A stretch of 46,786 bases of DNA, taken from assembly GCA_020348445.1 (NCBI GenBank), contig CP070751.1, forward strand, positions 2,963,334-3,010,119, written 5' to 3'. Shown here one piece after another: positions 1-46,786 of this stretch. This DNA is from Thermoplasmata archaeon (lineage in GTDB: Archaea; Thermoplasmatota; Thermoplasmata; GCA-020350865). The notes beneath the pieces were generated by a model that worked only from the letters and a program-made list of their open reading frames with translations, was not told the origin of the DNA and made no database searches. Both the position numbers and the translations under genes were made by a program. The first letter of the stretch is position 1; the number at the start of each line of letters is the position of its first letter.

Positions 1-618
1 ATCGACATCAATTGGTTTTATACGGTGTGTCTCGCTTGGATCACCTGGGGCAGTGATATCACTTCTAATCCATTCATCTGACATATCAGCTTTTGATTCG
101 TAGAAGAATTTCCCGCTCTTGAATTTATTTACAAGAACCTCGGGTTTGCCCCCAGTTACCATATCATGCCCAACTGCGCAGCGCGCAGCTCTTTCGTCTG
201 AGTCAACGAAGTGCCGCGTAAAGCGCACGTTCTTCCATCCTGTGTATATATGCAGAGCATTAGGTTGTGTTTGACCAAATTCGATATCTGATTCACCGCT
301 GTCAAAATGCACGACTATATAGCTTTGTGGTGGCATGTCAGGCAAGTTGGGAAGTTGATAAGTCAATCCATCTTCATCAGATATCAGCCATTCATCCAAA
401 GAGACAAATTCGTTGCCTGTGTTGTGGATTTCTATCCACACACCTCCCTCCCCTGGCAATAACATAATTTCGTTGATTACAACATCCTCTTCTGGCCCTT
501 GGGCCTTAACGCACGAGGTTAGATTCAAAGGATGAATTGCAAGGATTAGAAAGAAAAGCAACAACATGTACAAGGAGTAGTGAAATCTGGTACCATCAAA
601 TGCCCGGCCCCTTCTCAT
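1..618 (-). CDS. Secreted protein, N-terminal part (runs off window edge): signal peptide, lamin-tail-like domain, FG-GAP-like segment
   Basis: Absent from the ORF track; translated by hand. ATG at 618-616 overlaps the upstream gene's stop (ATGA) and the frame is open to base 1: MRRGRAFDGTRFHYSLYMLLLFFLIL...VINEIMLLPGEGGVWIEIHNTGNEFVSLDEWLISD...HRIKPIDVD. Confidence 0.75.
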   Translation of the reverse strand, partial: MRRGRAFDGTRFHYSLYMLLLFFLILAIHPLNLTSCVKAQGPEEDVVINEIMLLPGEGGVWIEIHNTGNEFVSLDEWLISDEDGLTYQLPNLPDMPPQSYIVVHFDSGESDIEFGQTQPNALHIYTGWKNVRFTRHFVDSDERAARCAVGHDMVTGGKPEVLVNKFKSGKFFYESKADMSDEWIRSDITAPGDPSETHRIKPIDVD

Positions 619-3600
619 TTCCCATCACTCCTTTTTATAAATGAATTCTCGTCCTCTGGAGATGGTGGTTCTATTTCCTCGGGAGGTAGTAGATCTTCGT
701 CATCAGACACAGGTGGCTCCTCATCATCGGGAGGTGGTAACTTTTCATCTTCCGAAGGTAAAGGTTCTTCATCATCAGGTGGTGGTGGCTCATCTACGTC
801 GTCAGAAGGTGTTACTTCCCCTTCAGTTTCCATCCAAGGTGGTGGTGGAGGTAAATCCTTCTTTCGAGCTTTTTGGGGTTGCGAAAACTCTTCATCGGGT
901 TCGCTTTCTCTGTGTTGTTCCTGCCACTTGCGGCTATTTGCCATCCATATATTGATCAGAATCAAAGCAATGATAATTGCGATAATCAGCCCTATCATGA
1001 ACATTAATTCATCGTCATCCCAGATTTTATCATCACCGCTATCATCTGGAATGCCATCATCGCCATCACCATCTCCATCCTCACCTCCATCACCGTCTTC
1101 ATCTATACCTCCGTCTCCATCACCATTGGCACCTCCATCATCGCCTCCATCCCCGCCTCCACCATTTCCTCCATTTTCGTCAGATGGGATGTCAGGAGGT
1201 TCATCTGGTGGAATATCTGGAGGCTCATCAGGAGTAGAAGTATCATTTCCTTGTAATACTGTAACTCTAAAATACAAATCAAGAGACAAATCCCAGTCAG
1301 ATATCGCTAAAGTAACATTTTCGGATGACAATGGTTCAGGGTATAACATGTAAAGTGTAAGACCAATGGGAGTAATATTTATGGAGTTTTGAGTCACCTG
1401 AAGCAGCTCCAATGGTGTGTCGGGATCTGTTATATATTCACCGAGATCAAAAACAAATACAGTGTCCTCATAAAATATAACGGAAGGCAATTCCGTGATA
1501 TCAGTTTTCAAAGCTGGTGGATCATTTACAGGATTTATGATGAAAGAAACATCCTGCCATACTGTGCTAATCCTGTCAGAGACTGTTATGTTGACAACCT
1601 CACTTAATAATCCTTCTGTTGTGAAATGACATGATAGGTTATAGCCATCTATAATTTCGCAGTAATCTGAATCTTCACTAAACGTTAATTCTGTTGCATC
1701 ATTATCGACATCATAAACGTACAAGCTTAGATTCAGTAGGTGTTCTTCATCCTCATTAACATATTGGATTGGTATAGAAAGCTCTGGAGGTGAATTCAGA
1801 ACTGTGGGCAGGGGATATGAGGGGGTTCTATTTGTGTTGGAGCCATCCGAGCATTCGATATAGAACTCATGTTCCCCCACAGCATCCAATTTTGTCCTGA
1901 TATAAAACAGCTCGCCATTTGTGTAATCCAGATCCAATAGATGCGAATACGGAGTATTGTTGTCATTTGCCCATATCATTTGCTCTCCATCAATTGAGTC
2001 GTCGATAAAGATCTTAATATAACCTAATGGATCAAGTGGTGCATCATCATCTTCATCCGTGTAGATGACAAAGTATTCAAATTCTGTGGTAACATAGCCC
2101 TCCTGTGGTGTCACACTGGCATTATCCACTTTAGGTTTATGACCAACAAGTTCGCTTGTGTTGAAGTACCAGATATAATCATCGAAGGGGGCAGAATCGA
2201 GAACACCATTTCTATTACCGTCCAAAGGATTTCCTGCATAGTCCTGGAAATATTTGGACTTCAATATGACAGTGTATCTCTCATTTGGAAGAAAATCCTC
2301 ATCTGGATTGAATATCAATGTAGACGTCGTGCTGTTGTAAATAATTCGGCCTGTTGAGTATTTTCCAGAGGAAGATTGCACAGTTATCGAGGAATCGGTG
2401 ATCAGGGTATCGCAGAGGGTTTCATTGAAACTTAAGTCGATATTTGAGTTGAGAGGGATATCAATGGAGTTGTTTGCAGGTAAGGCATCCACAATATGTG
2501 GTGGGGCTTTATCTTCATCTCCGAAACAGTACAATGTCAAATCATAATTTCCTATGTATATTTTCCCATCCACTATTGTAGGCTGTGCATACAAGTACTC
2601 TGACCCAAAAGGATCGTTTTGCAGGGGCATTATGTAGTTCCAAATAAGCTCTCCTGTCTCCTCGCAAAAAGCCCAGAGCGTGTAATCTTCTGATGCAATG
2701 AACACCTTTCCTCCTCCTATGGAGGGTGAGCTCCATATCTTGTCTGTGGTTTGGTATTTCCAGAGAATTTCAGTAAAGGAGATTGTCCCGTCCCCATTCG
2801 GGTCTTCCTTTGGAAGGGCGTACACGCAATAATCATGGGATCCAATAAAAATCCGTCCATTGGCAATACCTGGGGAGCTCCAGATTTCGTTACCTGAACT
2901 GAACTCCCAAATCACCTCATCGGTATCTATTATACCATCACCATTTGGATCGATTAGAGGTAATGCAAACAGCTTTCCATTAATACAACCAATATAAACC
3001 ACCTCATCTTCCACAGCAGCTGAACTCACCACCCGATCACCTGCATTGAAAACCCAGATCGCTTCTGATATATCGATTGTCCCGTCCCCAGGTGTTGGAT
3101 CCTCTGCTGGTAGAACATAAATATTTTCATCGTAGCTTCCGAAGATCACCATGTCATTTGCAATTGTGGGGGATGATACAATTTGTCCGTTCGCTTGGAA
3201 TGTCCATATAACAGCGCCTGTAATTTCATCAAGACAGTAAAGTAATGATGCCTTGGAGGGTATGTAATCGCCCTGGCCACAGCCACAATATACCCTACCA
3301 TTATAAACCACAGGTGAACTGTCCACATAGTCATTTGTAGGTGCTTTCCAAACAACAGTCTTATCCAGCGCCACGCAATAGATATTTCTGTCGTATGAGC
3401 CAAAGAAAACGTGATCATTTGCCACAGTTGGCGATGACGTTATCCGACCAGTTCCCAAAGGTGGATTCCAGACATTTAAACCTGTTTCTGCATCAATTGC
3501 GAGCACGCAATTGTCCCCGCTGCCCTGATATACCACACCACCTGCTACCGCTGGCGAGCTGCAGTACCCCCATGTATAAAATGGGGGAGCACGCTGATGT

Positions 3601-3821
3601 GTCCAAAGAACGTTGTTTGTGTTGGGCGCCCTGGAGGTGGTATTGCCGGAGCGGTTCAAATCATGTCTGAACATGGGCCACTCATCCAACATTCCTGGGC
3701 CGTCCGCCTTAGCTGTTTCTGAAATAAATAAAAAAGATGCAAGCTGTATAACAGAAAATATTAAAATCACGGCCAGGCTTACCCGAAAAGCCCTTTTCGC
3801 TCTTTTGTGTGTCGTCTTCAA
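615..3821 (-). CDS. Large membrane-anchored surface protein: PQQ-like beta-propeller, Ig-like/cadherin-like domains, acidic linker, TM helix, Pro/acidic tail
   Basis: WPMFRHDLNRSG start, repeated SSP..W propeller blades, SbsA-type Ig domain, C-terminal TM. Start moved to TTG 3821, which follows GGAGGGG and precedes a signal peptide. Confidence 0.85.
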   Translation of the reverse strand: MKTTHKRAKRAFRVSLAVILIFSVIQLASFLFISETAKADGPGMLDEWPMFRHDLNRSGNTTSRAPNTNNVLWTHQRAPPFYTWGYCSSPAVAGGVVYQGSGDNCVLAIDAETGLNVWNPPLGTGRITSSPTVANDHVFFGSYDRNIYCVALDKTVVWKAPTNDYVDSSPVVYNGRVYCGCGQGDYIPSKASLLYCLDEITGAVIWTFQANGQIVSSPTIANDMVIFGSYDENIYVLPAEDPTPGDGTIDISEAIWVFNAGDRVVSSAAVEDEVVYIGCINGKLFALPLIDPNGDGIIDTDEVIWEFSSGNEIWSSPGIANGRIFIGSHDYCVYALPKEDPNGDGTISFTEILWKYQTTDKIWSSPSIGGGKVFIASEDYTLWAFCEETGELIWNYIMPLQNDPFGSEYLYAQPTIVDGKIYIGNYDLTLYCFGDEDKAPPHIVDALPANNSIDIPLNSNIDLSFNETLCDTLITDSSITVQSSSGKYSTGRIIYNSTTSTLIFNPDEDFLPNERYTVILKSKYFQDYAGNPLDGNRNGVLDSAPFDDYIWYFNTSELVGHKPKVDNASVTPQEGYVTTEFEYFVIYTDEDDDAPLDPLGYIKIFIDDSIDGEQMIWANDNNTPYSHLLDLDYTNGELFYIRTKLDAVGEHEFYIECSDGSNTNRTPSYPLPTVLNSPPELSIPIQYVNEDEEHLLNLSLYVYDVDNDATELTFSEDSDYCEIIDGYNLSCHFTTEGLLSEVVNITVSDRISTVWQDVSFIINPVNDPPALKTDITELPSVIFYEDTVFVFDLGEYITDPDTPLELLQVTQNSINITPIGLTLYMLYPEPLSSENVTLAISDWDLSLDLYFRVTVLQGNDTSTPDEPPDIPPDEPPDIPSDENGGNGGGGDGGDDGGANGDGDGGIDEDGDGGEDGDGDGDDGIPDDSGDDKIWDDDELMFMIGLIIAIIIALILINIWMANSRKWQEQHRESEPDEEFSQPQKARKKDLPPPPPWMETEGEVTPSDDVDEPPPPDDEEPLPSEDEKLPPPDDEEPPVSDDEDLLPPEEIEPPSPEDENSFIKRSDGK

Positions 3822-3965
3822 CCCCCTCCAGTTATCACATCCTGTGCAATCAATGTATATTATTTTAATGCACATATCTTTTTGGCTACTTAAAGATTTT
3901 AGAACAGAATTTGAATGATAAGTAAATATGTACAATGAGTTCTGTCTTAGAACTTAGATCTTTGA

Positions 3966-4163
3966 TCATAACATAGTCATAAGTAGCAGTATATTGGTGT
4001 CTAATTCACCAAAGGTCATGGAATATATGGCGTATGCTGCAATAGGTAAGAGGCTCACCAGACACAAAGCTATCATGATCTTGTAAACGTACTCTTTGTC
4101 CAATTCGAGGACATTATTAAGAAACAGAAAGACAAGTATTATTACAGCTATCATACCTCTCAA
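3966..4163 (-). CDS. Small 2-TM membrane protein
   Basis: 65-aa hydrophobic ORF co-oriented with its neighbours. Confidence 0.45.
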   Translation of the reverse strand: MRGMIAVIILVFLFLNNVLELDKEYVYKIMIALCLVSLLPIAAYAIYSMTFGELDTNILLLMTML

Positions 4164-4249
4164 TATTATTAATGGAGTTACGTATACATATGTCTTTTCC
4201 TGTTATTCATTTAAAATAAGATTTTTGCATGGTGTATATTTAGCTATCC

Positions 4250-5308
4250 TTATCGTCCCTGATTTGATCCCAGGTAATCCTCCACCTTCTTAAACTGCTC
4301 ATCGTTTCCTAGGAGTATCACCATATCCCCAGCTTTTACTTTCATATTATCATCTGGATTGGGGAAAACGTCCCATTTCAAGCCTGTTATGCCTCCAACT
4401 GCCTTCTTTTTAGCAATGCCGATCAGGGTTGTTTTGGTCTTTTCTTTGATTTTTCTTGAAACTTCCAAAACAGTTCCTGTATGTTTTTCAGATATAAGAT
4501 GCTGTCTTATATCGAATCCTCCTACATCAGTTGCCGAGGTGACATCTTCAATAAAGTTGGCAACTTCGGGCTCGAAGGCAGCAGAGGCAATCAACCTACC
4601 TGCCATGACATCCGGGGTTACAACATATGTCACTCCTGCAATCTTCATTGTCTTTTTAAGTTCGGCCCTGTTAGTTCTTACGATAATCCGGGCTTGAGGA
4701 GCCAATTCCCTTATGTGAAGGGCTGTAATCAGGTTCTTGCTATCATCAGCCGTGCTGAGAATTACAACTGAAGCCTCATTAATATTGGCCTGCTCCAAAA
4801 TATCCTGTTTTGACGGATCACCATAAATAGGAAAGACGGTTTTTGGATCTCCCATTCGTTTTATTAAAACTATATCGTCCTGTTCCTCTGTTATAACCGC
4901 AATCTGTCTGTCTTTTTCAGTTAAAAGTTCCGATAGAACCACATCAGATAGTGAATTCCATCCGCATATTACGAAATGGTTTTTATACTTTGCCTTGTTC
5001 ATTCCAAACACCCCTGAAAGTGAGCTTTCCATGATAATGGAAACTATCATTGCACCCAAATAACCATAAAGAAGTATGCCAAAGCACGCTAATATAACAG
5101 ATATTATCTGACCACCGATTGTTGCTGGAGTGATATCCCCATACCCTACAGTAGTCATAGTGATAACGGCCCAATATAATGACTCCCTAAGACTATGCTC
5201 TCCTTCCAATATGTAGAATAAAGCACCTGAGAAAAGGGCGAGACCTATTAGTAATATCAAGCCCTTGTACGTGGCCCTTACCATCTTTGGAATCCTTATA
5301 AATATCAT
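4250..5308 (-). CDS. Potassium channel with TrkA-N/RCK domain (MthK/Kch-like)
   Basis: TTVGYGD selectivity filter, two TMs, RCK Rossmann motif HFVICGWN. Confidence 0.93.
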   Translation of the reverse strand: MIFIRIPKMVRATYKGLILLIGLALFSGALFYILEGEHSLRESLYWAVITMTTVGYGDITPATIGGQIISVILACFGILLYGYLGAMIVSIIMESSLSGVFGMNKAKYKNHFVICGWNSLSDVVLSELLTEKDRQIAVITEEQDDIVLIKRMGDPKTVFPIYGDPSKQDILEQANINEASVVILSTADDSKNLITALHIRELAPQARIIVRTNRAELKKTMKIAGVTYVVTPDVMAGRLIASAAFEPEVANFIEDVTSATDVGGFDIRQHLISEKHTGTVLEVSRKIKEKTKTTLIGIAKKKAVGGITGLKWDVFPNPDDNMKVKAGDMVILLGNDEQFKKVEDYLGSNQGR

Positions 5309-5458
5309 CCCTTGACCTCTCTTTAAACCTCTCTCTTTATATATTGAATACTAAAGTATAATTATTTAGGCAATATATAAACTTGAGCCTGGATTACACT
5401 ATTTTTCTGAAATCAACTGGTTCTAGGTTATAATGTAAATATTTAAATTCAACCAGAG

Positions 5459-6145
5459 TTACCCGGATTCTTCCAGTGAATTCAAACTTCTTTCCATCTC
5501 ACCCATCATGGATTGACAGAAAGACAACATTCTCCTCTTTTCCTCCTCAGACATGGAAGAAAAACAGTGGTGCATCATATCGTGCATTGTATCCATCATG
5601 TTCTCTGTGCCCATCACACCCATGCATCCCTTCATCATTTCGGGCATCATCTGTGACATTGCCTCCCCCATGTTCTCGGAATCTGAGCCCATCATGGATT
5701 TTATCATTTGAGGCATCATATTCATCATCATATTTGGCATGGCTTCAGGTCCCATGTTCTTGAACATGTTTTCCATCATCTGTGGCATCATGTTCATCAT
5801 CATCTCCTGAGATTCTTCCTGGGACATATTGCCAAACATATTCTTCATCATCTGGGGCATCATAGACATCATCATATTCTGGGTTTCTTCTGGCCCTAAA
5901 TTCTTGAACATATTCTCCATCATCTGTGGCATCATAGCAGCCATTATTTCCTGTATATCTTTTGGATCCATATCCTTGAACATGCTCTCCATCATCCTGG
6001 GTATCATGGTTGTCATCATATCTCTCTTCTCTTCGGATGTCATACCTTCAAAGAACTTGTCCATCATGGAGTCCATCATCTCCTTCTTTTCCTCATAACT
6101 CATTTTTTTCATCATCCTATCCATCATTTTATCCTTTATTCCCAT
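5459..6145 (-). CDS. Methionine-rich 24-aa repeat protein
   Basis: About 69 of 228 residues are Met (hand count); five tandem 24-aa units of type KNxxPEExQxMMMxMMPQMMENMF; starts directly after the RHH gene stop. Confidence 0.8.
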   Translation of the reverse strand: MGIKDKMMDRMMKKMSYEEKKEMMDSMMDKFFEGMTSEEKRDMMTTMIPRMMESMFKDMDPKDIQEIMAAMMPQMMENMFKNLGPEETQNMMMSMMPQMMKNMFGNMSQEESQEMMMNMMPQMMENMFKNMGPEAMPNMMMNMMPQMIKSMMGSDSENMGEAMSQMMPEMMKGCMGVMGTENMMDTMHDMMHHCFSSMSEEEKRRMLSFCQSMMGEMERSLNSLEESG

Positions 6146-6475
6146 TTACTCGCCCCGCTTTCTTTTTTTGTTTCTTTCCCGTTCACCTTCTGACATTCCC
6201 ATCATCATCCTCTTCATCATCGGCATCATGGAAGGACCCATCATCCTGCGCATTGGCATAAATTCACGCACTGCCTCCATGTCACGCCACTCGAGCCTGA
6301 ACCTTTTTACAGCGTCCCGCACTATCTCAGTTATGTTGGTGTACTCCCCTTCCTCTAACAATTTCTGCATGAACTCGTAATCCTTTCTAGGAAATCGAAT
6401 CGTGGCCCTGTACTCGATCCCGGCTTCAGTTTGGGGAGATTTTTCGCTCTTATTTTTGTCATCATCTGTCATCAT
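6146..6475 (-). CDS. Ribbon-helix-helix (CopG/Arc/MetJ-type) regulator with Met-rich tail
   Basis: RATIRFPRKDYEFMQKLLEEGEYTNITEIVRDAVKRF fits an RHH; AGGTGA RBS. Confidence 0.8.
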   Translation of the reverse strand: MMTDDDKNKSEKSPQTEAGIEYRATIRFPRKDYEFMQKLLEEGEYTNITEIVRDAVKRFRLEWRDMEAVREFMPMRRMMGPSMMPMMKRMMMGMSEGERERNKKRKRGE

Positions 6476-6871
6476 GTGTCACCTAATAGTATATATCAGG
6501 CATATTATTTAAATTTATCGCTTGGTATTTTAATTTGTATTTCTTGCCCTCCTCCTTCCCCCTCCATCGTGGCCTATTCCATTTCTATCATTATGTATTC
6601 ATATGACAAGGCTAACCTATCTTCCAATATGTTCTTTTACGGTCATCCTTTTATGTAAACCCTCTTTTCTATGATATGCTAGGAAACGAGAGTTTACAGA
6701 CCACTTTGCCCTTCGATTACGCTATAAATTATTGATCTCTTAAGCCTCAGGGCTCCAACCCAATAATTTCTAATATACCAAAAGTTGCAATTCTTATAAC
6801 AATCTCAAATTCTCATTCCCACGACAAAATCTTTATAATTACTTGTCTCCTCTACCTTTTTTGGAGTCCAT

Positions 6872-7234
6872 ATGGTTTCCTACAGGCCAATCGGTGTCAC
6901 GATTCTTGCGGTTTTTATTATTATAACATATTCCATACTCTTCATAGCGGGCCTGGCTTTACTTATCTGGGGCATTGCCTCAATTCCCACAATAGGAGTA
7001 TTGGGTGGTGCAATAAGTTTTCTTGGCCTCGTTTTTTTGATATGGGCGTTTTTGCGTCTTTCAATGGGCTTTGGGCTCTTGAGCCTGAGAAGCAAGGCCT
7101 GGAGATCGGCCTTTATAATCTTCTCTATTGGGCTTATAATCGACTTGATGATTGCCAGGGAGCAGGTTATATTGGACGTTATTATCCTCATTTACCTACT
7201 AATCGTCAAAAAACATTTTAGGTATGGAGATTAA
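6872..7234 (+). CDS. Small multi-TM membrane protein
   Basis: RPIGVTILAV start, about 4 hydrophobic segments, GGAG RBS. Confidence 0.75.
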   Translation: MVSYRPIGVTILAVFIIITYSILFIAGLALLIWGIASIPTIGVLGGAISFLGLVFLIWAFLRLSMGFGLLSLRSKAWRSAFIIFSIGLIIDLMIAREQVILDVIILIYLLIVKKHFRYGD

Positions 7235-7256
7235 GAAGCCGAACCATAATAAAAAA

Positions 7257-7820
7257 TCAGAGAGTTTTTTTCAGCATCCTTTCACATAATGTATCGAAGG
7301 TATGCTCAACATTATATCCCGTTTTTACGCTGGAGAGGTATCCAACAGCATCTTTGTAGCCCGATGCAAAATTTTCGATATCTTCTATATTCAATTGCTT
7401 TTGCCCCTCCAAATCGGACTTGTTACCTAGAATCACTATTGGTACATCTCCTGTTACAGTGATAGCCTGAGACAACCAGCCTGGAAGCTCATCTAGAGTT
7501 TTTTTCCTTGTGACATCGCATACGGCAATCAATCCTGCACATCCAAAGAAATAAGATTCTCTCAGCATATGTAAAAAGCACTGCTGGCCCATCAGGTCCC
7601 AGATCAAAAGATATACATCCAATTCGCTTTTATCTTCGGGATGTTTTATCTTTACTTCCTTCTTTGTTACATGGGTTCCTATGGTGTTGCTGTAGCTGTC
7701 GTCGAACATATCGTAAACAAATCTTTGAATAAGACTAGTTTTTCCCACTGCGCTTTCACCAATGAGACAGACCTTCCATTTATAGGGTTTTGAAACCTGC
7801 AATTTCAACCCCTCGTACAC
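7257..7820 (-). CDS. Rab/Ras-like small GTPase
   Basis: G1 GESAVGKT, G2 TIG, G3 WDLMGQ, G4 NKSD, G5 SSVK; 187 aa, standalone. Confidence 0.9.
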   Translation of the reverse strand: MYEGLKLQVSKPYKWKVCLIGESAVGKTSLIQRFVYDMFDDSYSNTIGTHVTKKEVKIKHPEDKSELDVYLLIWDLMGQQCFLHMLRESYFFGCAGLIAVCDVTRKKTLDELPGWLSQAITVTGDVPIVILGNKSDLEGQKQLNIEDIENFASGYKDAVGYLSSVKTGYNVEHTFDTLCERMLKKTL

Positions 7821-7986
7821 TAGTTCACTTTTTCAGCAATAACCCGTACACGTAGAAAAAACTTTCTATTATCCAATTTCTGGGGTTAAAAGGTATGATA
7901 GAGTTGCGATTTCGTATTCACTGAAAATGGATTTAATAGGCCATCCCATTAGCTTTGATATCCTCAAGGAATTGCTTATTTACGTA

Positions 7987-8640
7987 TTATTCTTCCTTGG
8001 TTTCTCTGGCTGAAACTTGCATGGGTAAGGATGCAAGAAGCTCCGAAAGAGAAGACTTGGGATACGTCAGAATCAGATATAATCCCAGGATAAAGAGAAT
8101 TCCCGCAACAACCAAAAGTATGATAACATCGATCCCAAACACATTTTCTGTCTCTGTTACCAGGACATCGTAGACCACGACAAGCCAAAGCAAGACAAAA
8201 AGTATTATGGCAATGCCCAGTGAAAGTGCTCCATATAGGTACCGGCTTCTGCGCCTTTTACTGTAATCCTCAATGGCCCTTGAGACTTTCTCAGGAGGCA
8301 ACCCTCTTTCATCGCTAATTGCGGTAGATGGTGCCTCTTTTTTAGGAACGGGCTCTTTTGATTTGGGTGCCCACTCTGGCATTTCCTCAATTTCTGATGG
8401 TATCAATTCATCTTCTTTGTCCATTGAAGAAGGCATTTGCTCTTCACCAGTTTCGAGAGGTGTTTCCTGCTCCTCCCCTTGGAAGACGGCACCGCAGCTT
8501 GGGCAACCTGTGGCATCAGCCTGCACTTCGTATCTGCATAGAGGGCATTCGGACACTTCTTCCAATCTCTCAGGCTCATTTCCTAGATTGGGATCATCAA
8601 TTTCCTCGGGATTATAACCTTCTGGATTTTCTTCTTCCAT
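7987..8640 (-). CDS. Zinc-ribbon, acidic linker and 2-TM protein
   Basis: CPLC...CPSCG zinc ribbon; two C-terminal hydrophobic helices. Confidence 0.8.
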   Translation of the reverse strand: MEEENPEGYNPEEIDDPNLGNEPERLEEVSECPLCRYEVQADATGCPSCGAVFQGEEQETPLETGEEQMPSSMDKEDELIPSEIEEMPEWAPKSKEPVPKKEAPSTAISDERGLPPEKVSRAIEDYSKRRRSRYLYGALSLGIAIILFVLLWLVVVYDVLVTETENVFGIDVIILLVVAGILFILGLYLILTYPKSSLSELLASLPMQVSARETKEE

Positions 8641-8679
8641 CTTATCACCTTTTTTATTTATTCAAATTCTTGTGTATCA

Positions 8680-11451
8680 TTAGGAAACTCCAATATCATG
8701 ATCTGTAAGATCGGCCTCTACTTCCCCGAAAAAGGGCGTCTCGCCGCTTTCGAGCAAAGCAATAATGAACTCTTCCTGTGGAATACCTGTTCCCTTGGAA
8801 AGAGATTTAATACTCTCTAGGTTTTTGAAATCCAGGATTTGGTATTCTGGATGGGCTATGGAATATTCGGCGAGTGTGGCGATTACTGGTGCCATATCTC
8901 TTTTGAACCTGTTACCGGATCCATATCTTCGCACAAGGAGTATGGTAAATATTATCAAAAAGAGAGGCCAGAACATGAAAATCAGGACCATATGTAAAAG
9001 CTCGTATTCTTTTTCGGGGGGCTCCTCCGGCGGTTCGGGGGGCACAATCTTGAAGGTTTCTGGTCCTCTTTTATTCCAGTTCCCACTTTCGTCAACAGCC
9101 CAGATCGTATACGTGTAGTCCCCTTCATCATCGAAAGTTCTATTGAGGTACCATTCATCATCGCTTCCCTGGGTCATGGTAACATTGATCCAGGTCCCGT
9201 CTGGGAAGGTGATATTTATCCAGACCTCATCTATACCGACATCATCAGTTACATCCACAGTGATGTTGGTATCCCCTCCTTCTTCCTGAGGATCTGGTGT
9301 GGTAACCGGATCTTCAATTACAGGGTTGTCTGTGTCGATAATAGCGAAATCGTATGATCCTGTAGAGTTCCAATTGGAACTGACATCTTTCGCCCATATT
9401 GTGTATTCATAATCTCCTAAATCTGGATATTGTGTAACAAAATACCATTCATCATCAGATCCTTGGTCCATACTTTCGTTAATCCATGTACCATCTGGAT
9501 ATGTGATATTGATCCATACCTCCTCAACATCAACATCATCTGTAACTTCCACTGTAATGTTGACCTGGCCGTCATTTTCCTGGGGATCGGGTGTTTCCAC
9601 TGGATCTGCTATTTCGGGAAGGTCTTTATCATGGATTTTGAATGTTTCAGTGATGGATGAGTTCCAGTTGTTGCCTGCATCTTTTGCCCAGATCTTATAT
9701 GAGTAGTCACCCAAATTATCGTAAGTTGTGTTGTAAAACCATTGATACCCAGTCCCTTTTGTCATTGTATCGTTGATCCAACTTCCGTCGGGGAATGTGA
9801 TGTTCACCCATGCCTCGTTGATTTCGATATTATCCACGATATCTGCCGTTATGTTCACGAAACCCCCGTTTTCCTGGGGATCAGGCGTTTCAGTAACAAC
9901 CCAAAATTCTGGGAACTCGATATCAAGGATAGTAAAGGTTCCCGGGCCTGTTGAATTCCAGTTTGAAAAAGAATCGTTTGCCCAGATGGTGTAAGAGTAA
10001 GAGAGGGGCACATCGTATGTAATGTTATAATACCAATTATCACCTATTCCTTTGGTCATCGTTTCATTTATATAGCTGCTATCTGGGAATGTAATATTTA
10101 CCCAAACCAGACCCATGGCGATGTCGTCCCATACATCCACCGATATGTTAACCGAACCTCCAACCTCCTGTTGATCAGGTGTATCCAAAACGTTGGCAAA
10201 AAAGGGTCCGTCCATATCTTGGATCGCGAAGGTTTCGGGACCTGTATAGTTCCAGTTGTCCAATGTGTCATTTGCCCAGATTGTATACGAATAAGTGCCC
10301 AAATCATCATATCTTTTATTATAATACCATTGGTTACCAGGACCTTTTAGCATGCTTTGATTTGTTGAAAATCCATTGTAAGTCACGTTGATCCTAACAC
10401 TGTCTACATCAACAATATCATCGGTTATATCCACTGTGATGTTCACAAAATCCCCGTTCTCCTGTGGATCTGGTGTGTCCATTAGGTTGTCGAAAAACGG
10501 ACCGTCTGTGTCCTGTATAGTGAAATTACCAGGACCAGTGGAGTTCCAATACCTCGTGTCATTTGCCCAGATCGTGTAGTAGTAAAGACCGAGATCGTCG
10601 AATATTTCTTCAAAATACCACCCATTTCCTGTCGTATTTTTCATGGTTTCATTTGTCCAACTGCCATTGGGATATGTGATATTTATCCACACTGATTTAA
10701 CTCCGATATCATCCCAAACATCCACGGTGATGTTCACTGGGCCACCGTTTTCCTGAGGATCTGGGTTGTCATTTAGATTGCTGAGCTCAGGTGGGGTGTA
10801 ATCTATTATTAAAATAATATAGTCCTCATCATCGTCAGGGACCGTATCTTTTGTATTCGATCTTACAGAACCAGAAGCATGTGATCTGAATTGACCGAAG
10901 ATCACCCCAGTCGTTATTCCGAGAATGGACAGGGGAAAACGGGCCTCAACAGAGTGATTACCAGGGGGTATTCCTGGAGCTGGATCAAGATAGAGGGTAC
11001 CGTCTTCGTCCATGTTTCCATCATCAGTTCCGTTCCAGAGATATACATCCTTGTTTTGCTCTATTATCCGAATCGATATGTTTGTTAATGTAGGAACGCC
11101 TATTGTTTCGATATGCGCCGACACAAATATATCCCAGGTAGTACCAGTCCCAGTGAGGTTGATACCCATATCATACAGGACCTCTGGATTTGTGCTGTCA
11201 TTGAATATATCCCAGCGAACGTAAAGCCAGGTATCGTCATAATCAAATGCAACAAACGTCAAATCAGTCATTGAGAGGGACGGCTCATCTCTGTTATCAT
11301 ACAATTGTAGAAAGGCATATTCCCAATCAGTTAAAGTCCCATCGTCTACATCTATGGCAGAAGAAACTCCTATCAAGTTTATAGATTGGAAGAGTCCTCC
11401 AATTATGAATAATACCGGTAATACCAATGCTAATACGCGGATTTTACGCAC
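8680..11451 (-). CDS. Membrane-anchored surface glycoprotein with six Ig-like repeats
   Basis: Signal peptide, six ~98-aa repeats, many N-x-T/S sequons, C-terminal TM. Confidence 0.88.
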   Translation of the reverse strand: MRKIRVLALVLPVLFIIGGLFQSINLIGVSSAIDVDDGTLTDWEYAFLQLYDNRDEPSLSMTDLTFVAFDYDDTWLYVRWDIFNDSTNPEVLYDMGINLTGTGTTWDIFVSAHIETIGVPTLTNISIRIIEQNKDVYLWNGTDDGNMDEDGTLYLDPAPGIPPGNHSVEARFPLSILGITTGVIFGQFRSHASGSVRSNTKDTVPDDDEDYIILIIDYTPPELSNLNDNPDPQENGGPVNITVDVWDDIGVKSVWINITYPNGSWTNETMKNTTGNGWYFEEIFDDLGLYYYTIWANDTRYWNSTGPGNFTIQDTDGPFFDNLMDTPDPQENGDFVNITVDITDDIVDVDSVRINVTYNGFSTNQSMLKGPGNQWYYNKRYDDLGTYSYTIWANDTLDNWNYTGPETFAIQDMDGPFFANVLDTPDQQEVGGSVNISVDVWDDIAMGLVWVNITFPDSSYINETMTKGIGDNWYYNITYDVPLSYSYTIWANDSFSNWNSTGPGTFTILDIEFPEFWVVTETPDPQENGGFVNITADIVDNIEINEAWVNITFPDGSWINDTMTKGTGYQWFYNTTYDNLGDYSYKIWAKDAGNNWNSSITETFKIHDKDLPEIADPVETPDPQENDGQVNITVEVTDDVDVEEVWINITYPDGTWINESMDQGSDDEWYFVTQYPDLGDYEYTIWAKDVSSNWNSTGSYDFAIIDTDNPVIEDPVTTPDPQEEGGDTNITVDVTDDVGIDEVWINITFPDGTWINVTMTQGSDDEWYLNRTFDDEGDYTYTIWAVDESGNWNKRGPETFKIVPPEPPEEPPEKEYELLHMVLIFMFWPLFLIIFTILLVRRYGSGNRFKRDMAPVIATLAEYSIAHPEYQILDFKNLESIKSLSKGTGIPQEEFIIALLESGETPFFGEVEADLTDHDIGVS
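9045..10800 (-). repeat. Six tandem ~98-aa Ig-like domain repeats (approximate limits)
   Basis: Six copies of the pattern TPDPQExGxxVNITVDVxDD...WINITxPDG...YTIWAxD...WNSTG. Confidence 0.85.
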
Positions 11452-11702
11452 GAATCAGACCCCTCAAATCATATCATCTTCCAACGAAATATACACATTG
11501 CATCCAATTGAATGTCCATCCATATAATAGGTTATTATTAAATTTTATGTATATGTTATCAAAATAGACACCCATACTATAAAAGATGACATTTAAGGGT
11601 GAAAAATCGATGTTTCTGAGGAAAGCTCTTCTATGAGGGTGCAAATCCTTATTATAATCCCTCAATAGACCCATTTTTCTGCTAAATAGAAAGAGAACGT
11701 TC

Positions 11703-12164
11703 TTACATATTCCTGATAAACTCGATTATCTCGTTTATATCGGGCAGTGTCTTGATCTCGTAAACTTTGACAAAGGCGATCTTCTGGTTTTCGTCAATTA
11801 TGATGTTAGCTCTTTTTGAAATCCCGCGCTCTTCATTGAATATATCATAGCTTTTAGCGACTTCACCATGGGGCCAGAAATCAGATAGCAATTGAGTGTT
11901 TCTTATGACTAGAACATCAGCCCATGCCTTTTTACTGGGAATTGTATCAACGCTCATTCCCAGAGCCACAGTATTCATGGAGTCGAAGGTCTCCTTGTTC
12001 GCCTCAAGTGACTGCATCTGCTTTGCGCAGATCTCTGTCCAGGCCAAAGGGTGGAATGAGAGCAGCACCTTCTTGCCTGCAAGCGAGGATAATTTGACTT
12101 CCTCCCCATTCTGGTCCTTAAGCGTAAAATCCTTTGCTGAATCCCCAACTTTAACTTCTTCCAT
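11703..12164 (-). CDS. Peroxiredoxin, AhpC/TSA family (AhpE-like, single Cys)
   Basis: Peroxidatic motif PLAWTEIC (PxxxTxxC) and conserved Arg in SKRANIII. Confidence 0.9.
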   Translation of the reverse strand: MEEVKVGDSAKDFTLKDQNGEEVKLSSLAGKKVLLSFHPLAWTEICAKQMQSLEANKETFDSMNTVALGMSVDTIPSKKAWADVLVIRNTQLLSDFWPHGEVAKSYDIFNEERGISKRANIIIDENQKIAFVKVYEIKTLPDINEIIEFIRNM

Positions 12165-12185
12165 TTTCCTTCACCTCCCATATTT

Positions 12186-13793
12186 TTAAATTATTTCAAC
12201 TAAAAGCAATCCTGATATGATATTTAATAGCATTAAAACTATCGCTATGCGTCCCACCCATCGATGGGTAAAACGTATTTTTGATTTGTTCTTCTTCACC
12301 TTAAACTGTGCAAAACCCAAACTCGGGGCAAGAATAGCAAAAATCATGGCTAATATCCCCAAATAGGCATGCGGGACATGGAAATGTTCCCCTGATCCCA
12401 TAGAGACCATGATGAACGCCATCAAAAGCCCTGCAATTGAAAAAATTGCGCCCAAAACTCCCAATATTTTGTGGGTCTTAAGCCACCATTTTTTCTTTTT
12501 AAAAACCTTCGCTATAATAATTCCCAAAAGCATGAGAATAAAACCTACGATCATGAGGGTGGCATGAAATATCCAGAAGGCCGGGATCTCTATTTCCTCG
12601 TATTCCCCTGTGCCGATATCCACCTTACCATATCCTCGGTTATCACTACTACCGCCATGTTGGGATTCGAAGTCATCATCAGGACCCGTAGCCCAGATTA
12701 TAGTGATTTCACCCTCTGATGGTATGTCCTTGTCTTTTGAATCACCAGTTGACAATAGACGCTTGAACTCGATTATGGTCTTCCCGCCTGACTCTGTTCC
12801 ACCATAACATAATATATCTGAGGTTCCACCCAGCTCGGTATCTGGTGGATGCGGGCCAAAGGTTCCTGTTGAGAAGCAGTCAAGTACGCTTGCAACACCG
12901 GAATCTGAAACCCATCCAAATATCATATCGGCATCCTTCATCTTGTCAGAAGGCTCTATTCCAATTGCCACCCATCCAGTTGTTTTCCCTTCCATGGCCA
13001 TTATTATGGTGTCGTTTTCCACGCGCCAGTGAATGACAAATTCGCCACCTGAAAATGATGCTGAAAACTCGTATTCACCTGATTCGATGATTCCGTCCAG
13101 GGTCGGACATGTTTCAGTTGGCTCCGCTGAATCGGTTATTGTGAACTTCAATTTTGAATCTGCATCATCATAGCCGTCCTTGCTTGCCTCGATATCAATG
13201 GTCTCTGTTAGTTTCTTTGTTACATCAGGGGCATAATAGGTGAAGTTGAACTCTCCTTGTCCAGTTCTTTGAGGGCCTGAAAAAGAGCCATAGACCACAT
13301 CAATTCCGAATGTAACATCATCAAGGGGCTCACCCCCCGCAAAAACCGAGATATCAAAAATCTGTATTCCGTTCTCTGAGATGGTGGATATTGTGGGGGT
13401 CACTTCAAGGATTATCTGATCTGGTGAGGGCTCATCAACTTGTATTTCCTCAGTAATGCTTCCAAATTGATTGCATGTGGCAGTAACCTCAAAGTTGTCA
13501 CCATCTGAAGCTGAAATATCGTAAGTATATGAGATAGTTGATGTTGAGGGCTGGCTCGTGTAATCAGTTGTAATGGATTCTACATCATTTTTCAGGATTT
13601 CCACACTTTCAACGTAATGACTATTTGGATCTCCAACTGAATGGGAAATCGTAACATTCAAGGTCTGTGTGGAGTAATCATATTCAAGTGCCATGCTAGA
13701 GGGGGGGTGAGCTTGTGCTCTTTGAGACAACAAAATGAGCAAAAAAAGAAGTGTTATGAGAAACAGTATCCTTTTCTTTACGTATTTCTTCAA
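12186..13793 (-). CDS. Secreted His/Cys domain, Ig-like domain, DOMON domain and cytochrome b561-type membrane domain
   Basis: Signal peptide; DOMON GWVAIG...M..ADMIFGW...SQHG; four C-terminal TMs with His residues (FHATLM, KTHKILG, PHAYLG, THRWVG). Confidence 0.85.
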   Translation of the reverse strand: MKKYVKKRILFLITLLFLLILLSQRAQAHPPSSMALEYDYSTQTLNVTISHSVGDPNSHYVESVEILKNDVESITTDYTSQPSTSTISYTYDISASDGDNFEVTATCNQFGSITEEIQVDEPSPDQIILEVTPTISTISENGIQIFDISVFAGGEPLDDVTFGIDVVYGSFSGPQRTGQGEFNFTYYAPDVTKKLTETIDIEASKDGYDDADSKLKFTITDSAEPTETCPTLDGIIESGEYEFSASFSGGEFVIHWRVENDTIIMAMEGKTTGWVAIGIEPSDKMKDADMIFGWVSDSGVASVLDCFSTGTFGPHPPDTELGGTSDILCYGGTESGGKTIIEFKRLLSTGDSKDKDIPSEGEITIIWATGPDDDFESQHGGSSDNRGYGKVDIGTGEYEEIEIPAFWIFHATLMIVGFILMLLGIIIAKVFKKKKWWLKTHKILGVLGAIFSIAGLLMAFIMVSMGSGEHFHVPHAYLGILAMIFAILAPSLGFAQFKVKKNKSKIRFTHRWVGRIAIVLMLLNIISGLLLVEII

Positions 13794-13847
13794 TATATTA
13801 CCTCCTCATCTTCTTGATATGGTGGCGGATTATTATATTTATAGACT

Positions 13848-15086
13848 TTAGGTAAATATGACCTGGAGTATTTCATCAATATTCCTCAATTTTTGATATA
13901 TATGCTTGCAGTCGCCATCACCGAGTCCCCCCTCTAATTTGATGTTTAAATGGGAAGAAAGATTCTCAAATATGGAATCAAATGCTCCCTTGACATTCAA
14001 ATCATCGTTCATATGTTCTTCAAAGTCTTGGGTCAGTTGGGTAATTAAATCCTTCACCTCAGACCTCGATTTTCTGATTCCTTTAGGCTCAATAAGCTCC
14101 TTGATCATCTCTCTCAGGCTTTTCAATCTTTTAGCAGCTTCTTGAAATCTTTCATTTGTTAAATTCATCTTCTTTCTATAATGCCCATATATCAAATAGA
14201 AACGGATATGCTCTGAACTATAGCCTATGGTTAAAAAGTCCTCCATGTACACCACATTGCCCTTGCTCTTTGACATTTTCTTTCCGTTTAGAAGCAGATG
14301 CTCGCCGTGGAGCCAGTAATTGGCAAATGTCTCCCCAGAAACGCCCTCCACCACAGCCAGGTTGTAGTCGTGATGCCTATAAAGGTTGTCGATACCTCCG
14401 CAGTGAATGTCGATTTTGTATCCCAGGTATTTGGTAGCCATTGCAGGGTCCTGGACGTTCCAGGAGGGTCTTCCTCTTCCCAACTCCTCATCCCAGCATA
14501 CCTTTTCTCCTTCTTCGCATCCATGCCACAAGATGAAATCACCCAGGTTCCAGCGCATACCAGAATAGGTGTCCTTTTTAAAATGCCTCTTTTTAGTGGG
14601 CCAGAGGGACATGTCCAATCTGTATAATCTACCAAAACCCTTGAACTTGAGGGGATCGTAAAACACATCCCCCTCATGCCAATATGCAATTTCCTTTTTC
14701 AAGAGTGCTTTTATCAGGTAAACCGCTTGATCCACGGTTGTGGAGGATCTCGGATTGTAGGTAGGGGATTTTATGTGTAAAAGCTCTGTTTCTTTGTAGA
14801 ATGTATTCGCTATCTTCTCGGTTAGTTCCTTTACCTCAACACCCTCTTTTTCTGCCTCCTCTACAGCTTTATCCTCAATATCTGTGAAGTTCAAAACCCT
14901 CTGTACATCGTAGCCTAAATATTCAAGGTACCTTACTAAAATGTCTTCATATAGGAAGGTTCTCCAATTCCCCAAATGCGGTCTTTGATATATGGATGGA
15001 CCGCAGGTGAATATCTTGACCTCCTTCTTCTGTCTTGGTATGAAGGTTTTTTTATTTCTGGTCATGGTGTTGTAGAGTTTAAGCAT
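13848..15086 (-). CDS. Cysteinyl-tRNA synthetase-like paralog (altered Zn site, no anticodon-binding domain)
   Basis: CGPSIY, HLGN and KMSKS motifs present; WHIEC replaced by WNVQD and HHENE by HHDYN; protein ends after the DALR-like helices. Confidence 0.85.
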   Translation of the reverse strand: MLKLYNTMTRNKKTFIPRQKKEVKIFTCGPSIYQRPHLGNWRTFLYEDILVRYLEYLGYDVQRVLNFTDIEDKAVEEAEKEGVEVKELTEKIANTFYKETELLHIKSPTYNPRSSTTVDQAVYLIKALLKKEIAYWHEGDVFYDPLKFKGFGRLYRLDMSLWPTKKRHFKKDTYSGMRWNLGDFILWHGCEEGEKVCWDEELGRGRPSWNVQDPAMATKYLGYKIDIHCGGIDNLYRHHDYNLAVVEGVSGETFANYWLHGEHLLLNGKKMSKSKGNVVYMEDFLTIGYSSEHIRFYLIYGHYRKKMNLTNERFQEAAKRLKSLREMIKELIEPKGIRKSRSEVKDLITQLTQDFEEHMNDDLNVKGAFDSIFENLSSHLNIKLEGGLGDGDCKHIYQKLRNIDEILQVIFT

Positions 15087-15182
15087 AATACCCCATTTTT
15101 TTCCATTACACTATTGTTTCACTTTCCTAAATATCGTCCCACTGATTTTAAAGATTTTGTAGGAGAAAAGAAAAAAAGGAGA

Positions 15183-15749
15183 TTATTTGACTTTTACTGA
15201 GTGGGTTTTTTCCTTAGATATAGGCTTTTTCTTAGGTAATGTTATGTATAGGATTCCATCCTCCAATGTGGCATCTGCCATGTTGGGAATGACTTCGGTT
15301 GGTAAGGGCATATTTCTGTAACAGGTTGTGAATCTCCTTTCTTGATGAAAGTAACCCTCTTCTTCCTCCTCCACAGATTTCATTTCCCCACAGATCTCTA
15401 TGGAATTTTCTGTTAACTGGATATCGATATTCTCTTTGGGAATACCAGGCATTTCGGCCTCTATCACCAGTTCTTTTCCTGTATCCTTGATGTCTATTAA
15501 AGGTTGTCTTGTCTCGGCCCAGTCCAGCTTTGGCAAATAAAAATCAGGCCAATTTAGAAGTGTAGAGCCAATTCTTGTGCGAGGCCACCAAAGCGCTCGA
15601 TCGATATTTCGTCTGAACTCTTCTAATTCTTGGTCAAAACTTCGCAGTTTATCTGGTGAGTGTGATCTTGATGGTTCCCGAGGAATCAACTTTTTAGACT
15701 TCTCTTCTTTTTTGGAACCTTTACCTTTCTTTTCACTATTCTTTGCCAT
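15183..15749 (-). CDS. Small heat-shock protein (Hsp20/alpha-crystallin)
   Basis: PLIDIKDTGKELVIEAEMPGIPKENIDI...ATLEDGILYITLPKK. Confidence 0.93.
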   Translation of the reverse strand: MAKNSEKKGKGSKKEEKSKKLIPREPSRSHSPDKLRSFDQELEEFRRNIDRALWWPRTRIGSTLLNWPDFYLPKLDWAETRQPLIDIKDTGKELVIEAEMPGIPKENIDIQLTENSIEICGEMKSVEEEEEGYFHQERRFTTCYRNMPLPTEVIPNMADATLEDGILYITLPKKKPISKEKTHSVKVK

Positions 15750-15799
15750 TTTTTAACCTCCACATTTTCATGATGATATGATTGCTGAATCATAATTAA

Positions 15800-15870
15800 T
15801 AGATATTTCAAAATCTGTTAAAGAATATACATATATGATTCATAATTTAGATGCAAATTATGTGCAAATT
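15800..15870 (-). promoter_or_regulatory. Hsp20 promoter carrying the shared AATTTGYAT repeat plus AGATTTTGAAA box
   Basis: Minus strand reads AATTTGCACAT AATTTGCATCT; the second repeat starts 43 nt before AGATTTTGAAA (15859 to 15816). Confidence 0.7.
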
Positions 15871-15903
15871 AATCCCGTTTTGTTTTCCAATTGATAATTG
15901 GAT

Positions 15904-17835
15904 TTACTTGGTTTCTGGAATGATTCTCTGAGCCGAGATTGATGATACAACATTACCGTCATGATCATAGATTGTGTTAACGTTGAGCTCGATATCGATT
16001 TTCTGTCCCTCTTTTGTAATTATTTTAAGTTTTTTATTGCGTAATTTGCCTGTCTTTTGCCATTCCATAAAGAATTTTTTTGCATCTGTTTTGAATTCAT
16101 CTGCATATATATTGAAAAGGGGCATACCAATCAGCTCAGATTTTTTATAACCAAGGGTTTTTATTGCTGTGTCATTACAATCCAGAATTTCTCCCTGGGG
16201 GCTGATTCGATAGAAGAGATCAGGTGAGGTATTAAAGGCTACCCTGTATCTTTCTTCGCTCTCTTTCAATGCCTCCTCTGTTATTATTTTAGCTCTCGCA
16301 AATGATAGGTCAATTGCCAGCTCCTCAAGTATATTTATTTCTTCGGCATCAATTTCATGTTCCGCATCAGAGCAGACGATGGTTATGCCCACAACCTTAT
16401 CCTGATGCTTCATTGGAATCAAAATGGTCTGATGATCCTCTTCATGTTTGCAATATTTACAACTTGTGCAGTATCCTTCGTTTCTATCCAATATTTGATT
16501 CGATCCAGATTTTAAAACCGCCTTGATGCATTCAGGTGCAGTTCCCTCTCCATCTTGAGAGATTTCCCATGTATCCCTTTCATGCTTGCCTGAATGCCCT
16601 GTGGGAACGATCCTTCCCTTGGATTCATCGAGAACAACGATAGATATATCGAGATAATCCCTTGTTTCAACCAGCTTTTCACAGGACCCCTGCATAAGTC
16701 CCCTTAAATCGGATTCGTAACTTATTATCTGTCCAATATCCTTCATGGCCGTGAGCAAATCATTCAGATATCTTATTCTATCCTCTGCCACCTTGTTTAT
16801 TGTGATATCCTGAACAATACCGAGCATTCGAATTGGCTTCCCTTCTGCGTTTCTAATGACATCACCAGTTTCTGAAACCCATCTGACTGTTCCGTCAGGC
16901 CAGACAATGCGATGGTGGATTGAATATTCCTTGTCCTCTTCTACACTGAGGTTTACTGAATCCTTTACAAATTCTCTATCGTCGGGATGGACGCTTTCTA
17001 AGAAGTCTTCGTAGGTGGCACCGAATTCCCCCTTAGAGAAACCGAATAAAGGTTCGATGGTATCTGACCAGAATAAGTCACCTGTAATGATATTCCAATC
17101 CCAACTTCCGATATTGGCTGCTTTCTGAGCTAGTGCATATCTCTCCTCACTACGAATCAGGGCTTCCTCGGCTTGCTTACGTTTTGTGATGTTCCTTGAT
17201 AAAATCGAAAACCCAATAAGATTATCGTTTTCATCCTTTATGCCATCCATTGTAAGGGCAACTTCTATGGATTCTCCTGATTTGTGGTTAAGCTTGGTTT
17301 CATAATCCACAACAGATTCACCATTGGAGACCTTATTAATCAATTCGTCCAGAGTTTTGGAATCAGGAAATATTTGAAGAGAGTCACCCATGATCTCCTC
17401 TTCCTTATAGCCGGACAATTCCTCTGCACTCTGGTTTAAAAAAAACACCTGGCTTTCTTTGTTAATAATAATTACTGCATCATTGGTCTGTTCCATCACA
17501 TTCTGGAAGAATTTTGGTGAAGATGTAAAGTCTTTTAGCTTCTTGGATTTCTCGAATTTCTTAATGATATCCCTGAAGATCTCCATGTTTCCTTCCATAT
17601 CTGGGGTTAAGAAATATACCTCGCCGTATCCTCCAGTCTTGGATGTGCTTACCAGTTCATTTTTTAGAAGAACATCCACATGATGTTTTACTGTGCGATA
17701 ATTGAGATTTAAGATTTCGGCCAGTTGATTGAGATTATAAGGTCTTTCGTTGAGCAGCTCGAGAATTTGAATCCTGTTATGACCGCCTTTTTGACCTAGA
17801 ATCAGATATGAGAGTGTTTTCGTTAATTGTCTCAA
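15904..17835 (-). CDS. One-component regulator: winged-HTH, PAS, PAS, GAF, PAS
   Basis: N-terminal ArsR-like wHTH (NLNQLAEILNLNYRTVKHHVDVL), PAS/PAC motifs (VHPDDRE, WVSETG, GIVQDIT), GAF segment; no kinase domain; GGAGGAGG RBS. Confidence 0.9.
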   Translation of the reverse strand: MRQLTKTLSYLILGQKGGHNRIQILELLNERPYNLNQLAEILNLNYRTVKHHVDVLLKNELVSTSKTGGYGEVYFLTPDMEGNMEIFRDIIKKFEKSKKLKDFTSSPKFFQNVMEQTNDAVIIINKESQVFFLNQSAEELSGYKEEEIMGDSLQIFPDSKTLDELINKVSNGESVVDYETKLNHKSGESIEVALTMDGIKDENDNLIGFSILSRNITKRKQAEEALIRSEERYALAQKAANIGSWDWNIITGDLFWSDTIEPLFGFSKGEFGATYEDFLESVHPDDREFVKDSVNLSVEEDKEYSIHHRIVWPDGTVRWVSETGDVIRNAEGKPIRMLGIVQDITINKVAEDRIRYLNDLLTAMKDIGQIISYESDLRGLMQGSCEKLVETRDYLDISIVVLDESKGRIVPTGHSGKHERDTWEISQDGEGTAPECIKAVLKSGSNQILDRNEGYCTSCKYCKHEEDHQTILIPMKHQDKVVGITIVCSDAEHEIDAEEINILEELAIDLSFARAKIITEEALKESEERYRVAFNTSPDLFYRISPQGEILDCNDTAIKTLGYKKSELIGMPLFNIYADEFKTDAKKFFMEWQKTGKLRNKKLKIITKEGQKIDIELNVNTIYDHDGNVVSSISAQRIIPETK

Positions 17836-17942
17836 ATTGATCCGCCTCCTCCATATTAATTCTATTTTATCAATAAGGGTTTATGCCTTTAAGGATTTTT
17901 CTTTGTATTAATTCACACGATATTTAAGGTTTTGTCACTCAA

Positions 17943-18026
17943 AATTGTAACTAATTTGTATCTAATCTATTAAAGAATTATAATTGTTTTTCACCAGATT
18001 TTGAAAATCTGATATATATAGATGAT
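17943..18026 (+). promoter_or_regulatory. DUF1059/cupin/DsrE promoter carrying the shared motif
   Basis: AATTGTAACT AATTTGTATCT; repeat at 17953, AGATTTTGAAA at 17996 (43 nt), then GATATATATAGATGAT. Confidence 0.75.
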
Positions 18027-18055
18027 TTCCTACACGGAGATTGAGGTGAAAAAAT

Positions 18056-18241
18056 ATGACAGTGACTTTGGCTTGTAAGGATACGGGGACACAGTGTCCC
18101 TATGTGGCCCGTGGTGAAACCGACAATGAAGTTCTAATGGATGCTGGGCAGCACGCAAAGGCGGTCCACGGGTATACAGATGAGCAATTGAATGACGCTA
18201 AGATGATCGCGGATTTGAAAAAGCTCATTAAGAAGGAATAG
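18056..18241 (+). CDS. DUF1059-family small metal-binding protein
   Basis: LACKDTGTQCPYVARGET...HAKAVHG; GAGGTG RBS. Confidence 0.85.
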   Translation: MTVTLACKDTGTQCPYVARGETDNEVLMDAGQHAKAVHGYTDEQLNDAKMIADLKKLIKKE

Positions 18242-18365
18242 ATTCTATGAGATATTTTGCGCCGAATTTTCATTCGGTGCTCAATTTCTTTTTTGATTTA
18301 GATTGGGATTCAAGGCAATCATGGTAATTACAAAGGTGGGATTTGACCTGAAACAGGAAAGAAAA

Positions 18366-18782
18366 ATGAAGAAATCAGATGATACAGGTGTGTCCAAAAA
18401 GAAAAGGGTGTTAAATGGAGATTTCACGGAATCAGTTGAGATTTTTGATCTCAATGAATCACAAGGATTCAAAGTTGTCAAAAAGGTGCCGATACTAACT
18501 GACCAGCTCATGGCCACTGTTTTGATGATCCCACCCAATACAAAGATCCCGGCTCATATGCATTCTGAAAGTGATGAAATTCATTACATCGTCTCGGGCT
18601 CTGGGAAAATATCTATTGGCAAAGAAAACAGAGCCATAAAAGAGGGTATGTTGATTTTGGTTCCTAAAGCTAAATCGCATTATTTTACCACTGAGAAAAA
18701 GCCAATGGTAGTGTTGTCTAACAGCCCTGTATGCGAGCCTGTAAATGTTCTAAATAAAAAGGATGATGAGAAGATAAAATAG
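18366..18782 (+). CDS. Cupin-domain protein
   Basis: Cupin motifs HMHSESDEIHYIVSGSG and VPKAKSHYF; start could alternatively be 18303. Confidence 0.85.
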   Translation: MKKSDDTGVSKKKRVLNGDFTESVEIFDLNESQGFKVVKKVPILTDQLMATVLMIPPNTKIPAHMHSESDEIHYIVSGSGKISIGKENRAIKEGMLILVPKAKSHYFTTEKKPMVVLSNSPVCEPVNVLNKKDDEKIK

Positions 18783-18800
18783 AATATGGAGGTTTAAAAA

Positions 18801-19163
18801 ATGACAGATGAGAAATTTATATTGTATGTGCAGACAAGCGATGTCCCGGAGAGACAGTACTCTCCTTTGGTCTTGGCGCAGACTGCTAAGCATATGGAGC
18901 TCAAGCCCGTGGTTTACTATCTTGGCCAGGGATTGAAGATCCTAAGACCAGGTGAAGCGGAAAAGATAAAGCTTGGATCATTTCCAAGCGTAGGAGAAAT
19001 GCTGGACAAGACCCTAGAAATGGGTGTAGAGATCCTTGTATGCGAAGCGTCAAAGCAGATGCTGGGTTGGGAGAAGGTAGACCTAAGGCCAGGTGTGAAG
19101 ATCGTTGGCGCTGCAACTCTAAACGACCTGACACTGGATGCTGACGCAACACAGTGGTTCTAG
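18801..19163 (+). CDS. DsrE/DsrF-like protein
   Basis: PLVLAQTA...YYLGQG...GVEILVCEAS with conserved Cys; GGAGG RBS. Confidence 0.8.
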   Translation: MTDEKFILYVQTSDVPERQYSPLVLAQTAKHMELKPVVYYLGQGLKILRPGEAEKIKLGSFPSVGEMLDKTLEMGVEILVCEASKQMLGWEKVDLRPGVKIVGAATLNDLTLDADATQWF

Positions 19164-19322
19164 TAGAATGAATTGAGGAATAGAATTGAATAATCCCACA
19201 GGAGGGACTTCCGCATTAGCTAGACTTCTACTAATATAGCATAATTGAACAATTGATAGCGCCGAAGAAGGGCGCAATATAAATACTCAAATTCCCAGAA
19301 ATGGGAGGAGGTGAAAGAAAAT

Positions 19323-19751
19323 ATGTCAAAAGAAGAAAACAAGGCCATTGTTACTCGGATGTACGAGGAGATCCATAATAATGGAAATCTGAACAAAGCT
19401 GAGGAGCTGGTAACTTCAGATTTTGTGGATCGTACCCCGGCTATGCCTGACATGCCAAAAGGACCTGAAGGTGTAAAACTGCTCTTTGGTACGCTGCGTT
19501 CCGCTTTCCCGGATTTACATACCACAGTTGAGGATATGGTGTCCGAGGATGATAGGGTTGTAGCCAGGCTAACCATGCGTGGAACACACAAAGGTGAATT
19601 CATGGGGATTCCAGCTACTGGAAAGGAGATCAGCATAAGCGGAATAGATATCGTCAGATTATCAAAAGGTAAGGTGGCTGAGCGCTGGGGAGTTGCCGAT
19701 ATTGCAGGAATGATGCAGCAGCTCGGTGTCGGTCCCACACCAGGGCAGTAA
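19323..19751 (+). CDS. SnoaL-like ester cyclase
   Basis: EENKAIV...AFPDLHTTVEDMVSEDDRVVARLTMRGTHKGEFMGIPATGK. Confidence 0.9.
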   Translation: MSKEENKAIVTRMYEEIHNNGNLNKAEELVTSDFVDRTPAMPDMPKGPEGVKLLFGTLRSAFPDLHTTVEDMVSEDDRVVARLTMRGTHKGEFMGIPATGKEISISGIDIVRLSKGKVAERWGVADIAGMMQQLGVGPTPGQ

Positions 19752-19781
19752 AGGTAGTAAAGAACGAACCTTTTTTAGTTA

Positions 19782-19821
19782 ATAGGGAATGAGATTGATA
19801 TAAATAAATTCTCATCCCTAT
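19782..19821. terminator. Inverted repeat after the SnoaL gene, flanked by T-rich tracts
   Basis: ATAGGGAATGAGA ... TCTCATCCCTAT stem with one bulge. Confidence 0.45.
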
Positions 19822-20027
19822 ATTTTATTTATTTAATGTATTAAAATTGAAATAGTCACCACTATTATTTTAATTATGAAATTGTTAATAATTTATAAGA
19901 AATTTATATAAAAATAATATGATAATTCTTCTACAAAACAGAAATCTTAATTTATACAGGTTACGGTATCCCCCCGTCCGTATAACCGGATAATGCATGC
20001 AAGGATGAAAAATGGAGGTAAAGAATT

Positions 20028-21038
20028 ATGGATGGAATACGAAAAATAATGAGTATTTTAGTGATCACAGTGATGGCCGCCACTGTTATAGTTGTTGCAT
20101 TAACAGGGGCAGAGAACAGCAATGCAAGCCTTTCCCCAGTAAGTGGTGCTATTTTCACTACATTGGAGGATGGCTCGAGGGTGAATGCGAACATCTACGA
20201 GGACAAAAGGGACGTATATTTAGATGGCGGACCCGGACCAAATGCCCCGCCTGACGCAGCGGGACTTCCTGATGGTAATTACTATTTCCAGGTGACTAAT
20301 CCATCGGGAAAAAAGCTGTTGTCCATAGATTGTGTAGGCTGCAGGGAGTTTCGGGTGGAAGGTGGAGTAATCGTGGAGTACGTCTCAATGGAGAGAGGAT
20401 GTACATACACAGTTGGTAATGGAAAAAACGCAAAGGAAATACCATGCCATATCGATGGAAAGGAGAATGGACAACATGACGTTGGTGAGGATCTTGACCA
20501 CAATGCCCTTACCATACAGCTAATGCCCTACAAAGACACTCCAAATAAAGGAGGCGTATACAAGGTTTGGGCAACGCCAATTGAGCATTTCGTAGGAGAT
20601 CCAAGCAAGGTCGACAATGGATACAAACCAGGGTACTACCACGGCTTTATTCCAAGGTACTCTAAAACAGACAACTTCAAGGTGAGATTGCCAAAAGAGC
20701 CTCCAGAGACACCAGAGATCAAGATCTGTAAGTGGCGTGACTGCAATAGCAATGGTGTCTGGGACACACATGAAATAGCGATTTCGGGATGGAAGATAAC
20801 TGTATTAGATCCACTTGGAGTTGAAAACATATATTATACCTGTTGTGAGGGCTGCGTTATAATATATGCTCCCAAGGATGGAACATACATTATCAAAGAA
20901 GAAATCCAAAGCGGTTGGACTGTTACTGCCACGATTGTCAATGGAGTTTCAATCAGTCCAACAGACGAGGTGACACTGACTGTAAAAGCTCGGGCATCCT
21001 TGAGCTACAGCGTGGTATTTGGAAACCACCCACCCTGA
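20028..21038 (+). CDS. Secreted Cys-containing protein with C-terminal SdrD/prealbumin-like domain
   Basis: Signal peptide; EIKICKWRDCNSNGVWD...ISGWKITV...GTYIIKEEIQSGWTVT. Confidence 0.75.
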   Translation: MDGIRKIMSILVITVMAATVIVVALTGAENSNASLSPVSGAIFTTLEDGSRVNANIYEDKRDVYLDGGPGPNAPPDAAGLPDGNYYFQVTNPSGKKLLSIDCVGCREFRVEGGVIVEYVSMERGCTYTVGNGKNAKEIPCHIDGKENGQHDVGEDLDHNALTIQLMPYKDTPNKGGVYKVWATPIEHFVGDPSKVDNGYKPGYYHGFIPRYSKTDNFKVRLPKEPPETPEIKICKWRDCNSNGVWDTHEIAISGWKITVLDPLGVENIYYTCCEGCVIIYAPKDGTYIIKEEIQSGWTVTATIVNGVSISPTDEVTLTVKARASLSYSVVFGNHPP

Positions 21039-21091
21039 CCATGAACATAATAAAATACATCAACACAAGATAACTGAGCCTAAAAGAACTA

Positions 21092-21125
21092 GGATGGGGT
21101 ATTCCTATCCATCATCTTTTTTTTT
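21092..21125 (+). terminator. Hairpin plus poly-T terminator
   Basis: GGATGGGG-TAT-TCCTATCC followed by a T10 run. Confidence 0.5.
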
Positions 21126-21147
21126 ATAAATTAATTACTATTTTTAG

Positions 21148-21231
21148 AATTGTACCAAATTTGTATGCAACTTGTAAGAGAAATATAATTTTTTTATATG
21201 AGATTTTGAAATTTTGATATATATAGATGAT
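21148..21231 (+). promoter_or_regulatory. Second SnoaL gene promoter carrying the shared motif
   Basis: AATTGTACCA AATTTGTATGC AACTTGTA; repeat at 21158, AGATTTTGAAA at 21201 (43 nt), then GATATATATAGATGAT. Confidence 0.75.
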
Positions 21232-21276
21232 GTGATTGTGGATTTCATGATAAAACAGAACAGGAGGTGAAACAGA

Positions 21277-21705
21277 ATGAGTGTAGAAGAAAACTTGAAG
21301 GTGATAAAAGCCGTTGACGAGGCTTCCAACAGCAGGGATTGGGAGGCCTTTGCTTCACATCACATTGAAGATGTTATCTCGTACAGTCCCATGAGGCCTG
21401 AACCCACAAAAGGCATTACTGCCCATGTTGAAGTAGTTCAAGGCTTACTAAGTGCTTTTCCAGATTTTAAAATGACTAGGGACCAGATGTTCGGTCAAGG
21501 AGATTGGGCCTATGTTGGTTATACACTAACAGGAACACATAAGGGATCACTACCAGGCCCAGGGGGTAAACCGATTCCTCCAACCAACAAACCCATCAAA
21601 CTTCCTTTAGGTTCTACATTGAGGTTTGAGAACGGCAAGATAGCAGAGGAACACATATATTTTGACCGTCTCGGGATGCTGGGACAGTTAGGTGTGACCC
21701 TATAG
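21277..21705 (+). CDS. SnoaL-like ester cyclase (second paralog)
   Basis: AFPDFKMTRDQMFGQGDWAYVGYTLTGTHKG...IPPTNK...ENGKIAEEHIYFD. Confidence 0.9.
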   Translation: MSVEENLKVIKAVDEASNSRDWEAFASHHIEDVISYSPMRPEPTKGITAHVEVVQGLLSAFPDFKMTRDQMFGQGDWAYVGYTLTGTHKGSLPGPGGKPIPPTNKPIKLPLGSTLRFENGKIAEEHIYFDRLGMLGQLGVTL

Positions 21706-21821
21706 AGGGAAACCTTAGCCCAATCTTGGTTATCTCCCCCCTCAATTTTTTTATTTTTATTGATATTTCTAATATATAATTTTTGTTCATATCACGTTTT
21801 AATGAGGATTCATCATATTGA

Positions 21822-21910
21822 AATTGTATATAATTTGTATATGATTTGCATTTCAGATATATGTGTTTTGTAACAGATTTTGAAAATTCAATTAATATAA
21901 GCAATGATAT
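21822..21910 (+). promoter_or_regulatory. Superoxide reductase promoter carrying the shared motif
   Basis: AATTGTATAT AATTTGTATAT GATTTGCA; repeat at 21832, AGATTTTGAAA at 21875 (43 nt). Confidence 0.75.
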
Positions 21911-21926
21911 GGGGGTATTGTAGAAT

Positions 21927-22337
21927 ATGGGTGAAAAAATGGGAGAAATAAAGGATCTATTTCAAACTGCGGATTGGAAAGTCGAAAAACATGTACCAGT
22001 GATATCACTCCCAGATAAAATAAAAAAAGACGAGCTGGTAAAAATAACCGTGAGCGTAGGAAAAGAGATACCCCATCCGAACACCACTGAACATCATATA
22101 GGGTGGATTGAGTTGTTCTTTTTACCTTCCCAAGGTAGGTTCCCTTACTCTATCGGAAGATTTGAATTCTCTGCCCACGGTGCTTCCTCCGAGGGCCCCA
22201 ATACCAGCTCGATTTATACCCAACCTGAGGTGGTCTGCACAATGAAATCTGGAATGACAGGAACCGTGCTGGCCACCTCTTTCTGCAATATTCACGGCCT
22301 ATGGACCAGTTCCGCAGAATTAAAAGTTGAGGATTAA
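21927..22337 (+). CDS. sor: Superoxide reductase (neelaredoxin type)
   Basis: EKHVP, HPNTTEHHIGWIEL and FCNIHGLW iron-site motifs. Confidence 0.93.
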   Translation: MGEKMGEIKDLFQTADWKVEKHVPVISLPDKIKKDELVKITVSVGKEIPHPNTTEHHIGWIELFFLPSQGRFPYSIGRFEFSAHGASSEGPNTSSIYTQPEVVCTMKSGMTGTVLATSFCNIHGLWTSSAELKVED

Positions 22338-22655
22338 CCCCTATCCCTTCGTTTATTGCGATAACCCCTCCCTCTTTTATTTTTTTTATTTTACTCCCTA
22401 GACACCCTTATATGTCACCGACGGTTTCAGATAAACTATTTATAAACTATTAACTATATCGAAATCGAGGTGGTATCAAGGCACAATCTGGCCAGTTCCA
22501 AAAAGTCTCGGGGATGACGTAGATTTATTTTTATAGACATGATCATTCCCAAAACCAGCATGGTATTCGGGGGGCAGTATTGTTGACTTACATGGCAAAA
22601 ATAACTACTTTCTGGGAATCTTGAGCTTTTTTGTATCCTTTGGGGAGATAAACTG

Positions 22656-23528
22656 ATGGGAAAAGGAGTAGCTGTAATCGGAGGTGGAATCGCAGGAGTC
22701 CAGGCGGCGCTGGATCTGGCAGAGCAGGGCATACACGTCTATATCATAGAGAAGTCACCAAGCCTCGGGGGAAGAATGGCACAGCTTGACAAGACGTTCC
22801 CAACCAATGACTGCTCAATGTGCATTCTATCCCCGAAACTTGTTGAGGCAGGACGTCATCCCAACATCGAATTATTGACTCTATCTGAAATCGAGGAACT
22901 CCAAGGAGAGGAGGGTGAATTCAAGGTCAAGGTGTTGAAGTCGGCCAGATATGTAGATGAGGAGAGCTGCACTGGATGTGGCATATGTGCGGCAACTTGT
23001 CCAGTTAAATACGAATACCAGATTCCAGAGAAAGAAAGTGTGCGCGAAAAGATTGAAGAAAATGAGCTTACTAAAATCGATACAATACTAAAAAAATATG
23101 AGGACGAGGTGGGCGTGCTTATCTCAATTCTCCAGGATATAAACGAGGAATTCAACTACTTACCTGAAAATGCCTTGAGGTACGTATCGGAAAAATTGGG
23201 CATTCCCCTAAGCCAGATATACCATGTTGCCACCTTTTACACAGCTTTTTCCTTAACGCCCAGGGGCGAGCATATAGTCAAGGTGTGCCAGGGTACGGCC
23301 TGTCATGTAAGGGGAACAAGGGCTGTTTTGGACGAGATCACGCGGATTCTTGATGTAAAGCCAGGAGAAACAACAGAAGATTTGCAATACACACTGGAGA
23401 CGGTGAACTGTCTTGGGGCCTGCGCCTTGGGCCCTGTTATGGTCTTGGACAAAGAATATCACGGGAATATGAGTCCAAGCAAGGTCAAGAAAATCCTCAA
23501 ATCAGAGCTGGAAGAAGGGGGGCTATGA
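22656..23528 (+). CDS. HdrA N-terminal fragment fused to NuoE/HydC-like 2Fe-2S domain
   Basis: VIGGGIAG...LDKTFPTNDCSMCILSPK...CTGCGICAATCP, then YHVATFYTAF...CQGTACHVRG...CLGACALGP. Confidence 0.9.
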   Translation: MGKGVAVIGGGIAGVQAALDLAEQGIHVYIIEKSPSLGGRMAQLDKTFPTNDCSMCILSPKLVEAGRHPNIELLTLSEIEELQGEEGEFKVKVLKSARYVDEESCTGCGICAATCPVKYEYQIPEKESVREKIEENELTKIDTILKKYEDEVGVLISILQDINEEFNYLPENALRYVSEKLGIPLSQIYHVATFYTAFSLTPRGEHIVKVCQGTACHVRGTRAVLDEITRILDVKPGETTEDLQYTLETVNCLGACALGPVMVLDKEYHGNMSPSKVKKILKSELEEGGL

Positions 23529-23531
23529 TCC

Positions 23532-25394
23532 ATGAAGAAAATAAGTAGCCTCGAGGAATTAGAAAAGTTGAGGGAGAGGATTTCGTCCTCAAAAGGCGGC
23601 AAGAAAACGAAGGTCTTGATTTCCACAAAGGCGACATGCTGTCAGCTTCAAAAAAGCGAGCAAGTTACATCTGCTTTGTTTGATGAGATTGAAAAAAATG
23701 GCCAAAAGGATAAAGTGGAAATCCTGACAACTGGATGTTTGGGCTTTTGTGAACTTGAGCCAATCATCGTGATCAAACCCAAGGGGATTCTATACAAAAA
23801 CATTAAAGTGGATGATGTTTCGGATATTGTAGCAAAGACAATTCTCAAGGGTGAAATAATTGAAAAACTGCTTTATGTAAATCCATTGGACGAGCAGAGA
23901 ATCGAACTTGAAGATGACATACCATTTTATTCAAAGCAAAACAGGATCCTTTTAGGCAACAATTCAAATATCGATCCTGACAAAATCGAGGATTATATAG
24001 CATCTGGAGGATATTCTGCACTTTCTAAGGTACTTTCGGGCATGAAACCTGATGAGATCATAGAAGAAATCAAAAAGTCCGGCCTTCGGGGTCGTGGAGG
24101 TGCTGGTTTTCCAACAGGTAGAAAATGGGAATCATGCAGAAATACCGAAGCAGAAGATGATATCAAATATGTTATCTGCAATGCAGACGAAGGTGACCCA
24201 GGAGCGTACATGGACAGGAACCTTTTAGAAAGCAACCCCCACAGCGTCTTGGAGGGTATGATAATCGGGGCATATTCCATAGGCTCCCACAATGGATATA
24301 TTTATGTCAGAAATGAGTACGAACTTGCTGTTTCCACCCTAAAAAATGCCATTAAACAGGCAAGGGAATATGGATTTTTGGGAAAGGATATTCTTGGCTC
24401 TGGATTTGACTTTACAATAAAATTGAGCCGCGGTGGTGGTGCATTTGTGTGCGGTGAATCCACGGCACTCATGGCTTCCATCGAAGGCAAACCAGGAGAG
24501 CCAAGGGCAAAACACATCCATACAACAACAAAGGGCCTCTGGGATCGACCCACCAACCTTAACAATGTGGAGACCTGGGCAAATGTTCCTCTTATCATCA
24601 ATTCTGGGGCAGATTGGTATTCAAAGATCGGAATGGACAAGAGCAAGGGCACGAAAATCTTCTCTTTGGTAGGAAAGATTCACAACACGGGCCTTGTCGA
24701 GGTCCCCATGGGAACGACATTGAGGGATATTATCTTCAAAATCGGTGGGGGTATTCCCGGGGAAAGGAAGTTCAAGGCCGTCCAGACCGGCGGTCCCTCG
24801 GGCGGTTGCATACCAGAACATCTGCTTGATCTCCCAGTGGATTATGAAAAGCTCACTGAAGCTGGGTCCATGATGGGCTCTGGCGGTATGATAGTGATGG
24901 ACGACCGAACGTGCATGGTGGATGTTGCAAGGTACTTCACGAACTTCCTCAAGGATGAATCCTGCGGAAAATGCGTGCCTTGTAGAAACGGCCTGATACA
25001 GCTTCATCATATGTTAACTGATATCTGCGAGGGAAGGGGAAGTGAAAAAGATCTAGATTTCTTTGAGGAGCTCGGTTTTTGGATAACAAATGGATCCTTA
25101 TGCCAACTTGGTACCACTGCGGTAAATCCGGTGCAAACAACGCTTCGATATTTCAAAGACGAGTATCTGACCCACATAGTGGATAAAAAATGCCCTGCCG
25201 GAGTATGCAAGGCTCTAATCACGTTCACAATCGATTCTGAAAAATGTACGGGCTGCGAGGTTTGTAAGAAGAACTGTCCCCAAGACGCTATTTCAGGTGA
25301 AAAGAAGGAAGTCCATGACATAGATCAGGATAAATGCATCAAGTGCGGCATTTGCGAGGATTCCTGCAAGTTCGATGCCGTGGAGGTGAACTGA
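23532..25394 (+). CDS. nuoF: NuoF/HydB-like NADH-binding flavoprotein
   Basis: SGLRGRGGAGFPTG, CNADEGDPGAYMDR, GGPSGG, ESCGKCVPCR, C-terminal 2x[4Fe-4S]. Confidence 0.93.
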   Translation: MKKISSLEELEKLRERISSSKGGKKTKVLISTKATCCQLQKSEQVTSALFDEIEKNGQKDKVEILTTGCLGFCELEPIIVIKPKGILYKNIKVDDVSDIVAKTILKGEIIEKLLYVNPLDEQRIELEDDIPFYSKQNRILLGNNSNIDPDKIEDYIASGGYSALSKVLSGMKPDEIIEEIKKSGLRGRGGAGFPTGRKWESCRNTEAEDDIKYVICNADEGDPGAYMDRNLLESNPHSVLEGMIIGAYSIGSHNGYIYVRNEYELAVSTLKNAIKQAREYGFLGKDILGSGFDFTIKLSRGGGAFVCGESTALMASIEGKPGEPRAKHIHTTTKGLWDRPTNLNNVETWANVPLIINSGADWYSKIGMDKSKGTKIFSLVGKIHNTGLVEVPMGTTLRDIIFKIGGGIPGERKFKAVQTGGPSGGCIPEHLLDLPVDYEKLTEAGSMMGSGGMIVMDDRTCMVDVARYFTNFLKDESCGKCVPCRNGLIQLHHMLTDICEGRGSEKDLDFFEELGFWITNGSLCQLGTTAVNPVQTTLRYFKDEYLTHIVDKKCPAGVCKALITFTIDSEKCTGCEVCKKNCPQDAISGEKKEVHDIDQDKCIKCGICEDSCKFDAVEVN

Positions 25395-28300
25395 TGACAG
25401 AAGAAGAATTCATCAAGTTCACCATAAACGGTGTGGAAGTTCAGGGAAAGCCAGGTGAAATGCTCATTGATGTTGCACAGAGAAACGGTTTTTATATTCC
25501 CAAACTGTGCAATCATGTGGCATTAAAACCCTACAGTGCATGTAGATTATGCATTGTGGAGATGGCAAAGGGTGGCCGCAGTAAATTCACAGCATCATGC
25601 AGCTTTCCAATATCTGAAGGAATTGAAGTAAATACAGAATCAGAGGGAGTTTTGAAACTTAGAAAAATGACACTTGAAGCCCTCATGGCCCAGGCACCTG
25701 ATTCAAAGGAAATCAGGGATATGGCCAAATATTACGGTATTACCGATACGAGATTCAAGGAAAACGAGGACAAAGAAAATAGATGCATTCTATGCGGGCT
25801 CTGCATCCGCGTATGCAATGAAAGAATGGGAGTTTATGCACTGGGATTTTCAGGTCGGGGTGCAAGCCGAAGACTGGATACACCCTTTGGTAGGCTCTCC
25901 GATGTTTGCATAACATGTGGAGCCTGTGAATCTGTTTGTCCCACTGACGCCATTAAGCTTGGCAAGATATCGAAGAATGAACCGAAACCCATTACCTCGG
26001 AGTTCGACTTGGGTCTAAAGGAAAGAAGCGTGATTTACACTCCATTTCCCCAGGCCATGCCTTTAATCTACCTTATTGACAAAGAGCGCTGCATCCATTT
26101 CGCCAAGGGAACATGCAAGATATGCCAGAAATCATGTGAGAAAGGTTCCATTGATTTTGAGCAAGAGGACAAAAAGCTGAAACTGGATGCAGGTGCCATC
26201 ATCGTGGCTCCGGGTTATGAATTTGTATCACCAGATACAAGGCCTGAACTTAGTTATGATAGGCTTTCGAATGTCATAACTGCAATGGAATTCGAAAGGA
26301 TACTGAATGCATCAGGACCTTTTGGCGGACATATAAAAAGGCTCTCTAATTTTAAGGAGCCAAAGAGCATGGCATTTATTCAATGCGTGGGCTCAAGGGA
26401 CAGAAACAAAGGTGTTAGGTACTGTTCTTCTGCATGCTGTATGTACTCAATAAAGGAGGCGATAATAGCAAAGGAGCATTCTCCTGATCTGAATATCAGC
26501 ATATTCCACATGGATATCCGCGCCTTTGGCAAGGAGTTCGACTCCTACTACAAGAGTGCCAAGGACATGGGCATTAAGTTCGTCAGATGCAGGGTGGCAG
26601 AGATACAAGGTGATGAATACCAAAATCCCATTGTTCATTTCACTGATGAAAATGACGAGCCAAAAAAAGAGGCCTTCGATATGGTTGTTCTGTCAAATGG
26701 TTTTGCCAGGCCCAAGGATGCCGATAAACTGGCTGGGGTTCTTGACATCAAGCTCAACAAGTACGGCTTCTGTGAGACATCGGCTTTCTCACCCCTTCAA
26801 AGCACAAGGCTAGGAATTTTCGCTGGGGGAGTTTTTACAGAGCCAAAGGACATACCAGATTCTGTTGCAGGGGCCTCGGGTGCTGCGGCAAAGGCCTCGG
26901 TTCTCATACCTCCCGATATGAGAATGATAGGTCGGGAAAAAGAGGAGATAATTGAAACGGACGTATCTGAAGAGGAACCTAGGATAGGTGTTTTCATTTG
27001 TCACTGTGGAATCAACATCGGGGCAACAGTCAATGTACCCAGCGTTGCGGAGTACGCAAGGACCCTGCCCAATGTCGTATATGCAGAGGACAACCTTTAC
27101 ACATGCTCCTATGACACTCAAAGAATAATTAAGGAGAAGATCAAGGAGCACGATCTAAACAGGGTGGTTGTTGCAGCCTGCTCTCCGAGAACACATGAGC
27201 CGCTTTTTCAGAGCACTATTTCCGAGGCTGCCTTGAATCCATATCTTTTTGAAATGGCCAATATCAGAGATCAATGCTCTTGGGTGCATCAGAGGGAGCC
27301 TGAGAGGGCAACAGAAAAGGCCAAGGACCTTGTGAGGATGATAGTTGCCAAATCCAATCTACTTACACCCCTTACAAGGGAAAGTCTAGCAGTAACTCCA
27401 ACATGCCTTGTAATTGGAGGGGGTATATCGGGTCTGACCGCTTCCAAGGATGTTGCAGACAGTGGCTTTAAGGTGTTTCTTGTTGAAAGGAAGAAGGAAC
27501 TCGGCGGGAATCTCAATTTAGTGAGTTGTCTTCTTGAAGGTGAGAATCCACAAAATTTTCTTAAAAGACTGGTAAAGGAAGTTAGAGAGCATGATAAAAT
27601 CGAGGTTTTAACAGAAGCCATTTTAGAAAATATACAAGGTTATGTTGGTAACTTCACCACAACTTTTACGCACGCGGGCGAATCCAAGAATTTGGAACAT
27701 GGTACAATAATAGTTGCCACGGGCTCAAATCCATACGATCCCTCTGAGTATCTTTATGGAAAACATAAGGGCGTAATTACCCAACTCGAATTGGAGAAAA
27801 TGCTTGAGAATAAAAAATTCAAAACAGATTCAGTTGTCATGATCCAATGCGTTGGCTCCAGGGATGAGAATCACGAGTACTGCAGTAGGATTTGCTGCAC
27901 CCAGGCAGTGAAAAATGCACTTAGGATAAAAGAAAAAAATCCAGATGCTGAAATTTATGTTCTCTTCAAAGATATGAGAACTTACGGATTCAGAGAAGAT
28001 TACTATGCAAAGGCATCTGATGAAGGAGTGAAGTTCATTTTGTACAATGATGAGCATAAACCCAAGGTAAAAGACGAGGAAGGTTTGGTGGTTGAGGTAG
28101 TTGATCCCATTCTCAAAAATATCTTGAAAATAAAACCCGATAAAGTTGTTCTTTCAATTGGAATGGAGCCAAGAAAAGAAAACACAGACCTCGCAAAGAT
28201 GTTGAAGGTACCAATAAGCAAGGACGGTTTCTTTTTAGAGGCTCATATGAAACTCAGACCACTGGACTTTGCCACAGATGGAATATTCCTTTGCGGTGCG

Positions 28301-28639
28301 GCTCATTCTCCAAAGTTCGTAAACGAGTGTATCTCGCAGGCAAGTGGTGCAGCAGCCAGGGCGTGCACCATACTTAGTAAAAGCGAAATATCGGCAGAGG
28401 GAATAGTGTCCCAAGTTGATGAGGAGTTGTGTTTCGGATGCGGAATTTGTGTTTTAAACTGTCCCTATAATGCAGTTGAGCTAGAGGAGGAAACCCAGAA
28501 GGCCAAGGTTGTCTCAGCACTCTGCAAAGGGTGTGGGGTTTGTGGTGCCACATGTCCAAAACATGCGATTGTAATGTGCCATTTCACTGACCAGCAAGTG
28601 AAGGCTCAGATCGATGCATTTGTTGAGGAGGTGCAATAG
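25394..28639 (+). CDS. hdrA: NuoG/HydA-N-like Fe-S domain fused to the remainder of a tandem HdrA
   Basis: ATG 25394 overlaps the nuoF stop after GGAGGTG. IPKLC...SACRLC 2Fe-2S domain, then EFDLGL...PFPQAMP, YCSSACCMY, RIGVFICHCG, second FAD module, AHMKLRP, ferredoxin. Confidence 0.9.
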   Translation: MTEEEFIKFTINGVEVQGKPGEMLIDVAQRNGFYIPKLCNHVALKPYSACRLCIVEMAKGGRSKFTASCSFPISEGIEVNTESEGVLKLRKMTLEALMAQAPDSKEIRDMAKYYGITDTRFKENEDKENRCILCGLCIRVCNERMGVYALGFSGRGASRRLDTPFGRLSDVCITCGACESVCPTDAIKLGKISKNEPKPITSEFDLGLKERSVIYTPFPQAMPLIYLIDKERCIHFAKGTCKICQKSCEKGSIDFEQEDKKLKLDAGAIIVAPGYEFVSPDTRPELSYDRLSNVITAMEFERILNASGPFGGHIKRLSNFKEPKSMAFIQCVGSRDRNKGVRYCSSACCMYSIKEAIIAKEHSPDLNISIFHMDIRAFGKEFDSYYKSAKDMGIKFVRCRVAEIQGDEYQNPIVHFTDENDEPKKEAFDMVVLSNGFARPKDADKLAGVLDIKLNKYGFCETSAFSPLQSTRLGIFAGGVFTEPKDIPDSVAGASGAAAKASVLIPPDMRMIGREKEEIIETDVSEEEPRIGVFICHCGINIGATVNVPSVAEYARTLPNVVYAEDNLYTCSYDTQRIIKEKIKEHDLNRVVVAACSPRTHEPLFQSTISEAALNPYLFEMANIRDQCSWVHQREPERATEKAKDLVRMIVAKSNLLTPLTRESLAVTPTCLVIGGGISGLTASKDVADSGFKVFLVERKKELGGNLNLVSCLLEGENPQNFLKRLVKEVREHDKIEVLTEAILENIQGYVGNFTTTFTHAGESKNLEHGTIIVATGSNPYDPSEYLYGKHKGVITQLELEKMLENKKFKTDSVVMIQCVGSRDENHEYCSRICCTQAVKNALRIKEKNPDAEIYVLFKDMRTYGFREDYYAKASDEGVKFILYNDEHKPKVKDEEGLVVEVVDPILKNILKIKPDKVVLSIGMEPRKENTDLAKMLKVPISKDGFFLEAHMKLRPLDFATDGIFLCGAAHSPKFVNECISQASGAAARACTILSKSEISAEGIVSQVDEELCFGCGICVLNCPYNAVELEEETQKAKVVSALCKGCGVCGATCPKHAIVMCHFTDQQVKAQIDAFVEEVQ

Positions 28640-29410
28640 GTGCCTGACTTCGAACCGAGGATACTTGCCTTTGCTTGTAATTGGTGCAGTTATGCAGGTG
28701 CTGATTTGGCCGGGATTTCCAGAATGCAGTATCCGCCGAACTTGAGAATCATCAGGGTCATGTGCTCTGGAAGAGTGGACCCAGTATTTATCTTGGATGC
28801 ATTATCAAAGGGCGTGGATGGTGTGCTGGTCCTTGGGTGTCATCCCGGGGATTGCCACTACATCTCAGGTAATCTCATGACCGAAAGAAAGATGAGATGG
28901 ACAAAGGAGCTGATTGAGAAGACTGGTGTGGATCCAAGAAGGCTTAGATTGGAATGGATCTCAGCCTCAGAAGGTGAAAGGTTTGCAAATACAGCCAAGG
29001 AATTCACGGACCTGATTAAAAAATTGGGGTCGATCCAAAAAGAAGAAAAAGAAAAAATATTTTCAGAATTAAAAGCAGCAGAAAAAGTTGCAGATGAATC
29101 CAGAGTAAGAATACTCATGGGCAAGGAAAGGGAGCTCGTGGAGGAGGGTAATGTCTACGGTGACAAGTCAACTCAGGAGGATTTTGACAGGCTCATGAAA
29201 GATATTCTTGATGACGAGCATGTTCGGGAGAAGATCCTGCAGATTGCAAAAGAAAAACCCTTGTCAGTCAAGGAGATTTCAAAAAGAATGAATATGCCGA
29301 GCCAGGAAATTGGAAAACATGTGATGTGGCTTCGACACAAAGGGAAAATCGCCTTGCACGGAATAAAGAAAAGATCGCCCTTGTACAAAACTGTGGAGGT
29401 GCCCTATTGA
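28640..29410 (+). CDS. mvhD: MvhD-like 2Fe-2S protein with C-terminal winged-HTH-like extension
   Basis: CNWCSYAGAD, RVMCSGRVDP, GCHPGDCHY, WISASEG; tail KPLSVKEISKRMNMPSQEIGKHVMWLRHKGKI. Confidence 0.88.
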   Translation: MPDFEPRILAFACNWCSYAGADLAGISRMQYPPNLRIIRVMCSGRVDPVFILDALSKGVDGVLVLGCHPGDCHYISGNLMTERKMRWTKELIEKTGVDPRRLRLEWISASEGERFANTAKEFTDLIKKLGSIQKEEKEKIFSELKAAEKVADESRVRILMGKERELVEEGNVYGDKSTQEDFDRLMKDILDDEHVREKILQIAKEKPLSVKEISKRMNMPSQEIGKHVMWLRHKGKIALHGIKKRSPLYKTVEVPY

Positions 29411-32400
29411 GCGAGGAGAAAAAGGTTGGAGCAGTGCTCGTCGTGGGGGGTGGGATAGCGGGTATGCAGTCCTCCCTTGATCTTGCGGAGTCAGGTTTCA
29501 AGGTTTATTTACTTGAACGGAGCCCCTGCATAGGAGGTGTCATGGCTCAGCTGGACAAGACATTTCCCACAAATGACTGTGCAATGTGCATCATGGCTCC
29601 CAAGCTCGTGGCAACAGGAAGACATCCAAATATCGAGCTTATCACGAACACGGAAATAGAAAATCTAGAAGGCGAGCCAGGCAACTTCAAAGTCACCTTG
29701 GCAAAGCATCCAAGAAGGGTATCTGCAGAAAAATGTACGGGGTGCGGTGTCTGTGCCCAGGAATGTCCCGTCGAGGCAGTAAACGAGTTCAATGAAGATC
29801 TTTTGCCCCGCTCTGCAGTTCATATAAATTATCCCCAGGCTGTCCCCCTCACATTTATCATAGACAAAACAGCGTGTATTGGCTGCGGAATCTGCGAGAA
29901 GATGTGCAAGGCAAATGCAATTGAATATGATCAAGCTGAAGAGGAGCAGGATATCTATGTAGGCTCAATTATTTTGGCCTTGGGCTTCGACGAATTCAAT
30001 CCCGAGATAAAGAAGGAATACGGTTACGGTATCTACCCAAATGTTGTTTCCAGCATAGAATTTGAGAGGCTGCTTTCTGCAACAGGCCCAACCGGTGGAA
30101 TGGTTCTCCGCCCATCTGATTATGACATTCCAAAAAAAGTAGCTTTCATCCAGTGTGTGGGCTCAAGGGACCAGCAGTGTGATAAGAGCTACTGCTCTGC
30201 AGTGTGCTGCATGTATTCGATTAAAGAGGCCATAATTGCAAAGGAGCATACAGAAGGTCTAGACTGTCACATCTTTTACATGGACATAAGAACGTATGGC
30301 AAGGAATTTGAAGATTATTATAACAGGGCACAGGATGAATACAAAATTGGATTCACAAGAAGCAGGCCAGCAAGTATAAGAGAGGATCCAAAGACAAGGA
30401 ATCTGATAATATCTTATATTGAAAACAGCGAGCCAAAAGAAGAAGAATTCGACATGGTGATCCTTTCAGTTGGAATAGACGCACCAAAGGACGCAGTTAG
30501 ATTGAGCGAGAAGCTGGGAATAGAATTGAATGAGCATAACTTCGCAGCCACAAAGAAGTTCTTTCCGCTCTCAACTTCAAAGGAAGGAATTTTCGTATGC
30601 GGTGCCTTCTCCTCTCCAAAGGATATTCCAGACACAGTGGCCCAGGCTTCTGCAGCAGCCTCAAAGGCCTCGGCTATGGTTTCCACAGAAAGAGGAACCA
30701 TGATCACCAAAAGAGAAATTATTCCTGAAAAGGATGTGAGACTTGAGGGGCCAAGAATCGGTGTTTTTATATGTCACTGCGGAATAAACATCGGTGGTGT
30801 TGTAAGGGTTCCAGAGGTTGTGGAATATGCAAGGACCTTGCCTAATGTTGCCTATGCAGAGCATAATCTATACACCTGTTCACAGGACACCCAGGAGAAG
30901 ATAAAGGAGAAGGTGAAGGAGCAAAATCTCAACAGGGTAATAGTTGCATCATGCACTCCAAGAACCCATGAGCCGCTTTTCCAGGCCACTGTTTCGGAGG
31001 CGGGATTGAATCCATATCTTTTCGAGATGGCGAATATAAGAGATCAGTGTTCCTGGGTGCACATGCACGAGCCCGATTCTGCAACAGAGAAAGCCAAAGA
31101 CCTTGTTCGAATGGCTGTTGCAAAGGCAAGGCTTCTTGAGCCCCTGAAAATGGCAACACTGGGTATCAACAGAAGCGCACTTGTAATAGGTGGTGGGATA
31201 TCTGGTATGACCGCTGCTTTAGGATTTGCAAAGCAGGGATACAAGGCGTATCTTGTGGAGAAAACTTTGGAACTTGGAGGTAATTTAAGACACCTGCGCT
31301 ATTCTGGGACTCAGGAGGATCCGCAAAAAGAGTTGGCAAGCTTAATCAAATTGGTGGAGGAAAATGAAAACATCGAGATCTTCAAAAGCGCAGAGATTCT
31401 TTCAATTGAGGGTTACGTGGGTAATTTCAAATCAAGGATTCTTTCTGAAAATATGGAGCATGAAATCGAACATGGAGTTGTTGTGGTGGCAACAGGTGCC
31501 CTGGAGTACGAGCCTACAGAGTACATGTACGGTAAAGACGGGAGGATAATAACCCAATTGGAGCTTGAGCAACTTCTTGCCGAGGATAAAATCAATCCAA
31601 AAAATGTTATCATGATACAGTGCGTGGGCTCAAGAGGAGAGAAGGTTCCGTACTGCTCCAGAATATGCTGTACAACAGCAATAAAAAATGCGCTTCAAAT
31701 TAAAGAACATGAGCCAGATGCAAAAGTATACGTTCTCTATAGGGATATTAGAACCTATGGTTTTAGGGAAGATTTCTACGACAAGGCCCTGGAAGAAGGT
31801 ATAACGTTTTTAAGATTTGATGTAGACTCAAAACCTAAAGTCGAGGTTGCATCGGGAAGACTGAAGGTCACAGTAAAGGAACCATTGATTGACGAAAATA
31901 TCGATTTCAATCCGGATTTTGTTGTATTGAGCGTTGCCCAGGTTCCTGATCCTAACAACGAGGACCTATCAAAATCCCTTAAGGTTCCCCTTTCCAAGGA
32001 CGGTTTCTTTTTGGAAGCCCACATGAAGCTGCGGCCAGTTGACTTTGCCACTGAAGGTGTCTTTCTTTGTGGCTCTGCCCACTCACCTAAGTTCATAGAC
32101 GAGAGCATATCGCAGGCCGAGGCCGTGGTCTCAAGGGCATGCACAATACTCTCTAAGGATTATTTAGAAGCTGAGGGTGTAATTTCCATCGTGAACTCAG
32201 ACATATGCAGTGGGTGTGAGACATGTATCCTTGTATGTCCTTTTGACGCCATTGACAAGGATGATAAGGGAAAGGCCAAGGTCAACGAGCTACTTTGTAA
32301 AGGCTGTGGAGCATGTGTTGCAGCATGCAGAGCAGGTGCAATTCAACAAAGATGCTTTACTGACGAGCAGATTTTATCTGTTATCAGGTCAGCATTTCAG

Positions 32401-32415
32401 GAGGTGAGCACCTGA
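29407..32415 (+). CDS. hdrA: Tandem (two-module) HdrA-like flavoprotein
   Basis: TTG 29407 overlaps the mvhD stop after GGAGGTG; two FAD modules, TNDCAMC, YCSAVCCMY, RIGVFICHCG, YCSRICC, C-terminal ferredoxin. Confidence 0.93.
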   Translation: MSEEKKVGAVLVVGGGIAGMQSSLDLAESGFKVYLLERSPCIGGVMAQLDKTFPTNDCAMCIMAPKLVATGRHPNIELITNTEIENLEGEPGNFKVTLAKHPRRVSAEKCTGCGVCAQECPVEAVNEFNEDLLPRSAVHINYPQAVPLTFIIDKTACIGCGICEKMCKANAIEYDQAEEEQDIYVGSIILALGFDEFNPEIKKEYGYGIYPNVVSSIEFERLLSATGPTGGMVLRPSDYDIPKKVAFIQCVGSRDQQCDKSYCSAVCCMYSIKEAIIAKEHTEGLDCHIFYMDIRTYGKEFEDYYNRAQDEYKIGFTRSRPASIREDPKTRNLIISYIENSEPKEEEFDMVILSVGIDAPKDAVRLSEKLGIELNEHNFAATKKFFPLSTSKEGIFVCGAFSSPKDIPDTVAQASAAASKASAMVSTERGTMITKREIIPEKDVRLEGPRIGVFICHCGINIGGVVRVPEVVEYARTLPNVAYAEHNLYTCSQDTQEKIKEKVKEQNLNRVIVASCTPRTHEPLFQATVSEAGLNPYLFEMANIRDQCSWVHMHEPDSATEKAKDLVRMAVAKARLLEPLKMATLGINRSALVIGGGISGMTAALGFAKQGYKAYLVEKTLELGGNLRHLRYSGTQEDPQKELASLIKLVEENENIEIFKSAEILSIEGYVGNFKSRILSENMEHEIEHGVVVVATGALEYEPTEYMYGKDGRIITQLELEQLLAEDKINPKNVIMIQCVGSRGEKVPYCSRICCTTAIKNALQIKEHEPDAKVYVLYRDIRTYGFREDFYDKALEEGITFLRFDVDSKPKVEVASGRLKVTVKEPLIDENIDFNPDFVVLSVAQVPDPNNEDLSKSLKVPLSKDGFFLEAHMKLRPVDFATEGVFLCGSAHSPKFIDESISQAEAVVSRACTILSKDYLEAEGVISIVNSDICSGCETCILVCPFDAIDKDDKGKAKVNELLCKGCGACVAACRAGAIQQRCFTDEQILSVIRSAFQEVST

Positions 32416-32422
32416 GTGAAAA

Positions 32423-32610
32423 GCCTGAATACGAGCCAAAGATACTTGCATTTCTCTGCAACCGTTTTTTTCTTTGGGCTTTTTTCTCCGCTGGCTGGCC
32501 CTTGCAAAGAAAAAAATGGGTCAAAAAGAAACTCGGGCCAACCTGCTCGAAAAAAGGAGGTGTAATTAGTGCCTGAATACGAGCCAAAGATACTTGCATT
32601 TCTATGCAAC
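32423..32610 (+). repeat. 40-bp direct repeat of the mvhD 5' end flanking a 108-nt hairpin insert
   Basis: 32423-32462 vs 32571-32610 match at 39/40; 14-bp stem 32463-32476 with 32505-32518. Confidence 0.85.
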
Positions 32611-32997
32611 TGGTGCTCATATGCAGGTGCAGACCTGGCCGGAGTGTCCAGATTCCAGTATCCTCCAAATGTTCGCATAGTCAGGGTCATGTGCTCGGGT
32701 AGAATCTCTCCAAGATTTGTTTTAAAAAGCTTCCAGGAAGGTGCTGACGGTGTTCTGATTGCAGGCTGTCATCCTGGTGACTGCCATTATTCAAAAGGCA
32801 ACTACTACACAAGGCGAAGATTGACTGTCCTTGGTAAATTACTGGAACATGTGGGTGTGGACCCAAGAAGATTCAAGGTGAAGTGGATTTCTGCCTCAGA
32901 GGGCGGCAAATTCGCGGATGTGATAAAAGAAATGACTGAGAACGTGAAGGGTCTGGGACCCCAGCGTTCTTTTAAAAGGGTAGATGATGATGAGTAA
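32569..32997 (+). CDS. mvhD: MvhD/FlxD-like 2Fe-2S protein
   Basis: CNWCSYAGAD, RVMCSGR, GCHPGDCHY; AGGAGGTG RBS. Confidence 0.93.
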   Translation: MPEYEPKILAFLCNWCSYAGADLAGVSRFQYPPNVRIVRVMCSGRISPRFVLKSFQEGADGVLIAGCHPGDCHYSKGNYYTRRRLTVLGKLLEHVGVDPRRFKVKWISASEGGKFADVIKEMTENVKGLGPQRSFKRVDDDE

Positions 32998-33994
32998 AAT
33001 CGAGGATGAAATAAGAGGAATTGCAAAAAAGCTACTTGAAGAAGGCAAGGTAAAGTACTTCACAGGTTATGCAAAGGGGCCGGATTCCTTTAGGGCAAGA
33101 CCCATTATCATTGATGATCCAAAAGATGTGGACAAGCTGATTTGGTCTCCTTGCTGTGTGAACAACCTGGGTGTGTACCTTGTTGACGAGATGAAGAAAA
33201 AGCCAAAAAGAGGGGAAGAGCCAGACACTCGGCCTGTTGGAATAGTTACCAAAGCATGCGACGCAAGGGGCATCACCGTACTTCACCAGGAGAACATATT
33301 ACCCAAAGAAAGGGTGTACGTCATTGGCATCCCCTGTAGGGGAATGGCAGATCCCGAGAAACTTGAAAAACATGCAAGAAAAAAGGGCCTTGGTCATGAT
33401 GCAATCTACAACATGGATATAAAAGAGGAGAAGATGATGTTTACAGGAGAGGCAGAAGGGGTAAAGGTGGCCTTCCCAAGAGAGGAGGTACTACTTGACA
33501 AATGCAAGGAATGTGTTCATCACAATCCAAGGGAGTACGATATCGTAATTGGAAAGAGAATTGAAAATCCCCATGTGGATAAGTACGCCACAATCAGAGA
33601 ACTGGAAGACATGTCCCTTGAAGAAAGAGAAAAATTCTGGGAGATGATATTTGAAAGATGTATCAGATGCAATGCATGCAAAGAGGTCTGTCCCATGTGT
33701 TATTGCGAGGAATGTACAGTTGAGAAGGCAAAACCAATGAGGTGGTGCTCCAAGTCAGCTGACAAATCAAATAATGAGTTCTTTCATCTTATTCGCGCAA
33801 TGCATCTTGTGGGAAGATGCATCGATTGCGGTGAATGTGAGAGGGTGTGTCCCATGGCAATACCCCTTCGAAAGCTGTATAGGAAAATGGCCAAAGAAGC
33901 AGAGAAGCTTTACAGCTACGAGGCCGGTTTGAATCCCGAAGAGGATCCTGTCTTTGCCACATTCAGAGTTGACGATGATGATGAATTTGAGTAG
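32984..33994 (+). CDS. FlxC/FdhB-like 4Fe-4S protein
   Basis: CVNNLGVYL, KACDARG, CIRCNACKEVCPMCYC, RCIDCGECERVCP. Confidence 0.8.
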   Translation: MMMSKIEDEIRGIAKKLLEEGKVKYFTGYAKGPDSFRARPIIIDDPKDVDKLIWSPCCVNNLGVYLVDEMKKKPKRGEEPDTRPVGIVTKACDARGITVLHQENILPKERVYVIGIPCRGMADPEKLEKHARKKGLGHDAIYNMDIKEEKMMFTGEAEGVKVAFPREEVLLDKCKECVHHNPREYDIVIGKRIENPHVDKYATIRELEDMSLEEREKFWEMIFERCIRCNACKEVCPMCYCEECTVEKAKPMRWCSKSADKSNNEFFHLIRAMHLVGRCIDCGECERVCPMAIPLRKLYRKMAKEAEKLYSYEAGLNPEEDPVFATFRVDDDDEFE

Positions 33995-34009
33995 TAAAGA
34001 GATGAGATA

Positions 34010-35041
34010 ATGGATGATATGATAATAAAAAAGGATAAATTACCAAAATGGTCATCTGAGCTTTCAGATTACAAAATATTTGCTCCTCACAGGGAGGATG
34101 ATGTCGTAATATTCAAGGAAATGAAGAATGTAAACAAGGTAGTTTTGCACTACGCAAATTCAGTAATGCCTCCAAAGGAGATATTCTTTCCACAGACCCA
34201 GGAGCTCTTCAAGTACGAAAAGTCTCCAGAGATGAAGGTGAGCGAGGCTGAATTGCCGCTTGAGAAGGTTCTTTTATTTGGAGTACGACCATGCGATGCA
34301 AGAAGCTTTCTAATTATGGACAAGTTATTTTACTGGGATTACGAGGATCATCTCTATAAACAGGCAAGGGACAATACAGTGATAATTGGTCTTACCTGCA
34401 CATCTCCACATCACAATTGCTTCTGTACGTCTGTTGGGGGTAAACCCTATTCCAATGAAGGTTTGGATGTCTTGATGACTGATTTGGGGGATAGATATTA
34501 CGTGGAGGTCCTCACTGAAAAGGGCGAGGATGTAATAAGAAAACCAGATGAGCTGTTTTCAAAACCAACTGACAAGGATAGAAAGGAACGGGGTGAAATC
34601 TGGGAAAAGGCAGAGTCAGAGGTAACAAAAAACGTTGAAGTGGAAGGTGTTCATGACAAATTGGGGGAGCTTTTTGAATCCAAATACTGGGACGAGAAAT
34701 CCCGAACCTGCGTGGGATGCGGTATATGCTCATTTCTCTGCCCCACATGTCACTGCTTCGATATTACGGATGAGGATTGCGGAAACTGCGGAAGGAGAAT
34801 TCGAACCTGGGATACATGCATGATCCCCGAATATACTGTCCATGCCTCGGGCTACAATCCCAGGCCCGGGAAAAAGAATAGATTGAAAAACAGAGTATTT
34901 CACAAGTTCAGGTACTTCCCTGACAGGTTTGATGCAATTGCCTGTGTCGGGTGTGGAAGGTGTATCTCCAAATGTCCCGTGGGAATCGATATTGTTGAGA
35001 CTTTGGAGGAGGTAAAGGAGGTAGAGGAGGTGGAGGAATGA
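34010..35041 (+). CDS. FlxB/AsrA-like 4Fe-4S protein
   Basis: GVRPCDA, CFCTS, CVGCGICSFLCPTCHCF, RTWDTC, CVGCGRCISKCP. Confidence 0.85.
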   Translation: MDDMIIKKDKLPKWSSELSDYKIFAPHREDDVVIFKEMKNVNKVVLHYANSVMPPKEIFFPQTQELFKYEKSPEMKVSEAELPLEKVLLFGVRPCDARSFLIMDKLFYWDYEDHLYKQARDNTVIIGLTCTSPHHNCFCTSVGGKPYSNEGLDVLMTDLGDRYYVEVLTEKGEDVIRKPDELFSKPTDKDRKERGEIWEKAESEVTKNVEVEGVHDKLGELFESKYWDEKSRTCVGCGICSFLCPTCHCFDITDEDCGNCGRRIRTWDTCMIPEYTVHASGYNPRPGKKNRLKNRVFHKFRYFPDRFDAIACVGCGRCISKCPVGIDIVETLEEVKEVEEVEE

Positions 35042-35111
35042 GCAATGATAATGCCCTTCATCTGCACCAAAATATGATGATCAGATTAAAAGGAGTCACG
35101 GAGGTGAAGGG

Positions 35112-36044
35112 TTGAGTACCGAGAACCTCTACAAGCCCCACCTTGCCACAATTACCGAAATCAGGGAGGAGGCAACAGGTGAAAGGGGCATTAAAACCTT
35201 CAAGGTAAGGATCAACGACGATGAGGTTCGGAAGAATTTTAAACATATTCCAGGTCAGTGTGCCATGCTCAGTGTTTTTGGTGTGGGAGAGAGCATTTTT
35301 GGCATTTCCTCCCCTCCCACTTGGAAGGATTTTCTTGAGTTCACGATAATGCGTGTAGGTAATGTAACTTCTGCACTTCATATGATGAATGTGGGTGATG
35401 TCATTGGGATTAGGGGCCCTTATGGAAATGGTTTTCCCATGGATGAATTCAAAGGAAAGAACTGTATCTTCATTGGTGCAGGAGTGGGAATAGCCCCCTT
35501 AAGAAGTGTTTACCAGTATGTTCTGAGTCCCGAACATAGAAAGGAGTTCGGGGACGTTTTGCTCATATACGGAGCAAGAACACCAGCGGATCTAGCCTAT
35601 AAAGAAGAATTCGAAGAGATCGACAAAAGAGATGATGTTGATCTTCAGATGTGCATAGACTGGAAGTTCGGTCCTGAGGGAATGATAGACGAGGATGCAG
35701 CCAAGGGATGGCCCAAGATAAAGATGTCATGCCCTGCAGAAACCGAAATACCCGAAGGATGCAATCACTGGACCTGTTTTGTTCCCCAGCTTGTGGAGGT
35801 TGCAGCCCCCTCTCCTGAAAATGCCGTGGCCTTAACGTGTGGTCCTCCAATTGCCATCAAGTTCGTTGTTCAGAACCTTGAAAAACTCGGCTTTTCAGAT
35901 GATCAGGTTTACACGACCTTGGAGAATCGTATGAAATGCGGGATTGGGAAGTGTGGCAGGTGCAATATAGGGGAGATATACGTTTGCAAGGACGGCCCTG
36001 TTTTTACGAGAGAGCAGATCAAGAAGATGTTTCAGGAGTTTTAA
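35112..36044 (+). CDS. FlxA/AsrB-like FAD/NAD-binding oxidoreductase
   Basis: PGQCAM, RGPYGNGF, GAGVGIAPLR, CGPP, MKCGIGKCGRC...CKDGPVF. Confidence 0.88.
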   Translation: MSTENLYKPHLATITEIREEATGERGIKTFKVRINDDEVRKNFKHIPGQCAMLSVFGVGESIFGISSPPTWKDFLEFTIMRVGNVTSALHMMNVGDVIGIRGPYGNGFPMDEFKGKNCIFIGAGVGIAPLRSVYQYVLSPEHRKEFGDVLLIYGARTPADLAYKEEFEEIDKRDDVDLQMCIDWKFGPEGMIDEDAAKGWPKIKMSCPAETEIPEGCNHWTCFVPQLVEVAAPSPENAVALTCGPPIAIKFVVQNLEKLGFSDDQVYTTLENRMKCGIGKCGRCNIGEIYVCKDGPVFTREQIKKMFQEF

Positions 36045-36079
36045 AATAAATTTAAAAAAAAAGAACAGATTAATAATCT

Positions 36080-36664
36080 TCACTCACGCAGATTAATGAT
36101 GTATATGAAGTCCCCTCTCTTTTTTTGCGCTGAAAGCTCCCCATCACTTTTACTCTCCTTGATCATACCGGCATGCAAGCCCTCTAGGTAATGAAATAGC
36201 TCAGGGTATTCATCAAGTTTTTTCCAAGTCACCGTGATTTTGGAGTCAGATGTTTCCAAATCAGTCTCGCAATCCTTGAAAATGGCACTGGGAGTCTCGA
36301 GATTGTGGTAGAACTCACCCATCACCTCTTTCAGCTCCTTGTGGGGATCCAGATATTGATAGGGGCTGTCTTTCTCCTCCGGACCCGAATAGAGGTAGAA
36401 ACCGACATCATAGCATCTGTGTATTACCTTTTCAGAATTTACTCCCTTTTTTTCACCAAGATTGTTCTTGATTATCTGCAGGAGGATAACAAAGGATTTG
36501 ACTGGCATGTACGACGGTAGATAAGGAGATCTCGTTGATATGAACTGATGGGTTGCGCTCACGTAGGTCTTTCTAATGCTTTCGCTACCCAATCTACCGC
36601 GTTTTGTTCTTACGTACCCCAACGCTTTACGGAAGGCATAGTTATGCACTTTCGCATCAGACAT
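36080..36664 (-). CDS. Hypothetical protein (possibly V4R/HNOX-like fold)
   Basis: 194-aa ORF convergent on the operon; the fold guess rests only on the YLEGLHAGMI-type pattern. Confidence 0.6.
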   Translation of the reverse strand: MSDAKVHNYAFRKALGYVRTKRGRLGSESIRKTYVSATHQFISTRSPYLPSYMPVKSFVILLQIIKNNLGEKKGVNSEKVIHRCYDVGFYLYSGPEEKDSPYQYLDPHKELKEVMGEFYHNLETPSAIFKDCETDLETSDSKITVTWKKLDEYPELFHYLEGLHAGMIKESKSDGELSAQKKRGDFIYIINLRE

Positions 36665-36767
36665 CCAGTGATATATATGTGACTGGGGATTTATATCTTT
36701 TATTGAAGAATGAAATGTTAATATGTTTACATAGTTGATAAGGGTTGTAGGTTCTAAAAATGATAGA

Positions 36768-37139
36768 TTAACTCCTTATTACCTCTTTTACATACATCAG
36801 TGGGTAATCCATCTCTTCTATGTGCTTCATCTCGCAGACGACCTCCACATCCTTGAACTTTATAGTGAGGTTCACCTCGAGCATATCCCCAGTTAAGGTG
36901 AGATAATCGAATTCAGTGCTCTTTTCCCTCAATCTGCTCCTGTCTATCTTCACTTTCGCATCCTTCACAAAAGGCTGCACTTTTGCTCCCTCTGCTATTG
37001 CCTTCTCCAAGACTTCCACATTATTCTGGCTTATGGGGGCTCCCACAAACTGATGATATACTGTTCCCAACTTGATTCCTGCTTCAAAGGCAGCTCTTTC
37101 TGAATCTGTGCAGTTGAAGTACTTATCAGCCTTATCCAT
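36768..37139 (-). CDS. mptD: Archaeal dihydroneopterin aldolase
   Basis: ERAAFEAGIKLGTVYHQFVGAPIS...DYPLMYV; start 37139 after AAGGTGA. Confidence 0.9.
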   Translation of the reverse strand: MDKADKYFNCTDSERAAFEAGIKLGTVYHQFVGAPISQNNVEVLEKAIAEGAKVQPFVKDAKVKIDRSRLREKSTEFDYLTLTGDMLEVNLTIKFKDVEVVCEMKHIEEMDYPLMYVKEVIRS

Positions 37140-37144
37140 GAAAA

Positions 37145-37837
37145 TCACCTTATTTTCTTTTTTGCATATAATGGCCCTATCACTACATAAATACTTGCCA
37201 TTGTCAGAACAAAGACCAAAATCGGGGATGAGAACCAGGTATTTGACCAAATCCCTATGATTCCTATCAAGATAATGAGGCCTGCAGTAAATCCAAGGAT
37301 TCCCTTGAGCTTTGGATACTCTATCGTGCTAATCATCAACATGGAGATGATTATCGCACATAACATAATCGAGTGCAAATCCCACAAAACATCTGCAGCA
37401 ATCACTATGATAAGGGCAGTAGCTGGTGTGGGAAGGCCCATAAAATTCCTTTTTTTGTGCCCCCTCTCAATGAACCTTGCTAGCCTCATTATTCCTAACA
37501 GCACAACAAGCATGCTTGCTGTCACAGTTAACGCATTTTCAATATTCTGAAAGCTGGTGCCCTTTTCAAGGTCGTAGAACATCCCGTAAAGCAAAATCGA
37601 GGGGGCGAAGCTGAAGGTCACCATATCTGCTATTGAATCCATATAGATTCCGTGTCTCTTGTTCCTTTTAAATGATCTTGCAAGAATACCGTCCGCTCCA
37701 TCTATGAGTATTCCGGCCAGAATCAGGATCATACCATATCTGAATTCCCCGTCAATTATGTACATTATCGCCAAAAGGCCCACGAAACCGTTTAGAAGGG
37801 AGGCCAAATCCGGTATAATTGAGGTTTCAATCTTCAT
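37145..37837 (-). CDS. pssA: Archaetidylserine/phosphatidylserine synthase (CDP-alcohol phosphatidyltransferase)
   Basis: DGADGILAR...G..MDSIADMVTF motif; RLARF; F.GLPTPA; adjacent to psd. Confidence 0.88.
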   Translation of the reverse strand: MKIETSIIPDLASLLNGFVGLLAIMYIIDGEFRYGMILILAGILIDGADGILARSFKRNKRHGIYMDSIADMVTFSFAPSILLYGMFYDLEKGTSFQNIENALTVTASMLVVLLGIMRLARFIERGHKKRNFMGLPTPATALIIVIAADVLWDLHSIMLCAIIISMLMISTIEYPKLKGILGFTAGLIILIGIIGIWSNTWFSSPILVFVLTMASIYVVIGPLYAKKKIR

Positions 37838-38432
37838 CTGGAACCTCCCTTGCAAGGCAGCTTACCCCTGCTTTAACAGTTGATCCCTCCTTTACAGTGA
37901 GTTCAATACGATTTTTCGGAAGGTACAGATCCACCCTTGAGCCGAACCTGATAATGCCTATTCTCTGGCCCTTTGAGAGCCTGTCGCCCGTATGGACATA
38001 AGGCACTATTCTTCTTGCAAATGCCCCGGCAATCTGGACGATTGTGACCTGCCCTATTTGAGTGTCAAGTGTAGTTACAACTCTCTCGTTTGCATCAGAG
38101 TTCTTGTCAAATGCAGGAACATGTTTTCCTTTTATATGCTCGATTTTAGCGATCTTCCCTTCGAAAGGAGCCCGATTTACATGAACGTTGTGAAGACCCA
38201 TTACTATGGAGAGTCTCAGTATACCGCCCTCTTTCTTTATACTTGATAATCTTCCGTCCGCGGGTGAGACAATGCCATCCCCCACAGTTCTTTCAGGATC
38301 TCGGAAGAATATAATGAAGAAGATAAATATAATAAGAAATATCAAGGCTACATAAATTAAATTGATAAAAACCAGGACAAAGGCAATAATCAAGGGTACC
38401 GCAATCAAGGGCGCCGAGCCTCTTGCTATCAT
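37827..38432 (-). CDS. psd: Phosphatidyl/archaetidylserine decarboxylase
   Basis: FFRDPER, SPADG, HVNRAP, RFGSRVD self-cleavage motif. Confidence 0.92.
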   Translation of the reverse strand: MIARGSAPLIAVPLIIAFVLVFINLIYVALIFLIIFIFFIIFFRDPERTVGDGIVSPADGRLSSIKKEGGILRLSIVMGLHNVHVNRAPFEGKIAKIEHIKGKHVPAFDKNSDANERVVTTLDTQIGQVTIVQIAGAFARRIVPYVHTGDRLSKGQRIGIIRFGSRVDLYLPKNRIELTVKEGSTVKAGVSCLAREVPDED

Positions 38433-38512
38433 CGATTACTGCATTGCCATACAGAATATAGTTATTTCCCTTTGTTCTATGGGTTCCTTTTGTGAATGAT
38501 ATGAATAGAGGA

Positions 38513-39499
38513 TCACCTTTTACGCCAAAGTTTGGGGTATGTCCCAGAAGCCATGAGCACCCTCTTCGTGGTAATGGCTATTCCCTCATCCCTTTTAAGT
38601 ATCTCTTTTGAGTCCAAATTGGCCTCCCCAAGGGCTATCCCCTCGCCTTTTTGGGTTATCATAGCCACTGCATCGTTTTTTGTAATATCACTGTCCAATT
38701 GGGCAACCCCGGGTAGGGCAAGGTTGGCCCCGTGGCATATTGCATCCACAGCAGAATCTTTTACCACCATCTTTGGCAAATGATCCAAAATACGCTCCAT
38801 TGGCATGAGAGCAAATCTGAGCTTATCCTCGGATCTGTCCTCTTTCCAAAAAACAAAAGCATCTTTGAGGTTGTGTAACGTTACTGCATCGTCCTCTGTA
38901 AAAGAGCCGATCTTGGTCCTTCGCAGCTCCTCCATATGCGCGCCTATCCCCAGGGCATCACCTATGTCATGGCATAGGGTTCTGATGTAGGTCCCTGACT
39001 CGCAGCCAACCTTGAATAGAACCAGCCTTTTCTCTGTTTCAAGGAAATTGAGGTAGTAGATCTCTCTTATCCTCATCTCGCGCTTCACTGCGGAGCGCAC
39101 AGGAGGTGTTTGATAAATCTTACCAGTGAACTCTGAAAATATCTCTTCGATCTTATTTCTTTGAACATCGCTATGCAGCCTCATGACACCGACATATTCC
39201 TTACCACCAATAAGAAGGGCACGGATCGCATTTGAGGCATTCCCCAGGGTGATGGGTAAAAGTCCTGTGACCCTGGGATCCAATGTTCCCCCATGTCCTG
39301 CTTTTTCAATTCCCAGGATGTCCTTCACCCAGGCAGATACCTGATGGCTCGTGGGTCCTGATGGTTTATCCAAAAGGACAACACCTGATTTTATCAGATC
39401 CTCCAGGCTTCTTTCATAGGGATCTGAGCCAAAGCGGCTTGTTGTCATTACAGCAGATTTGATCAGCCTCTTCCTCTGCACATTTTCCTGCGGAAGCAT
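38513..39499 (-). CDS. cbf5: Cbf5/TruB pseudouridine synthase
   Basis: DKPSGPTSHQV, HGGTLDP, CESGTYIRTL, PUA domain. Confidence 0.96.
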   Translation of the reverse strand: MLPQENVQRKRLIKSAVMTTSRFGSDPYERSLEDLIKSGVVLLDKPSGPTSHQVSAWVKDILGIEKAGHGGTLDPRVTGLLPITLGNASNAIRALLIGGKEYVGVMRLHSDVQRNKIEEIFSEFTGKIYQTPPVRSAVKREMRIREIYYLNFLETEKRLVLFKVGCESGTYIRTLCHDIGDALGIGAHMEELRRTKIGSFTEDDAVTLHNLKDAFVFWKEDRSEDKLRFALMPMERILDHLPKMVVKDSAVDAICHGANLALPGVAQLDSDITKNDAVAMITQKGEGIALGEANLDSKEILKRDEGIAITTKRVLMASGTYPKLWRKR

Positions 39500-39501
39500 A
39501 G

Positions 39502-40026
39502 CTACACCTTGATTTCTTTCAGTATGACCTCCACGACTTCTTCGGGAGATAGAGATGATGTGTCAATAATAAGATCGTAGATGCTCCTATCGTCGAGTCT
39601 CACACTGTATATCTCCTCGTACCTCATTCTTTCGCAGTGCTCCCGCTCTTTTATTCTGTTTATTACCTCCGAAATCTCTCCCCCGTCTCTTTCTGATATT
39701 CTATTTGCCCTTTCACCTAAATCTGCGTCGATCCATACCTTGTATGCTGGGATATTGTTTTGATAGAGCATCACTCCTGCAAGCCTTCCCTCAAGTATCA
39801 TATCCCCCTCTTTTGCCCGCGAGACCGTTCTTTTATCCAGTTCCCGGTCTATGGAATGATCATTTTGTGCCATCTCACCGAATTGCACCAGTGTGTATCC
39901 CCTTTCCTGGGCTAGAGACCGAAAAATTTCGCCGATAACAACGAGTTCCAGGTTCAGTTTTTTTGATAAAAGCGTTGCAACTGTGGTCTTTCCACTTCCC
40001 GGAGGCCCTCCTATTGTGATTATCAT
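39502..40026 (-). CDS. cmk: Cytidylate kinase (archaeal type)
   Basis: ITIGGPPGSGKTT, EGRLAG, YDLIIDTS. Confidence 0.93.
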   Translation of the reverse strand: MIITIGGPPGSGKTTVATLLSKKLNLELVVIGEIFRSLAQERGYTLVQFGEMAQNDHSIDRELDKRTVSRAKEGDMILEGRLAGVMLYQNNIPAYKVWIDADLGERANRISERDGGEISEVINRIKEREHCERMRYEEIYSVRLDDRSIYDLIIDTSSLSPEEVVEVILKEIKV

Positions 40027-40691
40027 CTGCCAATCTCCTCTTTCTCGGGCAATTGGGCTATTTTCTCCCTGAACTTATACAGTTTAAGTATCCTCTGCAG
40101 AACCTGGGAAAACGGAATAGAAAGAAGAGAGTAAAGGATGATCCAATTTGGAAAAAAGCATACATCTCCTCGTACTAGGCTGACCTTTGCTGCCCACGGA
40201 ACAGAGATGGTTAAAACTGGTAATTTGTACATGAATACACTTAGCCAAATAAAGATGGGGACCACGAAGATAATGGTTATTGGCATGATCCTCATCTGGG
40301 ACGATGATAATTTCATGCTCATCTTCAATATCTCAGGCTGTTTCTCTTGGAGCTTTTTCACTTTAGCATTATTGTTGGAGAGCCTTGCATCCCTCATCTC
40401 CTTGTTGAAAGTGGATTGGATCTTCTGAATCCTGGAAAGTTCTACCCAGTCAGTTGTGAAGTGCCGCAGGAGGGTGGACAGACTGATGGACATGAGGCCT
40501 GCCAGAAACAAGGTTATTAACGGGAATTTGAAATCAAGGCCCAAAACCGGGGTTAGCGCCGGATCCATTGCATTGCCGATTCCACTTCTGATATTGGGAT
40601 CGATCAATATGAGCATCATCAAAAGGAATATCATCATCATGAGCATGGGTGATGAGCCCATTGATGGCTGCTCTGGTTTTTCATCCGCCAT
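40023..40691 (-). CDS. DUF106 / EMC3-TMCO1 (Oxa1 superfamily) membrane protein
   Basis: TM, coiled coil, TM...WIILYSL pattern; typical position next to cmk. Confidence 0.88.
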   Translation of the reverse strand: MADEKPEQPSMGSSPMLMMMIFLLMMLILIDPNIRSGIGNAMDPALTPVLGLDFKFPLITLFLAGLMSISLSTLLRHFTTDWVELSRIQKIQSTFNKEMRDARLSNNNAKVKKLQEKQPEILKMSMKLSSSQMRIMPITIIFVVPIFIWLSVFMYKLPVLTISVPWAAKVSLVRGDVCFFPNWIILYSLLSIPFSQVLQRILKLYKFREKIAQLPEKEEIGR

Positions 40692-40784
40692 AATTCCTTA
40701 CCCCAATATTTAATCTCGATTTATTCGGGAATACATTGATTTGAATATAAAGTTTGCCAAAAGCCGCATCTCGGTCTTAAGTAG

Positions 40785-40800
40785 CAAAAATGTTATTAAA
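40785..40800 (+). promoter_or_regulatory. BRE/TATA promoter for the hairpin-array/tRNA transcript
   Basis: CAAAAATG-TTATTAAA ends 38 nt upstream of the first GCCGAGG unit. Confidence 0.55.
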
Positions 40801-40837
40801 AGCAAGGGCATTATGCCGTCAGGTTGGCTATCATAAA

Positions 40838-41055
40838 GCCGAGGTAGCCCAGCCAGGAACTCGTGGTGACCCTTTGGGCCCCCACTGTTTCTGTCTGGCC
40901 TTCTATAGTTAACGAGGTAGCCTAGCCAGGTAGTTCGTGGTCCTCCTTCGGAAGTCCACTATACCTGGTCTGGTCCGGCTATCACAGAGCCGAGGTGGCC
41001 CAGCCAGGTAATCCGTGGGGACCTTTCAGGCCCCCACTATACCTGGTCTGGGCTA
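40838..41055 (+). ncRNA. Array of three tRNA-Ser-derived hairpin units (starts 40838, 40911, 40989)
   Basis: Each unit begins with the tRNA 5' sequence GCCGAGGTAGCCCAGCCAGG (or a variant), has a GTGG..CCAC inner stem and ends with the antisense of the D-arm; compensatory changes between units. Transcription is inferred. Confidence 0.7.
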
Positions 41056-41066
41056 GCTTTCATATT

Positions 41067-41166
41067 GCCGAGGTAGCCCAGCCAGGTAAGGCGCGAGCCT
41101 GGAGTTGTTCAAACCGGCAAGCTCGTGGTGCTTTGCACCTCGGGAGTTCAAATCTCCCCCTCGGCG
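41067..41166 (+). tRNA. tRNA-Ser(GGA) with 15-nt intron (41105-41119)
   Basis: Acceptor GCCGAGG/CCTCGGC, discriminator G, anticodon stem CGAGC/GCTCG, long variable arm GGTGC-TTT-GCACC, T arm GGGAG-TTCAAAT-CTCCC; BHB helix CTGG/CCGG. Confidence 0.93.
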
Positions 41167-41189
41167 TATTACTTTATTTTCAAATTTAA

Positions 41190-41304
41190 GCCGAGGGCAT
41201 AAATTAAGATTAATTTGTTGGAGATTTGAACCAGTAGGAGGCCGAATACAAGTCTTAACAAGCTTAGGCCACCTACGACGGTTCAAATCTCCCCCTCGGT
41301 TTTT
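41190..41304 (+). ncRNA. Downstream hairpin containing a copy of the tRNA 3' end paired to its antisense, ending in poly-T
   Basis: 41281-41299 is identical to 41146-41164; GCCGAGGG/CCCTCGGT, GGAGATTTGAACC/GGTTCAAATCTCC, GTAGG/CCTAC and GGCC/GGCC stems. Confidence 0.65.
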
Positions 41305-41400
41305 AAATATCCAGGCTGAAACAATCAAAATACCTCGCCAAAAGGCTTAATAAATTCAGAATCCATATAATAATTGTATTGTCGCGCATTGAGGGGAACC

Positions 41401-43632
41401 ATGATCGATAAGATGGGGCGTCTGATGGTTATTCTAATTGTTATTATGAGCTTTTTCACTGCATTTTTCTCAATTACACCCCAAAAGGTTTCAGCTTACA
41501 CTCCCCACGATCCGATTTCCATATTTGGAAATGACGATTTCGCGACCCAGGCTGCAAACGAAGGCTGGCCTGGGGATGGAACTGAAGGTAATCCCTATAT
41601 CATTGAGGGATACGAGATCAATGCCTCCAGTTCGTCGTCAATAACAATAATATCAACAAATGTTCATTTTATTGTTAGAGACTCATTACTCAGATCAGGA
41701 TCCATTTACACTGCTAGTGTATCAAATGGCACAATAAGTAATTGTACTTTTAAGGATGATTACTATGGAATACGATTCTATTCTTCAAATAATAACAATA
41801 TAATCGGCAACGAATTTTCATTCGGTGAAAGTATATTGATTCTTGATGAATCTAACAAAAACCGTATTTCAGAAAATGAGGATATAGAATATCTAAAGAT
41901 AACGGATTCATTTGAAAATAATATAGTAAATAATACCATAGGAATAGTAATTATCGAGAACTCAGTAGGAATTAATATCATCAACAATACAATGAAAGAT
42001 TCAATTTCTATTGAAGGATACAAACTTGATCCTTGGAACTCACATAATATTACTAAATCTAACTCAATCGATGGTAAACCCATATATTACTGGAAAAATA
42101 AAAATCAAGGAATGGTTCCTTCTGATGCATCCCAAATAATTCTCGCAAATTGCTCAAATATTAACATAGAAAACTTTGATTTCTCAAATAGCCAAAATGG
42201 TTTATTAGTAAGTTTCTCATCAAATAATTATATAGGAAATATTACCGCATCATCCAATTATGGTTACGGTATCGATCTATTTCATTCGCATGAGAATCAT
42301 ATCTCATATAATACCTTCAATTTAAATGACCAAACGGGTATTAATCTCCAATATTCAGATAGGAATAGAATTAATAGAAATAACGTCTCATCAAACGGTG
42401 GATGTGGTATCTATCTTTATAATTCGGATAACAACCTCATTATAGAAAATGAAGTATCGGATAATGAATGGGGTATCTTAATAGAATATTCAGCTGGAAA
42501 CATGATTCAAAATAACAACGTCCAAAAGAACCAAAAAGAAGGTATCGAATTAGATAAATCTGATAATAATCACCTAATTGAAAACATTGTTTTAATAAAT
42601 GATTTTGCTATCAAGCTTGATTCTTCCAACGAGAATTATATTTCTGGAAATAATGCCTCTGCCTCCTCCTATGGTATCTATTTGGATCACTCCAAATTGA
42701 ATAATGTTATTGGGAATATTGTTACTTCAAATTATTGGGGGGGAATTCATCTCATTTATTCAGATAAAACGACCGTGGCTGACAACAATGTATCTTTGAA
42801 TAATGCAGAAGGTATCATTGTCCATCATTCCAGCGAATGTTGGATCAGAAGCAATACTCTTTACTCGAACAACGATTATGGTATCAATTTATTATGGTCT
42901 AGTAAAAATGAAGTTAAAAACAACATCGTCTCGAACCATCCATATTCTGGTATATACATTAATGATGCTGATGAAAATAATATCACTGGCAATATGGCTA
43001 CAATAAACAATAATGGAATTTTCCTTGAATATTCTCATAATAATCTCTTATCTAACAATTCATTCTTAAGAAACAACCAAAACGGTATATTTCTTTATGA
43101 ATCCACGAGCCAAACAATAACATACAACATTATTGAAAGAAATAATTGTGGCATCAAACTTGCAGATTCGAACAACAACATCTTCCACCATAATAAAATC
43201 ATCAACAATTCAAAACAACTGGAACGAACGCAATCAACAAATATTTGGGATGATGGCCAAGGCGAAGGCAATTACTGGAGTGATTATGCAGGTTTTGATG
43301 AGGATGGGGACGGTGTGGGTGATACAGAACTCCCGCATCAGGGAGTGGATTATCATCCCTTGACCAATAAGCGAGGATCTACCTCTCTTGAACCGTGGGA
43401 AGTTCTTTCATTATTTATATTAATAGTCGGGATAATTATCCTATTTATCTGGTCTTTAAATAAGAAGTCAAAAGAAAAGCAACCTGAAGAGGAAATAAAA
43501 GAACATCTAGATAAAGAATCAAAAGACGAGCCGCAGCCTAAAGAGGAGGTAGAAGAAAGTAAAAAAGAGGAACAAAAAGATCTGACAGATGAAACTGAGC
43601 CACCAGGAAAGGATGAGCAAGAAAATCCATAA
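41401..43632 (+). CDS. Membrane-anchored NosD/CASH right-handed beta-helix protein
   Basis: GWPGDGTEGNPYIIEGYEI, many GIxLxxSxxNxIxxN repeats, GNYWSDY, C-terminal TM. Confidence 0.9.
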   Translation: MIDKMGRLMVILIVIMSFFTAFFSITPQKVSAYTPHDPISIFGNDDFATQAANEGWPGDGTEGNPYIIEGYEINASSSSSITIISTNVHFIVRDSLLRSGSIYTASVSNGTISNCTFKDDYYGIRFYSSNNNNIIGNEFSFGESILILDESNKNRISENEDIEYLKITDSFENNIVNNTIGIVIIENSVGINIINNTMKDSISIEGYKLDPWNSHNITKSNSIDGKPIYYWKNKNQGMVPSDASQIILANCSNINIENFDFSNSQNGLLVSFSSNNYIGNITASSNYGYGIDLFHSHENHISYNTFNLNDQTGINLQYSDRNRINRNNVSSNGGCGIYLYNSDNNLIIENEVSDNEWGILIEYSAGNMIQNNNVQKNQKEGIELDKSDNNHLIENIVLINDFAIKLDSSNENYISGNNASASSYGIYLDHSKLNNVIGNIVTSNYWGGIHLIYSDKTTVADNNVSLNNAEGIIVHHSSECWIRSNTLYSNNDYGINLLWSSKNEVKNNIVSNHPYSGIYINDADENNITGNMATINNNGIFLEYSHNNLLSNNSFLRNNQNGIFLYESTSQTITYNIIERNNCGIKLADSNNNIFHHNKIINNSKQLERTQSTNIWDDGQGEGNYWSDYAGFDEDGDGVGDTELPHQGVDYHPLTNKRGSTSLEPWEVLSLFILIVGIIILFIWSLNKKSKEKQPEEEIKEHLDKESKDEPQPKEEVEESKKEEQKDLTDETEPPGKDEQENP

Positions 43633-43637
43633 TCAAT

Positions 43638-44099
43638 CTACTTCAATTTAACTTCGAACATCTTTATCTCCCAGTCTATACCGTTTTTCCTGTAGAAGTT
43701 CTGGGCAATCACATTTTTGGGAAGAACAGATATATGCATAGCCACTGCATCCCTCTCTTTGGCCTTTTTAATGGTCTCGGAAAGAAGAATCGAACCCATT
43801 CCCTTCCTTTGATATTTTTCTGTGATAAAGAAGTTGTTCAAATAGGCGGTCTGCCCCCCGTGAATGAACTCGGGATAGACCCAGAAATCGGAAAAACCAA
43901 TGACTTGCCCTTCCTCCTCCACAACCAGAATGACATGTTTTGGATCTGAGAATCCTTCTATTAGAACATCCTTCATTTTTTCCCTTGATATCTTGTCTGA
44001 CTCTGGAGTCGATTCCAAATCATCCAGATAATCCTCAAATTCGATTGCCAATTTCAGTATGTTTTCCAAGTCACTATCATTTGCGGATCTGATATCCAT
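43638..44099 (-). CDS. GNAT acetyltransferase
   Basis: YLNNFFITEKYQRKGMGSILL...AQNFYRKNG. Confidence 0.9.
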   Translation of the reverse strand: MDIRSANDSDLENILKLAIEFEDYLDDLESTPESDKISREKMKDVLIEGFSDPKHVILVVEEEGQVIGFSDFWVYPEFIHGGQTAYLNNFFITEKYQRKGMGSILLSETIKKAKERDAVAMHISVLPKNVIAQNFYRKNGIDWEIKMFEVKLK

Positions 44100-44272
44100 T
44101 GTAATCACCTTTTATCATTTTTTAAAATCCTAAACATTCTTAGAAGGAAAAAACTTTGCCCTATCCAATCAAGAAATTAGGTCTGTATATTAACAGATTT
44201 CAATGAATATGGCATCAATGCCATAGAAAAGATTTTATACCATAATACCATATATATTAAACGGTGGTATTT

Positions 44273-44539
44273 ATGGTAGAAGTGGTATCCATAGACGATT
44301 CAGGGCGATTGGTCATTCCAAAATCCATTCGGGAGTCATTGGGTATTTCCGGAGGAACTAAATTTATTCTTACAGAGGGCGAACATGGACGTCTTTTGCT
44401 TCAGAAGTTCGATATCGAGGAAATAGCAGCAAAACTAAAGGAAGAAACCAAGGGAAAAGACATCGACAAAATCGTGAAAAAGATAAGGAAGGAAATGAAT
44501 GAAAAGCTCAAAAAGAAATACCCAGACATTCTTGCTTGA
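44273..44539 (+). CDS. AbrB/MazE/SpoVT-family antitoxin
   Basis: IDDSGRLVIPKSIRESLGI; overlaps the PIN gene. Confidence 0.88.
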   Translation: MVEVVSIDDSGRLVIPKSIRESLGISGGTKFILTEGEHGRLLLQKFDIEEIAAKLKEETKGKDIDKIVKKIRKEMNEKLKKKYPDILA

Positions 44540-44939
44540 CACAAATGTATTTATTGCTGCTATCAAAGCCCCTAAGAAAAAAACAAAAACGTTACAGTTA
44601 ATATTAACTTTAATTGAAAGAGAAGATATTTATTTGGTGGGGGATGAATTCCAAGCAGAGGAGCTTATCAGATATGCCGAGGAATTCAGATCTGAGACAG
44701 CCACTGCAATAATAGGAGCACTATTTGATAAAATGGAATTGGTGGATGTTGGTGAGAATTTCATTAAGATATGCAAGAATTATATGAGAACACCTAATCT
44801 GGCTGATATTCTCCATGCCGCATGCTGTCTAAAGACTGATTGTGTTTTAATAACAAATGACAAACATTTTAACAGGATCAGAGATGAAGGAATCATTAAA
44901 GTCTGGAGTGTTTCCAAGGCCATAAAAGAGCTTTTATGA
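44499..44939 (+). CDS. vapC: PIN-domain (VapC) toxin
   Basis: FLLDTNVF, ADILHAACC, LITNDKHF. Confidence 0.9.
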   Translation: MKSSKRNTQTFLLDTNVFIAAIKAPKKKTKTLQLILTLIEREDIYLVGDEFQAEELIRYAEEFRSETATAIIGALFDKMELVDVGENFIKICKNYMRTPNLADILHAACCLKTDCVLITNDKHFNRIRDEGIIKVWSVSKAIKELL

Positions 44940-45106
44940 TATCTCCTTAGAATTTATATTTATGTTCTTCTATTGCCAAATCATAAGAGTCAGAAATAGT
45001 AATTAACTTGTTATGATCAATTCGAGGTGTTTGGATAAGAATACCGATAAATCTATATTCTTGGAGTATTACAAAGTAGATTACTTGAACATACACGAGG
45101 CATTAT

Positions 45107-45355
45107 ATGTTTGCAAACAGGGAAGAAGAGTTTAAGATCTTAAAAGAGGCACTTTCGAGCAAAAAACCTGAGTTCGTTATAGTTTACGGTAGAAGAAGGG
45201 TAGGCAAGACGGAGCTGCTCAAACAAATTCTGCAAATAAGAACTGATGCTATCTACTTCTTGGGGAATCTAGAAAATGAAGATGTCCAGTGCCTTGATAC
45301 GGATGCACTTGATAAATTGATTGGCACTAAATACAAAGATAAAAAATCTAGTTAA
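45107..45355 (+). pseudogene. Truncated archaeal ATPase (AAA/DUF234 type)
   Basis: FANREEEF...VYGRRRVGKTEL Walker A, then stops at 82 aa. Confidence 0.75.
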
Positions 45356-45522
45356 CAGAAAAAGTAAAACTTCTTGTCCATGGTCGCAGATCTTTAAACT
45401 TCATATGATTTATCTCTGGGCTCGGATACACACCAGGGGCTCAATTCCCTCTTGTAATTACGAAGTTTATAATAACCACTGTATCGCAATGGTTAAATTC
45501 GATAACAGGTATGTGGATAATA

Positions 45523-45840
45523 ATGGTGAAAAACGAAAAGATACTTAAAGAGTTCAAATCGCAAATCAATGGATTATACGGTAACAGGTTGAAGGAGATA
45601 ATTTTATACGGGTCCTGGGCCAGAGGGGATGCCACAAAAGACTCTGATATAGATTTGATCGTGGTTCTTAAGGGCAGTGTAGAGCCTGGGAGGGAGATAG
45701 ACCGCATGATAGATATTATTACGGATATAAATCTGAAATATAATGTATTAATATCATTATACCCAGTATCCGATGAAGACTATGTTAAGTTGAATAGCCC
45801 TTTGCTCATGAATGCCAGAAGGGAAGGAGTGCCCACATGA
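45523..45840 (+). CDS. MNT minimal nucleotidyltransferase antitoxin
   Basis: LYGSWARGDATKDSDIDL (GSX10DXD). Confidence 0.9.
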   Translation: MVKNEKILKEFKSQINGLYGNRLKEIILYGSWARGDATKDSDIDLIVVLKGSVEPGREIDRMIDIITDINLKYNVLISLYPVSDEDYVKLNSPLLMNARREGVPT

Positions 45841-46223
45841 AAGAGATTACTTCCCTTATTAAAAGAGCAAGAAGGTATCTTAAAAGCTCCAAGATACTTC
45901 TCGACGATGGAGATAATGAATCCTCGCTTTCTAGGGCATACTATGCAATGTTCTATTCTGTTGAAGCTGTTTTACTAACAAAAGAACTATCATTTTCATC
46001 TCATAGAGGTGTGATTTCTGGTTTTGGGGAACATTTTATTAAAACTGGTATTTTCTAAAAAGATATGGGGAAGGAACTTGCCAGAGCATTTGAGAAAAGA
46101 CAGTTAGGGGATTATGAGTACACTTTTGTAATATCGAGGGATGAAGCCCAGGCAATTTTAAAGAAAAGCCAGGAATTTGTAGATAAGATAACCCAATATT
46201 TGAAAGACAACAATTTCCTGTGA
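45837..46223 (+). pseudogene. HEPN (UPF0332-type) gene with in-frame TAA at 46056-46058
   Basis: SRAYYAMFY...SHRGVI...KTGIF*KDMGKELARAFEKRQLGDY...NFL*; same frame on both sides of the stop. Confidence 0.85.
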
Positions 46224-46253
46224 AAGAAAAGAATAAATAACTTTTATGTCAGC

Positions 46254-46786
46254 TTACAGCAAAATTGTAAGGCTTGCAACACAGATTCCATCATCATCAT
46301 CCTCGATTACCAAAGTAATCGTGTATGTCCCAGCCGTCGTGTATGAATGTACACATGTATCTGTTGCCCACATAGGATTAATGTCTGGGCTCGGATATGG
46401 ATCAGGACTAACTCCATTGTTGTAGTAGGTATTCGGTCCTTCAGTTGTCATATCCCCAAAGTCCCAGGTAAAAGTTAGGTCATCACTACCAGGATCAGTG
46501 GCAACACCTTCGAAAGTAATGTTATGTCCCAATAGGTGAGGATTCAACTCCACCTCCCAGGGATCGATATGATTCCAGTGGTCGCTGTTCCAGTAGGACT
46601 GCCTGACATTGAACGTGTGATGTATGCGAGCTGTTGATTCATTCTCAAATTCAATTTCTATCCATACAGGATTGCCACCCCAGACATTACCATTGACTCT
46701 TGGATCATTGGGGAGGTAATCAACTATAGCTGAATACCTTTTAGTCATGTCCAGTCTAATATTATTAATTGTATCTTTTTGATCAT
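46254..46786 (-). CDS. C-terminal part of a PKD-domain protein (begins outside the window)
   Basis: ATDPGSDDLTFTWDFGD...HSYTTAGTYTITLVIEDDD; frame stays open from 46748 to the window end. Confidence 0.85.
   Translation of the reverse strand, partial: DQKDTINNIRLDMTKRYSAIVDYLPNDPRVNGNVWGGNPVWIEIEFENESTARIHHTFNVRQSYWNSDHWNHIDPWEVELNPHLLGHNITFEGVATDPGSDDLTFTWDFGDMTTEGPNTYYNNGVSPDPYPSPDINPMWATDTCVHSYTTAGTYTITLVIEDDDDGICVASLTILL

Follow-up and report, generated by a model that had tools for sequence, protein, structure and literature searches.

The protein encoded at positions 13848-15086 on the minus strand of the window (the whole 46,786-nucleotide stretch of Thermoplasmata archaeon DNA that was analysed) is an intact member of a widespread family that descends from cysteinyl-tRNA synthetase (CysRS), has no anticodon reader and carries a partly rebuilt active site. 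The family is referred to here as WNxQD, after the altered motif in its pocket. This paralogue falls outside both CysRS proper and MshC, the cysteine:GlcN-Ins ligase of the mycothiol pathway. The best explanation is that the canonical cysS of the genome, and not the paralogue, supplies Cys-tRNA(Cys). The reading favoured here, tentatively and as an activity predicted from sequence, is a tRNA-independent, adenylate-forming ligase of the MshC kind that acts in thiol/redox defence, probably by joining cysteine or a similar amino acid to a non-tRNA partner.

The gene is assigned to the WNxQD family from its open reading frame, its profile matches and its position in the family clade. The product of 412 amino acids matches Pfam tRNA-synt_1e at 265 bits and TIGR00435 (cysS) at 335.6 bits over model positions 1-401 of 466, slightly below the curated cut-off of 340 bits for canonical CysRS. 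In the alignment the chain stops at ...IDEILQVIFT, which is the point where full-length CysRS runs on into a linker and the anticodon-binding domain. PF23493 is annotated for none of the 120 family members listed, and it is listed for the canonical CysRS relatives. Chain end and annotations together bear out the missing anticodon domain that was reported in a preliminary description of this DNA. The AF2 model (pLDDT 87, pTM 0.90) has the same Rossmann, CP1, stem-contact and helical-bundle fold as canonical CysS (TIGR00435; 1LI5/1U0B, 8QHP). It superposes on CysRS 8QHP at a TM of 0.89 and also on 1LI5/1U0B (range for CysRS 0.84-0.89), and on MshC at 0.82. The stem-contact fold and a helical bundle of the CysRS type with MNDDL are kept across the family, and the C-terminal helical domain is weakly conserved. 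The score just under the TIGR00435 cut-off and the loss of one domain might suggest a decaying copy, or one with a non-catalytic regulatory role. This is highly improbable, however, as the reading frame is intact, the fold is predicted with confidence, and the catalytic motifs do not vary among hundreds of family sequences that come from many phyla and are 55-79% identical.

A separate canonical cysS lies elsewhere in the genome (G000:C1:5002966-5004360) and scores 520.7 bits over TIGR00435 positions 1-465. It encodes a full-length protein, the only canonical CysRS in the genome, and neither SepRS nor SepCysS was found there. With canonical cysS present and SepRS/SepCysS absent, the paralogue is not the CysRS of the cell, and the term paralogue used in the preliminary description is justified. 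A true cysS also accompanies the paralogue in all five genomes checked.

The class I motifs HLGN and KMSKS and the cysteine of CGPS, all named in the preliminary description, are each confirmed by translation of the minus strand. The same translation and an alignment to E. coli CysRS (1LI5), made with HMMER and used for all residue mapping, confirm WNVQD in place of WHIEC and HHDYN in place of HHENE. The motif positions, verified by translation except for the CP1 block, are as follows, with Trp209 and His238 in the numbering of the paralogue and replaced residues in that of E. coli CysRS.

15003-15005, minus strand: Cys28, in TCGPS, invariant in the paralogues and in canonical CysRS
14967-14978, minus strand: HLGN, the HIGH motif with its final His changed to Asn, from translation and the family alignment
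14523-14618, minus strand: rebuilt CP1 block LDMSLWPTKKRHFKKDTYSGMRWNLGDFILWH, basic and aromatic, a family signature marked by family-invariant residues
14448-14474, minus strand: GRPSWNVQD, with Trp209 kept, His206 changed to Asn, Glu208 to Gln and Cys209 to Asp
14361-14378, minus strand: RHHDYN, with His238 kept, Pro changed to Arg, Glu236 to Asp and Asn237 to Tyr
14265-14279, minus strand: KMSKS loop, intact, from translation and the family alignment

Trp209 and Asp213 of the paralogue align on W205 and C209 of 1LI5, and His238 and Asn242 on H234 and E238. The residues C28, C209, H234 and E238 are the zinc ligands of CysRS. The paralogue has C28, D213 and H238 at the first three of these positions, and the fourth, that of Glu238, is N, T, S or I across the WNxQD family. 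HxGN, KMSKS, Cys28, Gly29, Thr68, Trp205 and His234 are common to the paralogue and CysS, and DIxCGGxDN is common to the paralogue and the HIGN-type CysRS lineage. Across the whole family C28, G29, T68, D69, W209, H238, H239 and KMSKS (paralogue numbering) are invariant and common to CysRS.

Two of the signs that first set this protein apart do not distinguish it. The change of Cys209 to Asp had been taken to mean a different substrate, but the full-length CysRS of the same genome reads WHIED, and of the 120 canonical relatives nearest to it 103 have Asp at position 209. Asp at this position alone is therefore compatible with canonical CysRS membership. HxGN likewise occurs in full-length CysRS that carry WHIEC and HHENE. 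Annotators should treat both as normal in bona fide CysRS lineages and not as marks of lost function. The active-site changes that are truly specific to the family can now be told apart from these shared ones. Compared with CysS, the paralogue lacks the anticodon-binding domain, reads WNxQD for WHIEC, RHHDYx for PHHENE and LWH for LWK, and has a rebuilt CP1. The family-specific changes are H206N, E208Q, P233R, E236D, N237Y, the replacement of the LWK Lys by His, and the basic/aromatic CP1. Where His206, Glu208, Pro233 and the LWK Lys stand in 100% of the canonical CysRS sampled, 96% or more of the paralogues have N, Q, R and H.

A phylogeny had been proposed as a check in the preliminary description, and in the careful tree the WNxQD family forms its own clade with 100/100 support. 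A larger clade without anticodon domains, supported at 100/99, encloses it and itself stands among HIGN-type CysRS. The paralogue has the features that define the family, namely WN[IV]QD, RHHDY, a CP1 of the form DMxxWP...DTYxGxRWN, a length of about 400-430 amino acids and placement inside the clade. The other branches of the anticodon-less clade mostly keep WHIEC/HHENE. Since the family nests among anticodon-less branches with a canonical pocket, the loss of the anticodon domain came before the remodelling of the pocket. Six pocket and second-shell changes were fixed together on one branch of length 0.83 and were then frozen. The sister proteins with an unaltered pocket are possible biochemical controls. 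The MetRS rooting of the first tree was unreliable (branch length 7.8) and was left out.

The hosts of the family span Thermoplasmatota, Bathyarchaeia, methanogens, Desulfobacterota, Nitrospirota and Spirochaetota, and archaeal and bacterial members are 55-60% identical. The best non-family matches to the family profile are HIGN-type CysRS from Bathyarchaeia, Aminicenantes and Acidobacteriota. No fused forms of the family were found; the one kind of fusion that a search for longer forms brought up was a full-length CysRS joined to a PALP domain. The gene is present in one of 41 relatives and in nine of 301 genomes of the phylum. This patchy spread looks like horizontal transfer and fits an accessory function.

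The pocket shift itself is real, and that part of the preliminary description stands: His206 and Glu208 are replaced, and the whole set was fixed on one long branch. The change of amino acid substrate that it drew from the shift is possible. It proposed a tRNA-independent ligase for a different substrate. On this reading the scaffold is the same and the pocket has been retuned away from cysteine. Candidate substrates are Ser, 2,3-diaminopropionate, homocysteine, selenocysteine and a non-amino-acid carboxylate, and the site may have lost its zinc or hold another metal. This alternative is somewhat unlikely. It would account for the joint fixation of the six changes and for a Glu238 position that is free to vary. 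All canonical CysRS sampled keep His206 and Glu208, and so do MshC and three of the four anticodon-less sister proteins; the fourth, P0353, reads WNVQC and HHENT and looks intermediate. Since the paralogues have replaced both residues, unlike every known cysteine-activating enzyme, the site may bind another substrate or no zinc. However, the first-shell contacts to the substrate cysteine (C28, G29, T68, W205 and H234) are all invariant in the paralogues as well as in canonical CysRS, and no gene context hints at another amino acid. Each lost zinc ligand also has a precedent in a cysteine-activating enzyme, Asp209 in CysRS and the loss of Glu238 in MshC, which speaks for the MshC-like ligase.

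MshC (TIGR03447; 3C8Z, 8HFM) is, like the paralogue, a protein of about 410 amino acids that derives from CysRS and has no anticodon domain. In an alignment to 8HFM, HHEYS of MshC stands opposite HHDYN, so that Glu238 is lost and Tyr is present at 237 in both. MshC keeps PHH, HxGH-type features and WHVEC (as read in 8HFM), and with the latter the second zinc cysteine, as the preliminary description held; the paralogue reads WNVQD, and the two CP1 regions are unrelated. The score of the paralogue against TIGR03447 is 190.8 bits, with a cut-off of 485. The statement that it matches neither CysRS nor MshC is thus upheld by the TIGR scores and by WNVQD, but needs qualification, as the loss of Glu238 with Tyr at 237 is common to the cysteine-activating MshC. 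The hosts also differ, being Actinobacteria for MshC and anaerobic archaea and bacteria for the paralogue.

A further likeness to MshC is that the paralogue lies close to a gene for an AhpE-type peroxiredoxin, whose mycobacterial counterpart is mycothiol-dependent, being reduced through mycothiol and mycoredoxin (PMC4360819). Specific MshA/B/D-like partners of the paralogue were not found in the genome or in the same-genus comparison. The genome does have GT4 and PIG-L pairs that would follow the MshA/MshB logic; the four genomes of the same genus without the paralogue all have PIG-L too, so these pairs are uninformative. BshC, GshA and GCS2 are absent from all five paralogue-bearing genomes checked.

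CP1 is the most remodelled region of the protein, and it is strongly conserved within the family. In class I synthetases CP1 faces the acceptor end, and the rebuilt block is a putative acceptor site. The CP1 fragment alone has no significant match among solved sequences. Its richness in Lys and Arg would also suit the binding of an RNA acceptor stem. The protein might charge a tRNA or tRNA-like acceptor through contacts with the acceptor stem only, in the manner proposed for CysRS*, or aminoacylate a modified tRNA nucleoside, in the manner of GluQRS/YadB. This is unlikely, though several features are in line with it. CP1 is invariant and strongly basic, with the family consensus WPKKKRRFKKDTYPGRRWN, and the protein retains the stem-contact fold and the MNDDL bundle. 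The very high archaeal-bacterial identity would be expected if the partner were a conserved macromolecule. Like many genes for tRNA enzymes, the gene is mostly on its own, and both CysRS* (PMC5389517) and GluQRS (PMC9437257) are precedents. On the other side, a scan of 60 loci (L006-L065) and of the window showed no tRNA gene, and no selB/EF-Tu-type GTPase gene lies near any paralogue locus. The genome has one ordinary tRNA-Cys(GCA) and no obvious orphan tRNA except one unassigned call, in a list that is incomplete because ARAGORN was run without intron modelling. The poor conservation of the C-terminal helical domain also argues against an RNA partner, and a patchy, transfer-prone distribution is ill-suited to a core role in translation.

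Other paralogues of aminoacyl-tRNA synthetases were compared. CysRS* of Desulfobacterales lies downstream of selC*/selB* and has a PTVS motif in CP1 (Mukai et al. 2017, PMC5389517). Like the paralogue, it is a second cysS-like gene product without an anticodon domain and with an altered CP1, and is found in Desulfobacterota among others. Identity with CysRS* was rejected, as no selB or selC* lies nearby and PTVS occurs in none of 120 family members. GluQRS/YadB is a shortened paralogue of GluRS that attaches glutamate to queuosine in tRNA-Asp (PMC9437257). It follows the same evolutionary logic of a class I core that has lost its anticodon domain and been reused, but its parent synthetase differs. 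For the WNxQD paralogue no evidence of an RNA substrate was found. The Zur-regulated CysRS paralogues of gamma- and beta-proteobacteria are reported to have all zinc ligands and to lie in Zur/znu clusters (Haas et al. 2009, PMC2770081). These are second CysRS copies linked to zinc biology, whereas the paralogue is truncated and has no Zur/znu context; a zinc-sparing paralogue of this type was rejected because of the retained ligands and the Zur clusters of the published copies.

The genes around the paralogue bear out the redox cluster named in the preliminary description, with a peroxiredoxin, a DOMON-cytochrome b561 protein and a stress gene.

11703-12164, minus strand: AhpE-type 1-Cys peroxiredoxin, its best solved relatives being M. 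tuberculosis AhpE Rv2238c (E = 2e-27)
12186-13793, minus strand: exported DOMON and cytochrome b561 membrane protein, downstream gene, 54 bp from the paralogue with no oligo-T tract between
15183-15749, minus strand: Hsp20 gene directly upstream of the paralogue, in the same order in relatives L086-L088
15904-17835, minus strand: regulator with HTH_5, PAS, GAF and PAS domains, upstream of Hsp20 and in the same place in relatives

The paralogue is probably co-transcribed with the DOMON-b561 and AhpE-type peroxiredoxin genes, which points to thiol or oxidative-stress defence. An oligo-T tract at 15166-15177, after the Hsp20 stop codon, separates it from Hsp20 and the Hsp20 promoter. The order Hsp20, paralogue, DOMON-b561, sometimes DJ-1, and AhpE is found in this genome and in L086, L087 and L088, and the DOMON-b561 gene is also nearby in L089.

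At most other paralogue loci synteny is lineage-specific only, and the gene mostly stands alone. Clustering of 1378 ORFs from 80 loci, with a Pfam tally of first and second neighbours, gave no universal neighbour; about 22 of the 80 loci were canonical HIGN-type CysRS that matched the second search pattern, and were removed from the paralogue counts. The neighbourhood comparison of WNVQD homologues envisaged in the preliminary description thus yielded recurrent neighbours, the AhpE and ABC-2 exporter genes, but not a universal one. In nine Bathyarchaeia/Methanocella loci the gene immediately upstream of the paralogue is of the AhpE-type family, and its recurrence in two lineages is no more than suggestive, allowing for the many gene families compared. 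The paralogue has ABC-2 exporters at its side in several lineages: homologous pairs adjoin it in L028, L050 and L061, and they also adjoin sister anticodon-less genes in L120 and L121. MatE adjoins the paralogue in two lineages. Some loci have a GNAT gene next to the paralogue or two genes off, and a thioredoxin gene nearby, and in L025 the paralogue comes after DnaK, DnaJ and a HAD gene. Exporters and thiol peroxidases are contexts worth testing for the function of the family.

The stress-related neighbours could also fit a maker of stress nucleotides. The heat-inducible LysU of E. coli makes nucleotides of this type (ApnA), and by analogy the basic CP1 might hold ATP or ADP, which would attack the aminoacyl-adenylate to give Ap4A or Ap3A. 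Hsp20 at this locus, DnaK/DnaJ at L025, AhpE and DJ-1 agree with such a role. Universal substrates would suffice for it, which would explain why the gene has no dedicated partners and is easily transferred, and the aromatic and basic residues of CP1 could stack the base and bind the phosphates. This reading is very unlikely, as it is purely an analogy with LysU, has nothing sequence-specific to it, and leaves the exporter links unexplained.

Fold, motifs, status as a paralogue, phylogeny and gene context are established by the analysis; for the favoured MshC-like ligase, the amino acid substrate, its acceptor and the role in the cell are inferred as follows. ATP would be bound via HLGN and KMSKS, and an alpha-amino acid, most probably cysteine or a close analogue, via Gly29 and Thr68. 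The amino acid would be held under Trp209 at a putative metal site with three ligands, Cys28, Asp213 and His238, like that of MshC, and an aminoacyl-AMP would form. The rebuilt basic/aromatic CP1 may bind a non-tRNA nucleophile, which would then receive the aminoacyl group. The predicted role is in thiol or oxidative-stress defence, for example through a cysteine-bearing small molecule or conjugate, which may be exported.

A more specific proposal is that the family is a committed ligase of strict anaerobes from many phyla, dedicated to a new cysteine-derived low-molecular-weight thiol or an aminoacylated glycoconjugate. ABC-2 or MATE pumps would export the product, and on exposure to oxygen AhpE-type peroxiredoxins and extracytoplasmic DOMON/cytochrome b redox proteins would make use of it. 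This is speculative and distinctly unlikely in its full form; if true, it would be a third system of the MshC/BshC type. Loss of the tRNA-reading domain in synthetase paralogues has repeatedly given non-translational products, such as mycothiol (MshC), glutamyl-queuosine (GluQRS) and recoded Cys (CysRS*). The WNxQD proteins are a large, strongly conserved family, spread by gene transfer and with no assigned function, among oxygen-sensitive microbes that appear to have no ligases for glutathione, bacillithiol or mycothiol. In NCBI the members carry the label "class I tRNA ligase family protein".

13848-15086, minus strand: intact ORF of the CysRS paralogue, 412 aa

The window gene is a paralogue and not the CysRS of the cell. 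The window genome has a full-length cysS (520.7 bits, model positions 1-465 of TIGR00435), so the paralogue is not the only route to Cys-tRNA, a point that the preliminary description had left to be checked; SepRS and SepCysS gave nothing above noise (55 and 25 bits). A canonical cysS is also present in the four other paralogue-holding genomes checked. The window genome measures 5.16 Mb in one contig, versus 2.3-3.7 Mb in four genomes of the same genus, and extra DNA is abundant in it, the paralogue included. Judged by its canonical CysRS, the organism seems related to Thermoplasmata/Methanomassiliicoccales.

The paralogue scores 265 bits against Pfam tRNA-synt_1e, 335.6 bits against NCBIfam cysS TIGR00435 (cut-off 340; model positions 1-401 of 466 only) and only 190.8 bits against MshC TIGR03447 (cut-off 485), bearing out the claim that it matches neither enzyme. 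Every motif quoted earlier is found on alignment to E. coli CysRS (1LI5) and 8QHP and in direct translation: Cys28 in TCGPS, HLGN and KMSKS are present, GRPSWNVQD replaces GRPGWHIEC, and RHHDYN replaces PHHENE. The anticodon domain is indeed missing, the chain ending (...ILQVIFT) where full-length enzymes continue into it. The AlphaFold2 model (pLDDT 87, pTM 0.90) predicts a fold that superposes best on CysRS (8QHP, TM 0.89, then 1LI5 and 1U0B), followed by MshC (0.82). The original observation is thus confirmed, and its interpretation is partly supported.

More than 6000 database proteins match the paralogue at E <= 1e-20. Each of the best 120, drawn from anaerobic archaea and bacteria, is 55-79% identical and some 400-430 aa in length; NCBI names them "class I tRNA ligase family protein". 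The signature of this WNxQD family (WN[IV]QD, RHHDY and a rebuilt CP1) occurs in 58 of the 80 best loci on one-genome-per-species contigs, from Desulfobacterota, Nitrospirota, Spirochaetota, Acidobacteriota, Bathyarchaeia, Methanomicrobiales, Methanocella and Methanomethylovorans; the other 22 or so are canonical CysRS sharing one search pattern, not paralogues. The distribution is patchy. Among 41 relatives, four of the same genus included, the gene is confined to the window genome, and an even sample of its phylum gave 9 of 301 genomes, 7 of them in one family. Archaea and bacteria intermingle in the family tree. A literature search found no published characterisation of the family.

Judged from alignments, several of the pocket changes are not special to the family. 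The canonical CysRS of the window genome (L001:1498-2904 = G000:C1:5002963-5004369) reads GRPGWHIED...PHHEAE, with Asp for the zinc ligand Cys209, a reading that recurs in 103 of the 120 canonical sequences closest to it; since the genome has no SepRS route, this enzyme must activate cysteine. These 103 are archaeal (Thermoplasmata, DPANN, Nitrososphaerales, Altiarchaeota), and in a large archaeal clade of CysRS a Cys/Asp/His/Glu zinc site is apparently the usual form. HxGN is likewise not special, HIGN being found in full-length CysRS with WHIEC/PHHENE (Bathyarchaeia, Aminicenantes, Acidobacteriota, Ignavibacteriota). M. smegmatis MshC (WHVEC...PHHEYS), like the paralogue, lacks the Glu238 ligand and has Tyr at 237.

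When 161 paralogues were set against 137 canonical sequences, C28, G29, T68, D69, W209, H238, H239 and KMSKS proved conserved in both (W209 and H238 are W205 and H234 of E. coli CysRS). At positions invariant in canonical enzymes, the paralogues carry Asn for His206, Gln for Glu208, Arg for Pro233, Asp for Glu236 and His for the Lys of LWK, and a basic and aromatic CP1 block, with no significant match of its own to any solved sequence, is invariant across them. The cysteine first shell is therefore largely intact, and the second shell and presumed acceptor side are new. For the different substrate proposed earlier, Asp209 and the loss of Glu238 carry less weight, each having precedent in CysRS or MshC, and the five replacements still speak for it; a changed amino-acid substrate is possible but rather unlikely. 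ApnA synthesis is improbable, and a dead copy very improbable.

Activity on RNA, as in CysRS* or GluQRS, is unlikely. The published CysRS* also lacks the anticodon domain; however, it lies downstream of selC*/selB* and carries a PTVS motif in CP1 (PMC5389517). No tRNA gene was found in the window or in the 60 loci scanned, no selB/EF-Tu-type GTPase lies beside any paralogue, and PTVS occurs in 0 of 120 family members, which rules out identity with CysRS*. Elsewhere in the genome, ARAGORN left one tRNA-like gene unassigned (G000:C1:154342-154437; four-base anticodon call, ctcg); it may be an intron-containing tRNA.

In a search of 1.8 billion representatives, the best non-family matches to the family profile were HIGN-type canonical CysRS; the search also brought up anticodon-less proteins, about 405-413 aa long, that keep WHIEC/HHENE. 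In an unrooted tree (IQ-TREE, LG+C20+F+G4 by PMSF, UFBoot/SH-aLRT), the WNxQD family is a clade at 100/100 with a branch length of 0.83, and its sister is the protein P0315 (WHIEC, PHHDNE; 98/91). All 22 anticodon-less rows of this type separate from the 30 other rows at 100/99, and fall among HIGN-type CysRS when the tree is midpoint-drawn. P0353 (WNVQC, HHENT) resembles an intermediate. Since the WNxQD clade is nested with anticodon-less proteins that keep WHIEC/HHENE, domain loss preceded pocket remodelling, and this order is the strongest point for a real functional shift.

The closest canonical group is a full-length CysRS lineage marked by HIGN and DIxCGGxDN (L064-L085; P0305-P0363; same four groups as the WHIEC/PHHENE enzymes). 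The anticodon domain was also lost independently elsewhere (P0427, P0343/P0384, loci L107-L109). Such 405-442-aa proteins (L107-L110 from genomes G010, G044, G023 and G028; P0343, P0384, P0427) have HIGH intact and a partly altered pocket (W[HN][LI][QE]C; HHES[ND]), and several occur in relatives from the same class as the window genome. Proteins about 775 aa long (P0241-P0293) from Desulfobulbaceae, Desulfotalea and Desulforhopalus are complete CysRS, anticodon domain included, fused to PALP (PF00291; cysteine-synthase-like, PLP-dependent), and some genomes carry one as their third cysS-like gene; L099 (G003) and L104 (G001) are probably such fusions.

No neighbour of the paralogue is universal in the loci compared. 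The order in the window genome and its nearest metagenomic relatives is an HTH-PAS-GAF regulator, Hsp20, the paralogue, DOMON-cytochrome b561, sometimes DJ-1, and an AhpC/TSA protein.

12186-13793, minus strand: DOMON-b561 gene, exported 535-aa protein

In this protein, a DOMON domain and a eukaryotic-type cytochrome b561 membrane domain follow an N-terminal domain (about 240 aa) without family match, an architecture unusual for an archaeon. Hsp20 is followed by an oligo-T tract; between the paralogue and the DOMON gene there is none, so the paralogue, DOMON-b561 and AhpE genes likely form one transcription unit. The AhpC/TSA neighbour is an AhpE-type 1-Cys peroxiredoxin (best solved relative M. 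tuberculosis AhpE, E = 2e-27, vs 1e-18 or worse for Bcp/Tpx types). In nine Bathyarchaeia/Methanocella loci a member of this peroxiredoxin family precedes the paralogue, 0-24 bp away; seven of the nine have a convergent cytochrome b5-like gene. Other neighbours are DnaK, DnaJ and a HAD gene preceding the paralogue (L025); DUF502 and then GNAT following it, with an overlapping MatE, in Thermoplasmatota family f37; MatE immediately upstream in one Nitrospirota/Syntrophales clade; and LysE or TauE exporters near some loci. ABC-2 exporter pairs at L028, L050 and L061 are homologous to pairs directly upstream of sister anticodon-less genes in L120 and L121. These sisters (P0304, P0319; WHIEC/AHHENE unaltered) are the third gene of an operon of DrrA-like ATPase, permease and ligase (L120:3281-6242; L121:3252-6227), followed in L120 by GNAT and thioredoxin genes; L119 also has a thioredoxin gene.

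Mycobacterial AhpE is reduced via mycothiol and mycoredoxin, mycothiol synthesis is completed by MshC and the GNAT MshD, and thiol conjugates are exported (PMC4360819). BshC, GshA and GCS2 were not found in the five paralogue-bearing genomes checked. These links fit the thiol or redox small-molecule role suggested earlier, but the lineages behind them are few and the statistics are not compelling. Our tentative preference, held at somewhat less than even confidence, is that the paralogue is a tRNA-independent, MshC-like ligase. Its Cys/Asp/His metal site would still be used for cysteine or a near analogue, which would be passed to an acceptor other than tRNA on the new CP1, and the activity would serve oxidative-stress defence.

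Four exact copies of the 11-mer AGATTTTGAAA in the window, at 15806-15816 (minus), 17996-18006, 21201-21211 and 21875-21885 (all plus), lie upstream of Hsp20, cupin-DsrE genes, a SnoaL-like gene and a superoxide reductase, and may mark a shared regulon; no copy lies directly before the paralogue. The window also encodes a small GTPase of the Ras/Roc family, here in an archaeal genome, and a long operon, probably for an electron-bifurcating complex.

21927-22337: desulfoferrodoxin-type superoxide reductase (PF01880)
7257-7820, minus strand: Ras/Roc-family small GTPase, 187 aa (Pfam Ras, 114 bits)
22656-36044, plus strand: long operon of HdrA-like flavoproteins, NuoE/NuoF-like, FrhB-like and Fe-S subunits

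Follow-up and report, generated by a model that had tools for sequence, protein, structure and literature searches.

The window, the whole 46,786-nt stretch of DNA analysed here (contig CP070751.1, positions 2,963,334 to 3,010,119), comes from a Thermoplasmata archaeon known from metagenomes alone. On its minus strand, at 15904–17835, lies the gene for a candidate regulator of 643 aa, built from an ArsR-type wHTH domain followed by PAS, PAS, GAF and PAS domains, with no kinase domain. The predicted targets flank this gene. On one side is hsp20 (15183–15749, minus strand), where a run of Ts follows the stop codon, leaving it uncertain whether the CysRS-like, DOMON-b561 and peroxiredoxin genes further down (15086–11703) share its transcript. 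On the other, all on the plus strand, are an operon encoding DUF1059, cupin and DsrE-like proteins (18056–19163), whose transcript may include a SnoaL-like gene at 19311–19751, then a second SnoaL-like gene (21277–21705) and a neelaredoxin-type superoxide reductase gene (21927–22337), the true start of which is probably the second ATG, at 21939.

Four promoters in the window carry a control module that aligns without gaps over ~80 nt and always runs in the same order: three 11-bp direct repeats (R1–R3), a spacer, a proximal box, AGATTTTGAAA, and, 6 nt on, a TATA box. Before hsp20, the module occupies 15782–15876 on the minus strand (R1–R3 at 15870–15838, proximal box at 15816–15806, TATA at 15799–15792; 57.2 bits). 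On the plus strand, it precedes DUF1059, divergent from the regulator gene (17936–18030; R1–R3 at 17942–17974, proximal box at 17996–18006, TATA at 18013–18020; 68.6 bits), the second SnoaL-like gene (21141–21235; R1–R3 at 21147–21179, proximal box at 21201–21211, TATA at 21218–21225; 57.6 bits) and the superoxide reductase gene (21815–21909; R1–R3 at 21821–21853, proximal box at 21875–21885, TATA at 21892–21899; 63.3 bits). The sequence AATTTGYAT starts at 15859 (minus strand), 17953, 21158 and 21832 and AGATTTTGAAA at 15816 (minus strand), 17996, 21201 and 21875, giving an offset of 43 nt at all four sites. The initial annotation had reported these coordinates and this spacing, and all proved correct; the direct repeats it had put at 10–11 bp have a period of 11 bp and three units per site, the identical stretch it had seen after two of the sites is GATATATATAGATGAT (18012–18027 and 21217–21232), and the regulator gene does point away from the DUF1059 site. 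At that site, the proximal box falls in a perfect 17-bp palindrome (17995–18011; 8-nt arms around a central G), where a minus-strand match to the box at 18000–18010 has one mismatch; the other sites keep the left arm, with the right arm degenerate. A degenerate, weak copy of the module (19875–19965, plus strand; 17.2 bits, E 0.0175) stands before a gene for a 336-aa secreted protein (20028–21038), which relative G001 lacks.

Across the 5.16-Mb genome, the exact composite occurs in four places only, all of them in the window, against ~5e-4 expected by chance on a rough estimate; AGATTTTGAAA by itself occurs 26 times, the remaining 22 occurrences not being promoter-like. With a matrix made from the four sites, these scored 100–115, a fifth site, before a DUF3303 gene 2 Mb away, scored 34.5 and all else ≤0, so there are five strong sites rather than four: the original four are real, and the count was incomplete by the DUF3303 site and one or two weak further sites. 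Model scores for the five strong sites are 57–69 bits, with the next best site at 24. A sixth composite place, at genome position 1896265, was rejected, its units being out of phase and inside a repeated element.

Since the exact composite is confined to four sites and the matrix adds one more strong site and one or two weak ones, the module is not a generic promoter feature, a possibility that the initial annotation had itself raised against its reading. Taken together, a generic feature, an alternative-TFB signature and a structured leader RNA have next to no probability. The GAAA of the proximal box does resemble BRE-like purine runs and one site is a perfect palindrome, but there are only five sites in 5.16 Mb, nothing of the kind appears in 77 crudely sampled generic promoters, the genome has a single TFB gene, which also led us to discard an alternative-TFB promoter class, and the TATA box lies downstream of the block. 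A structured RNA or riboswitch was likewise discarded, with no consensus pairs, no covariation and no Rfam match. The reference promoters (n = 77) were SD-anchored and replaced tRNA promoters, a set that was odd, partly masked and without a usable consensus.

AATTTGYAT and AGATTTTGAAA are units of one 11-bp-phased array, not two separate motifs. The element is built of 11-bp units throughout: between repeat 3 and the proximal box, the distance takes the quantised values of 12, 23 or 34 nt, the unit offset to the box is 10 mod 11 in 24 of 34 cases, six units are contiguous in genome G067 and, in compact variants, the next unit in the series is itself the proximal box. Relative to the repeat unit, the G of the proximal box is shifted by 1 nt. 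Their A/T-rich sequence, their 11-bp period and the clustering of four of the five within 6 kb would let the sites be read as a strong promoter cassette, copied to several genes with no dedicated regulator and kept alike by recent duplication or by intrinsic DNA curvature from phased A/T tracts. We consider this very improbable: conservation follows particular columns, which are the same in paralogous as in orthologous sites, every unit keeps its G almost without exception although the spacers diverge, and the architecture persists at unrelated genes of other families. Column conservation at this genome's sites agrees with that in other genomes at r = 0.74.

Among 151 sampled Thermoplasmata genomes, the module was found in eight, which belong to six families, and the regulator's wHTH family in 63, including all eight module carriers. 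Many of the wHTH-family genomes carry no module at the threshold used, which means that specificity has diverged or that the model is narrow. Matrices from this genome alone also recovered the module, without gaps, next to orthologues of the regulator with 85, 73, 64 and 42% identity. Within the genus, where sites are those of close kin, module and wHTH gene are both present in three genomes and both absent in two. Each of the five genomes from other families has a single module match, <2.5 kb from a gene of the same ArsR-type wHTH family; measured from the wHTH-coding stretch, the matches are 25 nt to ~2.4 kb away (in G071, ~0.7 kb and ~1.5 kb beyond the estimated gene end), beside differing cargo (FtsZ-like, PRC-barrel, SDR). 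A looser 17-base pattern, run on metagenome contigs and of use mainly as a negative control, matched at least 120 stretches; of 80 loci taken from the matches listed, L170 alone fits the full-length model (E ≤0.001).

In close relatives, the genes at the module are again those for cupin, DUF1059, superoxide reductase, peroxiredoxin and Hsp20; DOMON-b561 and peroxiredoxin recur in G001, cupin, rubredoxin-like and desulfoferrodoxin genes in G152 and two hsp20 genes in L170. The conserved cargo (superoxide reductase/desulfoferrodoxin, peroxiredoxin, rubredoxin-like, cupin, Hsp20) is oxidative-stress-like.

The candidate regulator is the sole member of its wHTH family in the genome. Its residues 20–63 match Pfam HTH_5 (PF01022) at 32.2 bits (cut-off 22), placing the domain with the ArsR/SmtB-type wHTHs, while NCBIfam models for ArsR/SmtB metalloregulators (NF033788; 29.7–33.7 bits, cut-off 55) and Phr/HSR1 (NF053602; 16.3 bits, cut-off 320) stay below threshold. 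HTH_5, three PAS domains and a GAF domain in one polypeptide make it a one-component regulator; profile searches of the protein for HisKA, HATPase and receiver domains gave no match, and domain searches, in which the families matched were HTH_5, PAS and GAF, found neither a V4R domain nor an AsnC-type HTH with a RAM domain. Across the wHTH family, the recognition-helix region is nearly invariant, and the GAF domain, encoded at 16252–16782 (minus strand), has four invariant Cys. A kinship of the GAF domain with methionine-sulfoxide reductases was rejected: fRMsr appeared among generic GAF matches in a fold search, and a profile search gave no sequence link. A literature search on this wHTH family or motif found no paper.

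That this protein binds the module and governs a small redox-stress regulon is our main reading, to which we give a probability of about 75%. Of the regulon proposed by the initial annotation around the wHTH-PAS-GAF-PAS protein, the core has gained support, in that module and wHTH family co-occur and adjoin across six families beside oxidative-stress-like cargo; the activator-driven part is not established. Autoregulation, which it had called likely, we regard as plausible, because the divergent layout of regulator and module is conserved (G000, G001, G004, L005, L007, G015, G020) and a putative TATA box for the regulator's own promoter (17920–17927, minus strand), conserved in L003, L004 and L007, would lie ~14 nt from repeat 1. 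Binding by the regulator is a prediction from sequence, and another factor might bind the array with the PAS protein a mere neighbour, or two proteins might read the repeats and the proximal palindrome separately; in G062, a small Lrp/AsnC-like ORF sits between wHTH gene and module, and the displaced G sets the proximal box apart from the repeat unit. This has a small chance in our estimation, as five further families, where the cargo is unrelated, also have the module next to a gene of the wHTH family, the box is the next unit in compact variants, and wHTH gene and module are jointly missing from two genomes of the genus.

We propose that the one-component regulator encoded next door (ArsR-type wHTH plus PAS-PAS-GAF-PAS) uses the shared block as its operator array. 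As an oligomer, it would line up several wHTH domains along the same face of the DNA, on TTGTA-type units spaced by 11 bp. The final unit is AGATTTTGAAA, which makes up half of a pseudo-palindrome, lies 6 nt from the TATA box and extends into the BRE position, from where the regulator could control access of TFB and TBP. Five strong promoters would be under its control (those of hsp20, DUF1059-cupin-DsrE, SnoaL-like, superoxide reductase and DUF3303), together with one or two weak promoters and, probably, the divergent promoter of the regulator gene itself. The PAS/GAF array, with the four invariant Cys of its GAF domain, may read a redox or oxygen signal, as the cargo and these cysteines suggest.

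The sign of regulation we likewise infer. Activation at weak-BRE promoters comes a little short of an even chance in our judgement, repression through BRE occlusion is a credible possibility that we would also place below even, and dual action is an outside chance. On the side of activation, the TATA box lies downstream of every unit, and module sites have no A at −4/−3 before TATA, compared with 42–45% in the crude sample of 77 generic promoters, which resembles the weak-BRE logic of EarA (PMC5512572); the non-A BRE may, however, be merely the operator's right arm. Against it, most ArsR-type wHTH proteins are repressors, and MaMsvR is proposed to repress through a BRE-overlapping box (PMC3729527). 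An MsvR-like switch, with the same protein and sites, would have the resting (reduced) oligomer fill the array up to the BRE and bar TFB from otherwise strong TATA promoters until oxidation of the sensor releases it. In keeping with this, the right arm of the proximal palindrome spans −7 to −2 before TATA, the TATA boxes are near-consensus, the fold is usually repressive, and box B of MaMsvR, upstream of TATA, is thought to block the BRE (PMC3729527). We nevertheless hold such a switch to be doubtful, if far from negligible, given that the TATA box and the expected start site are both free of units, that the three best-conserved units lie 32–54 nt further upstream, and that the repeats at the regulator's own promoter sit at the usual activator position (PMC5512572).

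Returning to the redox-stress regulon as our main reading, it gives an uncharacterised archaeal one-component family in uncultured Thermoplasmata a concrete predicted regulator with its operator and a list of targets, and the quantised 11-bp spacing yields a sharp, testable prediction. We know of almost no experimentally studied transcription factors in Thermoplasmata. The regulon would group DUF1059, DUF3303, small cupin, SnoaL-like and DsrE-like proteins with superoxide reductase, peroxiredoxin and Hsp20, and so give the former a first functional context, in the oxygen/redox stress response of an anaerobe. As a tentative extension, which we would not expect to hold but do not dismiss, all members of the Thermoplasmata wHTH family, whether stand-alone proteins of 100 aa or PAS/GAF fusions, might share one promoter switch: a phased 11-bp array with a spacer of 12 + 11n and cooperative one-face assembly reaching the BRE, here gated by a Cys4 GAF redox/metal centre. 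If true family-wide, archaeal promoters would have an operator grammar that is new, general and programmable.

Among known systems, Phr has operators that overlap the transcription start, whereas all units here lie upstream of the TATA box. Phr/HSR1 (Pyrococcus, Archaeoglobus; PDB 2P4W) is alike in being an ArsR-like wHTH protein that controls hsp20, and its wHTH has weak sequence similarity to ours. Bacterial ArsR/SmtB metalloregulators (CzrA, PDB 1R1U/4GGG) give the best sequence matches of the wHTH and bind as dimers to palindromes, compare the proximal box; in contrast, the protein here is fused to a 540-aa sensor array and its predicted operator is dominated by direct repeats. Ptr2, an activator of the Lrp family from Methanocaldococcus jannaschii (cited in PMC3729527 as ref. 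11) and the analogy drawn by the initial annotation, shares upstream sites at a fixed position from TATA. The regulator here lacks an Lrp/AsnC domain, and the sites of Ptr2 are paired palindromes, not direct-repeat arrays. Ptr2 works by recruiting TBP.

The likeness to EarA is in site layout only: at the Methanococcus maripaludis fla promoter, four TACATA copies lie directly upstream of BRE/TATA, comparable to the several short A/T-rich units here (PMC5512572, PMC10665913), and a weak BRE makes that promoter activator-dependent (PMC5512572). Unlike EarA sites, the array here is ~66 bp long, strictly phased at 11 bp with its spacer and present at no fewer than five promoters, and sensor domains are part of the protein. 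MsvR, known from Methanothermobacter thermautotrophicus and Methanosarcina acetivorans, is an archaeal redox-responsive protein that joins an N-terminal HTH to a Cys-bearing sensor; its gene is divergent from an oxidative-stress operon and autoregulated, with several binding boxes in the shared intergenic region, one of them at the BRE (PMC3729527). The locus here has the same layout, a regulator divergent from an oxidative-stress operon with shared intergenic boxes. MsvR boxes, however, are of TTCG/CGAA type and its sensor is a V4R domain in a protein confined to some methanogens, whereas here 11-bp direct repeats with a quantised spacer are paired with a PAS-PAS-GAF-PAS sensor in Thermoplasmata.

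The initial annotation had placed AATTTGYAT 43 nt upstream of AGATTTTGAAA at four promoters (15859/15816 on the minus strand, 17953/17996, 21158/21201 and 21832/21875), with an identical 16-mer continuing two of them. All of this was borne out; the 16-mer runs across the TATA box, and the four upstream regions align without gaps over ~80 nt. The exact composite of AATTTGYAT and AGATTTTGAAA was found at only these four places in the whole genome (5.16 Mb, 41.5% G+C, single contig); AGATTTTGAAA alone occurs 26 times, the remaining 22 occurrences lacking the look of a promoter. Near-identical copies of a repeated element at C1:1896265 and 1990897 contain AGATTTTGAAA by chance and are unrelated to the module. 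The count of four fell short, as a matrix built from these sites and run across the genome scored 100–115 at its own four sites, 34.5 at one more and ≤0 for the rest. This fifth site (L001:2976-3070) lies 2 Mb from the others and precedes a DUF3303 gene. A profile from 13 sites (model R1) gave 57–69 bits at the five sites, with the next match (24 bits; L054) preceding a gene for a SHOCT-domain membrane protein and kept in the relative G001; others reached 21 bits (L002) and 17 bits (19875-19965, before a gene for a 336-aa secreted protein). Because the composite is so restricted and matrix and profile scores drop sharply beyond five strong sites, the module is not the generic genome-wide promoter feature that the initial annotation had named as a refuting case.

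In the window, modules precede hsp20, a DUF1059, cupin and DsrE-like gene set, a SnoaL-like gene and a neelaredoxin-type superoxide reductase gene, DUF3303 being a further predicted target. A T-rich run (15160-15183, minus strand) lies directly past the hsp20 stop codon, so that the CysRS-like, DOMON-b561 and peroxiredoxin genes downstream could belong to its transcript or to another; a TATA-like box precedes the CysRS-like gene, and this ‘stress operon’ may be two transcription units. In G001, a module stands directly before DOMON-b561 plus peroxiredoxin. Just 3′ of DUF1059, a hairpin followed by a T-run (18255-18300), also kept in G001, may act as an attenuating terminator ahead of the cupin gene. 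The secreted-protein gene (20028-21038) sits between two SnoaL-like genes, is absent from that place in G001 and has only a decayed module copy upstream. In a genome-wide Aragorn run, which gave only 38 tRNA-like matches, several odd Gln calls and some masked stretches, the tRNA complement looks either incomplete or unusual.

The element is a single array built from 11-bp units, of which three are well conserved (core TTGTA/TTGCA), two are degenerate and A/T-rich, and the last is AGATTTTGAAA; the TATA box starts at a fixed column 6 nt past this proximal box. A perfect 17-bp palindrome (17995-18011) is formed by the proximal box of the DUF1059 promoter; at the other sites the left arm is invariant and the right arm partly kept. 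The spacing between repeat 3 and the proximal box, measured G to G, has one of three lengths: 34 nt in the standard modules, 23 nt in the one at L054/L100 and 12 nt in a compact module upstream of the G001 cupin gene. In relatives, unit offsets to the proximal box equal 10 mod 11 in 24 of 34 cases, and one genome (G067) carries six contiguous units. The compact G001 module (L004:5440-5510, minus strand) consists of four contiguous 11-bp units without a spacer; the window genome has none at the equivalent place (18242-18366). This phasing suggests that the proteins sit on a single face of the helix. A search for an RNA reading of the module yielded no fitting structure, covariation or Rfam family.

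The candidate regulator gene (15904-17835, minus strand) encodes an ArsR-type HTH_5 domain followed by PAS, PAS, GAF and PAS domains; the domain search found no kinase domain. Its wHTH family, almost invariant in the recognition-helix region, has one member in this genome. Cysteines 85, 105, 108 and 137 of the GAF domain (16252-16782, minus strand) are invariant even in a distant family member. Two invariant histidines accompany them in six sequences, that member included. The GAF model (pLDDT 87) has a generic GAF fold and is confident outside the CxxC loop, its sole low-confidence part. The Cys/His set may form a metal, Fe-S or thiol-switch site; from the stress cargo and invariant cysteines we infer a redox or oxygen signal.

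The relatives belong to uncultured Thermoplasmata, with one record bearing the label Methanomassiliicoccales. Matrices trained solely on the window genome located ungapped modules beside regulator orthologues of 85, 73, 64 and 42% identity, mostly divergent from DUF1059 or before a cupin gene. Among 151 class genomes sampled, the module occurs in eight, from six families, all among the 63 with the wHTH family; within the genus, module and wHTH gene are both present in three genomes and both absent from two. Stress cargo recurs in G152 (cupin, rubredoxin-like and desulfoferrodoxin genes), and metagenome contig L170 carries, in order, the regulator 3′ end, a module and two hsp20 genes. In the five genomes of other families, the single match lies 25 nt to ~2.4 kb from a wHTH-coding stretch, with unrelated downstream genes (FtsZ-like, PRC-barrel, SDR). 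The farthest case, G071, has two modules ~0.7 kb and ~1.5 kb beyond the estimated gene end. There, in another family of the class, a module (L056, G071:C3:6652-9733, at 1501-1582) precedes an FtsZ/tubulin-family gene, which suggests a cell-division homologue as the target of a paralogous wHTH-PAS regulator. Column-wise conservation correlates between window-genome sites and other genomes (r = 0.74), which argues against a merely duplicated cassette.

The best-supported reading, to which we give a probability of about three in four, is that the wHTH-PAS-GAF-PAS protein would bind the array as an oligomer and, once bound, control TFB/TBP access. The regulator’s own putative TATA box (17920-17927, minus strand) lies ~14 nt from repeat 1, so the three repeats could serve both divergent promoters, making autoregulation plausible. 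The protein may act as an activator at weak-BRE promoters: a TATA box lies downstream of every unit, and no A occurs at −4/−3 before it, compared with 42–45% in a crude sample of generic promoters (n = 77), a pattern like that of the activator-dependent promoters with weak BREs reported for EarA (PMC5512572). It may instead be a repressor at the BRE, as the palindrome’s right arm covers the position of the BRE, most ArsR-type proteins are repressors and a box of exactly this kind is the proposed site of repression by MaMsvR (PMC3729527).

The system resembles MsvR in its layout and in its putative redox theme and autoregulation, and EarA and Ptr2 sites in having repeated units at a fixed place upstream of BRE/TATA. 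The regulator passed a generic HTH_5 test, whereas domain- and family-model tests detected no V4R, Lrp or Phr features; these tests place it outside the families of MsvR, Ptr2 and Phr, and its likeness to EarA is one of site layout. Our literature search found no paper on the wHTH family or the motif. As an archaeal one-component regulator and its predicted regulon, the system is of an unsurprising kind; what sets it apart is an operator that is both quantised and phased, and the prediction is clean and directly testable.

Follow-up and report, generated by a model that had tools for sequence, protein, structure and literature searches.

The window, i.e., the whole 46,786-nt stretch of DNA that was analyzed, comes from a Thermoplasmata archaeon whose genome (hereafter G000) is a single archaeal contig of 5.16 Mb with 41.5% G+C. 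It contains a tRNA-Ser(GGA) gene that is preceded by a tandem array of three short palindromic units and followed by a further structured element. The genes around the array are housekeeping genes, with no mobile-element genes among them, and a search for related loci by way of the downstream NosD-like protein found none. The features of the locus are as follows:

40783..40807, + strand: putative promoter block AGCAAAAATGTTATTAAAAGCAAGG, assigned by position and conservation
40793-40801, + strand: TATA-like TTATTAAAA, inside the promoter block
40820..40837, + strand: leader start CAGGTTGGCTATCATAAA, resembling the end of an inverted arm followed by a GGCTATCA-type spacer, as after unit 2
40838..40910, + strand: unit 1 (73 nt), with a direct copy of tRNA positions 1-21 (40838-40860), core hairpin (40861-40886), inverted arm (40887-40900), and spacer (40901-40910)
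40911..40988, + strand: unit 2 (78 nt), with direct copy (40911-40934; begins AAC, not GCC), core (40935-40960), inverted arm (40961-40976), and spacer (40977-40988)
40989..41066, + strand: unit 3 (78 nt), with direct copy (40989-41012), core (41013-41038), inverted arm (41039-41054), and spacer (41055-41066)
41067..41166, + strand: tRNA-Ser(GGA) gene (Rfam RF00005, 44.1 bits)
41105-41119, + strand: 15-nt intron of the tRNA-Ser(GGA) gene at the canonical 37/38 position (sequence reading and ARAGORN -i)
41190..41304, + strand: mirror element, in which a copied 5' acceptor strand and an AT-rich hairpin precede the T-arm strand in inverted copy, a tip, the last 19-21 nt of the tRNA in direct copy, and T5

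The three units and their flanks

The gene at 41067-41166 gave the sole tRNA match to Rfam in the window, and its anticodon (GGA) and long variable arm were read directly from the sequence. ARAGORN reported no tRNA in the window at default settings; with introns allowed it found the gene and misnamed it Ala, and the tRNA-Ser(GGA) call was settled by Rfam. Upstream, the promoter block (AGCAAAAATGTTAWTAAAAGCAAGG) is kept, together with the EMC3/TMCO1-like gene that precedes it, in four congeners, and an alignment of the four orthologous loci showed it to be near invariant, whether three, one, or no units follow. From its position and this conservation we infer a promoter role for the block. The CAGGTT of the leader start also occurs in the unit-free orthologous locus of a related genome (G002), and the sequence 3' of CAGGTT is of the type found in spacers within the array.

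A preliminary description of this DNA had reported three units with starts spaced 73, 78, and 78 nt apart, in register with the tRNA at 41067. Copy positions, shuffling, and Tandem Repeats Finder all bear this out. The first 20 nt of the tRNA recur at 40838 (0 mismatches), 40911 (three), and 40989 (one), where 100 shuffles gave an expectation of zero chance matches, and Tandem Repeats Finder returned a period of 78 nt with 3.4 copies over 40827-41089. The stems and tips that had been quoted, as well as a 9-nt match (CTCGTGGTG) between unit 1 and the entry to the variable arm of the tRNA, are all present in the sequence. Each unit combines, in this order, tRNA positions 1-21 in direct copy, a core of 26 nt with the form YCGTGG...CCACT, the D-arm side in inverted copy, and a spacer of 10-12 nt. 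An alternative parse, i.e., inverted arm-spacer-direct arm plus core, is favored by the ends of the arrays and by the tRNA-Phe locus (see below), and single units in relatives are compatible with either order.

The units fold as hairpins, as had been described, with energies of -26.6, -31.8, and -45.4 kcal/mol (z = -1.8, -3.4, and -6.3) for units 1, 2, and 3, and the interior loop of every unit measures 4 x 2 nt. The inverted arm of unit 3 is also able to pair with the D-arm side of the tRNA itself (inverted repeat pairs I6 and I9). A covariance model (R1) gave 73, 72.8, and 86.3 bits for units 1, 2, and 3, scores that are not independent since the model was built partly from these very units; members from tRNA-Lys, -Ala, and -Phe genes are independent and show the same build. 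RNAalifold, run on a MAFFT alignment of 20 units, returned no consensus because the arms of different tRNAs had been aligned by tRNA position, and the structure was then set by hand on 11 units. In this alignment, 80.5% of cells are paired and double-sided changes occur in 9 of 21 pairs, values that 0 of 500 shuffles reached, and slid controls had 24-49% of cells paired. The earlier observation that pairing is kept by compensatory changes is thus sound. By hand count, the cores of the three units are 69-81% identical to one another, and since the units have diverged in this way the array is no assembly artefact.

When searched against Rfam, the units matched no family (the best hit, mir-491, scored 24 bits against a cut-off of 62), and no unit matched tRNA (RF00005) or a tRNA pseudogene, even at E <= 10. 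A literature search found no published description of palindromic units on the 5' side of tRNA genes, in agreement with the earlier statement that no described family with this layout was recognized.

Downstream of the tRNA, the mirror element is Y-shaped (-52.8 kcal/mol, z = -8.1; inverted repeat pairs I2, I3, and I8), and its homologues lie behind tRNA-Ser genes throughout the genus, two of them in tandem in G001 (L035). Other small elements were seen on this side of tRNA genes. A twin-hairpin element, GCGCTGTTYYC...GRRAACAGCGC with a second hairpin around CGAAATA, abuts the 3' ends of tRNA-Ser genes or of mirror elements (L013 and L032 in G004, L030 in G002, and L060 in G001), and a further copy of the tRNA 3' end comes after it in L013 and L060. 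In G000 itself, two tandem units of ~95 nt (C1:5066922-5067115) lie behind the tRNA at 5066819, which ARAGORN calls Ser(GCU); each has a copy of the acceptor 5' strand, a hairpin, and a copy of the last 16 nt of the tRNA.

Distribution and turnover of the core

In G000, the YCGTGG...CCACT core is present in at least 19 units at nine tRNA genes of five identities (Ser, Lys, Thr, Ala, and Phe). Two further Ser loci have the same layout, with one unit at tRNA-Ser(UGA), three at tRNA-Ser(CGA), and a mirror element 3' of each, and the core is joined to arms that copy the gene's own 5' end at tRNA-Lys, Thr(CGU), Thr(UGU), Phe, Ala(UGC), and Ala(GGC). The direct copies span the first 13-22 bases of the respective tRNA. 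Comparison of Ser with Thr units showed the cores to be 88-92% identical and the arms 44-69% identical, the arms matching the local tRNA. When all predicted tRNA genes were scanned, ~25 genes of many identities were found to have their own first 18 nt copied upstream or their last 18 nt copied downstream, and about half of the native tRNA genes have no units. Genome-wide, 54 core-like hairpins were counted versus ~29 expected by chance; ~24 of the 54 lie at tRNA genes, some within 3'-side elements, and this number matches the excess. By sequence and layout, the three units of the window belong to a family of palindromic cassettes that occupy tRNA gene ends in this genus, and the GTGG...CCAC hairpin is to be read as the family's own core and not as a mimic of the variable arm. 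The family is fast-changing and apparently undescribed.

At tRNA-Leu and tRNA-Pro(UGG) genes of G000 (C1:3218908-3219260 and 4239590-4239856; tRNA-Leu at 1361223, 2560668, and 3315177), the 5' units share this design but have a far longer core, of ~120 nt (…GGGCCCATCTWWGCCCTCGGAAA…). Their spacers end in CGC(C)TTAAT, a motif common to the spacers of the Ser(UGA), Ser(CGA), and Phe loci. A separate cluster of ~25 tRNA genes within 3 kb (C1:4640570-4643566) is possibly a virus- or element-borne array, in which the leaders are not complementary to the 5' ends of their own tRNAs (mean score 4.9). With respect to the origin of the core, the tRNA-Ser(CGA) of many other Thermoplasmata, among the matches listed, has an anticodon stem of GTGGC/GCCAC followed by T, like the ends of the core. 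This likeness might hint at where the core came from; however, descent from that stem was not adopted, as the match extends over only 4-5 bp.

The number of units varies among relatives. At the orthologous tRNA-Ser(GGA) loci of four congeners, 3, 1, 0, and 0 units stand behind the one conserved promoter, which argues against a conserved function; since congeners have anywhere from none to three, tRNA-Ser(GGA) must mature without them. The tRNA-Lys gene has two units in G000 versus three in G002, and tRNA-Thr(UGU) has two in G000 and one each in G001 and G002. Of the four other genus genomes, three yielded members with the covariance model of the units. Among 151 sampled genomes of the class, the model gave only two weak matches outside the genus. 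The match in G031 (another family) is a true unit and lies at a tRNA-Lys-like gene. That in G088, a member of another family in the class, is an array of the same design with another core and a familiar spacer motif: three or more tandem units of ~102 nt at C55:10171-10469 carry tRNA-Ser-like direct and inverted arms around a core of GGTCTAATTGG...CAATTAGGCC, their spacer AATTGAATACAATCGCAA resembles that of tRNA-Ala(GGC) in G000, and the contig ends inside the array.

In a pattern scan, among the matches listed for genome contigs, true units were those of G002, G003, and one variant (L102); most matches were genuine tRNA-Ser genes, whose anticodon stem fits GTGG...CCAC. A first search pattern had no matches in metagenomes, and a later one gave 23, among which four contigs carry true units. 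In relatives, units therefore occur in three of four congeners, in G031, and in four metagenome contigs.

The units are mosaics. In the single unit of G003, the core is like that of unit 3 or 1, and the inverted arm and spacer resemble those of unit 2. The tRNA-Ser(CGA) and tRNA-Thr(UGU) arrays hold nested foreign modules; in these arrays, an inverted arm pairs with the direct arm of the next unit (score 9) over that of its own (score 5), and we read the nested segments as foreign "inverted arm-spacer-direct arm" modules lying between two cores. At the tRNA-Phe locus, a perfect 63-nt direct repeat (inverted arm, spacer, and direct arm) brackets a 49-nt core insert.

Transcription and folding of the array

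Since the array lies between the only recognizable promoter and the tRNA, it is presumably transcribed if the tRNA is. Given that the units stand downstream of the conserved promoter block and contain no T run of length five or more, it is natural to suppose that they are transcribed together with the tRNA. The absence of T5 (0 in 2434 nt of units) is a weak sign of selection for read-through, because A5 runs are absent too and the G+C content of the units exceeds that of the genome. On the tRNA-sense strand, the spacers are poor in G (42 G vs. 98 C) and the hairpin loops are mostly T-rich. This asymmetry could reflect a constraint on RNA or mere shared descent, and such strand-specific signs are weakened by that descent and by the higher G+C of the units.

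The preliminary description had regarded the units as a selected, structured RNA family. That they are a real family of hairpin repeats has held up; selection on RNA gains no support from G.U counts or strand folding. G.U pairs make up 32 of 485 on the tRNA-sense strand versus 37 of 489 on the other, i.e., there is no sense excess, and the antisense strand of the units folds better by 2.2 kcal/mol. Considering the balance in G.U pairs and the antisense folding, a palindrome maintained at the level of DNA explains the "compensatory" changes as well as a selected RNA does.

When the whole precursor was folded, the optimum had an energy of -160.6 kcal/mol versus -157.7 kcal/mol for the modular fold of three hairpins and a cloverleaf. 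In the optimum, the inverted arm of unit 3 lies on the D-arm side of the tRNA and the acceptor copy of unit 3 on the tRNA 3' end. Since unit 3 invades the tRNA in this predicted fold, the units could interfere with the tRNA, and a role for them in its maturation is thermodynamically possible.

Origin of the cassettes and comparison with known systems

Our preferred reading, to which we assign a probability of about one in two, is that the units are a gene-less DNA repeat cassette that is reshuffled and spread by recombination or template switching, is carried passively in the pre-tRNA leader, and is removed with it. Within this group of Thermoplasmata, cassettes would accumulate at tRNA gene 5' ends, and arrays would grow, shrink, and swap parts via recombination or template switching during replication, the shared cores and the arms identical to the tRNA serving as sites of exchange. 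Gene conversion from the adjacent tRNA would hold the direct arm near identical to the gene, while intrastrand correction of the near-palindrome, or selection, would hold the inverted arm complementary. The array would be transcribed as a leader of ~245 nt, which RNase P would discard by cutting at 41067. An inverted arm that is paired inside its own unit would leave the real 5' side of the tRNA free, and pairing may be preserved because an unpaired inverted arm would trap that side; self-pairing within the unit, favored during transcription, would thus neutralize interference with the tRNA. Several points weigh against this reading. It would require some mechanism that makes an inverted copy of a new target, and plain homologous recombination fails to explain how the core first reaches a tRNA of new identity with both arms local. 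The G-poor sense spacers and T-rich loops could be an RNA constraint or simply shared descent, and the non-modular optimum of the precursor means that the units may affect maturation.

A possible, if doubtful, alternative is that the units are a gene-less mobile element on whose folded core a recombinase or transposase encoded elsewhere acts as on a recombination site, with the D-loop region of tRNA genes and cores already in place as the targets of insertion. It would thereby resemble integron attC sites, or REP elements moved by their transposase. Near-identical cores at unrelated tRNA genes, each with gene-specific arms, would be expected of such an element, as would foreign modules nested exactly between two cores, the excess of ~25 core-like hairpins accounted for by those at tRNA genes, and the perfect 63-nt repeat around the core insert at tRNA-Phe, which looks like a recent insertion. 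However, an inserted element would carry its own inverted arm, yet the arms are local, and no enzyme could be linked to the units among the Y1, Cas1, and tyrosine recombinase families. Y1 (HUH) transposases act on hairpins and are common in archaea. All five genomes of the genus encode them, so that their presence does not discriminate, and they adjoin no unit. Cas1 (PF01867) had no matches in the five genus genomes, although control genomes were positive, and tyrosine recombinase (PF00589) was represented in G000, which has more units than any other genome, by two fragments and no intact gene, in a search limited by masked stretches. The two fragments (C1:1864225-1864380 and 2412539-2412649) adjoin tRNA-Leu(UAA) and tRNA-Met, the second beside a masked (N) stretch, and may be remnants of integrated elements.

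It is unlikely that the array is a functional pre-tRNA leader, whether as a chaperone-like pro-sequence, a switch that gates RNase P, or the precursor of small RNAs antisense to the 5' part of the tRNA. The constant position of units between promoter and tRNA, the lack of T5 terminator runs, the G-poor linkers of the sense strand, an alternative precursor fold within 3 kcal/mol that places unit 3 on the tRNA, and pairing kept through double changes would all suit such a role. It is difficult to reconcile with the 0-3 units at the same locus among congeners, the absence of a sense-strand G.U signature, mosaic units of which some are built with the arms of another tRNA, the unit-free state of about half of the native tRNA genes, and the lack of a match to any known Rfam family. 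A bolder proposal, which we likewise hold to be improbable, joins both ideas: the cassettes would be a new self-addressed element, in which an enzyme acting on hairpins or single strands places the core and copies the target in direct and inverted orientation, and the resulting leader hairpins would modulate tRNA maturation.

More improbable is an origin as att-site scars, left by repeated integration and excision or decay of tyrosine-recombinase elements that target the 5' half of tRNAs, in a process akin to the accretion of att-flanked elements that lack an integrase. Archaeal integrating elements characteristically leave partial tRNA copies next to intact genes (PMC9897764), a unit-bearing tRNA-Ser(GCU) of G001 has an integrase gene ~0.2-1.4 kb away, and other small elements abut tRNA 3' ends in relatives. 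However, published fragments flank 9-23 kb of foreign DNA (PMC9897764), whereas the repeat here is 73-78 nt long, carries no payload, and forms a regular tandem array with a 78-nt period. A conserved core, spacer motifs, and an inverted copy of the target are also unlike att scars, and an intact PF00589 gene was not seen in G000, masked stretches aside. Finally, the suggestion that the units are SerRS decoys or mimics of the tRNA-Ser variable arm, which had drawn on the CTCGTGGTG match and the T-rich tip loops, can be virtually dismissed, since units with this core also precede Lys, Thr, Ala, and Phe genes, which lack a long variable arm (so that the match is no evidence for a decoy), the units lack acceptor stem, T arm, and anticodon arm, and there are congeners whose tRNA-Ser(GGA) loci have no units. 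A derivation of the tip from the variable arm was ruled out likewise by the presence of the core at class I tRNAs, and nothing in these sequences links the units specifically to serine or SerRS.

The closest published relatives of the units are the tRNA-linked repeats (TLRs) of E. coli (Egan and Landy, 1978; Stenum et al., 2021), followed by the partial tRNA genes left by integrating elements. TLRs are small non-coding repeats in runs of one to five in tRNA and rRNA operons; each repeats 18-19 bp from the end of the neighboring stable-RNA gene, is co-transcribed with that gene, and has a largely unknown function (PMC8144298). Similarity in sequence to the archaeal units would not be expected. 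TLRs lie downstream and copy the 3' end, whereas the archaeal units lie upstream, begin with a 20-22-nt copy of the 5' end, and alone add an inverted copy and a core hairpin shared across tRNA identities. The mirror element at 41190-41304 is more like TLRs in that it lies downstream and ends in a 19-nt copy of the tRNA 3' end. Partial tRNA genes (attL/attR) are also treated by Williams (2002), listed in the references of PMC9897764; the published archaeal cases flank 9-23 kb of foreign, integrase-carrying DNA (PMC9897764). Like the units, they are truncated direct copies of a tRNA end beside an intact gene; here, however, only 50-57 nt lie between the direct repeats, with no ORF and with housekeeping neighbors.

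Imperfect palindromes that are conserved in structure rather than sequence, that form arrays and evolve as mosaics, and whose active form is believed to be a folded single strand, are also known from integron attC sites and from REP/BIME elements, the latter moved by Y1 transposases. The hallmarks of attC are R''/R' boxes (RYYYAAC ... GTTRRRY), cassette ORFs, the IntI integrase, and attI. The units differ in that their core ends are YCGTGG/CCACT, with no R'/R'' boxes, no ORFs between units, and no integrase nearby. REP, BIME, and REPIN elements are scattered in many copies over intergenic regions and flank a cognate Y1 transposase gene; the units differ from them in that the cores (~25 above chance) are confined to tRNA gene ends and the arms copy the neighboring gene. 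Casposons depend on Cas1, are kilobases long, and have fixed terminal inverted repeats. In Aciduliprofundum, a Thermoplasmata-related archaeon, a casposon is reported to have inserted at the tRNA-Pro 3' end with duplication of the target site (PMC5137440), so that there too a short stretch of a tRNA gene end is duplicated. The differences are that casposons target the 3' end and that Cas1 was found in none of the five genus genomes. Nor do the units resemble pieces of split or permuted tRNAs, since the tRNA gene at 41067-41166 lacks no part and has a single, canonical intron, and the loops are 4 x 2, not the 3-4-3 of a bulge-helix-bulge.

The main outcome is thus corrective, in that the array is real and is no serine-specific RNA device. 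For annotation, it carries the warning that tRNA finders miss or misname these genes and that partial copies could be called pseudo-tRNAs. If the reading of the units as passive DNA cassettes holds, a whole sediment lineage of Thermoplasmata puts up with leaders as long as ~245 nt in which the 5' end of each tRNA is repeated in palindromic form, an arrangement for which no published parallel was found among archaeal or bacterial tRNA genes. Such leaders would provide a natural test of how pre-tRNAs fold and are processed beside decoy 5' strands and antisense arms, and the cassettes would be a tractable case for the origin and upkeep of gene-matching palindromes, for which gene conversion, the correction of quasi-palindromes, or some enzyme may be responsible.

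Follow-up and report, generated by a model that had tools for sequence, protein, structure and literature searches.

Why should 19 nt of the 3' end of a tRNA gene recur 135 nt downstream, there to fold back on an antisense copy of themselves? The question is raised by a tRNA-Ser locus in the 46,786-nt stretch of Thermoplasmata DNA that we analysed (the window, within which positions are numbered unless a contig is named). The window belongs to a 5.16-Mb single-contig genome, referred to below as G000. An earlier note on the same letters had proposed that the downstream hairpin and a set of upstream units make up one designed precursor and are not a random integration scar.

The tRNA gene was identified as tRNA-Ser(GGA), since it has the anticodon GGA (41101–41103), an intron at the canonical position 37/38, a long variable arm and the discriminator base G, all of which we read from the sequence ourselves. 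The Rfam model RF00005 matches over its full length at 41067–41166 with 44.1 bits (gathering score 29). ARAGORN in its default mode called no tRNA in the whole window and in its intron-tolerant mode mis-typed the gene as tRNA-Ala(GGC); in this lineage, tRNAs with introns readily escape detection or receive the wrong type. The gene and its surroundings are composed of the following features:

40784–40803, + strand: candidate promoter (BRE/TATA) for the tRNA-Ser(GGA) unit, preceding the repeat units (motif conservation; putative function)
~40838–40910, 40911–40988 and 40989–41066 (40838–41066 in all), + strand: three 5'-side fold-back units (direct-repeat families D1–D3)
41067–41166, + strand: tRNA-Ser(GGA) gene with a 15-nt intron at 41105–41119 (position 37/38; Rfam RF00005, full-length model match)
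41167–41189, + strand: spacer/trailer of 23 nt, T-rich, with a T3 and a T4 run, like the trailers of module-less tRNAs in the same genome
41190–41197, + strand: X'a, 8-nt antisense of the 3' strand of the tRNA acceptor stem (pairs with positions 65–72)
41198–41219, + strand: A/T-rich linker of 22 nt (the 'side hairpin' of the earlier note)
41220–41232, + strand: X'b, 13-nt antisense of the T-loop and the 3' strand of the T-stem (inverted repeats I6 and I8)
41233–41279, + strand: class-2a inner hairpin with a stem of 5 + 4 bp and a 23-nt loop
41280–41304, + strand: X2, direct copy of the tRNA 3' end (exact over 19 nt, 41281–41299), followed by T5 at 41300–41304 (repeat family D4)
41401–43632, + strand: NosD/beta-helix protein gene, outside the element (Pfam NosD, 6.7e-68)

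All parts that had been assigned to the downstream hairpin, namely the 19-nt repeat, the 13-bp and 8-bp pairings, the inner stems and the terminal T5, are present in the sequence. The direct repeat (41146–41164 and 41281–41299) is 100% identical over 19 nt, for which our own arithmetic gives a chance expectation of ~1e-6 in 700 nt. The 13-bp inverted repeat (41220–41232 with 41280–41292) is 100% complementary, the outer stem pairs 41190–41197 with 41293–41300 and includes one terminal G·T, and the inner stems of 5 and 4 bp pair 41234–41243 with 41267–41276. Folded as RNA, the segment 41186–41306 reaches −52.8 kcal/mol, compared with −24.3 ± 3.3 for shuffled sequences (z −8.6; 0 of 200 shuffles equal), and the DNA folds of the two strands of the element are about equal, at −28.2 and −31.3. 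X'b has two alternative partners, the downstream copy and the real tRNA end; in the latter case, the DNA fold of 41143–41232 has −20.6 (z −5.5). The insert between the two tRNA-end copies is 116 nt long and has neither ORFs nor terminal inverted repeats at its ends. The A/T-rich side hairpin described earlier at 41199–41218 does exist in this copy, but it is weak: its DNA fold has only −1.6 kcal/mol, and 11 of 200 shuffles fold equally well.

The 5' side of the gene is built in a related way. Each of the three units consists of a copy of tRNA positions 1–22, an inner hairpin, an antisense copy of part of the D-arm and a short spacer, and unit 3 folds as DNA with −22.6 on the plus strand and −22.3 on the minus strand (z ~−5). 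The earlier note described upstream units holding the 5' part and a downstream unit holding the 3' part of the tRNA; the copied positions are 1–22 upstream and ~52–71 in X2. The upstream units are not split-tRNA halves, because they cover positions 1–22 only and have no anticodon arm, and the tRNA gene itself is complete; a split or permuted tRNA, or a trans-splicing arrangement, was rejected on these grounds.

Since the units are placed between a conserved promoter motif and the tRNA, they are probably part of the leader. The A/T-rich motif at 40784–40803 is kept at the orthologous loci of G002, G003 and G004 and on one metagenome contig, and in G002 and G004 it directly precedes the tRNA leader. 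The NosD-like gene has a promoter-like A/T box of its own at ~41346–41355. A scan for bacterial-type promoters and terminators was uninformative, as the host is an archaeon. Oligo-T runs are terminators in archaea, and by this precedent the T runs of the spacer would act as terminators here.

Modules of this kind are widespread in G000. With the tRNAs of one 3-kb array left out, 26 of 46 tRNAs have a downstream, in-register direct copy of their own 3' end (threshold ≥9 nt), and 20 of the 46 have an inverted copy of it (threshold ≥8 nt). The copies are found at fixed offsets of 22–28 nt and of ~75 or ~113 nt. All isotypes take part, SeC included, and about seventeen tRNAs have upstream copies of their own 5' end as well. 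The two sides mirror each other, with the order sense, hairpin, antisense upstream and antisense, hairpin, sense downstream; because this layout recurs at many tRNA genes, the view that the locus is not a random scar is borne out. Module arms are 4–22 nt long, CCA is part of X' only if the genome encodes it, and in some copies the core loops are inverted relative to the tRNA. Within one genome, over 20 tRNA loci that are unrelated to each other have homologous spacers and cores. These form discrete classes, at least four of which are distinguishable by spacer and core.

The module at our locus belongs to class 2, in which the order is spacer, anti-acceptor arm, linker of 21–22 nt, anti-T-arm, inner hairpin and a direct copy that starts from the T-loop. 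The remaining two tRNA-Ser loci of G000 have the same class-2 build, and in each of them the anti-acceptor arm matches the locus's own tRNA. More distant versions of class 2 are found at the tRNA-Leu, tRNA-Gly, tRNA-SeC and tRNA-Tyr genes of the same genome. A literature search found no description of such modules, which apparently constitute an undescribed family of small, gene-less fold-back DNA modules at tRNA ends in several Thermoplasmata lineages.

Two further observations were made in G000. A dispersed repeat in seven copies (G000:C1, near 71003, 395434, 2621079, 3219279, 3473564, 3486833 and 4029794) has the class-1 core hairpin preceded by another hairpin, which follows a C-rich tract. 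No detected tRNA adjoins any of the seven copies, so the class-1 core exists outside a tRNA context too. The array left out of the counts (G000:C1:4640570-4643566) packs ~22 tRNA genes tightly into 3 kb; unlike the dispersed tRNAs, almost none of them has an end-copying module, and the array may be of viral or mobile origin.

A BLAST search with the whole locus detected similarity extending past the tRNA in the other four genomes of the genus and nowhere else. We recognised the orthologous locus by the promoter motif and the downstream NosD-like gene, and counted the upstream units in G000, G002, G003, G004 and the metagenome contig L224, where they number from 0 to 3. The occupants of the locus are as follows:

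G000 (the window): class 2a on the 3' side; three upstream units
G003: class 2a on the 3' side, its inner stem altered by compensatory substitutions; one upstream unit and one partial unit
Metagenome contig L224: class 2a on the 3' side; two upstream units
G002: class 2b, a shorter variant, on the 3' side; no upstream units
G004: another module of ~105 nt + 72 nt on the 3' side, then a 22-nt direct copy; no upstream units
G001: on the 3' side the same other module type as in G004, and a decayed class 2b

The orthologous loci thus hold non-coding modules of 90–190 nt, and their flanks are conserved despite the turnover of the modules. Orthologues of the downstream flank and of the NosD-like gene are present in G001, G003, G004 and metagenome contigs, and the genes neighbouring the locus are housekeeping genes. 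Some stretches of the relatives and of G000 read as N in the data examined. An integrase-bearing element between the two copies, which the earlier note had associated with an att scar, was sought in the relatives and found in none of those examined; nor does any of them have an integrase at or near the locus. For the 3' module we found no cleanly joined empty site, so that insertion is something we only infer. In G001, up to three module classes are stacked behind a single tRNA (L210, L211), and each junction is marked by a copy of the 3' end of this tRNA.

A search of the relatives for the same hairpin at tRNA-Ser, as the earlier note had advised, showed that it is conserved there and that its stems have undergone compensatory changes. 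Across six class-2a sequences, 92% of the alignment cells are paired, as against at most 52% when the partners are slid, and five pairs have changed on both sides. The inner hairpin taken by itself has 98% of cells paired in six homologues, with two of its nine pairs changed on both sides, and the metagenome contigs add a third compensated variant of the inner stem. The arms, too, change together with the tRNA: in G003 a T-loop G is found in both the tRNA and X2, and on L224 the arms of the upstream units follow the different D-arm sequence of that species.

Twelve homologous modules were available for a comparison of the individual parts. X'a is present and matched to its own tRNA (third base C or T) in 11 of the 12, and it is retained even where its partner in X2 has been lost. 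About half of the class-2 modules have an X2 whose acceptor part is truncated, and for this reason lack a complete outer acceptor-like stem; in the orthologues, X2 adjoins the same downstream flank. The linker is 21–22 nt long and has a short A-rich motif in common in all 12 modules. Its hairpin, however, occurs in this copy only: eight of the 12 linkers fold to nothing, and the other three form small pairings that differ from it. The 'three-way' junction described earlier is therefore not a conserved feature. Genome-wide, X' is not better preserved than X2 (12 versus 12). Whether class-2a cores cluster by genome or by locus received a mixed answer from segments too short to decide it.

A covariance model of class 2a matches every one of the genus's five genomes at two to six places, most of which lie behind tRNA-Ser. 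In 36 other genomes it has one marginal match (E 0.003), located directly behind a tRNA-Ser in G008. At this locus (L209:334-449, G008:C1, family f5), an intron-less tRNA-Ser(TGA) is followed by an anti-T-arm, a hairpin with a 24-nt loop and a direct copy; the anti-acceptor arm is missing. Two further families, f10 (G025 and G013) and f2 (G005, of the same order), have many tRNAs followed by the same layout, with different spacers and cores. In G005, a direct copy is present at 8 of 23 tRNAs and at 0 of 23 in the control with mismatched tRNA ends, and the tRNA end with its T-run trailer forms a continuous palindrome with an A-run and X', resembling the third module type of the genus. In the GC-rich family f10 the spacer lacks a T-run, and the module there is thus probably co-transcribed with the tRNA. 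At ten parsable tRNA-Ser(GGA) loci in genomes outside the genus and f10, we found nothing comparable.

To what extent the fold belongs to RNA or to DNA was assessed from strand asymmetry and from known RNA families. Of 39 class-1 hairpins, 20 are more stable on the sense strand and 19 on the antisense strand. The sense strand of class 2a has 11 G·T and 5 A·C cells, a difference that is not significant. Rfam, searched with 40600–41500 at gathering thresholds and with E values up to 10, gave the tRNA and nothing else credible. With moderate confidence we favour a DNA-level repeat, because the spacers have T-runs, the modules turn over and decay, neither strand is preferred among the class-1 hairpins and cores are flipped in some copies. 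As X'a persists and G·T is in excess by 11:5, the module may still have a role as RNA or pair with the real tRNA end.

Our best reading, to which we assign about even chances, is that the element is a class-2a copy of a non-coding fold-back repeat of DNA, selfish or near-neutral, in which recombination keeps the arms in agreement with the tRNA. A 3'-side module is made up of a trailer-like spacer, X' (an inverted copy of the last 8–21 nt), a class-specific hairpin core and X2, with the 5' units as its mirror image. Modules may be seeded at a tRNA end by a recombination event that duplicates this end. A folded single-strand hairpin is a possible substrate, as it is with integron attC sites, the CTX phage and IS200/IS605, and a folded single-strand circle that integrates by one strand exchange would leave the order 'site, spacer, inverted arm, loop, direct arm' behind. 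After seeding, as the data show, modules expand, shrink, stack and decay, and their arms continue to match the tRNA. The match is likely to be kept by unequal and inverted-repeat recombination among X1, X' and X2, which would also flip the core loops. The modules are presumably tolerated because they are outside the mature tRNA: the 5' units would be cut off with the leader, and the 3' modules would either lie past T-run terminators or be cut off with the trailer. It counts against this reading that no recombinase can be tied to the modules, and we know of no mechanism by which more than 20 different tRNAs would each readily acquire a matching inverted copy.

The conserved and compensated structure and the high stability of the fold would also be explained by a function of the RNA, either because units, tRNA and hairpin are co-transcribed or because the hairpin is a small RNA of its own that mimics a minihelix or masks the tRNA 3' end. 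Such an RNA could affect processing or stability, or act as a decoy, where tRNA ends are read by RNase P, tRNase Z, the CCA-adding enzyme or toxins that modify acceptor ends. We consider this unlikely, although several observations speak for it: X'a is kept, and matches its own tRNA, in 11 of 12 modules, X' is able to pair with the real tRNA 3' end, and G·T outnumbers A·C on the sense strand. The upstream units probably lie in the leader, between the promoter motif and the tRNA, and the f10 spacers without T-runs make co-transcription likely in that family. In the genus, however, T-runs separate tRNA and module, unit number and module type vary between close relatives, and one orthologue has decayed. 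Moreover, the class-1 hairpins have no strand bias, some cores are flipped, the outer acceptor-like stem is missing from about half of the class-2 modules and no Rfam family matches. The T-run spacer, the variation from zero to three upstream units, the differing or decayed modules of the relatives and the lack of a clear strand bias also speak against the idea of one designed precursor.

Two further explanations do without an RNA function. If replication stalls or the DNA breaks at highly transcribed tRNA genes, fold-back or template-switch copying and the correction of quasi-palindromes might produce the modules locally, with no mobile donor. Arms matched to each tRNA would follow automatically, and the mirror symmetry at both gene ends, the arm lengths of 4–22 nt and the continuous palindrome in G005 would be accounted for as well. 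We nevertheless regard such an artefact as rather improbable, since homologous spacers and cores in discrete classes are found at more than 20 unrelated tRNA loci and the same core is present in the dispersed repeat away from tRNAs, which would require copying from another locus. The other explanation is an ordinary att scar, left by an integrase-bearing virus or plasmid that entered the tRNA 3' end and was then almost wholly deleted, with attL and attR now 135 nt apart. A 19-nt direct repeat of a tRNA 3' end is the classic signature of such an event, integrase C-terminal fragments do occur beside two other tRNAs of G000, and an AbiE cassette there is bracketed by copies of a tRNA-Lys end (see below). 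Yet only 116 nt lie between the copies, the relatives examined have no integrase at or near the locus, and no viral contig carries the class-1 core. A module of ~100–135 nt with an inverted copy is found at many tRNAs in five genomes, and independent deletions would not converge on it; we therefore judge a scar of this type to be very unlikely.

The enzyme that our preferred reading, a repeat maintained by recombination, would call for was sought by protein-family searches. Cas1 (PF01867) has no match in the 5.16 Mb of G000. Y1 transposases (PF01797) are present in all five genomes of the genus and were not found in the module-bearing G013 and G025, and the end hairpins of resident IS200 elements do not resemble module cores. 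Phage_integrase (PF00589) gave only two partial matches in G000, C-terminal fragments (G000:C1:1864225-1864380 and G000:C1:2412539-2412649) beside a tRNA-Leu and a tRNA-Met without modules; these look like remnants of integrases that were split on integration. The class-1 core pattern has nine matches on viral contigs, which we take to be chance matches because none of them has flanking palindromes.

To compare the modules with known systems, we considered those that share their geometry, their size or their attachment site. The attC sites of integrons and the attP hairpin of CTX phage, the latter used by XerCD, are imperfect palindromes that fold as single strands; their units stack, and arrays can lack a nearby recombinase gene. 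The modules have in common with them the order 'site, spacer, inverted arm, loop, direct arm' and the stacking at one attachment point. They differ from attC in having no conserved R-box-like core, in taking arms of 8–21 nt from the adjoining tRNA, in being mostly devoid of ORFs and in using a tRNA end as their site, and no IntI-like integrase was found. An integron attC site was therefore rejected, as the arms differ at each tRNA, the modules have no ORFs and there are only the two partial PF00589 matches.

Short, gene-less extragenic hairpins in tens of copies are also known as REP, BIME and REPIN elements, which are associated with RAYT, and as palindromes derived from IS200/IS605. In IS200/IS605, the 5' foot of the hairpin contains a guide that pairs with a target located at a constant distance upstream, and insertion takes place 3' of this target; known guides are 4–5 nt long and do not differ between copies. 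The succession 'tRNA end, spacer, X', hairpin' resembles this geometry of target, guide and hairpin. The complementary arm of the modules is, however, 8–21 nt long and locus-specific. We rejected an origin from REP/RAYT or IS200/IS605 elements since the distribution of Y1 transposases does not track the modules and the IS200 ends are unrelated.

Casposons encode a casposase of the Cas1 family, have terminal inverted repeats and generate a 14–15-bp target duplication that overlaps a tRNA end (PMC5137440). With these and other integrative elements that target tRNAs (those with SSV- or pNOB8-type integrases), the modules share insertion at a tRNA 3' end, a direct duplication of 15–20 nt, an intact tRNA and the possibility of tandem occupancy. 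They are unlike them in their size of ~116 nt, in the lack of genes and terminal inverted repeats and in the inverted copy of the site inside the module. A casposon or mini-casposon was rejected, as G000 has no Cas1 and the insert ends have no terminal inverted repeats.

The WHO elements of yeasts, which are reportedly homing-like and follow a 'replace and displace' mode, are said to leave rows of displaced 3'-end copies downstream of an intact gene. They encode a nuclease and target a protein-coding gene, whereas no nuclease is linked to the modules described here.

Candidates of other kinds were discarded as well: H/ACA and C/D guide RNAs, for which there are no boxes and no Rfam support, and a primer-binding site of the retroviral type, as X' complements the genomic 3' end and not a CCA-tailed tRNA.

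The closest known kinds, namely attC sites, palindromes derived from REP or IS200/IS605 elements, and tRNA-targeting elements, each fail at least one tested defining feature, and to our knowledge no REP, MITE, attC or att-scar family with arms copied from the neighbouring gene has been described. We see a fair chance of a new mechanism behind the modules. If our picture of them is right, they represent a class of small repeats in which the arms are copied from the adjoining gene instead of being fixed. An account of how the inverted copy arises and stays matched would reveal a new recombination chemistry that depends on hairpins or guides, a strong process of templated mutation at genes with high transcription, or an RNA that mimics the ends of tRNAs. 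In practical terms, modules could be mistaken for prophage att sites or pseudo-tRNAs, and they mark the flanks of tRNA genes as fast-changing regions in such genomes.

One tRNA of G000 adjoins larger inserts. The last 16–19 nt of a tRNA-Lys (G000:C1:2800753-2800906, minus strand; locus L208, G000:C1:2797500-2801300) recur ~0.45 and ~2.55 kb downstream, and these copies bracket an ORF for a membrane-like protein of 94 residues and an AbiEi/AbiEii toxin–antitoxin pair; a recombinase gene is not among them. tRNA ends in G000 thus do act as junctions for inserted DNA. More speculatively, and in our estimation improbably, an active recombination system that has not been described may use tRNA ends as attachment sites, its substrates being small, folded, single-strand (dumbbell-like) modules with a stem templated on the adjoining tRNA end, and the same junctions would also accept AbiE-type cassettes. 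If this were true, tRNA 3' ends would be accretion platforms like integrons or CRISPR arrays, and could be retargeted through nucleic-acid complementarity.

Two observations concern tRNA-Ser(CGA) loci. In G002 (L040), a candidate AbiEi-type antitoxin gene, recognised by eye, follows the tRNA-Ser(CGA) module. On two metagenome contigs (L222 and L225), a tRNA-Ser(CGA) with a class-2a module is followed by a paralogous NosD-like gene, so that tRNA-Ser, module and beta-helix gene have apparently been duplicated as a block.
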